Below, in pieces: positions 1 to 64,000 of a stretch of DNA of 64,000 nucleotides. The notes under the pieces were generated by a model. It searched no databases and was not told where the DNA came from. It saw only the letters and a list, made by a program, of their open reading frames with translations. Within the stretch, counting starts at the first letter, position 1. Each line of letters opens with the position of its first letter. The position numbers were made by a program, and so were the translations under genes. Source of the DNA: Squalus acanthias (taxonomy: Eukaryota); assembly GCA_030390025.1 (NCBI GenBank), contig CM059432.1, positions 61,134,001 through 61,198,000 on the forward strand, in the 5' to 3' direction.

Positions 1-384
1 ACTAAAGACACTACATAAATCCAAGTTGTGGTTGACAAGGCAATAAAATCTCCATATTAGGCTGAATAGGGGCCATTTTTGCCACAGTAAAAATGGGAAT
101 CCTGACAAAAGTATTGCTATTGTACTATAGGGTATGCCCCTTCTCCAGCCCCTGGTTTTATTAAATGTTATATTTTGTCAATTTGTGAATACATGATTGG
201 TGATTGTAATAATTTGAGTAGTGTATTTTTAAATCAGTTCCAAAAATGGATAAAAATAAAAATAAAGAAGCTTAATATTCTGAAGAGTAACTGAAAAGTT
301 CTTGGAACTGTTTTAAATAATTACAGTCTTACATCTGTAGCACTGGGTAATTGATTTCGATCTTTGATTCATTGATTTTTTTAA

Positions 385-836
385 ATTCATTCATGGGATG
401 TGGGCTTCGCTGGCAAGGCCAGCATTTATTGCCCATCCCTAATTGCCCTTGAGAAGGTGGTGTTGAGCCGCCTTCTTGAACCGCTGTAGTCCGTGTGGTG
501 AAGGTACTACAGCGCTGTTAGGTAGGGAGTTCCAGGATTTCGATCCAGCGACGATGAAGAAACAGTGATATATTTCCAAGTCAGGATGGTTTGTGACTTG
601 GAGGGGAACCTGGAGGTGGTGGTATTCGCATGCGCCTGCTGCCCTTGTCCTTCTAGGTGGTTGAGGTTGCGGGTTTGGGAGGTGCTATCGAAGAACCCTT
701 GGCGAGTTGCATCTTGTAGATAGTACACACTGCTGACATGGTGCACCAATGGTGGAGGGATTGAATGTTTAAGGTGGTGGCTGGGGTGCCAATCAAGTGG
801 GCTGCTTTGTCCTGGATGGTGTCGAGCTTCTTGAGT
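385..836 (-). mobile_element. 3' fragment of CR1/L2-group LINE (family B)
   Basis: Reverse complement matches the 3' ends of the copies at 48380-48835 and 57500-57952 (…CTTCTCAAGGGCAATTAGGGATGGGCAATAAATGCTGGCCTTGCCAGCG…). Confidence 0.85.
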
Positions 837-1179
837 GAGTATGAGTAGGTATCATCCTGAGTTCTTTATGTTTTGATTGGTTATTTATGGATGAGAGTAG
901 CTGTCATTATATATCTGTGATACAAAAGTCATGCTGTGAATCTTTAGATAAGCCAATTATCATATGAACTGTCACCGATGTAAAGGAATGCTGTGCATAA
1001 TTTTACCATTGACCAGTCAAATTCTGTCACACAAGTATACACTTATGAAATCAAAATCCTAATTTTGCTTTACTATATATTACTTCAAAATGGAACTGCA
1101 GAGTAACAAATTAATCACCTTAATGGAAACTCCACTGGCCAGTTTTTGTCACAGTTTTCACTACAAGTGCATTCAATAA

Positions 1180-1268
1180 ATAGAGTTGAGGTAAAGATCA
1201 GCTATGATCTGATGGAATAGTGGAACAGACTCGAGGGGCTGAATGGCCTGCTCCTGTTCCTATGTTCC
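1180..1268 (+). mobile_element. CR1 LINE 3' UTR/tail fragment
   Basis: GATCAGCTATGATCT…CTCGAGGGGCTGAATGGCCTGCTCCTGTTCCTATGTTCCTA is the same 3' end as other CR1 copies in the window. Confidence 0.75.
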
Positions 1269-1669
1269 TAGTAGTAATGGCACACTAATGCCAAAACTTC
1301 CCAGCCTTCTGTCATAGGACCCAATAGCACCATTGTGGCATTGATTCTGTTGTAAATTGTGGGGTCAGCTAATGCAAACAGGCAAAGGGATGCAGTCTGT
1401 GTAATACAATAAGCCGGGGCGGAGTGGGATAGAGGAAGTAGGGGTACAGGGGGATGGGGGTGGCTAAAGACCAGAAAATCCTTGAAGGAGAGGCAGAGAC
1501 CTGGTGCAATGGCAGGATATATACCCTGCTGCTGCTTAAAGGGGCAATGGAAGCACTGAAAGAAACAGGTAACATGGTCAACAAAGATGGCAGCCAGATC
1601 GAAGAAATAAGTGGCAAAGTTCAGGGAGCTGAAAGCAGATGTCCTTGTAAGAGAGATACAGAACACTAA

Positions 1670-2395
1670 TTCTGGGTAATCTTATACCCTCATTTCAAAC
1701 CCTTCAACCACTGGAAACAGTCCCATCTCTTCATAATTTTAAACAGCTCTATCAAATCACCCTGTAATCTTCCCTGTTCTAATGAAAACAGCCTCAATTT
1801 TCAATTCTTTCTTTGTATTTTTTATTTCGTCATAACAGGCAGCATCCTAGTGAATCTGCACTACACCGTCTCTATTGCTTCAAGATTCTTCCTATATTGT
1901 GGAGCCCAAAATTGCACGCAGTACTCCACCTGTGGTCTTGCTAAGGTATTATATAGATTCACCATTACATCTTGCCTTTTATTTTTGATACCACTTGCAA
2001 TAAAACCCAGTATTCCATTATCTTTATTGTGGCCTTATCCACTTGAGATGCTGCTTTTAATATTTTTTGAACCTGAACCCCCAAATCTCTCTGTTCCTTC
2101 TCATTACCCAATCTTCCCCCATTCTAAGTGCAATTTTTACTTTTTTTTAACCCAAAATATACCACTTCATATTTAGTGATATTGAATTCCATCTGTCATT
2201 TTCTTGCCCATTCTACCATCTACTGAATATTCCCTTGCAGCTTTCTTTGTCCTCAGAATTATTTACTATGCCTCCTACTTTAGTATCATCTGGAAATTTG
2301 GACACCTTATAGCCTTATATCCAAATCAGAGAACAGAAGTGGTTTCAAACAGAACCCTGTGGGACTTCGCTACCCACTTTCAACCACTCTGGTAG
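1670..2395 (-). mobile_element. Old decayed CR1 LINE fragment (RT C-terminal region)
   Basis: CCAAAATTGCACGCAGTACTCCACCTGTGGTCT is the reverse of the [11 protein letters not shown] coding motif; many stops. Confidence 0.7.
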
Positions 2396-3604
2396 GTGAT
2401 TAAATTAAATCCTGATCCCATCAATCTGAATTAAACTCACTCTCCCTAATGCTTGCATAATACATTCTCCCCTTCGATCAGCATATATGTCAAATGTCAT
2501 AAAATTATTTCCAGATGTATTGCCGTGTCACACATTGCAAAGGCAAGCATCAGTGTGCAGACAACGGGTTACCTGGCAGCTTTGCCAGCATTGGTAAACT
2601 GCTGTTTTTTTATTCCAATATACAAATTATAGTTCCAAACTTACACCATTTTCAGAGTGCATTTTAATTCAGACCAATTGTATGCTCTGAACAGATCAAA
2701 ATATATTCAATAGCTGCTATATAATTGGGACTTTAGATGGTATCTATAGTGCTTCCATCAAGACACATGCTACAAAATCCACATTGCCAATGCATACGGA
2801 ATTAGTGCACTCAAAGGACTGGAATGTGGCATGATTCCAAATTAAAACCGAGATAACTATGTTACAGTCACAGCACGCAAAGGTATCATTTTAATTCAAA
2901 TTGCACGTTTTGAGGTTTCATGATGAAATTTTCCAACAATAGCAATACTCCAGATCTTGCTGTAGGGAACATGATTTCTCCAGAGTGTATGATGAGGATG
3001 AGCAGGTCATTCTTCACAGAAACCTTGGAATAACTGGAGACAATTCAGTGTTTGATTATACTTATTTCTAAGATTAAGTATTCTGGGTATTTTTTGTCTT
3101 TTAGTAAAATATAGGAAATTACTCAGGTTTCTGGCCCCGTTTAATATTTATTAATCAAAATGACAGGTGCTCCCAGGTTTATTAGTGGCGTTTTTGTCCT
3201 GCATGAATTTCCTAATCTTGCCCATCAGTAACCAAGTTGCTTAACTACTCTTTAAGGTGCTTCTATCATTAATATAACAATGCATGGAGAAAAATAGATG
3301 TGTGCAATGATTACAAAGCCTGTATTAATAACCATGACATAAGCATAATTATAATTAACTTTTTTTTTTAAAGTGAACTTTTCAGTGCAACAGGAAAGCC
3401 AACTAATAGGTTCCAGAAAGCCTGATTCTGTAATTTAACGCATCAACTCTGCATCAACAGTACCAAGATCACGGAAGAAAATATTTAAGTTCTATAACTT
3501 GAAGAAAAGTACAAACACAAAAAGTACAGGACCAGAAATGATTCTGCAGTTCAGCTGACTGTACCCAAAAACTAATAATACTCAATTGCCCACTTCCTCA
3601 AAAA

Positions 3605-4540
3605 TCTAGCCTATTCTCCCCAAACTTTTTCCATACAATCTGCCTCCACTCCTTCCTGGGCAGTAGATTCCACATGTTCACCACCCTCTGTGTAAAGTGG
3701 GTTAACTTAAACTGTCCACTTTCCCCCTTATAAGATTGAGCCTGTGACATCTGGTGCCAGAGTTTGTGGCAATCTGGAACATATTTTGGGTGTTGAATTT
3801 GTCTATTTCCTTAAGAATCTTGAATGCTTGAGTAATATCTCCCTTAAGCTTTCTCTTCTCCACCTTAAATAAATCTCAGGCTCCTCAGTCTCTCCTCATA
3901 ACTCAGATACTTTAAGCTAGGTATTAGTTTAGTTGCCCTTTTTTGTACTGCCTCCAATGCCGTATATCATTTGCTGAAGTGTAGTGACCAGAATTGTACA
4001 CATTCCTCCAGGTCTGGCCATACCAGTGCCTTGTACAGATTCATGATCATCTCCTGGAATTTGTGCTGTATCCTCTGGCTATACATCCCTGTAAGCTTTT
4101 CTTACTACATTGTTTCTTTTATTGAGCTATCCAGATTCCTCTCCTATGTTATGTATGTCCTGTGGCCTAGAGCCATTTAGTTTATATTCTAAGTATTAAT
4201 TTTCTTCTCTAGTCTCATTATCTTGCATTTGTCCACATTAAATGCCATTTGCCACTCATTAGTCCACCTTTCCAACTTATTCAAATGGTTTTGTATTTGG
4301 TTTGCTCATTCTCTATTGTTTGAATTCTCCCCCACCTCAATTTGCCATTATCTGCAAACTTAGCTTTTCTTTCCTGAGCTCCAAATCATTCACTATAAAC
4401 AGTAATAACCTCAGCACTGATCCCTGTGGCATTCCGCAAGTGACCCCTTACCATGTCAATATACAATACTTTGCTTTTATGGTTTAGCCAATTTTCAATT
4501 CACCTCAGAAGCTTGCCTCCTACTCCATGCTTTCCTATCT
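3605..4540 (-). mobile_element. Old decayed CR1 LINE fragment
   Basis: Reverse-strand PQGSVL motif (CAGCACTGATCCCTGTGG near 4412) and an ECVQFWS-like motif near 3985-4010; heavily degenerate. Confidence 0.7.
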
Positions 4541-5467
4541 GTTGGGGCTAATTGGTTGTGTGACACACTACCAGTTAATGCAAAAACAAACGGCAAATGA
4601 TGCTTGCGTTAATATGGACCGAAGGGACCTATTTGAATGTAAAAGTTTAAGGTATTCAATACTTATGCATGGAAAGTGATATTGCTGTACTTACACAGAT
4701 ATAACTAAGGAAAGATGCGATGAGCTAGATGTATTGAAATGATATATTTTGTAATATTTTAATTGAAGATTCCATGACATCACAAATAGATGTACAAGCT
4801 AAAATAATCATTTCTGAAATCACACTGTAATAATGACTACTGGTGTTACTTTTCTGGGCAAAAATAGCATTCAATGAGTGGCAAGAACTGGCAAAGGAGG
4901 CAGGTCCTCCGCACAGAAAAACTTGACAGCCTCGACAATGAGGTAGATGAAGTGGTAGCTCATGAGAAGCCACCATATGCAGGCCGCACGTTGAGTCCTC
5001 CTACTGAAGTTCCTTGGGCTACATTGCTTAATGCTCCTGTATTTTTATCAGGAGCTTACTGAACAAATGGACTCCATTCTTGCAGTCCTTGAAAGGTTTA
5101 ATGATTGGTTATCTCCTCTGTAGCCAACTGTTTATGAAGGCCCAGTAGCAATTGCTAGCAAGTGGTATAGATATCCATGCAGGAGGGATTCCAGAACTAC
5201 ATAAAGAACCAGTTTCATCCTCCACAAGATCTGTGGCCATCCTGAGAAACAGCATCCAGTAGCACCATGCATGCAAAGGTGCAAGAGCAGTCAAATGGTA
5301 TTGCTGTCAAAGACAGTCTGTGTCACCATGAGGCAGGGACAAGTGGCTTTTGGCATCACTTCCAAAAGCATCAAGGCGCCAACAATTCACATAAAAGATC
5401 TTCCTGGCATTGGTGAAGGTGCACTGAAATCATTGCAATGTACCAGAGGCCAGATTCTATCTCAGGC

Positions 5468-7061
5468 AGGTGGCCATCTTAAAAGTGGATAAATCCCCAG
5501 GCCCAGACGAGATCTATCCCAGGCTGCTGTGTGAGGCAAGGGAGGAGATTGCAGGGGCTCTGACACAAATTTTCAGAACCTCTCTGGCCACAGGGGAGGT
5601 GCCAGAGGACTGGAGGACAGCTAACGTAGTACCATTATTCAAGAAGGGTAGTCGGGATAAACCAGGGAATTACAGGCCAGTGAGCCTAATATCAGTGGTA
5701 GGGAAATTATTGGAAAAAATTCTGAGGGACAGAATTAGTCTCCACTTGGAGAGGCAAGGATTAATCAAGGATAGTCAGCATGGCTTTGTCAGGGGGAGAT
5801 CATGTCTGACCAATTTGATTGAATTTTTCGAGGGGGTGACTAGGTGTGTGGATGAGGGTAGTGCAGTTGATGTAGTCTACATGGACTTCAGTAAGGCTTT
5901 TGACAAAGTCCCACATGAGAAACTGGTCAAGAAGGTAAGAGCCCATGGGATCCAGGGCAATTTGGCACATTGGATCCAAAATTGGCTTCGTGGCAGAAGG
6001 CAGAGGGTGATGGTCGAAGGTTGTTTTTGTGACTGGAAGCCTGTGTCCAGTGGTGTACCGCAGGGATCGGTGCTGGGTCCTTTGCTGTTTGTAGTGTACA
6101 TTAATGATTTAGATATGAATGTAGGAGGTATGATCAGTAAGTTCGCAGATGACACGAAAATTGGTGGAGTGGTAAATAGCGAGGAGGGAAGCCTCAGGCT
6201 ACAGGACGATATAAACGGGTTGGTCAGATGGGCAGAACAATGGCAAATGGAATTTAACCCTGAAAAGTGTGAGGTGATGCATTTTGGGAGGACTAACAAG
6301 GCAAGGGAATACACAATGAATGGTAGGATCCTAGGGAGGACAGAGGATCAGAGGGACCTTGGTGTGCATGTACATAGATCCCTGAAGGCAGCAGGACAGG
6401 TAGATAAGGTGGTTAAAAAGGCATATGGGATACTTGCCTTCATTAGCCGAGGCATAGAATATAAGAGCAGGGAGGTTATGATGGAGCTGTACAAAACGCT
6501 AGTTAGGCCACAGCTGGAATACTGTGTGCAGTTCTGGTCGCCACACTATAGGAAGGATGTGATTGCATTGGAGAGGGTGCAGAGGAGATTCACCAGGATG
6601 TTACCTGGGCTGGAGCGCTTCAGCTATGAAGAGAGACTGGACAGGCTGGAGTTGTTTTCCTTAGAGCAGAGAAGGCTGAGGGGGGACCTGATTGAGGTGT
6701 ACAAAATTATGAGGGGCATAGATAGGGTAGATAGAAAGGAACATTTCCCCTTAGTAGAGGGGTCAATAACCAGGGGGCATAGTTTCAAGGTAAGCGGCAG
6801 GAGGTTTAGAGGGGATTTGAGGAAAAACTTTTTCACCCAGAGGGTGGTTGGAATCTGGAACTTGCTGCCTGAAAGGGTGGTAGAGGCAGGAACCCTCACA
6901 ACATTCAAGAAGCATTTAGATGAGCACTTGAAACGCCATAGCATACAAGGCTATGGACCAAGTGCTGGAAAATGGGATTAGAATAGATAGGGCTTGATGG
7001 CCGGCGCAGACACGATGGGCCGAAGGGCCTCTTTCTGTGCTGTATAACTCTATGACTCTAT
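5468..7061 (+). mobile_element. Young 5'-truncated CR1 LINE with (CTCTATGA)n tail
   Basis: Uninterrupted RT ORF followed by a 3' UTR and an 8-nt tandem tail; the tail resumes at 7678-7690 after a MITE. Confidence 0.95.
5470..6981 (+). CDS. CR1 ORF2 reverse transcriptase, 5'-truncated (no endonuclease domain)
   Basis: 503-aa open frame with KSPGPD, NYRPVSL, QHGF, DFSKAFDKV, GVPQGSVLGP, FADD and RPQLEYCVQFW motifs. Confidence 0.9.
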   Translation: MAILKVDKSPGPDEIYPRLLCEAREEIAGALTQIFRTSLATGEVPEDWRTANVVPLFKKGSRDKPGNYRPVSLISVVGKLLEKILRDRISLHLERQGLIKDSQHGFVRGRSCLTNLIEFFEGVTRCVDEGSAVDVVYMDFSKAFDKVPHEKLVKKVRAHGIQGNLAHWIQNWLRGRRQRVMVEGCFCDWKPVSSGVPQGSVLGPLLFVVYINDLDMNVGGMISKFADDTKIGGVVNSEEGSLRLQDDINGLVRWAEQWQMEFNPEKCEVMHFGRTNKAREYTMNGRILGRTEDQRDLGVHVHRSLKAAGQVDKVVKKAYGILAFISRGIEYKSREVMMELYKTLVRPQLEYCVQFWSPHYRKDVIALERVQRRFTRMLPGLERFSYEERLDRLELFSLEQRRLRGDLIEVYKIMRGIDRVDRKEHFPLVEGSITRGHSFKVSGRRFRGDLRKNFFTQRVVGIWNLLPERVVEAGTLTTFKKHLDEHLKRHSIQGYGPSAGKWD

Positions 7062-7677
7062 GGGCTGGATTTTGATACTGGGGCGGGTTGGGGTCGTGTC
7101 ATCCACTTTTCGTGTTATCCACCCGACTGCAATTGGATGTGGGAGATTGATGCGATTTTCATCTAATTGGGCAATTGAGTTCCAGCATGTGGGAACCCAT
7201 GAACCAATTAGTGTTTTCAGTCTGAAAGTCGCCTCTGATGATGTCATCATTGCTGCTGCATTGAAGGTCTGCAAAGACTGCCTGGCCTTTGCTGTGAGAG
7301 GACCTGGATGCAAAATGAGCAGCAGCAGCCCTAAGTCTGCTCCAGAGAGAGAGAGAGAGAGAGATATCCAGCCAGCCATGCTCCTGCCAGGTTTCACAAT
7401 CGTGGTTCAGAACAGTCGTGCTTCACGTAGAACAAGGGTTAAAATCACAAAGGCCTTTCAAAATGGCATTATAGAGCCAATTTAGTGCTTGTTAAGGGCC
7501 TTAACAGCCTATCCCGTCTCTTAAAGGCGGGACGCAGTCGGGACCAGCAGACACGATTTCATGAAAATTGCGTGGAGGCGGGATGGAGGCGGACTTGTGC
7601 CTGCCCACCAGTTTTCGTAATTTTAACCCCCCACACGCCTCCAAACCCGCCTCCACGGGTCAATGAAAATCCAGCCC
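7062..7677. mobile_element. Harbinger-type MITE, family B (TIR GGGCTGGATTTT, TSD TAT)
   Basis: Perfect 12-bp TIR, TAT on both sides (7059-7061, 7678-7680), inserted in the CR1 tail; inverted sister copy at 60397-61060. Confidence 0.9.
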
Positions 7678-7989
7678 TATGACTCTATGACAATACGCAT
7701 CTACCACTTCTGCTCCCTCAGCTAAGGAAGCACATTGATCAAGGATACATACATAGAAGTTCACAAATCTCATGTGGTAAGTGGAGCATTAAATCACATT
7801 AAGCAAATACAGCACAACAGGTTGCTTTTACTATATTTTGCATTCTGTCAGCCATGTTATTTTATAAAAAATGAGTATACATCATTTTAAAACAAAATTA
7901 ATATCTGGAGTTCTTAGTAGCCAAAAGAGAAGCACATATTGCTTCAGCAGTAACTGCTGGACAGATTTAAGATCTCTGAGTCATAAGCA

Positions 7990-8330
7990 GACACCTTTAA
8001 AGAAGTAGGATATGACACCTTTCCACAATGGTTCCCTGCCTGCATTGCCTGGTGTCCTGATGGTGGTTCTTCTTCCTGTTCCTCATTGAAATCCACTGAA
8101 TATTTTTTGTCTGTTGCCAAGTTGTGTAACATGCAGCATGACAGGTTTGCCCATTCTTAGGGGTAATCCAGAAGTCTCGGCATTTCAGTGGCCAAGAATA
8201 TGCTCAGTGAGTACCATGGTATGTTTTGTTGAAATTCAGTATGGGCGTGAAACAGAGGTGTCAGAAGCCTTGGGCACATTAAGTATCGCTCATCTCCCAA
8301 CAGCCAGATTACATCCTACCTTCCCCTTTA
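7990..8330 (-). pseudogene. Ancient Harbinger DDE transposase C-terminal relic
   Basis: Minus strand reads WLLGDERY…RLLTPL and CCMLHNLA followed by an acidic tail, matching WLLGDKGY/CCMLHNLA of the elements at 25763-26928. Confidence 0.7.
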
Positions 8331-8679
8331 AAAAAAATTGTAATATTCAATTACCTCAATATGAAGTAATTATTGATGAGGCCACTAGGGGAGCACCTCG
8401 TAGAGTTATTAAATTTTCTTTAAAGAAAAGCACTACGGGTTGATCACTTGGGTGAGAAATTAATGGAAGGCAATTATGATGTTTAGCATTAAATTAATCA
8501 TCTTTATCGCATTTGGCACTTCGGTCTGCAGTGTGGTTTTATAGCAGCTTCTGAATCTGCATTGTCAGAATGTCATTGACGTAGAGGTTTCAATGTTCTT
8601 TAATGCAAGATGAAGGGAGTAGTGAAGGATGTATCAAGGACGGTTAAGCAGAGGGGCTCTGTGTAAGTTCTCAGGGCAG

Positions 8680-10160
8680 GGGTATGATAAGCTCAGCGGA
8701 ATTGCTGAGCGATGAGCTGATCCCTCACATCTCTTGCTGCAAAGCACTGAACTGGCCCTACATCTGCTGCTTCCTCTCCTTCCCGCTGGTCTTCCTTATT
8801 CGATGAGGACTCCTGCTGCTGAAGCTGATGTTGATGCTGTTCTGCCTCCGCCAAATGCAGGCCTCTCCGTAATGCAAAGTTATGCAGCATACCACTGGAG
8901 ATTCCATCTGAAACATATTGCAGGGAGCCACCGCAACTGGTCAGACACCTGAATCACTGCTTCAGCATCCCTATGGTGTGTTCTATAATGATCCTGGTGT
9001 TCCTTTGGCTTTGGTTATATCCGTGCTGCTCGGGCATGGTGGGGATGCGCAGGGGTGTCAGTAACAACATTTATAGGGAGTATCCCTTGTCCTCCAGCAC
9101 CCATCATGTCATGTTCCTCACAAGGTTGAATATTGGGAGATGGTAGACTGTCTCAGGTTAAATGCATCGTGGCAGCTCCCTGGATACCTTGCACTGACCT
9201 GCATGATTGTGTTCCTGCGATCGACCACTAGCTGGACATTGATGGAGTGAAATCCTTTTCTATTTGCAGATGTTGCTGTTCCGGTACCCTGATGGCGACA
9301 TGTGTGCAGTCAATATCACCCCGCACGTGATGGAAGCCAACGACTGTAGTGAATCCCCGAACTTAACAGAGCTGTGTACTGCAGATTGTGATATGTGGCT
9401 GATGGCCCCTGTAGCAGCTCAAAAAGATCAAATGGCAAAAATATTCAGGGCTGTGTGATTTTGACAGTCACTGGCAAAGCATGGCCCCCTGGTCCAACAG
9501 CAGCAGATCCTGTTGGAGGAGGCTTCAGAGGTCAGCAACAGCCTGCCTAGAGAAGTGCAGCCTTCTCCTCAGATAGGTCCAAAAAGATGGCTCTTGGCCT
9601 GTACACCGTGTGCTGGGTATGGCCTCGTACAAGCAGCCTCTCACCTGCTGTCTTCTGAGAGGCCCAGCTGCTGCTGGTGGTAGTTGCTGGAACTGCAACT
9701 GCTGCTGATCCTCCACCTCCAACTGTTCCTCCATCTAGAATAGAGAAGCAAGAATATCCCCAAAATAAGCAGCTAAAGCTTACTAAGGGCAGATAAATGT
9801 GTAAAAAAGTGATTGTGAGCTGGAAAATCTCCTGGCAAACCAGACAGCAACAAGATCCTCTGCTCCTGGGAGCTGCAGCTGAGAGCTCCTTTTTATACAC
9901 CTTCTGGAGCTCCACACACCAAATGTGCGAGGTTTTGTTGGCAGGTCCAGGACTGAGCAGCGATTCCTCGATTTTAGGTAAAATGGCATGTGGGTCCGAA
10001 TTATGTCACTGGAGCGTGACTTTTACATTTTAATTAGGCCTTCGGTTGCCTGAGGCGGGCTGGCGACTGGTGTGAACGGTTCAGGAATGGAGCGGTAAGT
10101 ACCCAATGTTAACCCCCACATGCACCGCTCCCCCCGGGCAGGCTAGTTTAAAATCGGGTC
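8680..10160 (-). pseudogene. Decayed Harbinger transposase gene with upstream end region
   Basis: Minus-strand fragments [53 protein letters not shown] and MLHNFALRRG plus acidic tail, broken by frameshifts. Confidence 0.85.
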
Positions 10161-10184
10161 TTAACATTTTATGTTCATTTAGGT

Positions 10185-10590
10185 GAAGAACGTTAGTGCT
10201 GGGGAATGGAACTCCTCCTATTTCAGGCACCCAATGTCAGCATCAAGCTCTCCAGGGAAGGTATAGCACAGAGAGGTGCAAAATAAAGCTCCCTATTTTC
10301 TGCCCCAATAGTATGTCTTCGCACTAGAAGAACTATAGTATGTAATTTTTCCATTTACCACACTGTGGCTTCTCTGAGTGAGATTGCCAATTATTGCCGA
10401 ATTAAGGACAGTTTTAGGCTTTAGGCCCATGCCTAAAACAAGGAACTGGATTTTGATTGCCCAAAGTCATTCGATATAGGACCCTTACAGCCAGCAGACA
10501 AAAGTGACTTTCATCCTTCAGCCTGGGCTGGACTTAAACCCATGTCCCAGAGGTGAACGGGCCATGTACTTCGACACCCAGTTCTCCCAT
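10185..10590 (-). mobile_element. LF-SINE-like tRNA-derived SINE
   Basis: Minus strand has TTCACCTCTGGG…TCCAGCCCAGG…GAAAGTCA…TCTGCTGGCTGT…CCAGTTCCT…AATTGGCAATCTCA…AGAGAAGCCA, colinear with the LF-SINE consensus as I recall it. Confidence 0.6.
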
Positions 10591-10686
10591 TTGGGAAAAT
10601 TAATCAAGTGATTTGGAAGGATATTATGAAATAATACATCACCAAGAAGAATTTGAAGTGAGCTTGAAAGACCGAAAGTGATGTAT

Positions 10687-10790
10687 AACAACAACAACAA
10701 CTTGCATTTATAAAGCACCTTTAAAGTCGTAAAACGTCCCAAGGCGCTTCACAGGAGTGTTGAAAATAAAATTTGATACCAAGCCACCGA
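10687..10790 (-). mobile_element. L2-type (or L2-tailed SINE) 3' tail with (GTT)n
   Basis: Reverse complement of the tail at 46425-46545 (…GCGCCTTGGGACGTTTTAC…TAAAGGTGCTTTATAAATGCAAGTTGTTGTTG). Confidence 0.7.
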
Positions 10791-12127
10791 GCTATGTTAA
10801 TCATTTAACATAGAAATTATAGCAAAGAAGGAGGCTGTTCGGCCCATTGCACCTGTGCCAGTGTCAGCTATGCAGTAATGTAACAGTATATCCTCACATT
10901 TTAACAATTTTTTAAAAATTAGAATCAATTATAAATCCAGATACCTTGCAGGAATGTATATGCTACTTTTGAATGCCTTTGTCATCCAAAATTTGCTTAC
11001 ATTGTTGGTGGTTCTCTCATTTAATAGAAGACTTTTCTGCCTCTGTTTTAACAGTCAAAATATAGAACTGTATCTGTATTATTTGAAGATATTGCTATTC
11101 CTCTCACAGCCTCATAGCTGTTAGCCTTCAGCTGAAGTGGGATCGGCTTTAAAAGGACTTGGGGACCTCATCCCATATTCCACTACAAGAGCTGACACTT
11201 ATTGTGAATTCAATTCTTCAGCTTAAATACCAATGTCTGCAGCCCAATTCTATCACTGCAGCGACTGCACCCCTCCGGCGAGGTCCAACCTTTTTGTAGC
11301 TGCGCACCCAAGGATTAGGCTGACTTTCCCCAAATTCTCCCCAAAGCACAGCAACAGCTAATCTTTCCATATGAAGCAGTGCTGCCGTTGCTATAGTAAC
11401 CAAGCACTTTCTACCAGTGGGACTGCTGAGATGAACCGAAGACATGACAGTGAAGCATGTACTCTGCTTCCCTTCAGGGCCTTGGGTCCTTCCTCCAAGA
11501 TTATTTTCCAACAAGTTTACTGACAGGCAAATGTGTTGATTACTCTCTTCATTTTTCGCCTTTAAAAAATGGTCAAGAAAAAGACTGGCGGATCAAGGTA
11601 AAATGCGGAATCCATTACTGCTGCAAACTGGTTTCCTTGAAGCACTAGTTTCAAACGAGAAAGAGAAGCTCCTTCTAACACAAAATATTCCTTTGTGTTA
11701 CTTTGAGCTTCTAAAACCTTACTTGGTGAACTTAAATTGAAGGTGTGATATTTAATAGTTTTTACTATTTCCTTGTTATGTCATACATGAAAATGTCTAC
11801 TGAGTTTAAAATTCCTCTAATTCCCTATTTCCAATCAGCAATTTAGACAATATTGGAGTGGCTTATGTGGAAAGTTAAATATATGACAAATCAACTCAAC
11901 ATCAAAATCAAGTAATTTTCTTTAAAAAACTAAAAAGACTCAAAGTTTTAAGTCACAGCATATTTTATTGGTTTATCAAGTACTAGTATGAAAACATCAA
12001 AATTATCCCTCTCAACAGTACAATGGCTTGGTACATTGATTCTGCATAATGCTATGCCATGATGTGGTATTACACAATGAACTCGTAATCTTAGCTGTGC
12101 CATCAGGTTGAAATACAGGTCAGAAAC

Positions 12128-12733
12128 CTGATGATGATGATTTGTTCATTGTTGTCGATAGTAACAGCCTATGATTCATCTCCAATTGATAGGAAGGAAC
12201 ATAGGAACAGGAGTAGGCCATTCAGCCCCTCAAGCCTATTCCACCATTCAATTCGATCATGGCTGATCTGTATCTTAACTCCATTTACCCACTTTGGTTC
12301 CATAACCCTTAATATACTTGCCTAACAAAAATCTATCAATCTCAGTTTTGGAATTTTCAATTGACCTAGCCTCAACAACTTTTTGGGGGGAAGGGAGTTC
12401 CAGATTTCCACTATCCTTTATGTGAAGAAATGCTTCCTGACATCACCCCTGAGCTGCCTCACTCTAATTTTAAGCCCCCTTGTTCTGGACTCCCCCACCA
12501 GAGGAAATAGTTTCTCTCTATCTACCTTATCAAATCCTTTAATCATCTTAAACACCTCAATTAGATCACTTAAGCTTCTGTACTAAAGGGAATACAGCCT
12601 AGTCTATGCAACAAATTCAATACAGGTTGTGGATGCTCATATGACTGTAAAGTCTGATTTTCACAGGAAATGTTTGTCAGATTGAACCAAGGGCTGATCT
12701 TGCCTTGATTTCTTTCGGGCTCTCTTTTCTTCG

Positions 12734-12780
<47 letters not shown>

Positions 12781-12942
12781 CATCTTTTGCCACTTTTTCT
12801 GTCACAAGCATCATGCTCCAATATGTCAGTTGAAATGCCACATTTGTTTTAGATTGATCTTTAGGCAATCTTTATATCTTTTGAACTTAGCACCACAAGA
12901 GCATTTATCAAGCTTCAGCTCACCATAGAATAGCTTCTTGGC

Positions 12943-12974
<32 letters not shown>

Positions 12975-13010
12975 TAGCCCTTTACTATCATTGCCTCTAT
13001 GCCTGACTTA
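12128..13010 (-). mobile_element. RTE (BovB-like) LINE 3' fragment with (ATC)n tail, interrupted by a CR1 fragment
   Basis: Minus strand reads KRYKDCLKINLKQ…DRKKWQKMIHDG…LAEEKRARK, typical of the RTE C-terminus; (ATG)n tail at 12128-12141. Confidence 0.65.
12190..12612 (-). mobile_element. CR1 3' fragment nested in RTE
   Basis: GAACATAGGAACAGGAGTAGGCCATTCAGCCCCTCAAGCC tail followed by reverse ORF2 C-terminal sequence. Confidence 0.8.
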
Positions 13011-13921
13011 TTTTCTCTTCTGAGGACTCGAGGGGCCGAATGGCCTACTCCTGCTTCTATTTCTTATATTCAAAATACTACCAGTGAAGGACTGCAGTGA
13101 TGCAGTGGGCAAGGACAATGACTGCAGTCCTAGCATGGTGCCTCACCCGTCAGCAGAGCATACTGGAAATTGGGGCATGCATGTGCCAGAATTTCTAGTA
13201 AGAACTCCTGACAGGTGAGGCTCCCGATCAGGAGTATTAAGTCTGAAAGTAATCCAATTATTTTTTCATCTCAGTTTCATATGCAGTCCAGACTGATGGG
13301 ATGAATCTCCTCTCTGCTGGCTTTAGACATCATAGGTGAAATAATGGCCATATGCTCATAGTATTAAACAGCTCAAAATTTGGCACTGAATAGCTTTCAG
13401 AATCCAAAAGCAAAATACTGCAGGCCCATGGATTAGTCACGCATCCATTTTATATGGGCGAAATGAGGCTGTAAAGTGGCTTGTGCTGATGACCAATGCA
13501 GCCTCCTGAAAATTGACCAGCTTCTTCACTGAAGAATGTGGCGTGCAATGGATCTGCCATGCAGGTCTCATTTCAAAACCTGCACTCATCTCATAAAACT
13601 CCACACTACCAGCAGTGCCTTGCAACTTTGGAGGGGGATATAAATTTGAATACTCTGTGGTCTACAAAGTAGCATTGTGTAACATTAGCATTTAATTAAG
13701 GTCACGTGTGGTCTGCAGTATATGTGGAAAAGAATCACTGAAAACATTCAATGTTAGCTTATCAGAGCTCTTCACAGAGTAAGATGGTACATTTCAATCA
13801 CACTCACAAAAGCTAACTCAGTCCTGCCACCAACAGATGAACTAATGTTAACGTTGAATTGAAACAGAAAATGCTGGAAATACTCAGCAGGTCAGGCAGC
13901 ATCTGTGGAGAGAGAAACAGA

Positions 13922-13956
13922 GTTAACGTTTCAGGTCGATGACCTTTCGTCAGAAC
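13922..13956 (-). ncRNA. Minimal type-I hammerhead ribozyme motif (antisense arm)
   Basis: Minus strand GTT-CTGACGA-A-AGGTC-ATC-GACCT-GAAACGTT-AAC with a perfect 5-bp stem II. Confidence 0.7.
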
Positions 13957-13994
13957 AGTTCTGACGAAAGGTACATCGACCTGAAACGTTAACT
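13957..13994 (+). ncRNA. Minimal type-I hammerhead ribozyme motif
   Basis: AGTT-CTGACGA-A-AGGT(A)C-ATC-GACCT-GAAA-CGTT-AACT: stem I AGTT/AACT, CUGANGA core, stem II, GAAA, and palindromic AACGUU in place of stem III. Confidence 0.7.
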
Positions 13995-14436
13995 CTGTTT
14001 CTCTCTCTACAGATGCTGCCTGACCTGCTGAGTATTTCCAGCATTTTCTGTTTTTATTTCAGATTTCCAGCATCCGCAGTATTTTGCTTTTGTATTAATG
14101 TTGAATTGACTGGTTTCATTTCACACAAATTAAATGACTGCTGTTGATGTCAAATTAAAGAATATTTTTCTATCACTGTACAGCAAATAGGGCATGGTTA
14201 ATGCAAAATACAGTCTATCTACATATTTAAAATCTTGCATCAGGCAAGCGCTTCCTGTCGACAAATCTTACTTCCTGTTGGCACAATTTTTGGTCACACT
14301 TGTGTCAACATTTATCACGTAAGCTCCGATGTCAACATGATGTTGTCACAGGCTCCAACTATTAGGTAGCTCTATGGACTGAGTTTCCCCTCGCAATTTC
14401 AACACCATATGAATTCTTCCTGTCAAGTAACACTTG

Positions 14437-15213
14437 GGGGGAAAAATTGGGTCGCGCCACCTTTGGGGCGCTGACTTCGCCGGGCCGCTACTTTTAGCAT
14501 ACCAAAGGTGGTGCGACCCAAAAAATTACCGCCCCCGCGCCCAAATTTCACCAGTAGTGCCCCAAGAGGAAGGCGGGGTGCTACTGGAAGTGCCCTGCCT
14601 CCCTCTTGGGGCGCTGCGAGTGAATATTGCGGTGCTGTGGCGCTGCGGCATGTCACGCCGCGGTACTGCAGGCCTTCCTCCCGTTATTAAAGGGGAGGGG
14701 CCTAGCGCAGCGCGACCTGGGGCCCAGCTAGGCCACCAGGGATTGGAGTGCTGGCAAAAGAGCCCGGCACTCAAGAGAAGTGCCGGGCTCATGGAGCGCA
14801 GCCGGCACTCCGCAGGGGGGGGGGGGCTGCAGAGGAGGCCGGGGACGGCAGAGGGGGCAGGTGCTGGCAGGCGGCCAGCAACATAAATGGCCACCTGGCA
14901 CCTCCCTTTTAATTTGCGCCGCCCTGGCCGCAGTTAGGCCCCTCGACCCCGTCGGACATAGCATCTGGCGGTATGTCAGGGGGCACTACCGAAGATCGCG
15001 GCCGTGGCGCGAGCAGGGCACTGCGCACGGCGATGACGTCATCGCCGGCGGCACCGTGCCACGGGGCGCTAACGGTTACCGCCACCACTAACCTCCCGCT
15101 GAATTTCGCAGGAGGCGTTGGCAGCGGCGCGCCCAGGCGCTAGTTGCTTTGTGCCCCGTTAGCGTCCTCTTAGGGCGCTAATGGGAGGCGCAAATCAACC
15201 GAATTTTTAGGCC
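14437..15213 (+). mobile_element. Harbinger non-autonomous element/MITE, family A (TSD TTG)
   Basis: Ends GGGGGAAAAATTGGG / CCGAATTTTTAGGCC, TTG at 14434-14436 and 15214-15216; subterminal sequences match both ends of the elements at 23241 and 31160. Confidence 0.85.
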
Positions 15214-15824
15214 TTGGATCCTATAAAATTTACCGTCACATCTATTTGTATCACACTTTTTCTGTTAGATTTTACTTGTCCCTGACCCAATGCAACCTCT
15301 CTGCTGTCAACACCGCCCACCACCCCCCCCGCCCCCAACTCTTCTCATATTTCCTTCTGCCACAGATGCCTAGCCTGCTGTTGTGGTGACCTGGCTTTTG
15401 CATTGGCTAGGGATTCCTATGGCTTCCAATGCGCTGGTGGAACATGCCTGTTCCTGCAATAAACAAAGCCCTAATGATGTCCTGATAATGAGGTGGGAAA
15501 CAATGTTCCCCACGTCCCACATCTTTGTCCTAATAGTAATGCAGTCACACCCCAGAGGAAAACACAGGTGCAGGAAAGGGAGGGTGTGACTGTTAGTCAG
15601 CAGGGTGAGGGAAACCAAGGGGAGATAGAGAAGGAGGTCCTGCAGATAATGGTCCTGCCCAACAGGAACAATGTACTTGCTAAGGATAAGGATAAGGATA
15701 AGGATGCAGGCTGCGGTGTGGACCACCAGAATGCTAACCATGGCACCGTGGAGTGGAAGGCAGTCAGGGGTGGGGAGGGGGGAGGGGAGAAGAGTAGAAT
15801 AGAAAGGTTGCAGTCATAGGGAAT

Positions 15825-16310
15825 TTGATAATTAGGGGGATAGATAGCGTCCTCTGCAGTCACGACCGAAAGTCTGGCAGGGTGTGTTTCCTACCTGGTG
15901 CAAAGGTAGGGGATATCTCGGAGCAACTGGAGGAGAAATTGGAAAGGGAGGGGGAAGATCCAGTTGTCATTGTCCATGTTGGGACCAATGACATAGGGAA
16001 GAAATGGGAGGAAATCCTGCTATGGGAATATCAGAAATTCGGAACTAAATTAAAAAATAGAACCTCACAGCTGGTAATCTCAGGATTACTACCCGAGCCA
16101 CGTGTTAACTGGCATAGGAATAGGCAGATGAGGAAGGTGAACGCATAGCTGAAAGACTGGAGTGGGAAGGAGGGGTTCCATTTCATGGGACACTGGCACC
16201 AGTACTGGGACAGAAAGGAGCTGTACCACAGGGACGGGCTCCCCCAAACCAGAGTGGGACCAGTGTCGTAGCAGAAAGGATAAATAGGGCTGTCGATAGG
16301 ACTTTAAACT
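15825..16310 (+). pseudogene. CR1 ORF1 SGNH esterase-like domain remnant
   Basis: IIRGID…CFLPGAKVGD…VVIVHVGTNDIG…VISGLLP motifs of the CR1 ORF1 esterase; premature stop at 16148. Confidence 0.85.
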
Positions 16311-16636
16311 AGTAGACGGGGGGAGGGATCTGGGGAAAATAACCAAGTCTAAAGACAAAACAAAAGATGAGAGTAAAGGTCAGACCAAGGTAAGGAGCAA
16401 GGGTAACATAAACGCTCATGGAACAAATACAGTGATAAAACAGAAGTATAAAAGGACTGTTAAAAATGAAGTAAAAGGAACAACAATGAAAGACAAATTA
16501 AACTACCTGTACAGCAATGTACACAGCATCCAAATTAAAATGGGGGAACTGGAGGCAATAATCCATAGCGAGGAACTAGAATAACTGAAACATGGCTACA
16601 TAAAGAACAGGACTGGCAACTAAATATTGCAGGTTT

Positions 16637-19515
16637 AAGAACATAAGAAACAGGAGCAGGAGTAGGCCATTCGACCCTTCAAGCCTGCTCCGCCATTCAA
16701 TGAGATCATGGCTGATCTTCTGCCTCAATTCCATTCACCGGCCTTATCGCCATATCCCTTGATGCCCTTACTAGTCAGAAATCTATCGACTTCTGTTTTG
16801 AATATACCCAATGACTGAGCCTCCACAGCCCTCTGGGGTAGAGAATTCCAAAGATTCACCACCCTCTGTGTGAAGAAATTTCTTCTCATCTCAGTCCTGA
16901 ATGGCCTACCCTTTATCCTGAGGCTGTGGCCCCTAGTTCCAGACTCCCTACCCAAGGGAAATATTCTCCCAGCATCCACCCTATCAAGCCCTGTAATAAT
17001 TTTGTATGCTTCAATGAGATCCCCTCTCATTCTTCTGAATTCAAGAGAATACAGGCCTAGTTTACTCAATCTCTTCTCATACGACAGTCCCGCCATCCCA
17101 GGAATCAATCTCGTGAACCTTCGTTGCACTCCCTCTATGACAAGTATATCCTTCCTTAGGTAAGGAGACCAAAATTGTACACAGTACTCCAGGTGTGGTC
17201 TCACCAAGGTCCTATATAATTGGAGTAAGACTTCTTTACTCCTGTACTCAAATCCTCTTGTAATGAAGGCCCGCATACCATTTGACTTCCTAATGGCTTG
17301 CTGCACCTGCACATTCACTTTCAGTGACTCATGTACAAGGACACCCAGGTCCCTTTGAGCATCTGCATTCCCCATTCTTTCATCATTTAGGAAATACTCT
17401 GCCTTTCTGTTTTTTCGACCAAAGTGGATAACTTCACATTTATCCACATTATATTCCATCTGCCATGTTCTTGCCCACTCACTGAGCCTGTCGAGATCCC
17501 CTTGAAGCCTCTTCACATCCTCTTCGCAACTGACACCGCCACCTAGCTTGTGTCATCAGCAAATTTGGAAATGTTACATTTAGTCCCCTCATCCAAATCA
17601 TTGATACAGATTGTGAATAGCTGGGGCCCAAGCACCGATCATTGCGGTACCCCACTAGTCACAGCCTGCCATCCTGAAAAAGACCCGTTTATCCCTACTC
17701 TTTGTTTTCTGTCTGTTAACCAATTCTCAATCCATGCTAGTATATTACCCCCAATTCCATGTGCCCTAATTTTGTTCACCAACCTCTTGTTTGGGACCTT
17801 ATCGAAGGCCTTCTGAAAATCCAGATACACCACATCTACCGGTTCTCCTTTGTCTACTCCACTAGTTACATCCTCAAAGATCTCCAATAGGTTTGTCAAA
17901 CAGGATTTCCCTTTCATAAGTCCATGTTGACTCTGCCCAATCTTACTATTAGTTTCTAAGTGCCCAGTTATTGCATCCTTTATAATAGATTCCAGCATTT
18001 TCCCAACTACTGATGTGAGGCTAACAGGTCTGTAGTTCCCCGTTTTCTCTCTCCCTCCTTTCTTAAATAGCGGGGTTACATTTGCTATCCTCCAATCTGC
18101 AGGAACCGTTCCAGAATCCTTAGAATTTTGGAAGATGACAACCAATGCATCCGCTATCCCAATGGCCACCTCTTTCAAAATCCTAGGATGTATGTCATCC
18201 GGTCCTTGGGATTTATCGACTTTTCGTCCCATTAATTTTGCTAGTACTATTTTTTTACTAATAGTAATTTCTTTAAGTTCCTCATTCTCGCCACACCCTT
18301 GGTTTTCTCGTATTTCTGGGTTGTTTTTTGTGTCTTCCTCCGTGAAGACAGAAACAAAGTATTTATTTAATTTCTCTGCCATTTCCTCATTCCCCATTAT
18401 AAATTCTCCCGTCTCTGACTGTAAAGGACCAACATTTACCTTTGCCAGACTTTTCCTTTTCACATACCGATAGAAGCTTTTACAATCTGTTTTTATATTT
18501 TTTGCTAGTTTGTGCTCATATTCCATTTTCCCTTTCTTTATCAATTTCTTGGTCCCCCTTTGCTGATTTCTAAAAAGATCCCAATCCTCAGGCTGACCAC
18601 TTTTTCTGGCACCTTAATAAGCTTCCTCCTTTGATGTAAAACTAGCTTTAATTTCTTTTGTTACCCATGGTTGGATCACCTTTCCTTTTGGGTTTTTATG
18701 CCCTAGAGGAATATATGTTTGTTGCAAATTATGCATTATTTCCTTGAATGTTAGCCATTGTATGTCCACCTTCATACCTTTTAGTGTAGTCTCCCAATCT
18801 ACCATGGCCAACTTGTCCCTCATACCCTTGTAGTTTCCTCTGTTTAGATTGAAGACCTTAGTTTCAGATTGGACTACATCACTCTCAAACTTAATATAAA
18901 ATTCAATCATATTATGGTCACTTGTCCCTAAAGGCCCCTTTACCACAGGATTATTGATTAGCCCTTTCTCATTACACAATACCAGATCCAGAATAGCCTG
19001 TTCCCTGGCTGGTTCCTCCACATACTGATCCAGGAAACCATCTCACATACATTCCAAGAATTCGTCCTCCACACCATTAGTGGTAATTTGATTTGCCCAG
19101 TCAATATGTAGATTAAAGTCCCCCATGATTACCATATTGCCCTTGTTACATACACTTCTAATATCTTGATTGATACTATGCCCTACATTACCATTACTGT
19201 TTGGTGGCCTATACACAACTCCCACCAATGTTTTCCGCCCTTTGCTGTTTCTTAGCTCCACCCAAACTGATTCCAGTTCTACATCACGATCTGCCAAGCC
19301 AAGATCTTTTATCTCTACCATACCGATCTCATCCCTTATTAACAGCGCTACGCCACCTCCTTTTCCTTTTTGTCTGTCCTTCCTAAATGTTGAGTACCCT
19401 GCAACCATGTCTTTGTAATGGCAATTACATCATAGCCATTTACTTCTATTAGTGCCATTAATTCATCCACCTTGTTGCGAATGCTACGTACATTTAGATA
19501 AAGTGCCTTCAACTT
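16637..19515 (-). mobile_element. CR1 LINE (endonuclease plus RT ORF2, fragmented) nested antisense in a CR1
   Basis: ORF pieces 19408-19043 (GGGVA, VYRPP, MGDFN), 19021-18614 (LDLVL, SDH), 18544-17639 and 17516-16725; tail AAGAACATAAGAA at 16638. Confidence 0.92.
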
Positions 19516-21221
19516 TTAAGGAGATGAGGTCAGAACTAGGGAAAATAAACTGGAAAAATTTACAAAGAACAGCAGTGGGAAACATTTAAAATGGTGATCA
19601 AGAGACCTAGAGAAATATATCCCACAAAAACGCCAGAACAAATCTAGCCAGTAATGAGAAACCATGAATGAATAAACAAATAAGAGCAAAATTGAAACTA
19701 AAGAATAAGACTACAGACCACCTAATAGTGGAAAGGAAGTGTACACTAAGTACATAGACAACAAAGGACAGGATCACAAAAGGGAATACGAATATGTTAG
19801 GAAAGAAGTAAAAACAAATTGGGATGGCAAAAAGAAACTACAAATTTAAATTATCAAGGAATATAAAAAGAAATAGTAAAGAATTCTACAGACACATAAA
19901 ATACAAAATAAAACTAAGGAAATGGATAGGACCGCTAAGGGATACACACGATAAACTCACAGGTAATGACAGCAAAATGGCATAAACATTAAATAATTAC
20001 TTTGCCATGGTATTTATCAGGGAGCCTAATATGGTGGACATGACAGTAGAAAAAGAGATCAAAAAAGATATAAAGACATTTAAGATAGAAAAGGGGGAGA
20101 TAATTGATAAACTAATCAAACTTAGAGAGGATAAAACACCTAGACTGGATGGACTGCATCCGTGCCTATTAAAAGAAGTTAGGGAAGAAATAGCAGAGGC
20201 ACTATTACATATGTATAAACATTTATTAGAAAAGGGAATCATGCCAGAGGACTGGCAGATAGCTAATCTAATTCCTATATTTAAAAAGGGAGATAGAACA
20301 AGTCTAGGGAACTTTAGACCAATTAGCTTAACATCAGTGATAAGAAAGATAATGGAATCCTTACTCAAAAATGTAATAGAAAAACATCTAGAGACTGAAA
20401 ATATAATAAAGAGTAGTCAGCACAGATTTCAAAAGGGAAGGTCATGCTTGATCAACCTTATTGAATTCTCCTGAAGAAGTAATAGAAAGGGTAGATAAGG
20501 GTAATGTAGTAGATGTAATACATTTGGATTTTCAAAAGGCTTTCGATAAGGTACCGTATAGTAGACTCATGACTAAGGTCAGAATGTGGAGTCAGGGAAC
20601 AAGTAGCAGAATGGATAGCAAGCTGGCTACAAAACAGAACCAGAAAACAGAAAGTAGGGGTTGAGTGTAGTTATTCAGACTGGCAAAAGGTGGGAAGTGG
20701 TGTTCCACAAGGATCGGTGCTGGGACGAGTATTGTTCACTATTTACATAAACAATTTGGACTCAGGAATTGGAAGTATAATTTCAAAATTTGCAGACAAC
20801 ACCAAATTGGGGGGTATAGTTAATACAGAGGAGAACTGCGAAAAAATACAGGAAGACATTAATAAATTTGCAGAATGGGCGTTTACCTCACAAATGAACT
20901 TCAATATAGATAAGTGTGAGGTGGTACATTTTGGTAGGAAGAATAAGGAGGCCACATACTCCTTGGAAAATACAATGTAAATGGGATAGAGGAGCAAAGC
21001 GATCTGCAAATCACCTAAAGTAGCGACACAGGTTAATAAGGCCATAAAAAAGCAAACAAAGCACTGGGGTTAATTTCTAGAGGGATAGAATTGAACAGCA
21101 GAGAAGTTATGTTAAATTTGTAGAGAACCTTGGTTAGAACACACTTGGAATACTATGAACAGTTCTGGTCTCCATATTATAAAAAGGATATAGAGGCACT
21201 GGAGAGGGTGCAAAGAAGATT

Positions 21222-21464
21222 GGGAAACTACATTAAATGTTATGACGGTAGAGAAGCAATGGCTAGCATTTAAAGATTTAATACATAATTTACAACAAAT
21301 ATACATTCCTTTGGATATTAAGGGAATCAAGGGATATGGGGATAGTGCAGGAAAGTGGAGCTGAGGTACTGAGGTAGAAGATCAGCCATGATCATATTGA
21401 ATGGCGGAGCAGGCTCGAGGGGCCAAATGGCCTACTCCTGCTCCTATTTCTTATGTTCTTATGT
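21222..21464 (+). mobile_element. Short chimeric CR1 insertion (internal segment fused to 3' end), 6-bp TSD AAGATT
   Basis: AAGATT at 21216-21221 and 21465-21470; the host frame RVQRRFTRM is restored when the insert is removed. Confidence 0.8.
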
Positions 21465-21934
21465 AAGATTTACTAGAATGATACCAGAACTGAGAGGTTA
21501 TACCTATCAGGAAAGATTGAACAGGCTGAGACTCTTTTCTTTAGAAAAGAGAAGACAGGGGTGACCTGATAGAGGTCTTTAAGATTATGAAAGGGTTTGA
21601 CAGGGTAGGTGTAGAGCTGATGTTTCCACTTGCGGAGGAGACCAGAACTAGGGGTCATAAATATAAGATAGTCACTATAAATCCAATAGGGAATTCAGGA
21701 GAAACGTCTTTACCCAGAGAGAGGTTAGAATGTGGAACTCGCTCCCACAAAGACTAGTTGAAACGACTAACATAGATGCATTTAAGGGGAAGCTGGATAA
21801 ACGTGTGAAAGAGAAAGGATAGAAAGACATGTTGATGAGTTTAAATGAAGAAGGGTGGGAGGAGGCTTGTGTGGAGCATGGACCTGTTGCGCCAAATGGC
21901 CTGTTTCTGTGCAGTAAATACGATGTAATAATAT

Positions 21935-22100
21935 GTAGATAGACAGATATTTGAGCTACAGGGGAGTCAAGGGTTATGGGGAGCGGGCGGGAAAGTGGAG
22001 TTGAGGCGAAGATCAGATCAGCCATGATCTTATTGAATGGCGGAGCAGGCTTGAGGGGCCAAATGGCCTACTCCTGCTCCTATTTCTTATGTTCTTATGT
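21935..22100 (+). mobile_element. CR1 3' end fragment
   Basis: …AAGGGTTATGGGGAGCGGGCGGGAAAGTGGAG…CTATTTCTTATGTTCTTATG tail. Confidence 0.85.
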
Positions 22101-22592
22101 AGTAATTGGCTATGGGAAGCCCATGAAGCTGGCATTGGGGTTGCATTGGGACCAGAGGATCCTACTACAAAGAGCTGTTACTATGTGAGAACTGTAAAAG
22201 GGGTTTGAAAATGCCAATTCTCGGGATATCAGTCCTGCTACATTATTGCACCACATCACTGATCTGATGTTGGAGCTATACTACCATCTTTGTAAAGCAG
22301 AAACCACATCATAACAAAGTAAATGTGGCTGTATAGCTGCAGCCTTCAATTTAGCACTATATTGTCACTTGCATTTGCTGATTACAGCGGGCTGGAACGC
22401 AATCACTTACTGCATAACGAACCATAAATATTACATTTTGTTAAATTAGTAATAGGCAGAATCTAAGGTTGAGGCTAAGAATTCCTCAGGTTGCTTTGCA
22501 AAAGTACATCATAAATATTTTTATGATGATCACATCTTTTCAGTATTAATAACAGAATATATTTACAATTTCATTAGGAATACTGAACAGTC

Positions 22593-22732
22593 GGGGGTAA
22601 TTTTACAAGTCCATGTTCCCACCATTAAAAGAATTGTTGGAAAATTCTAAGCAGTGGATGTCCAAATTCCCGCTATGCACTTCTGGCAAGTGAAGCTCCC
22701 CACCAGGAGTATGGACTCTTAAAATGATCCCC
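22593..22732. mobile_element. Small (~140 bp) degenerate MITE
   Basis: Imperfect TIR GGGGTAATTTTACAAGTCCATGTTCC versus reverse complement GGGGATCATTTTAAGAGTCCATACTCC. Confidence 0.5.
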
Positions 22733-23567
22733 TAGATAATTTCACAAATGCATTTACAGTGTTGCTACATATAGCAACTGGAAGAATTATTACCCCTTGA
22801 TTATAAGTAGAATTAACGAACTGATTATGCACACAACGATGGAGCCAAATTTGATTTCCTTTGTATTATGCACAAAGTGCAGAAAATATCAATTTTACTG
22901 TGCAAACTCTAAATTTTAAATAAAACCCAGACCCATTGCAAGATCTGCAATGACAAAAACAGATGTTTTTAAATTGTCTAAACTGATGTCTACTTTCACA
23001 GCATTGTTTTTCGTTATCAGGCAACCTACATTTACATTCCTAGTGTAGCTCTCCGTGATTACTGGGTTTGTTCAAGCTCATTCCTGATTTCTGGTTATTA
23101 ACTACAGCACCACAAGGAGAAATCTCAGGGAGTCATCCAGAAAAGTATCTGTTCTATATAACGGGCAACTAGTTATATGTATCAAAGTGCAATCTGCAAC
23201 TCCAATATCTTTCCAGCCGAGTTAACTTAAAAAAGATCTGGGAGGAAAAATTGGGTATCGTTCATTTTAGGACGCTAATATCGGCCGGGAGCAAAGTTTA
23301 GCATCCGATGCTAATTATCGCCGTCAACGGCAAAATTCGTCTCCATCACCCATGAGGTGATTTGAATGCTAAATCAAGCGTTACACACCTCTCTTAGGGC
23401 GCTAACATCGGGGAGCTAGGTGCTACCTCAGGCGATGTCAATTGCTCAGACTGGCGCCGTCCAGTTCTTAAAGGGGTGGGTCCATTTTGCTGCATAGCCA
23501 CACCCTGCTCATTGTAGCGTTTGACCTCGGCCTGCAAGCACCTACAGATATTCCTCAAACAATTGTG

Positions 23568-25455
23568 ATGGATATTCAGCGGCCCAGGGAGAGAGCTCAG
23601 CACTTTAGCAACTATGCATCAGTGGCTCTGGTTGGCGCTGTTGAACGGCGGCGGGCAGTGCTCTTTCCAGAGAGTGGCAGGCGGACGCGAGTTTAGAAGA
23701 GTCTGGAGGGAGATAGCCCAGCATGTGTCATCGCGGAGCCTGGTGCAAAGGACACATACACAGTGTCGTAAAAAGTTCAACGACCTCACTCAGGTGGTCA
23801 GGGAGAATACCTGCTTTTCAATACCTTTACAACCCACCATCTCAACCTCACTCTGTGCACAGGCAGTGTAAATACCCAAATGCCCAACATTCATCCAACA
23901 TCTACGGCCAACTCATGAAAGTCACATGCACATCCCACATCTTGCACACATTAATGGCTATTCAACTATGGTAGGCACATCTGCCAAACACATGGCTGCA
24001 CACTCACATGCTGTCCTTTTTCTTGCAGGCCAAGCTTTCACATAACCGCCAAGAGCAACAGCAGACAGGAGGAGGACAGGTGAAGCTGCACCCTCTCACA
24101 GAATTGGAGGAGAAAGTCCACCGACTCATTGTGAGCCAGGTAGTAGGCGCTGTGGCCGTTGGAGAGGTCAACCCCCTTGGGAACAGCAACGGTATGTTAA
24201 TCAGCTTTCTCTCCTCTTTCATACCACTTCCCCCTCACACCACCAGCCTTTTACACTTTCAATCTAACTAACTGTCTCAGTCCTTGCTCCCGTCCTGCCA
24301 CCCTGCCCTCACGTTAAAGCCACTCTTGTACCTTCTTGCTTTCAGATAGTGAACCACCAGCTGACCAGCCTGGCCCTCAGCCTCCCAGTGGCAGCGACGC
24401 GCCAGAGGAGGAGGAAGAGAAAGCCGGAGCCTCATCGCCTGCGCCTCCCGCGGGTGACATTTCCGACACTGGGGCCACGCGTTCCCTGGAGGGGAGCAGG
24501 GGGTTTGCATCTGATGTGGGTGAAGCTCCAGGACCCAGCGGGCTGCAGCAATGCCATGGGGGAAGGGAAGCTTGGGGGCCATCTCCCCGAAGGGTGAGTA
24601 CACACGCGAGTTCTGCTGCACAGGACTTGGATGAGGACCTCGATATAGCGGCCATGAATACTCAGGCTCTGAGCATGCATACGGAGCTCATGGGTGCAAT
24701 GGCAAGGGTGCCCGACAGCATGGATGCACTGGCTAGGAGCGTGGGGGAGTCCGCCACCAGCTGTCATCTGTGCGCAAACCCTTGAACCCATTCTTGCCTC
24801 GTTGCAGAGGATGGTTGAATTGCAGGAAGACCGTGGGGAACCAGAGCCCATGCCGCGTGTAATGGGTCAGGTGGCAGGATCTATTACAGCACAGGCCAAT
24901 GCAACGCAATGGCTTAGTGCTGCAATCGAGTCATTGGCTGGTGCCATCCAATGTCAGACTGCCCTCATGCAGTCTCAGATTGAAATCACGCAAGCGCTCA
25001 CTGCTGCCATCCTCACTGAGTCGCCCACAGTCCACCAGGGATCTCATGGTGCCACAACAGGCCAGCAATCTGTGCTTGAACAGATTGCTCCGGATGCTGA
25101 GGTACTGCCCCGGGGGAATGGCAGTGTGTTGGTCGAGCAGGAAGGTGCTGTCCTCTCTCAGGATGACAGCATTCCCACCACTGCCACTTCGCCATTGTAC
25201 TTGCCACAGCCTGTAACCCAGCCAGCCCAGACTGCTGCCGCCCATGTAGAGTTGGTGCAGTTTGCAGCCGGGCCCTCCAGGCCCAGAGCTGGTCGAGGGC
25301 GTCCTTCAAGGTCATCTGCAGTCTCTAGATCCAACATTCAGCAGACTTCCGCCAGCCTTGCTGCAGCCACTAGGGCCACATTACGGAGAAGCAGTAGGGT
25401 GGGAAGGGGGGAAGTGCGCAGGGGATGGAGATCACCCTCGAAGGCCGAAAAGTAA
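23568..25455 (+). pseudogene. Harbinger Myb/SANT-like (trihelix) DNA-binding protein, 3 exons (about 23568-23802, 24029-24191, 24346-25455), disrupted
   Basis: RAQHFSN…LVGAVERRRAVLFP…VWREIAQHV…RTHTQCRKKFNDL and TGGG…LTELEE; acceptors TTGCAG/TTTCAG; donor 2 GTATGT, donor 1 mutated to GAGAAT; frameshifts in exons 1 and 3. Confidence 0.85.
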
Positions 25456-25762
25456 AAATTATGCAATAAATGGGGGGAATGTTTGTGGCAAAGTTTGATG
25501 TTCATCTTAATATATTTATTTACTGTGTTGACGCTTATCTCGATGTGGTAAGAACGAGTTTTGTTAGTTTATGAATTGTTGTGTTTGTTTGTAGTTGTTT
25601 GTCCTGAATACATAAGAGACAGTTTGTCAGATAAATAAAAATTTTATTGGAACCTTACAACATTGCTCATTTGACCACTTGGAGCTTTGCCCGGCAATAG
25701 GGGCTGCGGGATGCTTGCGATGATGTGCTTGTTCATCCCAGAAGCAATCTCTCTATCATTCG

Positions 25763-26928
25763 TCAGAAGTGGTATCTTATCAGGCATTCACGGACGGCCC
25801 TTACAGAGGCAACATCGAGTGCCTCCCTCCCACGTTGCTGTTGCTCATCCTCCTCTTCATCCTCCTCCTCCACCTCTCCCTCTCCCTCCTCCTCCTCCTC
25901 TCCCTCCTCCTGAGGTGGTGCACCAATCCCTGGTGGCAATGGCTGTATCCTCATAATTGCGAGGTTGTGAAGCATGCAGCACACAACAATGAAAAGCGAG
26001 ACTCGCTCGGGAGAGTACTGCAGGGCTCCTCCAGAGTGGTCAAGACACCGGAACCGTTGCTTCAAGACACCGATCGTCTGCTCAATGAGGTTCCTGGTGG
26101 CGCTCTGGCTCTCATTGTAGGCGAGCTCAGCAGGAGTGTTGTCATCAGCCAGGTGCAGAGTGGATAACCCTTGTCCCCGAGGAGCCAGCCACGAGGTTGA
26201 TGCGGTGGTTGGAAGAGGTCAGGGAGACCAGTCTGGCGCAGGATAAAAGCATCGTGGCTGCTGCTAGGATAGCAGGCATTGACGGCGAGGATGCGCTGTC
26301 TGTGGTCGCACAACAACTGGATGTTCAGAGAGTGGAAGCCTGTGCGGTTACAGAACACCTCTGCATTTTCATGAGGTGCCCGCAATGCCACATGCGTGCA
26401 GTCAATGGCGCCCTGAATCATGGGGAGGCCCGCAATCCTAGCGAAGCCACATGCGCGTTGACGCTGTTTATCCCGGGTCATGGGGAAAGAGATGTACTCC
26501 CTTCTCCTTTTGTACAGAGCATTTGTGACCTCCCAGTTACAACAATGAACAGCGAACTGGGAGATATTCGCTATGTCCCCAGTTGAAGCCTGGAAAGAGC
26601 TGCTGGCATAGAAATTCAGAGCCACCGTCATCTTCACTGCCACCGACAGAGACGTCCTGGTCCTGAGCTGAGGCTGCAGATCTGGTTGCAGGAGGTGGCA
26701 GAGCTCAGTGACCACCTCCTTGCAGAATCGCAGCCTTCGGAAACACTGCTCCTCAGACAAATGAATATAGGAGAATTGCACCCAGAATACCCTGGGAGGG
26801 TAAGGTCTCCTGTGCAGAGGCCTGTTGGCCCTCCTTCCTCTGGCCACGTTAGCCACGCTCTCTCTGCGCCTCTGCTGCCTCCGAAGGGGAAGCTGGAGGA
26901 TGACGCCCCAAGTTAGTACAGCTCTCAT
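25763..26928 (-). pseudogene. Harbinger (HARBI1-like) DDE transposase, frameshifted
   Basis: GAIDCTHV, HDAFIL, WLLGDKGYPL, LKQRFRCLD…LQYSP…CCMLHNLA and acidic tail; frameshift near 26100. Confidence 0.93.
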
Positions 26929-27570
26929 TTAATCTTCTAAATGTGGTAAATATGAAGCTCAGAGAAATAGGAACCTGAAAATTATTGCTCAGGACCAAAA
27001 CTCCTTGTAGGACAGCATTAAATCTCTCCAGACGTCTCTCTCCCTCTCAACCTGCGTACGCCAAAAATTTTGCCGACAAGAAAATGCAGGAAGCGCACGC
27101 CTTTAAATAGTGCTCCCCCAGCTCCTTGCTGACTGCAAAACGTCCCCCTCTACCTGTCATTCCTAGCGGCAGGCGGCGAGAATCAATTTCCAGTCCGGGC
27201 ATTGCACGCTTGGATGACGTCACGATCTCCGGGTGCAGGAGAGCGTGGCGGTCGTGTTTAGCACCACTGTAAAGCGCCAGGTCAATTTCGCGGGCAGCAC
27301 TAAAATTGCCATGCTCAGGCGCTAAGTTGCTAGCGCCCCATTAGCACCCCCCAGAGGCACTAACGGAAGGCACTAACCAACCCAATTTTCCCCCCCTGAT
27401 TTATATAAAAGATCTACATAGCGTTTGCTTCAAGTTTGAAAGACTGCAGCCTAGATTTCCCTCTTTGCTGCAATGAAGGCAGATCTTCAGTGGGGCTGGG
27501 CTACCACCTGCCCCTTCAGTGCGGCCCTAACCTCAACCCATTTTCCAGGGTCAGAGTCAGTGAACTAAGT

Positions 27571-30500
27571 TAAGAACATAAGAACATAAGAAATAGGAGC
27601 AGGAATAGGTCAATTGGCCCCTCGAGCCTGCTCTGCCATTCAATAAGATCATGGCTGATCTAGGGCTCAAAGCCACTTCCCAGCCTGCTCCCCATAACCC
27701 TTCACTCCCTTATCTTGCAAAAATGTGTCTATCTCCACCTTAAATGTATTTAATGACCCCGCCTCCACAGCTCTCTGGGGCAGAGAATTCCACAAATTTA
27801 CAACCCTCTGAGAGAAGAAGTTCCTCCTCATCTCAGTTCTAAAAGGGCGACCCTTTATTCTGAGACTGTGCCCCCGAGTTCTAGATTTCCCCACAAGGGG
27901 AAACATCCTCTCTGCATCTACCCTGTCGAGCCCCCTCAGTATCTTATATGTTTCGATAAGATCACCTCTCATTCTTCTAAATTCCAATTAGTATAGGCCC
28001 AGTCTGCTCAACCTTTCCTCATAAGTCAAACCCCTCATACAATCTAGGAGCAGGAGTAGGCCATTCGGCCTGTCGAGCCTGCTCCACCATTCAATACGAT
28101 CATGGCTGATCATCCAAATCCAGTACCCTGTCCCTGCTTTAATCCCCACAGTACACATATCCCACCCTGCCCCTGTAACCCCACGTATTTAATTCCCCCT
28201 AACATATCCCATCACCCCACATATTTAATCCCCCCCTAACACTAAGGGTCAATTTATCATAGCCAAATCAACCTAACCCGCACATTTTTGGACTGTGGGA
28301 GGAAACCGGAGCACCCGGAGGAAACCCACGCAGACACGGGGAGAATGTGCAAACTCCACACAGACAGTCACCCGAGGTCAGATTCGAACCCGGGTCCCTG
28401 GCGCTGTGAGGCACCAGTGCTAACCACTATGCCACCGTGTCATCTCTGGAATTAACCTAGTGAATCGTCTCTGAACTGCCTCCAATGCAAGTATATCCTT
28501 CCTTAAATAAGGAGACCAAAACTGTACACAGTACTCAAGGTGTGGTCTCACCGATACGTTGTACAGTTGTAGCAGGACTTCCCTGCTTTTATACTCCAAC
28601 CCCCTTGAAATAAAGGCCAACATTCCATTTGCCTTTTTGATTACTTGCTGTACCTGCATGCTAACTTTTTGTGTTTCATGCACAAGGACCCCTAGGTCCC
28701 TCTGAACTGTAGCATTTTGTAATCTCTCTCCATTTAAATAATAGTTTGCTTTTTTATTTTTCCTGCCAAAGTGTATAACCTCGCACTTTCCCACATTATA
28801 CTCCATCTGCCAAATGTTTGCCCACTCACTTAACCTGTCTATATCCCTTTGCAGATTCTTTGAGTCCTCTGCACAACTTACTTTCCCACCCACCTTTATA
28901 TCATCTGCAAACTTAGCTACATTACACTCGATTCCTTCATCCAAGTCATTAATGTAAATTGTAAATAGTTGGGGCCCCAGCACCGATCCTTGTGACACCC
29001 CACTAGTTACCGTTTGCCAACCAGAAAATGACCCATTTATCCCGACTCTCTGCTTTCTGTTAGTTAGCCAATTCTCTATCCATGCTAATATATTACCCCC
29101 AACTCCGTGAGCTCTTATCTTATGTCGTAACCTTTTATGTGGCACCTTATCGAATGCCTTCTGGAAATCCAAATACACCACATCCACTGGCTCACCCTTG
29201 TCCACCCTGCTTGTTACATCCTCAAAGAACTCCAGCAAATTTGTTAAACATGATTTCCCTTTCCTAAAACCATGCTGACTCTGTTTGACTGCAGTATGTT
29301 TTTCTAAATGCCCTGCTACTGCTTCCTCAATGAAGGAATCCAGCATTTTCCCAACGACAGACGTTAGGCTAACTGGTCTATAGTTTCCTGCTTTCTGTCT
29401 CCCTCCTTTCTTAAATAGGGGTGTTACATTTGCGGTTTTCCAATCCACTGGAACCTCTCCAGAGTCCAGGGAATTTTGGTATATTGCAACCAATGCATCC
29501 ACTATCTCTGCAGCCACTTCTTTTAAGACCCTGGGATGCAGGCCATCTGGTCCAGGGGACTTGTCGTCTTTTAGTCCCATTATTTTACCGAGTACTATTT
29601 CCATAGTGATAGTGATTGTCTTTGCTTCCCCACTCCCTGTGGCCCCTTGATTATCTATTATTGGGATGTTGTTAGTGTCTTCTACAGTGAAGACAGATGC
29701 AAAATATTTGTTCAGAGTCTCTGCCATTTCCCCGTTCCCCATTATTAATTCCCCAGTCTCATCCTCTAAGGGACCAATGTTTACTTTAGCTACCCTCTTC
29801 CTTTTTATATACCTGTAGAAGCTCTTACTATCTGTTTTAATGTTTCTTGCCAGCTTACGCTCATAATTCATCTTTTCTCTCTATTATTTTTTTAGTCATC
29901 CTTTGCTGGTTTTTTAAAATTTCCCAATCCTCTGGTCTCCCACCAATCTTGGCAACATTGTTTGCCTTTGTTTTCAATTTGATACCATCCTTTACTTCCT
30001 TAGTTAGCCACAGATGGTGCTCCCTTCTCTTAAAATCTTTCTTTCTCACTGGAATATATTTTTGTTGAGAGTTATGAAATATCTCCTTAAATGTCCGCCA
30101 CTGCATTTCAACTTTCTTACCCTTTAATTTGTTTTTCCAGTCCACTTTTGCCAGTTCTGCCCTCATGCCATTATAATTGCCTTTGTTTAAGATCAGGACA
30201 CTGGTTTGAGATGCAACTTTCTCACCCTCCAAGTGAATTTGAAATTCAACCATGCTATGATCACTCTTTCCTAGAGGATCCTTTACTATGAGATCATTTA
30301 TTAATTCTGTCTCATTACATAGTACCAGATCCAAGATAGCCTGCTCCCTGGTTGGTTCCATTACATACTGTTCTAGGAAAGCATCCCGGATGCACTCTAT
30401 GAACTCCTCCTCCAGGCTACCATAGCCAATTTGATTTGTCCAATCAATATGGAGATTAAAATCACCCTTGATTATTACCGTACCTTTTTTACAGGCCTCC

Positions 30501-30843
30501 ATATTATTTGTTGATTTATACTCTGTCCAACAGCATTGCTACTGTTCGGGGGCCTATAGACTACGCCCACCAGAGACTTTTTCCCCATATTATTTTTTTA
30601 TCTCCACCCAAACCGATTCTACATCTTGATCTTCTGAGCCAATATCACTTCTCACCACTGCACTGATCCCATCTTTTACCAACAAAGCCACCCCACCTCC
30701 CTTTCCTTTCTTTCTATCCTTCTGAATTATCATATACCCTGGAATATTCAGTTCCCAGCCCTGGTCGCCTTGCAACCACGTCTCTGTAATGGTGATCAGA
30801 TCATACCCATTTGTATCTATTTGTGCCGTCAACTCATTTAACT
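27571..30843 (-). mobile_element. CR1 LINE with near-complete ORF2 (endonuclease plus RT), interrupted by a SINE
   Basis: ORFs 30832-30590 (ITETWL, GGGVA), 30502-29861, 29871-28420 (483 aa RT) and 27987-27667; tail (TAAGAACA)n at 27571. Confidence 0.95.
28039..28439 (-). mobile_element. tRNA-derived V-SINE (HE1-like) with CR1-derived 3' tail
   Basis: Head with A box TGGCATAGTGG and B box GGTTCGAATC; V-domain GTGGAGTTTGCACATTCTCCCCGTGTCTGCGTGGGTTTCCTCCGGGTGCTCCGGTTTCCTCCCACA; tail matching the CR1 3' UTR; short TCAT duplication. Confidence 0.9.
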
Positions 30844-31271
30844 TAAGCGGGTGCCCAGGCCATTACAGCACCACTGAGGAGCCCGCCTCAGGTGGGAGGG
30901 GAAGAGAAATTGCTATATTGCCGTGCTGCAGCATAGCACAGCTGGTGAGGTCAACCGAAAATCAGAAAATATTTTTCATCTTCAAATTTAAATTTATGAC
31001 TGATGCAGTTGATTGCTCTGCACTAGGAAAAGTGGCCATTTAAAACCTCTCCTGCTGGTGTTCCTTGTACCCTGTGCTGCTAAGGTGCAAATAAAGAGAA
31101 ATAGGTCATACTTTATCATTCCCATCACTTGTGTTTCATTGTAATACAAAATAGATTAAGGGGGAAAATTCGGTATCGACCATTTTGGGGCGCTAACATC
31201 GCCCGGGCGCAAACTAATTAGCACCAGCGACCGCGAAATTCAGTTTTTTAGAGGGAAGTGGAGCGCTAAAT

Positions 31272-33434
31272 CATAGAATCATAGAAAGTTACAGCACGGA
31301 AGGAGGCCATTTCAGCCCATTGTGTCCGCGCCGGCTAACAAAGAGCTATCCAGCCTAATCCCACTTCCCAGCTCTTGGTCCGTAGCCCTGCAGGTTACAG
31401 CATCCCAAGTGCACATCCAAGTACTTTTTAAATGTGGTTAGGGTTCCTGCATGTACCACCCTTTCAGGCAGTGAGTTCCAGACTCCCACAACCCTCTGGG
31501 TGAAGAAATTTCCCCTCAAATCTCCTCTAAACCTTCCACCAATTACTTTAAATCTGTGCCCCCTGGCTTTTGACCCCTCTGCTAAGGGAAATAGGTCCTT
31601 TCTATCCACTTTATCTATGCCCCTCATTATTTTATACACTTCAATAAGGTCTCCCCTCAGCCTCCTCTGTTCCAAGGAAAACAGACCCAACCTATCCGTC
31701 TTTCCTCATAGCTAAGATTCTCTACTCCCGGCAACATCCTTGTAAATATCCTCTGTACCCTCTCTAGTGCAATCACATCTTTCCTGTAATGTGGTGACCA
31801 GAACTGCACACTAACTAGTGTTACCACTGACCTTCCCTTTTGTTCTTTCATCCCCTCCCCCTTTTCCCAGCAAAAAGAAAAAATCGTATTAGTGTTTTAT
31901 ACAGTTGAAGCATAACCCCCCTGCTCTTGTATTCTATGCCACAGCTAATAAAGACAAGTATTCCGTATGCTTACTTAACCACCTTATCTACCTGGCCTGC
32001 TACCTTCAGGGATCTGTGGACATGCACTCCAAGGTCCCTTTGTTCCTCTACATTACTCAGTGTCCTACCATTTAATGGGCCAGAAATTCGGCTCTCTGGC
32101 TTCCCGCAGGTGCAAGGATCGCGCGCGTACTTACCTACCGCGCCTGCCGTTGTGCTTCGGACCTGCGTGGAATTCGACTCCTGGGCCTCCTGCAGCTGCC
32201 GACGCGCAGTGCTTGCGTATCCCAGGGGCGCAGTTAGTTCGAAGCGTCCCCTGGGATCATGTGGGCCATGGAGAGCCAATCGGAGCAGGGAATCTCCATT
32301 CATAGATTTTGACAGGAAGACCTGTCAAATCTATGAATAGAGATCAGCCCCCAAAACCTAACTAAAACTTCAAATCATTTTTTTTTTTAAATCACATTTT
32401 TAAAATAACTATAAATTACATAAATTAACTATTTTAAACAAAAATTAAAATTTTTGAAAAAATTAATTACACTTTTTAACGGTGCAAAAAATAAACTTAC
32501 CTTTCTTTAAAGTATGTAAAAAAGATAAACCTGTTGAAAAAATGTTTAAATTGTATTTAATTCACCACTTACCTTGTTAAAAGCAGGCCTTGCGCCTCCT
32601 TTTTTCCTGCGCAGCTTCTCCATACTTACCCTCACGGAGAAACCTGAATAAAAAAACGAAGTTCGCTGCGTGCGCACTGTCTCTCCGGCGCATGCGGTTG
32701 ACCCTCAAACCCCTTCTTTCATGAGACCGGAAGTTCCGGTTTCTCGTGCATGCACAGTGCATGCGCGAAACAGGCACTTCCAGTGGTCCTACGGGTGAGT
32801 ATACAGCGCAAACTCACCCGTGGAGACCCAAATTTCTGCCCCAATGTGTATTCCCTTTCCTTGTTAGCCCTCCCCAAATGCATTACCTCACACTTCTCCG
32901 GATTGAATTCCATTTGCCACTGTTCTGCCCACCTGACCAATTTATTGATATCTTCCTGCAGTCTACAGCTTCCTTCTTCAGTATCAACTGCACAGCCGAT
33001 TTTAGTATCATCTGCAAACTTCTTAATCATACCCCCTATATTCAAGTCTAGATCATTGATATATACCACAAAAAGCAAGGGACCTAGTACTGAGCCCTGC
33101 GGGACCCCACTGGAAACAGCCTTCCAGTCACAAAAACACCCATCAACCATTACCCTCTGCTTCCTGTCTCTGAGCCAGTTTTGAATCCAACTTGACATTT
33201 TGCCCTGGATCTCATGGGCTTTTAACTTCGTGACCAGTCTGCCATGTGGAACCTTATCAAAAGCCTTGCTAAAGTCCATATAAACTACATCAAACGCACT
33301 ACCCTCATCTACCCTCCTTGTTACCTGCTCAAAAAATTCAATCAAGTTTGTCAGACACAACCTTCCCTTAACAAATCCGTGCTGACTATCCTTGATTAAT
33401 CCGTGTCTTTCTAAATGAAGATTTATGCTGTCCT
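31272..33434 (-). mobile_element. 5'-truncated CR1 nested in the Harbinger left end
   Basis: RT ORF pieces 33438-32845, 32075-31930 and 31690-31355; tail (CATAGAAT)n at 31272; the Harbinger sequence GCTAAATC|AAGCGCTACAC is split. Confidence 0.9.
32077..32842. mobile_element. Harbinger-type MITE, family C (TSD AAT)
   Basis: TIR GGGCCAGAAATTCGGCTCTC versus reverse complement GGGGCAGAAATTTGGGTCTC; AAT at 32074-32076 and 32843-32845; interrupts the CR1 motif REYTLNGR. Confidence 0.9.
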
Positions 33435-33637
33435 TCAAGCGCTACACATTTCTCTTAACGTCGGGGAGTGGGGTGCTACAACAGAGCGCTACTCAAGTTC
33501 GGGCGCTGTCAATTACAAGTACTCAGACAGACTAGAGCCTTCCAGTTCTTAAAGGGGAGGCTCAATCATGCTGCATAGCCTCACTCTGATCATTGCTGCT
33601 TGTGACCTGGGCCTGCAATCCATCAACCACAAATCTC

Positions 33638-35510
33638 ATGGCTATTTAGAGGCCCAGGGAGAGAGCTCGCCAGTTCAGCGACCAGGCATTGGAGGCACTG
33701 GTTGCGGCTGTGGAAGGCTGACGGGCAGTGCTGTTCCCAGATACTGGCAGGAGGCCATAGCCGCAGGAGTTCAGAAGGATGTGGAGGGAGGTGGCCCAGT
33801 ACGTCTCGGCCAGAAGCGTGGTCCAAAGGACTCACACCCAGTTCCACAAAAAGTTCAACGACCTCACTTGGGTGGTTAGGGTAAGTACATGCTTCAAAAA
33901 CCTCTGCATCCCACCATCTCAACCTCACTCTGTGCACAGACGGCATAAACCGCCAAATCCCCAACACTCACCCACCAACTATGCCCATCTACTAAAAGTC
34001 ACATCCACATCTCACGCCTTGCATATATTAACAGCTATTCAACTATGGTAGGCACATCTGCCAAACACATGGCTGCACACTCACTCACACGCTGTCCTTT
34101 TTCTTGCAGGCCAAGCTTGCTCATAACAGGAGGAAGCAGCAACGCACGGGAGGAGGTCAGGCGGCACTGCACCCCCTTACAGACCTGGAGGAGTGAGTGC
34201 GCAGCACCATTGCGGCCCAGGTCGTGGGCGCTGTGGCAGTCGGAGAGGTCGACCCCCTTAGGGGACAATGGTATGTTCATCACCTCTCCCTCTTCTCTCA
34301 TACCACTTCCCCCTCACAACACAAGCCCTTCCCACTTTCCATCTAAGTATACTGTCTCCATTCCTTGCTCCCTTCCTGCCCCCCTCTCCTGACGTTAAAC
34401 CCACTCTTGTGCCTTAATGCTTTCTGATAATCAGCCACCATCTGAGCAGCCTGTCCCTCAGCCTCTCAGTGGCAGCGACACGGGAGAGGAGGAGGAACAC
34501 CAAGCCGGAGCCTCACTGCCTGTGCCTCCCGAGGGCGAGACATCCGATAATGGGACCACGTGGTCGCTGGAGGGGAGCAGAGGAAATGGCTCTGATGTGG
34601 GTGAAGCTCCAGGACTCAGCGGGCTGCAGCAACGCCATGGGGAAAGGGAAGCTCGCATGCCATCTCCCCGGAGGGTGAGTGCGCTCACAAGTTCTGTTGC
34701 AAAGGACTCAGATGAGGACCTCGATGAGCATGTATACGGAGCTCATGGGTGCAATGGCAAGGGTGCCCGAGAGCATGGATGCACTGGCTAGGAGCATGGA
34801 GGAGTCCGCCTCCAGCATTGCTCTCATCTCTGCACAAACCTTCGAGCCCATCCTTGGCACTTTGCAGAGGATGGTTGTCTCGCAGAGAGACCGTGGGGAC
34901 CCAGACCTCATGCTGCGTGTCATGGGTGAGGTGGCAGCAGCTATTGCAGCACAGGCCAAGGCAACGCAACGGCTTAGTGCTGTAATGAAGTCAGTGGTTG
35001 GTGGCATCCAATCTCAGACTGTTCTCATGCAGTTTCAGACTGATGCCACGCAAGCGCTGACTGCTGCCATGGTCGCCCACTGTCCACCGGGGTTCTCACG
35101 GTGCCACAGCAGGCCAGCAGTCTGTGCTCGAGCAGATTGCTCCGGATGCTGAGGTTCTGCCCCGGGGGAGTGGCAGTGTGTCGGTCGAGCAGGAAGGTGC
35201 TGTCCTCTCTCAGGATGACAGCATTCCTGCTCCCACCACTGCCACTCCGCCATTGTACTTGCTGCAGCCTGTAACCCAGCCATCCCAGACTGCTGCCACC
35301 TATGCTGAGGTGGTGCAGTCTGCAGCCGGGCCTTCCAGGCCCAGAGCTGGTCGAGGGCATCCTGCAAGGCCATCTGCAGCCTCTGGCTCCCAGACTCAGC
35401 AGCCTTCCGCCAACCTTGCTGCAGCCACTGGGGCCACATTACAGAGGAGCAGTAGGGTTGGGAGGGGGGAATTGCAAAGGGGAGGGAAATCATTGAAGAA
35501 GGCCCAGTAA
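33638..35510 (+). pseudogene. Harbinger Myb/SANT-like gene, copy 2 (exons about 33638-33880, 34110-34270, 34427-35510), disrupted
   Basis: MWREVAQYVSARSVVQRTHTQFHKKFNDL; donor 1 GTAAGT and donor 2 GTATGT intact; acceptor 2 mutated to TTTCTG; early stop and frameshifts. Confidence 0.85.
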
Positions 35511-35799
35511 ATAAAATGTTAATAGCAAATGGGGGGAGTGTGTGTACAAAAGTTGATGTGTTTGTAAATATATTTTTCAGTTTGGTAAGAAATAGTTCCG
35601 TTTGCTAAGAACCAGTTGTGTTTGTTCATAAATTGTTGTGTTTGTTTATTATTGGTTGTGTTTGTTAAGAGAGAGTTGTGCAGAATAACAAATGTTTATT
35701 TCGATGTAGCAAATTTTGTGATATTTCTCATTTGAGCTTTGCCCAGTCATAGGGTTTGCGAGCTGGCTGTAATAATGTGGTTGTTCTGTGCAAATGCCA

Positions 35800-36982
35800 T
35801 CTGCTATCTCATTTATTGTAAGCAGTGCAATGAGGCATTCACGAACGGCCCTTGCAGAAGCAACATTGAGTGGCTCCCTCCTACGTTGGTGTTGCTCCTC
35901 CTCCGCCTCCTATTCCTCTTCCTCCTCCTGAGGTGGACCTCCAATTTCTGGTAGTAATGGCTGGGCCCTCAGAATGGCCAGGTTGTGCAGCACGCAGTAC
36001 ACAACAATGAAAACGGAGACTCGATCAGGAGAGTACTGCAGGGCTCCTCCAGAGCGGTCAAGGCAGTGGAACCGTTGCTTTAGCATGGCGATAGTCTGTT
36101 CAATCAGGTTCCTGGTGGCACTATGGCTCTCATTGTATGCGTGCTGAGCAGGGGTGTTGGGGTTGCGGAGGGATGTCATCAACCAGGTGGCGAGTGGATA
36201 ACCCTTGTCTCCGAGCAGCCAGCCGCGGGCTTCATGTGGTGGTTGGAACAGTACTGGGACACCAGTCTGTCGCAGGATGAATGCATTGCGGCTGCTGCCA
36301 GGATAGCGGGCATTGACGGCGCGGATGCGCTGTCTGTGGTTGCACACCAAATGCACAGAGAATGGTAGCCTTTGTGGTTGCAGAACACCTCTGCATTGTG
36401 ATGAGGTGCCCGCAATGCCACGTGGATGCAGTCAATTGCACCCTGAACCATGGGGAAGCCCGCTATCCTTGCAAAGCCACATGAGCATTCATGCTGTTTG
36501 TCTCTGGTCATGGGAAATGAGATGTACTCCCTTCTCCTTCTGTACAAAGCATCTGTGACCTCCCGGATGCAGCAATGGATGGCGAACTGTGAATGTTTGC
36601 AATATCCCCTGTTGAAGCTTGGAAGGAGCCGCTGGCGTAGAAATTGAGAGCGACTGTGACCTTCACTGGCACTGAGAGAGACGTCCTGGGGGTCCTGAGG
36701 CTGGAGCTCTGGCTGCAGGAGGTGACAGAGCTCTGTGACCACCTCCTTGCTGAAGCGGAGCCTTCTAAGGCACTGCTCCTCTGACAGATGAATGTAGGAG
36801 AACTGCTCCCGGAATACCCTGGGTGGGTAAGGTCTCCTGTTGAGAGCCCAGTTGGCCCTCCTCCCTCTGGCCACGTTTTCCAATCTTTCTCTCTGCCTCC
36901 GCTGCCTCTGACGGTGACGCTGGAGGGCGAGGTCCCGTGCCAGTACAGCCCCCATTAAGTGTTGGAAATGTTGCAGTATCAA
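35800..36982 (-). pseudogene. Harbinger DDE transposase, copy 2, frameshifted
   Basis: GAIDCIHV, WLLGDKGYPL, IEQTIAMLKQRFHCLDRSGGALQYSP and VLHNLA; several frameshifts and a stop. Confidence 0.92.
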
Positions 36983-37897
36983 AAGTAAGACAAATGAACC
37001 TGATAACTTTTTGTCAGGAGCAAAACTCCTTCAAGCAGGAAAACCTCAAATGGGTCAAAACGCCTGTCTGCTTCTGTCAAAGTGACAAGGCAGCATTGTT
37101 TGCCGACAAAAAAAACAGGAATTGCATGCCTTTAAATAGTGCTCCTGCAGCTCCCAGCCGACTGCAAACCGCCTCCTCTACCTGTCGTTCCTAACGGCAG
37201 GCACTGAGGCAGGGGGCACAAATCAATTTCTGGTCCAGGGTGCTACCGGGGCGATGCACGGCTGGATGACGTCATGATCGGCGGGCACAGGAGATCTTGT
37301 CGGTAGCGTTTAGCGACACCGCAAAGCGCCAGGTGAATTTCGCCGGCGGCACTGACATTGCCACGCCCAGGCGGTAAGTAGTTAGCGCCCCGGTAGCGCC
37401 CCCCGGAGGCGCCAACAGGAGGCACTAGCCAACCAAATTTCTCCCCCTAAATGTCCAACCTCATTTCTGGGAGAAAATCCCAGGAATGGCTTTGGGTGAC
37501 AGGGGACCGCAGATGACAGCTCTCCACCCGACCTTTCTTGCTCACCCACCCAAATTACACTAGCTTATACAGTAACTCAGCAAGAAAAACAGCCCTTGGT
37601 GATTTGGTCACATTGGTGTACAAGTTCGCAATTTATGTGCTCGCTTATCCAAAATCGATCATTTTAATACAACAAAAACGGCACTAGCATGCTGTTCTGT
37701 CTGTCACACCTCGGCATCATTTTGTCCATCACACTTTACCATTGTACTTCAATTTCCGTGTCACACTTCGATCTGATTGGCTCAAATTTTGTATTCACAA
37801 AAAGAGCAACAAATCAGAATTTAGTAACTATTTTGTATTCCTATGAAGAGCAACAGATTCAGTAACTATGGGCAGGAAAACCTATCAATAAACAAAA

Positions 37898-37995
37898 CAG
37901 AAGGGTCACAGACCTCAAATGTTAACTCTGTTTCTCTCTCCACAGATGCTGCCTGGCCTGCTGAGTGTTTGCAGCATTTTCTGTTGTTATTTCAT
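37898..37995 (+). mobile_element. Degenerate copy of the Penelope-like mini-element (hammerhead core broken)
   Basis: GAAGGGTCACAGACCTCAAATGTTAACTCTGTTTCTCTCTCCACAGATGCTGCC… matches 52799-52895. Confidence 0.8.
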
Positions 37996-38087
37996 TTAAC
38001 CAAATCACTATTTTTGTTTCAAAAAATTTTTGGAGTGCCATTTTTATCTTCAGCCAGTTCACTAGAGAGGTATAAATATAATAAAGT

Positions 38088-38500
38088 ATCGTAGTATGAT
38101 ACAGCACAGGAAGAGGCTATTCGGTCCATCGTGCCTGTGCCGCCTCTTTGGTAGAGCTATCCAACACCCCTGCTCTTTCCTGACAGCCCTGTGAAAATGT
38201 TTCCCTTCAAGTATTTATCCAATTCCCTTTTGAAAGTTACTATTGAATCTGCTTCCACCACCCTTTTAGGCAGTGTTTTCCAGATACATACGAACAGTGA
38301 CGGACAGGTAAAGACCATCTGGTTCATCAAGCCGGTCCTCTGGTTAATGACCCTTCTGTCACTGGAAACAGTTTCTCCTTATTTACTCTATCATGATTTG
38401 AACACTTCTGTCAATCTCCTCTTAACCTTCTCTGCTCAAAGGAGAACAACCACAGCTTCTCCAGTCTCTCCACATAACTGAAGTCCCTCATCCCTGGTCA
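38088..38500 (-). mobile_element. CR1 3' fragment (decayed)
   Basis: ACAGCACAGGAAGAGGCTATTCGG tail region and reverse ORF2 C-terminal sequence (…EKLWLFSFEQRRLRGD…). Confidence 0.7.
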
Positions 38501-41500
38501 TAATGTAACAGTGAATTAGATAATAAAACCCCAATATCATTCCTTCAACTGCAACCCACAGCAATCCATTCTTATGTCTCTTTCTCTTGTCCTCTTCTAG
38601 GTATCTCATTCCGAATGAGGAAGATATGCAGCATCCAGGCCCCTCTGCTTCAGGCCTGCTAGCACTTCATCCCCTGAGCCATCGTTCACCTTCTTCCTCC
38701 CAAGTACCACTTTAGCTACTTGCACCCACGGGCCATTAGATAGTGATGCAAAGGGTAATGAACAGATAGAGCACAAGTAGGCAGGGGGATCCAGGATGCA
38801 AAATAAGGCAGACGTTGTTGGCCGAACAGTGAAGAGATGTTTGGCTGACAAGCCTCAGGGTACAGATCTTATGTCCAGCTTTTAAAACAAGGATGTGTGA
38901 GGGGCATCAAATATATGTACTGAGGATGATTTGCCAGAAAGAAAGCAAATGATAAAGTTCCACATCTGCTGTACTATGATGGATGTATGTGCAGCACTGT
39001 AGTCCAACCTTGAGCATATGGCTGCTCCAACAACATCTACAGCCAGCACATGCCCTGACAGCAGAGCCCATACGTACCTTCTGACATGGCTGTTGTGATT
39101 GCTGCCATAAGTTTTGAGTGCCTGAATGGAGAGGGTTGTCTCATCCAAGCTCCAAACAATTGGGGTTGGAATACACAGCTGTATATATCACAGCTTCAAT
39201 TATCTGATCAATGGTCAATCAGAGCCAATGCCTAGCACTAATAGCCTAGCCGATGTGTGGTCAAAGCAATGCAATATGTGCACACACCCTCTCAAATGCT
39301 TGCACGTGCAACAGAAAGAAGCCAGATCCAACCTGCCCTTCAACAGCATAAAAGACACAGCTTGCAGCAGATGCCTTTGGGTTACAACTGGCCTGAGATG
39401 AAGGCCATCTCCATCCACAGAGACTCCTGCAGGAACTCAGCCAAGAATGACTCCTGCAACTCTGGGAGCATGTAGGAAAAGCAGCAAGCTAGGTTTTAAA
39501 GAGCACGCAACAGTTAGTGGTATCGTGGTAAATCACAATGGAAGTAATTAGTAAGCAGACAAAAAAATTGTTTGCACTAATGTTCTTTATTCTGACAAGG
39601 CTTTTCCAAAGAAATGGAAGTCTCTTTGATTAGGTGGAATGTAAGGTGCTCATCTGAGTTCATTGTGACTGACTACCTTCTGTGTATGAATGCATCTTTC
39701 TGATGGGAAAGGGGTAGATGTTGATAGGTCTGTTAATATAGTGGCAGATTCCTTTTCCTTCCCCAGGTCCTCCACGAGGACTCCTTTTTGCCAGATGATA
39801 TTGCAAAGTACCCCCAGACCAATCAAGTGTCACTGTTCCCTTTTCCATGCTGTTACACAGAGGGCATGAGAATCACCCTTCCCCATTAGATTTGGTATTG
39901 TACACAATCAGATGCCAGATATGCAATTCATACAATACTAAAGTCATTAAAATTGCTTTTTGAATTCTGCTTTCAGTCATTTATTTTGTTAAACTTAACA
40001 ATTTTTTTGAAACATAATCATTTTGAATCAAAAATGCTATTACAAAATACACAAACTCCATTCCCCAGCCATCGTTTCCATTCCTGGCAACTATCTGACG
40101 CTGAGCCAGACAGTTCGCAACCTTGGTGTTGTGCTTGACCCCGAGATGAGCTTCCATCACCAAGACTGCCTACTTCCACCTCCGTAACATTGCTCGACCC
40201 TGCTTCAGCCCATCTGCTGCTGAAACCCTCATCCATGCCTTTGTTGCCTCTAGACTTGACTATTCCAATGCTCTCCTGGCCGACCTCCCATCATCCACTC
40301 TACATAAAATTGTATCTTAACTCACTCCAAGTCTTGTTCACCCATCACCCGTGTTTGCTGACCTACACGGGCTCCCTGTCCAACAATGCTTCAATTTTAA
40401 AATCTTCATCGTTGTTTTCAAATTGCTCCATGGTCTTTCCCCTCACTATCTCTGTAATCTCCTCCAGTCCTACTAGCCTTCGAGATCTCTGCACGCCTCC
40501 AATTCTGGCTTCTTGCGCATTCCAGATTTTAATCACACCGCATTGGCAACCGTGCTTTCAGTTGCCTTGGCCCTAAGCTCTGGAATTCCCTCCCTAAATC
40601 TCTCCACCACGCTACCTCTCTCTCTTCCTTTAAGATGCTCCTTAAAACCTTAATCAACAAATAACAGGAGCTTGTAACAAAGGTAATACAATAATCATGG
40701 GGGACTTTAATCTTCATATAGACTGGGCAAATCAAAGTGGCAAAGGTAGTCTCGAGGGCGAGTTCATGGAATGCATTCGAGACAGTTTCCTAGAACAATA
40801 CGTCATGGAACTAACCAGGCAACAAACTATTTTAGATCTTGTATTGTGCAATGAGACAGGGTTAATTAGAAATCTCATAGTAAAGGATCCTCTGGGGGAA
40901 AAGTGATCACAATATGATAAAATTTCACGTTGAGTTTGTGAGTGAAATACTTCAGTCAGAAACGAGAGTCTTAAATTTAAATGAAACCAATTACATAGGC
41001 ATGAGGGGCGAGTTAGCTAAGGTAGATTGGAAAATTAGCTTAAAAGGTATGATGGTAGAAAAGCAGTGGTAAACATTTAAAGAAATATTCCAAAATTCTC
41101 AACGAATATACATTCATTGAGAAATAAAAACTCCACGGGAAAAGTGACCCATCCGTGGCTAACTAAAGAAGTTAAGGATAGTATTAGATTAAAAGAAGAG
41201 GCTTATAATGTTGCAAAGAATAGTAGTAAGCCTGAGGATTGGGAGAGCTTTAGAAACCAGCAAAGGATCACAAAAAATTGATAAAAAGGGAGAAAATAAA
41301 ATGAGAGTAAACTAGCAAGAAATAGAAAAACAGATTGTAAGAGCTTCTACAAGTATGTAAAAAGGAAGAGAGTAGTAAAAGTAAGCGTTGATCCCTTAGA
41401 GGCTGAGACAGGAGAAATTATAATGGGGAATAAGGAAATGGCTGAGACTTTCAACAAAAATTTTGTATCTGTTTTCACAGTAGAAGACACAAAAAACATA

Positions 41501-41511
41501 CCAAAAATAGT

Positions 41512-43622
41512 ACATACGAACATATGAACATACGAATTAGGAGCAGGAGTAGGCGACTCAGCCCTTCGAGCCTGCTCCGCCATTCAATAAGATCATAGCT
41601 GATCCGATTACTCCACATTCCTGCGTACCCCCGATAACTTTTCATCCCCTTGCTTACCAAGAATCTATCTACCTCTGCCTTAAAAATATTCAAAGACTCT
41701 GCTTCCACCTGACCTCTGAGGAAGAGAGTTCCAAAGACTCACGACCCTCTATGAGAAAAAATTTCTCCTCATCTCTGTCTTAAATGGGTGACCCCTTATT
41801 TTTAAACAGTGACCCCTAGTTCTAGATTCTCCCACAAGAGGAAACATCCTCTCCACATCCACCCTGTCCAGGCCCCTCAGGATCTACAGGCCCAAAAATT
41901 CGGCCGTTCTCGGGTGAGTACTCAGTGTGTACTCACCCGTATTCATTCCCGAAGTGCTGGATTCCTGCATGCACTGCGCATGCGCGGGAAACCAGCACTT
42001 CCGGTATGGCGAAGGGGGCGGTTCCTAGGTGAACCGCGTGCGCACTAGAGGCTGCGCGCACGCAGCACACTTAGGTTTTTTTTCAGGTTTCAACGCGAGG
42101 GTAAGTATGGAAGATTCTACACAAGTAAAAAGGAGGCGTAAGACCCCTTTTGAACAAGGTAAGTAATTAATTAAGTGTCATTTTAAATTTTTTTCAACAG
42201 GTTTATCTTTTTTAGAGACTTTAGAGAAAGGTAAGTTTATTTTTATAACTTTTAAAAAGTATTTTAACTTTTTCAAAAATTTAAATTTTTGTTTAAAGTG
42301 GTTAATTTATTTCACTATAGTTATTTTATTAATGTGATGGTTTTTAAAAAACATTTATTTGAGGTTTAGCTGTTCTTTTGGGGCCGATTTCAATTCACAG
42401 ATTTGACAGGTCCTGTCAAATCTATGAATGAAAGATGGTCTGCTGCCATTGGCTCTCCATGGCCCACGTGATCCCAGGGGTCGCATCGCACTAACTGCGC
42501 CCCTGGAACATGTAAGCACTGCGCACCGGAACTAGGGAGAGGCCCAGGACCCGAAGTTGCTGCGGGGGCAAACAAGGACGGCAGACGCGGTAGGTGATAT
42601 CGCGCGCGATCCTTACCCCCGCGGCAAGCCTCCGAATCGAATTTCTAGGCCTATATGTTTCAATCAAGTCACCTCTTATTCTTCTAAACTCCAGCGGATA
42701 CAAGCCTAGCCTGCACAACCTTTCCTCATAAGACAACCCGCCCATTCCAGGTATTAGTCTAGTAAACCTTCTCTGAACTGCCTCCAACGCATTTACATCC
42801 TTCCTTAAATAAGGAGACCAATACTGTACACAGTACTCCAGATGTGGTCTCACCAATGCCCTGTATAACCTCCCTACTTTTGTATTCAATTCCCCTCGCA
42901 ATAAACGATAACATTCTATTAGCTTTCCTAATTACTTGCTGTACCTGCATAGTAACGTTTTGCGATTCATGCACTAGGACACCCAGATCCCTCTGCATCT
43001 CAGAGCTCTGCAATCTCTCACCATTTAGATAATATGCTTCTTTTTTATTCTTCCTGCCAAAATGGACAACTTCACATTTTCCCACATTATACTCCATTTG
43101 CCACATCTTTGCCCACTCACTTAACCTATCTATATCCCTTTGTAGCCTCCTTATGTCCTCTTCACAATTTACTTTCCTACCTATCTTTGTGTCATCAGCA
43201 AATTTAGCAACCATACCTTCGGTCCCTTCATCCAAGTCATTTATATAAATTGTAAAAGGTTGAGGCCCCAGCACTGATCCCTGTGACACACCACTCATTA
43301 CATCTTGCCAATCAGAAAATGACCCATTTATGCCTACTCTCTGTTTCCTGTTAGCTAGCCAATCTTCTATCCATGCCAATATGTTACCCCCTACACCATG
43401 AGCTTTTATTTTCCGCAATAACCTTTGATGTGGCACCTTATCAAATGCCTTCTGGAAATCTAAGTACAGTACATCCACCGGTTCCCCTTTATCCACAGCA
43501 CATGTTACTTCCTCAAAGAACTCCAATAAATTGGTTAAACATGATTTCCCTTGCACAAAACCATGTTTACTCTGCCTGATTACTTTGAACTTTTCTAAGT
43601 GCCCTGCTATAACGTCTTCGAT
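41512..43622 (-). mobile_element. 5'-truncated CR1 with (TTCGTATG)n tail, TSD AATAGT
   Basis: AATAGT at 41506-41511 and 43623-43628; RT motifs; very similar to the copy at 50016-52697. Confidence 0.92.
41889..42651. mobile_element. Harbinger-type MITE, family C (inverted relative to 32077-32842)
   Basis: TIR GGCCCAAAAATTCG versus reverse complement GGCCTAGAAATTCG; body is the reverse complement of 32077-32842; TSD imperfect. Confidence 0.85.
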
Positions 43623-44322
43623 AATAGTGGGGAACCAAGGGGCTAATAAGAGTGAGGAACCTAAAGTAATTAATATCAGTAGAGAAAAAATACTTGTGAA
43701 ACTAATGGGACTAAAAGCCAACAAATCCCCAGGGCCTAATGGCCTACAGCCTAGGGTTCTAAAAGAGGTGGCTGCAGAAATAGTGGATGCACTGGTTGTG
43801 ATCATCCAAAATTCCCTAGATTCTAGAACAGTCCCAGCGAATTAGAAGGTAGCAAATGTAACCCCACTATTCAAGAAAGGAGGGAGAGAGAAAACAGGGA
43901 ACTGCAGGGCAGTTAGCCTGCCATCAGTCTTCAGGAAATGCTGGAATCCATTATTAAGGAAGTGGTAACAGAGCACTTAAAAAATCATATGATTAGGCAG
44001 AGTCAACATGGTTTTATGAAAGGGAAATCTTGTTTAACCAATTTATCAGATAAAGGGGGACCAGTGGATGTAGTATATTTGGATTTCCAAAAGGCATTCG
44101 ATAAGGTGCCACATAAAAGATTGCTACGCAAGGTAAGGGCTCATGGGGTTAGGGGTAATATATTAGCATGCATAGAGGATTAGTTAACAGACAGAAACAG
44201 AGAGTAGGGATAAACGGGTCATTTTCAGGTTGGCAGGCTGTAACTAGTGGGGTGCCGCAATGATCAGTGCTTGGGCCTCAGCTATTTACAATGTATATTA
44301 ATGACTTAGTTGAAGAGATCAA

Positions 44323-45225
44323 GGGGGAAAAATTCAGTTGGTTGCGCCTCCCGTTAGCGCCTTAAGAGGGCGCTAATGGGGCGCAAATCATCTAGCGCCC
44401 GGGCGCGGCCATGTTTGTGCTGCTCGCAAAATTAACTAGACATTTTGCGGTGGCGCTAAACACTACCGCCACGATCTCCTGCGCCGGCAGATCGTGACGT
44501 CAGTCGAGTGCGCAACGCCCCGGTATCGCCCCGGAGCGGATATTGAGTGGCGCCCCCTGCCTTACCGCCTGCTGATAGCAACGACAGGTTGAGGGGAGCG
44601 TTTTGCAGTCAGGAAGGGACTGGGGGAGCGCTATTTAAAGGCGACCGCTTCCTGCCTTTTATTGTTGGTGACATTTTTGAACCACGCTTTCTGAGAGAGA
44701 GAGAGAGAGAGAGAGAAAGACTTCTGGAGAGATTCAACGCTGTGTGAGGGAGTTTTGGGTACTGAGCAGCACTTTGCAGGTTCATTTTGATTTGCCTTTC
44801 CTTGTATCGATTTAGAAGAGACTGTGGGGGCTGCACTCGGAGCACTTTCCCTGGTACTCTCCATTGTTCTTTCCAGCAGATTTGATGTACAGCTCTTTCC
44901 AGGCCGAGATTCAAGGCTGCAATGAGCAGGATGTGGATGGAAAGCAAGATCAACCCTCCCCTTTAAGAACTGGCCCGTGCCATTGTGTGTGTGTTCCATT
45001 GCTGACTGACATCACATGAGCTTCGCCAGCGCTCTGAGGTAGCGCCTCGCTCCTCGGCCTTTGCGCCTTAAGACAGGTGTGAAGCGCCTGATTTAGCACT
45101 CCAATCACCTCCAGGGGCGATAAAAGTCAAGTTTGCAGTCGGTGGCGATAATTAGCGCCAGGCGCTAATCTTTGCGCCCGGCCGATAATTGCGCCCCAAA
45201 TGGGGCGATACTGAATTTCTCCCCC
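44323..45225 (-). mobile_element. Harbinger non-autonomous element, family A (TSD CAA)
   Basis: GGGGGAAAAATTCAG / CTGAATTTCTCCCCC, CAA at 44320-44322 and 45226-45228; splits the CR1 RT just before FADD; internal (GA)n at 44693-44716. Confidence 0.92.
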
Positions 45226-45807
45226 CAAGTGTAATGTATGCATGTTTGCTGATGATACAAAGCTAGGTGGGAAAGTAAGCTGTGAGGAGGACACAAAGAG
45301 CCTATAAAGGGAAATAGACAGGTTAAATGAGTGGGCAATAAGGTGACAGATGGAGTATAATGTGAGGTTATTCACTTTGGTAGGAAGAATAGAAAAACAG
45401 AATATTTTTTAAATGGTGATAAACTATTAAATGTTGGTGTTCAGAGAGATTTAGGTGTCTTCGTACAGGAACCACAGGAAGTTAGCATGCAGGTACAGCA
45501 AGTAATTAGGGAGGCAAATGGCATGTTGGTCTTTGTTGCAAGGAGATTGGAGTACAAGAGTAAGGAAGTCTTACTACATTTGTACTGAGCTTTACTAAGA
45601 CCACACCTGGAGTACTGTGCAGAGTATTTGTTTCCTTATCTGAGAAAGGATATACATGCTTTAGAGGTGGTGCAACGAAGGTTCACTAGATTGATCCTTG
45701 GGATGAGAGTGTTGTCCTATGAGGAGAGATTGATTAGATTGGGCCTATACTCTCTGGAGTTTAGAAAAATGAGAGGTGATCTCTTTGAAACACATAAGAT
45801 TAACAAA

Positions 45808-46012
45808 AGAACATAAGATGTAGGAGCAGGAGTAGGTCATTTGGCCCCTCGAGCCTGCTCCGCCATTCAATAAGATCATGGCTGATCTGATCTTGGCCTC
45901 AACTCCACTTCCCTGCCCGCTCCCCATAACCCTTGACTCCCTTACCTTTCAAAAATCTGTCTATCTCCACCTTAAATATATTCAATGACCTAGCCTCCAC
46001 AGCTCTCTGGGG
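45808..46012 (-). mobile_element. CR1 3' fragment nested antisense in CR1
   Basis: AGAACATAAG tail and reverse 3' UTR inside the plus-strand CR1. Confidence 0.8.
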
Positions 46013-47859
46013 AAGAGGGGGATTGAGGGGGTAGATGCTGAGAGGTTGTTTCCCCTAGCTGGAGAGTCTAGAACCAGGGGGCATAGTCTCAGAATAAGGG
46101 GTCGGCCATTTAAGACTGAGATAAGGAGGAATTTCTTCACTCAGAGGGTTGTGAATCTTTGGAATTCTCTACCCCAAAGAGCTGTGGATGCTGAGTCATT
46201 GAATATATTCAAGGCTGAGATCGATAGATTTTTGGACTCTAGGGAATCAAGGGATATGGGGATCGGGCAGGAAAGTGCAGTTGAGGTCAAAGATCAGCCA
46301 TGACCTTATTGAATGGCGGAGCATGCTCGAGGGGCTATATGGCCTACTCCTGCTCCTAATTCTTATGCACTTATGTTATTTGCTGCCTCTTTGAACAAGC
46401 TTTTGGTCATCTGTCCTGATATCTCCTTCTGTGGCTCAGTGTCAAAAATGTTTTTATTGATATCGCTCTTGTTAAGCACCTTGGGATGTTTTGCCACGTT
46501 AAAAGCGCTATATAAATACAAGAATACAAGTTGTTGTTGTTGTTGAAGATTATAGGACTAGAAATTAGATTTGCTAATGAGACGGGTGGCAAGTCAGCGG
46601 CAGGATAGCTCCCCGTGCCACCATGAGGATGAGGCCCATGTCAAATTTGGCAAAATGCCTTGTCTGCATTTAACCGGTGAGCTGCAGATGCCGTTCGGCC
46701 ATCCCGACACAACTCGCTGGTTTAGAGGTCACCAATTTGGGCGGGCCACTAATCCAGCAGCTGCCCTCAGATAGGTCCTTGGCGGTTGGTGCATACAGGA
46801 GCGGGGCAAGCACAGACTGACAACAGCCCATGGTAGTACTGTGGAGCTAGGAGGGCAACACAAACCCAGAAAAATTGAATGGATTATGTGCAGTGCATGT
46901 TCCTCTCATTTTCTGCCCAATTTGGCATTGGGGTACTAAAAAAGCCATTAGACCCCTGATTGGCAAAACGAAGTCTACCAATTTGTCAGCTGGTGCACTT
47001 CCGGGGAAGAGAATCAGGCATGGGATGCCCTGATTTTGCACCCAAAAAACCAGGCACAAAGTATATGAATTTTTGCTCCAATAGTACTTGGTAGTATAAT
47101 GTAACCTCTGTTATTGATAACTCCAGAAGCAACATCTTTACAGAATTCACCAGCTTGGTAAATGCCTATACAATTTAATCCCATATTTCTTCTACAATTC
47201 ATTTAATTTATCTGAACTTATTGCCTTTATGAATTTTAGATAATATTTTAACTTTCCTAACTTTTAGTAACCTTTAGATCAATTGGCAAAATTTACATTT
47301 CACTGACATTTCCTATTTTCATTTTGCAATAGCCTTTGTGAATCAGATATAGTTTGAATCAGTCTTGCTGCAAACTTAGCCTCTGACCAAAAATTAAAAG
47401 AATTTATGGACTTTGTTTCAACAATGATTTGTGGCAGAGTATTCCACATCCAAACTGCACTCTGTAAGAATGTTTTCCTAACCTCCACTTTAATTCGATT
47501 TGTGATTATCTTTGTGCCTTCTTGTTACCATCTTGCTGACCAGTGAAAACAATAAACCACTAGTTACATCAAAGTAAGAAACAGTGGGCTAGAAAAGTGG
47601 AATTATGTTTGTGGAGAATACCACAAAAAAAGGATGCCTATACCAAGGGCAGCAATTTTGCCTTCTTTCGCATGTTTATCCTGCACATGTTTGGATTATC
47701 CCACAGCATTAAAGATAGAGGTGGGTAGAGGATTCTATTATTATGTAAATTTATTATCTTCAGTACCTCAGTTCTTAAGGAATTTATAAATTAAAATAAT
47801 AATAGTATTTATAAAGGTAGGAAGACTGTTTCACATCACCACCTTACACCACCTGACGT

Positions 47860-48835
47860 AGTTCCTCAGGGCAGTGTCCTATGCCCAACCTATCTTCAGC
47901 TGCTTCATCAATGACCTTCCCTCCAACATAAGGTCAGAAATAGGGATGTTCGCTGATGACTGCACAGTGTTCAGCACCATTCACAACTCCTCAGATAAAG
48001 AAGCAGTCGATGCCTGCATGCAACAAAACCTGGACGACGTTCAGGCTTGGGCTGATAAGTGGCATGTAACATTTGCGCCACAGAAGTGCCAGGCAATGAC
48101 TATCTCCAACAAGCGAGAGTCTAACCACCGCCCCTTGATATTCAACGGCATTACCATCGCTGAATCCCCCACCATCAACATCCTGGGGGTCACCATTGAC
48201 CAGAAACTTAACTGGACCAGCCACATAAATACTGTGGCAACAAGAGCAGGTCAGAGGCTAGGTATTCTGCGGCGAGTGACTCACCTCCTGACTCCCCAAA
48301 GCCTTTCCACCATCTACAAGGCACTAGTAAGGAGTGTAATGGGATACTCTCCACTTGCCTGGATAAGTGTAGCTCCAACAACACTCAAGAAGCTCGACAC
48401 CATCCAGGACAAAGCAGCCCGCTTGATTGGCACCCCATCCACCACCTTAAACATTCACTCCCTCCACCACCGGCGTACTGTGGCTGCAGTGTATACCATC
48501 TACAAGATGCATGGCAGCAACTCACCAAGGCTTCTTCGGCAGCACCGCCCAAACCCGCGACCTCTTCCACCTAGAAGGACAAGGGCAGCAGGCACATGGG
48601 AACACCACCACCTCCAAGTTCCCCTCCAAGTCACACACCATCCTGACTTGGAAGTATATCGCCAATCCTTCATCGTCGCTGGGTCAAAATCCTGGAACTC
48701 CCTCCCTAACAGCACTGTGGGAGTACCTTCACCACATGGACTGCAGCAGTTCAAGAAGGCAGCTCACCACCACCTTCTCAAGGGCAATTAGGGATGGGCA
48801 ATAAATGCTGGCCTTGCCAGCGACGCCCACATCCA
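47860..48835 (+). mobile_element. 5'-truncated CR1/L2-group LINE (family B) with an open 305-aa RT C-terminal frame
   Basis: VPQGSV, FINDLP, MFADDCT, ILGVTID and WNSLP; 3' end shared with 385-836 and 57170-57952. Confidence 0.9.
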
Positions 48836-49281
48836 ATAAACAATTTTTTAAAATGTAGTCTAGGGAAATTGTTTTGACGTTGGTCCACAAAATGGACATA
48901 ATCCACGTGGAATGAGCTTTTACTTTCTCTGACGGTTGTTAAAAGCCCAATTCATAACATAAGAGTATATACACGTTCCATGATATTGTAGGACCAAAGT
49001 ACGCTGCCAGAATAGTGGGACAGGTTCAATCCTACACTATGTCAATTTGGTTAGAAATTTCAAACAAGGTCCAAGGGTACTCAAACTGAACACCAAGAAA
49101 ACTATGGTGGATCTGCTACAGGAGCTTAAATTGCAAATGCTGAAACGAATCACACTCTCTCCAGCAAAGACAGATACCAGGAGTTTCTGAGAAGAAACTC
49201 TGGACTGAATTTCATCCTAGGTATTAAAGCCAAGTTGGCAGGTCACCTTGGTGACTGGTATTGGTTTTCAAGTATTATTGG

Positions 49282-52200
49282 TGTGGGGACATTTGCGGTC
49301 AGCAGAAGTGATGGCGTTCGCCCCTGGCCCTGAAGTACACTTTGCACAAGGATCTCACAATCCCTGTGTCGAGAACTTCGGGTTTTCCGACATTCAATAC
49401 AAATCAACAAAGTATAGTGGGGATCCCCTTGTGCGAACTGCTGTGACATCAACAAGCTGTCGAAGCAGCCAATCAAAATGCAGAATTCTCACAGAGAACA
49501 AGGAAGTGAGTAAGCTCTTAAAATTCTAACTTTTTAAAAATGTTAGAGAGAGCAAAACAAAGATTGGGGCTCTCACATGGGGAATAGGAAAACCTGAAAT
49601 AAAGATGGCCAAACTTCAAAAAAAAATTAAAAATCTTTTTTGAAAAGTTACTTAAAAATTTTAATTTTATTAAAAATTGACAAATTTCACACTGGACAAA
49701 ATTAAAATTAGTTTTCCAGGCCTTTAAAATTTGTCCAGCAGTAATATGCTGTTAAAACCCCAATTACACCTAATCCCTTTGGGTCTAACTTTTAGTGGGG
49801 AATTGAACAGTGTAATTACTGTGGAACAGCTGAAGTTTTTGTCAGTTTCCCTAATTTCGGTGATTACACAGATTGCCGGCTCTGTTGCGGGGGGCGGGGT
49901 GGGTGGATGTAGTGGTGGTGGGGGGGGATGATGGTGGCATAACGCAGCCTGTTTCGGAGCGGTCAATGACAAACCCCAATTTCAGGATTTCTGCATGCGC
50001 CAAATCCTGAAGTTACGAACATACATACGAACATACGAATTAGGAGCAGGAGTAGACCACTCGGCCCTTCGAGCCTGCTCCACCATTCAATAAGATCATG
50101 GCTGATCCGATTACTCCACATTCCCGCCTACCCCCGATAACTTTTCACCCACTTGCTTACCAAGAATCTACCAACCTCTGCCTTAAAAATATTCAAAGAC
50201 TCTGCTTCCACCGCCCTCTGAGGAAGAGAGTTCCAAAGACTCACGACCCTCTGTGAGAAAAAAATTCTCCTCGTCTCTGTCTTAAATGGGTGACCCCTTA
50301 TTTTTAAACAGTGACCCCTAGTTCTAGATTCTCCCACAAGAGGAAACATCCTCTCCACATCCACCCTGTCCAGGCCCCTCAGGATCTTATATGCTTCAAT
50401 CAAGTCACCTCTTATTCTTCTAAACTCCAGCGGATACAACCCTAGCCTGTCCAACCTTTCCTCATAAGACAACCCGCCCATTCCAGGTATTAGTCTAATA
50501 AACCTTCTCTGAACGGCTTCCAACGCATTTACATCCTTCCTTAAATAAGGAGACCAATACTGTACACAGTACTCCAGATGTGGTCTCACCAATGCCCTGT
50601 ATAACTGAAGCATAACCTCCCTACTTTTGTATTCAATTCCCCTCAAAATAAACGATAACATTCTATTAGCTTTCCTAATTACTTGCTGTACCTGCATTGT
50701 AACCTTTTGTGATTCTTGCACTAGGACACCCAGATCCCTCTGCATCTCAGAGCTCTGCAATCTCTCACCATTTAGATAATATGCTTCTTTTTTATTCTTC
50801 CTGCCAAAATGGACAACTTCACATTTTCCCACATTATACTCCATTTGCCACATCTTTGCCCACTCACTTAACCTATCTATATCCCTTTGTAGCCTCCTTA
50901 TGTCCTCTTCACAATTTACTTTCCTACCTATCTTTGTGTCATCAGCAAATTTAGCAAACAAACCTTCGGTCCCTTCATCCAAGTCATTTATATAAATTGT
51001 AAGAAGTTGAGGCCCCAGCACTGATCCCTGTGACACACCACTCATTACATCTTGCCAATCAGAAAATGACCCATTTATGCCTACTCTCTGTTTCCTGTTA
51101 GCTAGCCAATCTTCTATCCATGCCAATATGTTACCGCAATAACCTTTGATGTGGCACCTTATCAAATGCCTTCTGGAAATCTAAGTACAGTACATCCACC
51201 GGTTCCCCTTTATCCACAGCACATGTTACTTCCTCAAAGAACTCCAATAAATTGGTTAAACATGATTTCCCTTGCACAAAACCATGTTGACTCTGCCTGA
51301 TTACTTTGAACTTTTCTAAATGCCCTGCTATAACGTCTTTAATAATAGCTTCTAACATCTTCCCTATGACAGATGTTAAGCTAACTGGTCTGTAGTTTCC
51401 TGCTTTCTGTCTCCCTCCCTTTTTGAATAAAGGAGTTATATTCGCTATTTTCCAATCTAATGAAACCTTCCCCGAATCTAGGGCATTTTGGAAAATTAAA
51501 ACCAACGCATCAACTATCTCACTGGACACTTCTTTTAAGACCCTGGGATGAAGTCCATCAGAACCCGGGGACTTGTCAGCTCGCAGCTCCAACAATTTGC
51601 TCAGTACCACTTCCCTGGTGATTATAATTTTCTTGAGTTCCACCCTCCCTTCCATTTCCTGATTTACAGCTATTTCTGGGATGTTACTTGTATCCTCTAT
51701 AGTGAAGACCGATGCAAAATCCCTGTTCAATTCAACTGCCATCTCCTTATTTTCCATTATTAATTCCCCAGACTCACTTTTTATAGGACCAACGCTCACT
51801 TTGTTAACTCTTTTCTTTTTTAAATATCTATAGAAACTCTTACTATCTGTTTTTATATTTCTAGCTAGCTTTCTATCGTACTCTAATTTTTCTCTCCTTA
51901 TTAATCTTTTAGTCATTCTTTGCTGTTTTTTATATTCTGTCCAATCGTCTGACCTGCCACCCATCTTTGCGCAATTATATGCTTTTTCTTTAAGTTTAAT
52001 ACTATCTTTAACTTTTTTAGTTAACCACGGATGGTGGGTCCTCCCCTTGGAATTTTTCTTTCTTATTGGAATGTATATATTGTGTATTTTGAAATATCCC
52101 CTTAAATGTCTGCCACTGCAACTCTATTGACCTATCCTTTAACCTAATTTGCCAGTTAACTTTAGCTAGCTCTACTTTCATGCCCTCATAATTGCCCTTA

Positions 52201-52773
52201 TTTAAGTTTAAAATACTAGTCTTGGACCCACTCTTCCCTCTCTCAAACTGAATGTAAAATTCAATCATATTATGATCGCTGCTACCTAGGGGCGCCTTCA
52301 CTATGAGGTCATTAATTAATCCTATATCGTTGCACAATACCAGGTCTAGTATAGCCTGCTCTCTGGTTGGCTCCAGAACGTGCTGTTGTAAGAAAATTTC
52401 CCGAAAACATTCCATGAACTCCTCATCTATGCTACCTTTGCCCATCTGATTTTTCCAGTCTATATGCAGATTAAAATCCCCCATGATTATTGCCATACCC
52501 TTCTGACAAGCTCCCATTATTTCTTCCTTTATACTCCATCCTACCATGTAGTTACTGTTAGGGGGCCTGTACACCACTCCCACAAGTGACTTCTTGCCTT
52601 TATTATTTCTCATTTCTACCCAAACCGCTTCTACACCCTGGTTTCCTGAACTTAGGTCATCCCTCTATATTGTGCTAATACCATCATTAATTAACAGTTG
52701 CGATCAGTTTCAAATGCGGAATAAAGGCGAATGCTGCCAGTTCGCCATCATCCCGACCGCAAATTCCGGGCCC
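49282..52773. mobile_element. Probable MITE split by a CR1 (pieces about 49282-50015 and 52698-52773)
   Basis: Inverted terminal match ATTTGCGGTC (49291) / GACCGCAAAT (52755); GC-rich ends with AT-rich middle; AGTT at both CR1 junctions; left end degenerate. Confidence 0.55.
50016..52697 (-). mobile_element. CR1 LINE (partial endonuclease plus RT) with (TTCGTATG)n tail
   Basis: ORFs 52613-52017, 51964-51131 and 51165-50128; small deletion/frameshift near 51135. Confidence 0.95.
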
Positions 52774-52790
52774 ATATGTTGATATCTGGT

Positions 52791-52825
52791 GTTCTGACGA
52801 AGGGTCACAGACCTGAAACGTTAAC
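52791..52825 (+). ncRNA. Minimal type-I hammerhead ribozyme motif
   Basis: GTT-CTGACGA-A-GGGTC-ACA-GACCT-GAAACGTT-AAC; stem II is kept with a different loop from the 13957 copy. Confidence 0.7.
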
Positions 52826-52924
52826 TCTGTTTCTCTCTCCACGGATGCTGCCTGGCCTGCTGAGTGTTTCCAGCATTTTCTGTTGTTATTTCAGATTTCC
52901 AGCATCTGCAGTATTTTGCTATTG
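52794..52924 (+). mobile_element. Penelope-like mini-element with perfect 17-bp TSD
   Basis: TGTTGATATCTGGTGTT at 52777-52793 and 52925-52941; body matches 13961-14092. Confidence 0.88.
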
Positions 52925-54027
52925 TGTTGATATCTGGTGTTGACTTTCACAGCCATTTTCATATGTAACTTAAATTATCCTTTGGAAAGTTCAGGAGGCT
53001 GAAGTCCAGGAGGGATCAATGACTTCCAATCATTTTGAAAACTGCAAAATATCAGGAACTGGATCATTAACTTTCCAGGCCCAATAAAATCTGCTATCTT
53101 GACAACTTCAGAAGTTCTCAGAATTCTCCCTCTTCCCAACTATAGACCAGAGGTAGAGGAAGAAATAATTAAGGTCACTAATGGATTCTAACGCCAAGGA
53201 GTTCAGTAGAGATAGGTTTTATCCGTCTATCTTGCTGGTTTTCTATACTGCTTCAGTTAAAGCTAAGAACATAGTATGCTGAAAGTTGCTTTATTGCAGA
53301 TGGCAACCAACTGAACACGTTTGAAGTTGTTCCTAGCAATGATGTTTACATTTTGGTGGGGTTCTTTTTAAAGCATTCCATCATTTGTTAAATTTGTTCT
53401 CTAAAAGTTGTTTTTTCTCATAAGAAATCACCAATAGCTTCACCAAAACATCCTCAGGAAAGCATGAGATGCATAAGCGTGTGTAATATTAACAAAAAAA
53501 CACACTACAGCCGAAGGTACTTTATACAATGGTAAAAGAGAAAGTCATATGGATAACACCCTAACATCATATTGTCTATGATCTTAAAATGTTTTAAATA
53601 AGTGGTAGGGCTATAGTTTTTGTCTTTCGTAATTCTTGCAACAACAAAAAATTAAACACGAGTAAAAAGTGGGATTGTTCACCTCTATATTTTTTCTAAA
53701 ATTAGCTAAGCTGGGAATTTCAACCCCCATGTTGTTTGTGTTTCTTCCTGATTGCTTCTGCATTATACAAAGGATGTTGGTATAAAAAAAGACAGACATA
53801 CAACACAGCATAGCTCATTATCCTCAAAGTGACAATAGGGTCAAAATACAATTACATGAACAACTAGCTACGTGTTTGTTGTAAAGGGATGACAATGGGA
53901 TGTCTAAGTCTAATATAATTTGATTTCTAATCATTGTTTTTGGTAATTTTCATCCAAAGTCCTACTCTGACTGTTCATTCTCCTCCCTTGATTTGATATC
54001 GCCTGCAGGTACAATTAGTGCTGCTCT

Positions 54028-54225
54028 TGTTTTGGCTGCTAGGCCGTGCTGAGGTGCTTCAGGTCCGTTTCCATCCTTTCCTGGATCTATTTTACCTCCC
54101 TGTCTTTGGCCTAGCTTCATAGTCAGGCACATTCCTGACATTCACTTGTAGTTTATTGGTCTGCTGGGTATCTGACATGCATGGATACCCATCACCATGT
54201 TCAACCTAGCTACTGAGACATCTAC
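54028..54225 (+). repeat. Local direct repeat, copy 1 (partner at 58336-58532)
   Basis: TTGTTTTGGCTGCTAGG…GGATACCCATCACCATGTT…GCTACTGA is shared with 58336-58532. Confidence 0.85.
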
Positions 54226-55869
54226 ACCAATGCAGTGTCCACACTCTCGCCCCTTAGTAACGTATCCCCTTACCTAAAGCCAGAGAACTTATGTTCAAAT
54301 GGGCAAAGGGAATCCCAAATGTACACAGGAATACTGCTGGAGTTTAAGCAGCTAAAACTGTAAAACTTACCAGTACAAAGTGCTGATCAACTTCCCATTG
54401 CTTGTACAACTAGTACCACCCTAATCATTTGGCCATTGCCTTGCAGGGTCATTTGGAGATGAATGGAAGCAATCTCAACAGTAATGACCGGTTTACCTCT
54501 CCATATTCCATTAGTGAGCCAGGCTGGCTGGTTCATCATCAGCAGTGCATGAAATACTGTGGGTGTGTTTCAGTTATTCGATTACCAAGTTTGAATGAGA
54601 AAGTTCACTTGGTTCTGAATTTCTATAGGCAGATAGAGGCACCTCCAGCCCATTTACCCTCTCCCAGGAGAACAGCCACTATTAGTTGGTAATCTAACAA
54701 GTGCAGCTTTGAGCTCTCACTGGTGGACAGCAGATGCTAAGAGTTCCTCACAAGTGAAATGGTAAGTATCAGAACTCACCATTAAAAGTGTGAGTACACT
54801 GCCACCATCCTCCTAACTGCAGCATGGGCATGCTACTTGTGGTTCTATCAGTTGGTAGTGCAGATCTTCAACAGCAGCTCCCTGTCTCTCTGCAACCCAA
54901 GCCCTGGACATATAATTGTGTGTTCTCAAACCCAGGCACCAGGTAATGCCTTGCAACAGCAGTCATCTCAAGCCTTGGAGCTTCCACATTAACCAAATGA
55001 AGGAAATCTGTCTTCAGCATGGTGGAAGGAACTACACAGGGACACTTGCTTCATACCAGCCACCTTGATGTTCTAAACATTCAAGTCCAGTGTTGTGCAC
55101 CATGCGTACACTGTTTAATGTCCTTATGTGAAAGGCTTTGATAAAGTCACCATGAGGCTGACTCCCCTCCAGAGTAATCAGTGATGTGTTGGTTTAGGCT
55201 GAAGCCCTTCCTCTTTGCAGCTGCTTTCACTTTGGTGTTGAATCTCGCACATGGGCCAGATGAAGCCCACAGTTCTGAACCATAAAGGAAAACTATTTAT
55301 GCCATAAGCTTAGCCTGCATTTGAACTTTTCTGGCATTGGTGGTACCTTGTAGGATTCGAGTGAAAATAGCCTAATTGACCTCAGCCCCCTATTTTTTGG
55401 TTGTAACCGATTATGGTCGGTTCCACTCTGATCACAGCCAACATTGCACAGGACCACTCTTCCACACATAAAGGCTTACGGATTTTCCAATACTGCAATG
55501 CTGTTTCTTTCATCAGAGTAATTGCCTGCATCAATAATAGTTATCCTGTTTGCAATTGATCTTCCCTTTGGTTATCTCTGAGTAGGCAGTTGAAGGACAG
55601 TGAGTACTTGCCAAACTCGCATTACGCTTAGCATACCTTCTTCTTCAAAACATTTCAATGTCAGACATCCTCATATACTATAATGTAACAGACATCCCTC
55701 TCATTTCCAGCATATGCTATCTAGCATGACTTCAGTCTTGTGTAACTTATCAGAAATTAAAAATACCTTGCATATTATTTTGAATTTTATATTTGATGAA
55801 CCAGTTTGGCACAAGTCCTTCCTCAACTATTGAGAGCAGGGATTCGTACTTTACAGGTCCTACTTATTG

Positions 55870-56290
55870 AGGAACAACAATATCAACAAGTTGCATTTCT
55901 ATGGCACTCACTGCTCACAAAGAAATACTGCATGACACTTTATAGTCAGTGGCTAGCAAGTGGACATCAATTGGGGGAGAAGATAGTCAAAAGAGTGGCA
56001 AAAGCACAGTCTAACAGAAGGATCTTAAGGAGGTTCTTGAAAGCAGGAAGGGACTTAGCAAGATGGAGTTGCTAAGGAAGGAGATTCCAGAGAGTAAGGG
56101 CACAGTTACTGAAGGAGTGGTCACCAATGGTGGACCAGAGGAAATAAGGAACGAGAAGTCGGCTGATACTGAAGGGCAGAGGGTGTGCACAGGGATATGC
56201 AGCTGGAGGAGAGTACCAAGATTGAAAGGGGCAATGCCAAGGAGGGATTTGAGGATGAGAATATTCAAGTCAATTCAATGGGAAATGGGA
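55870..56290 (-). mobile_element. Old L2 3' fragment
   Basis: CAACAAGTTGCATTTCTATGGCAC tail and a reverse LWNLLP motif (GGAAGGAGATTCCAGAG). Confidence 0.6.
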
Positions 56291-56324
56291 AAGCTGTTAT
56301 CTGAACACTAATGATTCATTATTA

Positions 56325-57952
56325 TTATCTCAATCATCAGCAAAGTGATGGAAGGTGTCATCGACAGTGCTATCAAGCGGCACTTACTCACCAATAACCT
56401 GCTCACTGATGCCCAGTTTGGGTTCTGCCAAGACCACTCAGCTCCCGACCTCATTACAGCCTTGGTCTAAACATGGACAAAGGAGCTGAATTCCAGAGGT
56501 GAGGTGAGAGTGACAGCCCTTGACATCAAGGCAGCATTTGACCGAGTGTGGCATCAAGGAGCCCTAGTAAAACTGAAGTCAATGGGAATCAGGGGGAAAA
56601 CGCTCCACTGGCTGGAGTCATACCTAGCACAAAAGAAGATGGTTGTGGTGGTTGAAGGTCAATCATCACAGCCCCAGGACATCGCTGCAGGAGTTCCTCA
56701 GGGCAGTGTCCTAGGCCCAACCATCTTCAGCTGCTTCATCAATGACCTTCCCTCCAACATAAGGTCAGAAATGGGGATGTTCGCTGAAGACTGCACAATG
56801 TTCAGCGCCATTCACAACTCCTCAGATAATGAAGCAGTCCATGCCCGCATGCAACAAGACCTAGACGGCGTTCAGGCTTGGGCTGTAGTAAAGGGCATTA
56901 AGGGTTACGGGGAGCGGGCAGGAATTTGGACATGAGTCTAGGTTCGGATCGGTCATGGCCCTGTGGGTAGTGGAGCGGGCCCAGGGACTGTGTAGCCTGA
57001 TTCTGCTCCTATTTCGTGTGTGCAATTCTGTTAGATGCAGGAGATGGTTCTGTGATAGATAGTAGATTGGCGGTTAGGATCAGATCAGCCATGATCTTAT
57101 TGAATGGCGGAGCAGGCTCGAGGGGCCGATTGGCCTACTCCTGCTCCTATTTCTTATGTTCTTATGTTCTTATAAGTGGCAGGTAACATTCGCACCACAG
57201 AAGTGCCAGGCAATGACTATCTCCAACAAGCGAGAGTCTAACCACCTCCCCATGATATTCAAAGGCATTACCATCGCCGAATCCCCCACCATCAACATCC
57301 TGGGGGTCACCATTGACCAGAAACTTAACTGGACCAGCCACATAAATACTGTGGCAACAAGAGCAGGTCAGAGGCTAGGTATTCTGCGGCAAGTGTCTCA
57401 CCTCCTGACTCCCCAAAGCCTTTCCATTATCTACAAGGCACAAGTAAGGAGTGTGATGGAATACTCTCCACTTGCCTGGATGAGTGCAGCTGCAACAACA
57501 CTCAAGAAGCTCGACACCATCCAGGACAAAGCAGCCCATTTGATTGGCACCCCATCTACCACCTTAAACATTCACTCCCTCCACCACCGGCGTACCGTGG
57601 CTGCAGTGTGTACCATCTACAAGATGCACTGCAGCAACTCGCCAAGGATTCTTTGGCAGCACCTCCCAAACCCGGGACCTCTTCCACCTAGAAGGACAAG
57701 GGCAGCAGGCGCATGGGAACACCACCACTGCCAAGTTCCCCTCCAAGTCACACACCATCCTGACTTAGAAGTATATCACCGATCCTTCATCATCGCTGGG
57801 TCAAAATCCTGGAACTCTCTACCTAACAGCACTGTGGGAGTACCTTCACCACACGGACTGCAGCAGTTCAAGAAGGCGGCTCACAACCACCTTCTCAAGG
57901 GCAATTAGGGATGGGCAATAAATGCTGGCTTTGCCAGCGACACCCAGATCCC
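56325..57952 (+). mobile_element. CR1/L2-group LINE (family B) RT region, interrupted at 56886-57171
   Basis: ALDIKAAFDRVWH, GVPQGSVLGP, MFAEDCT; ORF pieces 56504-56885 and 57172-57908. Confidence 0.92.
56886..57171 (+). mobile_element. CR1 3'-end insertion with doubled 3' UTR
   Basis: Splits host TGGGCTG|ATAAGTGG (WADKW); ends in (TTCTTATG)n. Confidence 0.8.
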
Positions 57953-58189
57953 AAAGCAGCCTGTAAAATGTTGTAGCGATTCTGTGTGAAGTGGTATGTG
58001 ACCACTTTACAGAATTCAGGCCACCATGCATTGGTGTGGCAATTCAACAGCCATCTGGAGTGGAGTCCCTGGTGATAGAAGTCCTATGCCCAGTTTTACC
58101 CTTGATTGCTCTGACTGGGGCTACTGAGACTTTAGCTTTAATGTACAGGAGTCTCTCATGACCTGATTCAACATGATGTGGGGATTGCA

Positions 58190-58670
58190 CTGAGAGAAAC
58201 TTAAAACAGGATTACATATGCTTCAATGTTGACTAGCAATCTGTTCCCATTAAAATATGGATATAAAAGCAATGGAAAAGGTGCATAGTAGATTCTCTAG
58301 GATGTTATCAGTGATATGGGGGTAGAGTTTCCACTTTGTTTTGGCTGCTAGGAGGTGCTGAGGTGCTTCAGGTTCATTTCTATTCTTTCCTGGATCTATT
58401 TTACCTCCCTGCTATTGGGCCAACTTCATAGTCAGGCACATTCCTGACATTCGTTTGTAGTTTATTGGTCTGCTGGGTATCTGACATGCATGGATACCCA
58501 TCACCATGTTTAACCCAGCTACTGAAAAATCTGAGAGAAACTTAAAACAGGGTTACTCATTCTTCAGTGTTGACGAGCAATCTGTTTTCCTGAAAATATG
58601 GATATAAAAGCTATGGAAAGGGTGCACAGTAGATTTGCTATAATGTAGGGGGTAGAGTTTCTGCTTTGGG
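58190..58670 (+). repeat. Mosaic duplication: 58190-58338 resembles 58532-58670, and 58336-58532 resembles 54028-54225
   Basis: GAGAGAAACTTAAAACAGG…GGATATAAAAGC…GGGGGTAGAGTTT occurs twice. Confidence 0.85.
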
Positions 58671-59272
58671 CATAATCGGCGATTCCAGCGCAAATTCCGC
58701 CCGTTTTGAAAAGTGTTTTTTCTCCCCAAGTTTCCACTCAAGCTCATTTGCATGTCACCGAACGCAAAATCTGCCATGAGCCAGCGCAGCAGGCAGCATA
58801 TTAAAACTTAATTAAAAAAAAACGTTGCTTTAAAAAATATTCCTTGATATTGTTAAGAGCGGTAACTTGGTAAAGCTTGAGTAATACAGCTGAAAATGGG
58901 TTTATCACAAAAAATAAGCATTTTAAATCAGTGTCAACCCACCACCTATGCGTAATCTGATTTTAATGACTGAAAATTACTTTTAAAAATATAAAAACTA
59001 TTTTCTAGTTATATTGGTGTACAGGAGTCAGTTCCTTAGTAACTTTTTAACAAAATTTCATTAAATTAATTCACCTTGGGGGCGTGGGCAATTTTGTGGA
59101 CGGGGCCTGCTTCTAGCTCATGTTTTTAAAACTAGCGCAAAAGATCGCAGAAACTAGAGTTCTGCTGAACGCAGTTTGCACTTAAAATTCCGCGATCTTT
59201 TGCACTGGTTATGCCGATATTGGGCAAATTGCGCCGAAAAAAACCAGTGCAATCGAGTGGAAACTCCAGGCC
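58648..59272. mobile_element. Probable Harbinger-type MITE
   Basis: Ends GGGGGTAGAGTTTC / GAAACTCCAGGCC; GC-rich ends with AT-rich core; sits within a decayed CR1 remnant. Confidence 0.55.
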
Positions 59273-59742
59273 CGGCTGTTACAGTTAGAGAAGAAACTGG
59301 AACAAATTTAAAATAATCACAACAATAATAATACGGGATGTACTTTTTTTTAAATACACAGAGGATAGTTACAATGTGGCATTCACTGTCATGAACCATT
59401 ATTGAAGCAGAGTGCATAAAGTCTTTCAGAAGTAAATTAGATAGGGCATGATTTTCCCTGCGGAGGCAGGATGGCGGTGGGAGAGCTGGTTGGCAGGTTC
59501 CGGTCCCGCTCCCGTCTGCAGCCGCTCTCTGAAAATGATTTTCTGTAGATTGGGCTAGTTAAGCCCGCCCTGCGGGGTTCCTGGCCAATTAACAGGAAGC
59601 GGGTCTGATGACGTCATTTGATGAAGCGTCATCAGCCCATTTCCTTAAAGGGACCACGGCCACATTGATTTTGACAGTTATGCCGTCAGTGCTCTACAGC
59701 ATTGAGGTGCTGCAAACACTGACAAGCACTGCACAAAGGTGC

Positions 59743-59965
59743 ATGTCTGCACCCAGGCTCACGCATGACTCCCTCCATATGCTTATAGAGGGAGTAACAG
59801 CACGCAGGGAGATTCTCTTCCCTTCCAATGGACGGAAGAGACCTCCGCGGGAGATCCATGCAGTCTGGTTGCACATTGCACAGGAGGACACAAGCAGGGA
59901 CGTTGTCAGGAGGACCAGGCTGCAGTGGTGCCAACCTTTCAATGATCTCAGTAGATCACAAAACG
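59743..59965 (+). pseudogene. Myb/SANT-like domain exon remnant of a Harbinger
   Basis: APRLTHDSLHMLIEGVTARREILFPSNGRK…VWLHIAQE…VRRTRLQWCQPFNDL aligns with exon 1 of the genes at 23568 and 33638. Confidence 0.8.
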
Positions 59966-60396
59966 TTACTGCAAAGCCACACTCAACCTCATCCTGCTGT
60001 GCCACTCATCACATCCCCATCGTTCTGCCTTCCCTACCCTACTCCTGCACATCCTTACTCTTACCAACTTACCTTGCACCTCCACCCATCCCTCTCTATC
60101 TACATTATCACTTCCCCATCTCACTAGCCACCCCTCACCCTCACCCTACTGCAAGCAAACCAACTAACAACACACAAGGGTAGGCACTTGAGAGGTTTAG
60201 CCAATGTTCATGCGAAGTTTCTGTTAATGTGTTGTCAAACATTGAAAGCTATATTTTCAACAATTCACCTTATTGGACAGATCTGTACGCACCTTGAGAA
60301 GTGTCTTAGTGAGTTCCAGTGAAAGTTGAGACATAACTCTCCCCCCCCGCCCCCCCGTTATTGTGATGAGTGTGAAAGGAATGGCTTGGACATTAT

Positions 60397-61060
60397 GGGC
60401 TGGATTTTGAATGACCCATGGAGTCGGGTTTGGAGGCGTGTGGGGGGTTAAATTTGCAGGGTCGGGGTTTCCGACCCCATCCCGCCTCCACGCAATTTTG
60501 ACATAATCAGTCGCGGGGTTCCCGACTCCGTCCCGCCTCCAAGAGGCGGGAGAGGCCATTAAAGCCCTTAACAAGCTCTAAATTGGCTCTGTAATGCCAT
60601 TTTGAAACGCTGTAGCTAGTTTAACCCTCTTCTGACGTGAAGCACGCCTGGTGTGAAACACTCCAGTGAAACCTGGCGGGAGCACAAGTGGATAGCTGAC
60701 TATCGGCTGCAGGTCCACTATTACAACGGAGATGTGATGAAGGTAGTAGTAGTATTAGGTGTGAACATGGCCTGTGATGCTGCTGTCTCTCTCTCTCTCT
60801 CTCTCTCTCCTGACATCAAAAGCCAGGCAGGTCCTCTCTCACCAACAGTCTCTAAGACTAGGCAGTCAGCAATGATGACATCATCAGAGACGACTTTCAG
60901 TCTGAAAACACTAATGAGTTCATGGGTTCCCACATGCTCCAACTCAATTGTCCAATTAAGTTAAAATTGCATCAGGCATCCACATTAATCTGGAGTCGGG
61001 GGGGAAACACGAAATGCAGATTACACGACCCCAACCCGACCCCAAGACAAAATCCAGCCC
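60397..61060. mobile_element. Harbinger-type MITE, family B (TSD TAT), nested in a Harbinger
   Basis: GGGCTGGATTTT / AAAATCCAGCCC; TAT at 60394-60396 and 61061-61063; reverse complement of 7062-7677 including the (GA)n tract. Confidence 0.9.
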
Positions 61061-61964
61061 TATAGGTATGTTTAATGGTGCTGGTGTGAGATGGTGTCAA
61101 CCTGGCGCATCATGTGGCAGCCAGGGTTTACAGCGTCAAGTGAAGAAAATCTGGCCATGGTGATGCCATCGCTGGCCTCCCGGGCAGCAATGTTGTCGGG
61201 TGCTGATGTGCTGTGTCCTGTGCAGCATCAGGTGATGGCGGAGAAGGTTGGTATAGTTGTTGGTGATGTTGCTGGTGATGTTGGTATGCCTGGTGATGTT
61301 GGTGTTGGGGCTGATTGTGGAAGGATTCAGAGGACCAAGGTGTGATTTTTTCAAGGGTACCGATGTTGCTGGAATAGATGGCAGCTGCAGTTGAGATGAC
61401 AGAAGCGATCTGTCAATGGTGAGAGAGGTTGTTCCAATGAGATGCTACTGGATATAGAGTTGGCTTTAAACACTTGCAAGCTGAAGAAATCTCTATGCAG
61501 TAACCAACAGTTTCTGAGCTCTGAAACTGAACAGCTGCAACATGGTATCCTTTATACCACTTCTGCAGCTGTCAGCTTATCAGATAAATCAAAGCAGACT
61601 CAACTCACGGCAGGGTGAGCTGGCGTGTTCCCCGAGCAGTGGGTAACCCGTGGGGGAGCTCGTAAAATTACAAAGTAGGCTCAAAATAGCATTAAAGTGG
61701 CTGTTAACAAGCCATTTAATGATCTAAATTGTCTCCCCCGCCGCTTGGTGTCGGGTCAGTTCTGCGCAGACAAATCCGACACCTGGGTGACTAGCGTGGA
61801 GGCGGGTTGACAGCGGGTTTCCTACCCGGTCGATCTTTGCTATTTTGACAGTGGACCCGCCTCCAAACCCGCACTCTGAGCGCCGGCAAAATTCAGCCCA
61901 TAGTTGCTGGCAAAAGAGCACTATTAAAGGGTATAGTGAATGAGCAGGAGACTGCGTTCAGACT

Positions 61965-62126
61965 AAGTTGGTCCTTGGAGACTCATCCTCATCATCTTCC
62001 TCTTCATTCCTCTGCTGCAGCATAATTCCTCTTACCTTTTCTCTTTAAGTTGCGCAAGATGCAATACATTGCTATGATTTGAGAGACCTTGGATGAGCTA
62101 TACCCGAAGATCTGTCTAAACATCTA
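61965..62126 (-). pseudogene. Harbinger transposase C-terminal relic
   Basis: Minus strand RCLDRS…KVSQIIAMYCILRNL followed by an acidic stretch. Confidence 0.6.
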
Positions 62127-62478
62127 GGGGGAAAAATTGGGTTGCTTTGCACCTCCCGTTCACGCCCCTGGGGGCACAAATGGGGTGCACAGCCCCTAGC
62201 ACCTGGTCCTGGCACCGCTAACGCCTCCCGCGAAATTTAACGCGAGGTTAGCGGCGGCAGTAGCTGCTAGCACCCCGCGGTGCTGCACCACCGATGATGA
62301 CATCATCGCCATGCACAGCGCCCTGATTGCGCCCTGGCCGCAAACTTGGGTTGGGCCCCCTGACCTATCGCCGGACGATATGTCCGGCAGGGTCAGGGTG
62401 GTGTTTTTGTAGCCGTGGCGGTGCAAGTTGAAGGGCAGGTGTCGGGCGGCCATTTTTTTTGGCTGACTGCCAGCACCT
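62127..62478 (-). mobile_element. Harbinger family A element end, cut by a CR1 insertion
   Basis: CTA|GGGGGAAAAATTGGGTTG…CCTCCCGTT matches the reverse complement of the right end of 14437-15213. Confidence 0.8.
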
Positions 62479-64000
62479 AACATAGAAACATAGAAACATA
62501 GAAAATAGGTACAGGAGTAGACCATTCGGTCCTTCGAGCCTGCACCGCCATTTAATGCGTTCATGGCTGAACATGCTACCTCAGTACCCCATTCCTGCTT
62601 TCTCGCCATAACCCTTGATCCCCCTAGTTGTGAGTGTTATATCTAACTCCCTTTTGAATATATTTAGCGAACTGGTCTCAACAACCTTCTGTGGAAGAGA
62701 ATTCCATAGATTCACCACTCTCTGGGTGAAGAAGTTCCTCCTCAGCTCAGTCTTAAATGGCTTCCCCTTAATCCTTAGACTGTGACCCCTGGTTCTAGTT
62801 TTCCCTAACATTGGGAACATTCTGCCCGCATCTAATTTGTCTAAACCAGTCAGGATTTTAAATGTCTCTATAAGATCCCCCCTCATTCTTCTGAACTCCA
62901 GAGGATACAAGTTCAGTTGACCCAATCTTTCTTGATATGTCAGACCGCCCATCCCAGGAATCAATCTAGTGAACCTTCGCTGCACTCCCTCAATAGCAAG
63001 AATGTCCTTCCTTAAGTTAGGAGACCAAAACTGCGCACAATACTCCAGGTGTGGCCTCACCAAGGCCCTGTACAACTGCAGCATCACCTCCCTACTCCTG
63101 TACTCAAATCCCCTTACTATGAAGGCCATCATTCCGTTTGCTTTCTTGACTGCCTGCTGCACTTGCATTCCCACCTTCAGTGACTGATGTACCATGACGC
63201 CCAGGTCTTGTTGCACCTCCCCTTTCCCTAATCTGCCACCATTCAGGTAATAGTCCGCCTCTCTATTTTTACCACCAAAGTGGATAACCTCACATTTATC
63301 CACATTGTACTTCATCTGCCATACATTTGCCCATTCACCCAACCTGTCCAAGTCACTCTGTAGCCTCCTAGCATCCTCCTCATTGTTCACACTGCCTCCC
63401 AATTTAGTGTCATCCGCAAATTTGGAGATATTACATTTAATCCCTTCGTCCAAATCATTAATATATAATGTAAACAGCTGGGGTCCCAGCACCGAACCCT
63501 GCGGTACCCCGCTGGTCACTGCCTGCCATTCTGAAAAGTACCCATTTACTCCTACTCTTTGTTTCCTGTGTGCCAACCAGTTCTCAATCCACGTCAACAC
63601 ATTACCCCCAATCCCATGTGCTTTAACTTTGCTCACCAATCTCTTGTGTGGGACCTTGTCGAAGGCCTTCTGAAAGTCCAAATACACCACATCTACTGGT
63701 TCCCCCCTGTCCACCCTATTGGAAACATCCTCAAAAAATTCCAGAAGATTTGTCAAGCATGATTTCCCTTTCACAAATCCATGCTGACTTGGACCTATCA
63801 TGTCGCCACTTTCCAAATGGTCTGTTATGACATCTTTAATAATTGCTTCCATCATTTTACCCACGACCGATGTCAGGCTGACCGGTCTATAATTCCCTGC
63901 TTTCTCCCTCCCTCCTTTTTTAAAAAGAGGGGTTACATTGGCCACCCTCCACTCCATCGGAACTGATCCAGAGTCTAAGGAATGTTGGAAAATGATCGTC
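62479..64000 (-). mobile_element. Young CR1 LINE running off the window end, (TTTCTATG)n tail
   Basis: (AACATAGA)n at 62479-62503; uninterrupted RT frame. Confidence 0.95.
62581..64000 (-). CDS. CR1 ORF2 reverse transcriptase (partial, open to the window edge)
   Basis: At least 458 aa open with NYRPVSL, QHGF, DFQKAFDKV, GVPQGSVLGP, FADD and RPHLEYC. Confidence 0.9.
   Translation of the reverse strand, partial: TIIFQHSLDSGSVPMEWRVANVTPLFKKGGREKAGNYRPVSLTSVVGKMMEAIIKDVITDHLESGDMIGPSQHGFVKGKSCLTNLLEFFEDVSNRVDRGEPVDVVYLDFQKAFDKVPHKRLVSKVKAHGIGGNVLTWIENWLAHRKQRVGVNGYFSEWQAVTSGVPQGSVLGPQLFTLYINDLDEGIKCNISKFADDTKLGGSVNNEEDARRLQSDLDRLGEWANVWQMKYNVDKCEVIHFGGKNREADYYLNGGRLGKGEVQQDLGVMVHQSLKVGMQVQQAVKKANGMMAFIVRGFEYRSREVMLQLYRALVRPHLEYCAQFWSPNLRKDILAIEGVQRRFTRLIPGMGGLTYQERLGQLNLYPLEFRRMRGDLIETFKILTGLDKLDAGRMFPMLGKTRTRGHSLRIKGKPFKTELRRNFFTQRVVNLWNSLPQKVVETSSLNIFKRELDITLTTRGIKGYGEKAGMGY

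Follow-up and report, generated by a model that had tools for sequence, protein, structure and literature searches.

A 232-bp palindromic insert in the genome of Squalus acanthias (positions 13863-14094 of the window, the 64,000-nucleotide stretch analysed here) is a stub of a Penelope-like element (PLE), and its two head-to-head arms were probably laid down during one insertion, as twin-primed run-off cDNAs of a capped leader. Comparison of related copies indicates, with high confidence, that the stub was made anew at insertion and was not copied from a palindromic master. We lean slightly towards the full chain of events, in which capped Pol II transcripts would begin with the first base of hammerhead stem I, and strong-stop-like run-off and twin priming would then yield thousands of palindromes.

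As an element, this stub of a known retrotransposon class is ordinary; it is useful as a mechanistic clue. The layout of an inverted 5′-truncated copy plus a one-sided tail has been published, and neither a pile-up of PLE copy ends at a start site, nor a cap-like G, nor the run-off reading was found in the literature searched, mostly the main texts of papers outside subscription journals. Thousands of independent minimal insertions in two families allow exact predictions, namely the start site, a capped uncut template, and priming by both nicks. If these are true, the inserts would constitute a genomic record of start site, sense template, and twin priming in at least two PLE families, and the palindromes would be promoter-less double hammerheads. 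Annotators should not take such palindromes for MITEs, miRNA precursors, or retrozymes.

The insert and its parent elements

The insert is flanked by direct repeats identical at 14 of 15 positions, as described in the original prediction of an approximately 232-bp insert with a 15-bp target site duplication (TSD) carrying one mismatch. Its arms measure about 95 and 137 nt, and it contains no ORF. The outer inverted arms (13857-13941 and 13974-14058; 85 nt) share 96% identity, and the inner ones (13942-13956 and 13958-13972; 15 nt) are 100% identical around a 1-nt spacer. Folded as RNA, the insert reaches -189.2 kcal/mol (z = -31.9), with none of 200 shuffles equally stable, which supports the predicted hairpin of about 190 nt but not its 1-nt loop: the folded loop has 3 nt, and an insertion in loop II of the plus arm creates a 1-nt bulge. 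The features are listed in Table 1. The solo copy is bounded by a 17-bp TSD (52777-52793 and 52925-52941) that overlaps both copy ends. A GC-rich repeat with several hairpins, MITE-like and with other copies in the genome, adjoins the insert (window 14430-15200).

Table 1. Features of the palindromic insert and related copies in the window
Feature	Positions	Strand	Basis or remark
Left TSD, 15 bp	13848..13862	+	Repeat comparison, TSD lengths in the family
Inverted short arm, parent pLTR from putative +2 to about +96, without tail	13863..13956	-	Inner preferred 3′ end
Minimal type-I hammerhead motif, stem II 5 bp, stem I 3 bp, predicted cut after 13925	13922..13956	-	
Long arm, parent pLTR from the putative transcription start (+1 = A13957) to tail end	13957..14094	+	
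Minimal type-I hammerhead motif, predicted cut after 13990	13957..13994	+	
Plus hammerhead: stem I; core; extra A	13957-60/13991-94; 13961-67; 13968		
Plus hammerhead: stem II; GAAA	13969-72/13979-82; 13983-86		
One-sided 36-nt 'tail' between two preferred 3′ ends	14059..14094	+	
Right TSD	14095..14109	+	The parent sequence past the tail has the same first 3 nt
Solo single-arm copy, same family, 92%, same 5′ boundary	52791..52925	+	
Tail-less fragment, same family	37900..37994	+	

Each arm is, by sequence comparison, the pLTR end of a PLE with reverse transcriptase (RT) and GIY-YIG domains, called Neptune-type here on account of its linker alone, and the Penelope origin first proposed is thereby confirmed. 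Many of the best matches to the right arm extend upstream as a common long sequence; in the translation of this parent sequence, RT motifs are followed by a CX4CxxC linker and GIY-YIG/CCHH residues. RT and GIY-YIG motifs are present in broken copies (L083, L085, L358, and L391), and Pfam matches of the parent to RVT_1 (E 6e-5) and GIY-YIG (E 0.002) both lie below the curated cut-offs. CCHH residues with two Cys between GIY and YIG, the definition given for EN+ PLEs in PMC8557442, were recognized by eye in the parent, and the CX2-5CxxC linker between RT and EN takes the form CX4CxxC in L083, L358, and L391. A GIY-YIG family search of the genome returned one match, which belongs to a different element. 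The EN+ PLE layout (pLTRs flanking the ORF, an inverted 5′-truncated copy, and a one-sided tail) is present; two full-length pLTR-ORF-pLTR copies, both with disrupted frames, were identified (L358 and L391), and longer insertions (L083, L085, L087, and L393-396) have the same head-to-head layout. In the 5′ pLTR the arm continues through the tail, and the main ATG follows about 36 nt later, which means that in the element's mRNA the arm doubles as the leader. The genome (3.7 Gb) contains 27,030 exact copies of the parent junction and 8,241 and 2,619 exact copies of the two tail variants; the 51 arms found in 900 kb extrapolate to about 2e5 genome-wide, divergent relatives included. Contigs from four sequencing runs, covering four other organisms, contain the arm with loose ends at the same three sites; such contigs cannot show RNA ends, and the search of sequencing runs listed no RNA run as holding the arm.

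Several side observations concern the parent copies. The arm holds an upstream ATG (window 14013-14094) opening a hydrophobic frame of about 30 codons in register with the main ORF; in most copies a stop lies 7 codons before the main ATG, and L232 is without that stop (pairs compared: L357/L234, L358/L235, and L391/L232). Many small contigs (L082-L085 and L207-L222) contain the same long inverted PLE insertion at 91-100% identity, in L082 next to an 83-bp tandem array; this insertion is an amplified unit. A full-length parent copy in L357 is interrupted by a 392-aa open frame (2622-3797, minus orientation), presumably a Harbinger-type transposase by its motifs. Across L237-L356, the ORF-side continuation past the tail is matched equally by long and short copies (2.2 vs 2.3 nt), suggesting tandem or circular templates as the source of the long copies too.

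A second PLE family, unrelated in sequence and also carrying RT, GIY-YIG, and a CX4CxxC linker, was found on the minus strand of L070 (4390-6350) and in L095, L144, and L397-L411. It has a minimal hammerhead of its own, 36,903 exact tail matches, 3,632 short palindromes, and two 3′ ends 40 nt apart. These loci also include a third variant with the same palindromes, tail, and boundary.

Formation of the palindromes at insertion

The insert's exact centre has 128 genome matches, against 27,030 for the parent junction. Short-centre palindromes number 1,553 in the genome, and 37 different centres were found among 47 loci, the analysable ones of the first 50 such palindromes on chromosome C1. At 67 loci (75 fetched, less 6 duplicates and 2 without a pair; two of the 67, L007 and L120, are mis-paired), the arms of one copy differ by 4.3%, compared with 9.0, 9.3, and 9.2% between copies for left-left, right-right, and left-right comparisons, respectively; in an unselected set, with L007 and L120 left out, the values are 4.6% within and 8.9-10.2% between copies. 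Subfamily sites are concordant between arms in 57/59, 57/58, and 54/54 cases, part of which could be due to later gene conversion. Of 22 loci chosen only for a centre identical to the insert's, 10 carry the tail on one side and 12 on the opposite side. Copies of a master palindrome would share a single centre and a single tail side and would carry differences specific to each arm; none of these was seen, which argues that the palindromes were made at insertion.

The same data do not support the earlier proposal that a retrozyme-like element was mobilised as a palindromic unit, since centres are mostly unique, the tail lies on either side, and the arms track subfamily. A non-autonomous retrozyme-like palindromic RNA that is itself transcribed, self-cleaves as a dimer, and is reinserted by Penelope proteins would accommodate the 128 copies of the insert's centre, the hammerhead core intact in 103 of 145 arms, and the derivation of animal retrozymes from pLTRs described in bioRxiv 2026.07.22.740005; yet copies sharing that centre span several subfamilies with the tail on either side, arm-specific differences and tandem arrangement are absent, the hairpin abolishes the hammerhead fold, and core conservation across the family's arms (96.7%) is near that of the flanks (94.8%). 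Arm phylogeny largely refutes this alternative, and we consider it very improbable. By the definitions given in PMC7229834 and bioRxiv 2026.07.22.740005, the insert also differs from a Non-LTR retrozyme, being a single head-to-head unit between TSDs that does not propagate as a unit of its own, and, having no upstream TATA-like box, the stub likely lacks its own promoter.

A further set comprised 120 tail-anchored copies (90 among the first 100 listed of the 8,241 variant and 30 of the 2,619 variant), taken from the first 50 Mb of one chromosome and not selected for their 5′ ends. An inverted partner accompanies 46 of them, and 31 of these partners end at parent positions 2455-2474, the inner 3′ site, without a tail; nine copies are mini palindromes like the insert. 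Two sites separated by about 36 nt are preferred for the outer ends. TSDs in the family measure 11-20 bp (27 of 38 at 14-16 bp), and tail-end microhomology averages 1.9 nt in 38 copies, compared with a shuffle control of 0.55 nt that understates the null, estimated at 0.7-0.9. A MITE, that is, a non-autonomous DNA transposon with long terminal inverted repeats, would likewise give a dispersed palindrome of about 190 bp, but the TSD varies in length (10-20 bp), the ends are unequal with a varying left end, and the arms are the end of an RT-encoding element. The fixed-length TSD and symmetric fixed termini of MITEs are absent here, and the variable TSD and PLE origin refute this reading, to which we give practically no credence.

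In the reading preferred here, a PLE protein would nick both target strands about 15 bp apart, and the two nicked 3′ ends would prime RT within a sense RNA, each from a different start site and either on one shared molecule or on sibling molecules. RT would start 100-137 nt downstream of the cap, and each cDNA would run off the 5′ end of the RNA, likely a capped Pol II start, giving a strong-stop-like product. The two cDNA ends would then be joined bluntly, through 1-3 nt of microhomology, or with a few filler bases; for the insert, this would place the start of the plus arm at +1 (13957) and that of the minus arm at +2. Alternatively, a single cDNA might have snapped back and primed itself, or an antisense template might have done so, to give the inverted arm without priming from both target nicks. 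The near identity of arms within a copy fits such a route, and self-priming on an antisense template is among the proposals made for Adineta PLEs in PMC3846280. However, junctions are asymmetric and often contain filler bases, the inner ends of the two arms gather at one sense-RNA boundary, and the short arm's outer end lies at a discrete site, as for a second RT start. In addition, the arms of 10/99 copies differ at two or more of 8 diagnostic sites, although mutation can explain most of these. We therefore regard self-priming as rather unlikely, if less so than a retrozyme.

The arrangement recalls L1 in its twin-primed inversion. In L1 twin priming, two primers copy different stretches of one RNA, whereas both arms of the insert copy the same stretch. 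L1 also shares the untemplated G at full-length 5′ ends, by the accounts in PMC4859970 and PMC3287187. Another likeness is to PAc (Poseidon) of Anolis carolinensis, for which PMC11167929 demonstrates in vitro two internal RT starts bracketing the tail, and describes cutting and extension of both target strands and insertion that needs no hammerhead cleavage. Unlike PAc as described there, the parent here has a Neptune-type Cys linker, its hammerhead and tail precede the main ATG, where those of PAc fall inside the ORF start, and primer-template microhomology of 1-3 nt is seen in the parent family. EN+ PLE insertions, as depicted in PMC8557442 (Fig. 2) and for Adineta Pen2a in PMC3846280, share the inverted 5′-truncated pLTR, the one-sided 30-40 bp tail, head-to-head arms, variable TSDs, and a pLTR hammerhead; the tail length, also given in PMC11167929, matches the 36 nt of the insert. 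They differ from the present palindromes, in which the arms comprise the leader only, number in the thousands, and end at a sharp boundary matching a core promoter in two families. How inverted pLTRs and tails are made, and whether on sense or antisense template, is called unresolved in PMC8557442 and PMC3846280.

The inner boundary and a putative core promoter

In the tail-anchored set, 37 of the 82 copies reaching the 5′ side of the hammerhead stop within 10 nt, and of the 45 that pass this boundary, 5 end within the following 60 nt; against the downstream rate of about 4% per 10 nt, the pile-up has p about 1e-29. Palindrome arms stop 0-7 nt before the hammerhead core in 91 of 94 cases. The boundary base is A, with an initiator match at +1 in all four pLTRs, and 47 of 71 long copies have a TATA-like box, non-canonical in family 1, at -32..-29, which is unique within 270 nt in three of the four pLTRs. 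Consensus core promoters have TATA at about -31 and initiators of the form BBCABW or YYANWYY. These features make it fairly likely that the boundary is a transcription start, where Pol II initiation would be set by the TATA-like box at -31 and the initiator A+1. In D. virilis Penelope, transcription is reported to start within the pLTR (PMC2377424), and TATA/Inr-like motifs are noted in an Adineta pLTR (PMC3846280).

A G precedes +1 in 9/15 copies ending there, compared with 28/102 at other end positions (p 0.015, in a post hoc test on small samples). Untemplated 5′ G has been ascribed to cap copying in L1 and SVA (PMC3287187 and PMC4859970); the G-rich opposite arm can often supply a G before +1, so the extra G is support and not proof. 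Many arms stop 1-4 nt short of the proposed +1, and 22/94 keep 1-2 parent bases upstream of it, about half of which are explained by CAG/CTG microhomology. Seventeen of the 37 boundary copies have neither a TSD nor an inverted partner nearby, and 14 remained unexplained after a wider search.

The second family offers a comparison, its boundary being drawn from 49 incidental arms plus a palindrome listing. Its 5′ ends peak at an initiator-like A, 7 nt before the core, with 8 exactly there, and 23/34 ends fall within -7..-1, some through subfamily mismatch. A TATA-like box occurs at -30..-32 in 6/6 pLTRs. All ten copies ending at +1 have a preceding G, and a hand count of bases before +1 in the palindrome listing gave 23 G, 3 A, 3 T, and 11 parent-like C.

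The same de novo stub could arise with the sharp boundary marking an RT stall or a processing site, such as the stem I edge, a U-run, or a 3′ splice site. The family 1 boundary also reads as a Y-rich CAG acceptor beside a U5 run, stem I adjoins the boundary in both families, and a D. virilis intron is stated in PMC4209133 to end at the 5′ end of helix I. The family 2 boundary, by contrast, has neither AG nor a long U-run, no recurring exon-1 sequence was seen in 47 junctions, and no intron-less long copy was present among the 120; nor would an extra G, or TATA at -31 in both families, be expected of a stall. A stall or processing site is thus unlikely, though it deserves more weight than self-priming, and a transcription start is the reading retained.

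Hammerhead motifs carried by the stub

Both strands of the insert contain CUGACGA-A-stem II-GAAA-CGUU, with a stem I of 3 bp on the minus arm and 4 bp on the plus arm. The core (CUGANGA/GAAA/UH), an extra nucleotide after A9, and palindromic 15.2-16.2 are present, so that a minimal Penelope-type type-I hammerhead (min-HHR) with palindromic stem III on each strand was correctly recognized. Metazoan PLE min-HHRs, as characterized in PMC4209133, share this core, the unpaired nucleotide 9/10.1, the short helix I, and the palindromic 15.2-16.2; they differ in having G-C at 10.1-11.1, where the insert has A-U/G-U and 145 arms have G-U (75), A-U (58), or other pairs (12). The same source reports dual hammerhead motifs on opposite strands, 100-700 bp apart, in Schistosoma; here the motifs are about 10 nt apart. 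Non-LTR retrozymes, by the descriptions in PMC7229834 and bioRxiv 2026.07.22.740005, are likewise short, non-coding, pLTR-related, and equipped with a type-I hammerhead, but they are head-to-tail repeats that give circular RNAs, whereas the insert stands alone, has its arms head-to-head, and is not reproduced as one unit.

Hammerhead model searches, suggested with the original prediction, gave a divided answer: a hammerhead descriptor found 25 matches in 900 kb of unselected genome and none in each of 5 shuffles, and in Rfam, at E up to 10, no hammerhead model matched the insert, the hairpin models that did being sub-threshold. Conservation and covariation, whose absence would have counted against the original prediction, were both seen: the core is intact in the 103 arms mentioned above, and covariation within the family is limited to A-U/G-U at 10.1-11.1. 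Between the two PLE families, stems I, II, and III are altered on both sides, the three stems of family 2 differing from those of family 1 by compensatory changes.

Self-cleavage in this family appears doubtful from these sequences, considering the non-G-C pair at 10.1-11.1, the GUU triplet, a core barely more conserved than its flanks, and the poor cleavage of min-HHRs, which is recorded for in vitro conditions in PMC4209133; dimeric PLE hammerheads were treated by Lunse et al., as cited in PMC6765202. When the hammerhead is folded within the whole insert, pair probabilities of stems I and II are 0.000, and the model thus agrees with the suggestion that the hairpin would sequester the ribozyme in a read-through RNA. 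Both hammerheads of the insert are intact, which implies that the RNA template was uncut and that cleavage did not precede insertion, as PMC11167929 would lead one to expect; we infer that the hammerheads are passengers copied from uncut RNA.

Cleavage as a source of 5′ ends was considered and set aside. Among tail-anchored copies, 7/103 end at the hammerhead cut site (p 0.03, uncorrected), and four of the seven lie directly against the terminus of a different repeat, at TTA and with no TSD, for which reason these ends are not counted as evidence of cleavage. The four (L240, L290, L307, and L317) are cut at GTTAAC around the cut site, and their resemblance to ends produced by cleavage is probably due to later insertions at TTA.

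Elsewhere in the window, many related pieces whose long frames run on the minus strand, probably the remains of LINEs, lie at 5400-7000, 16600-19500, and 28400-30800, with more such fragments at 42600-46400, 50000-52700, and 62500-64000.
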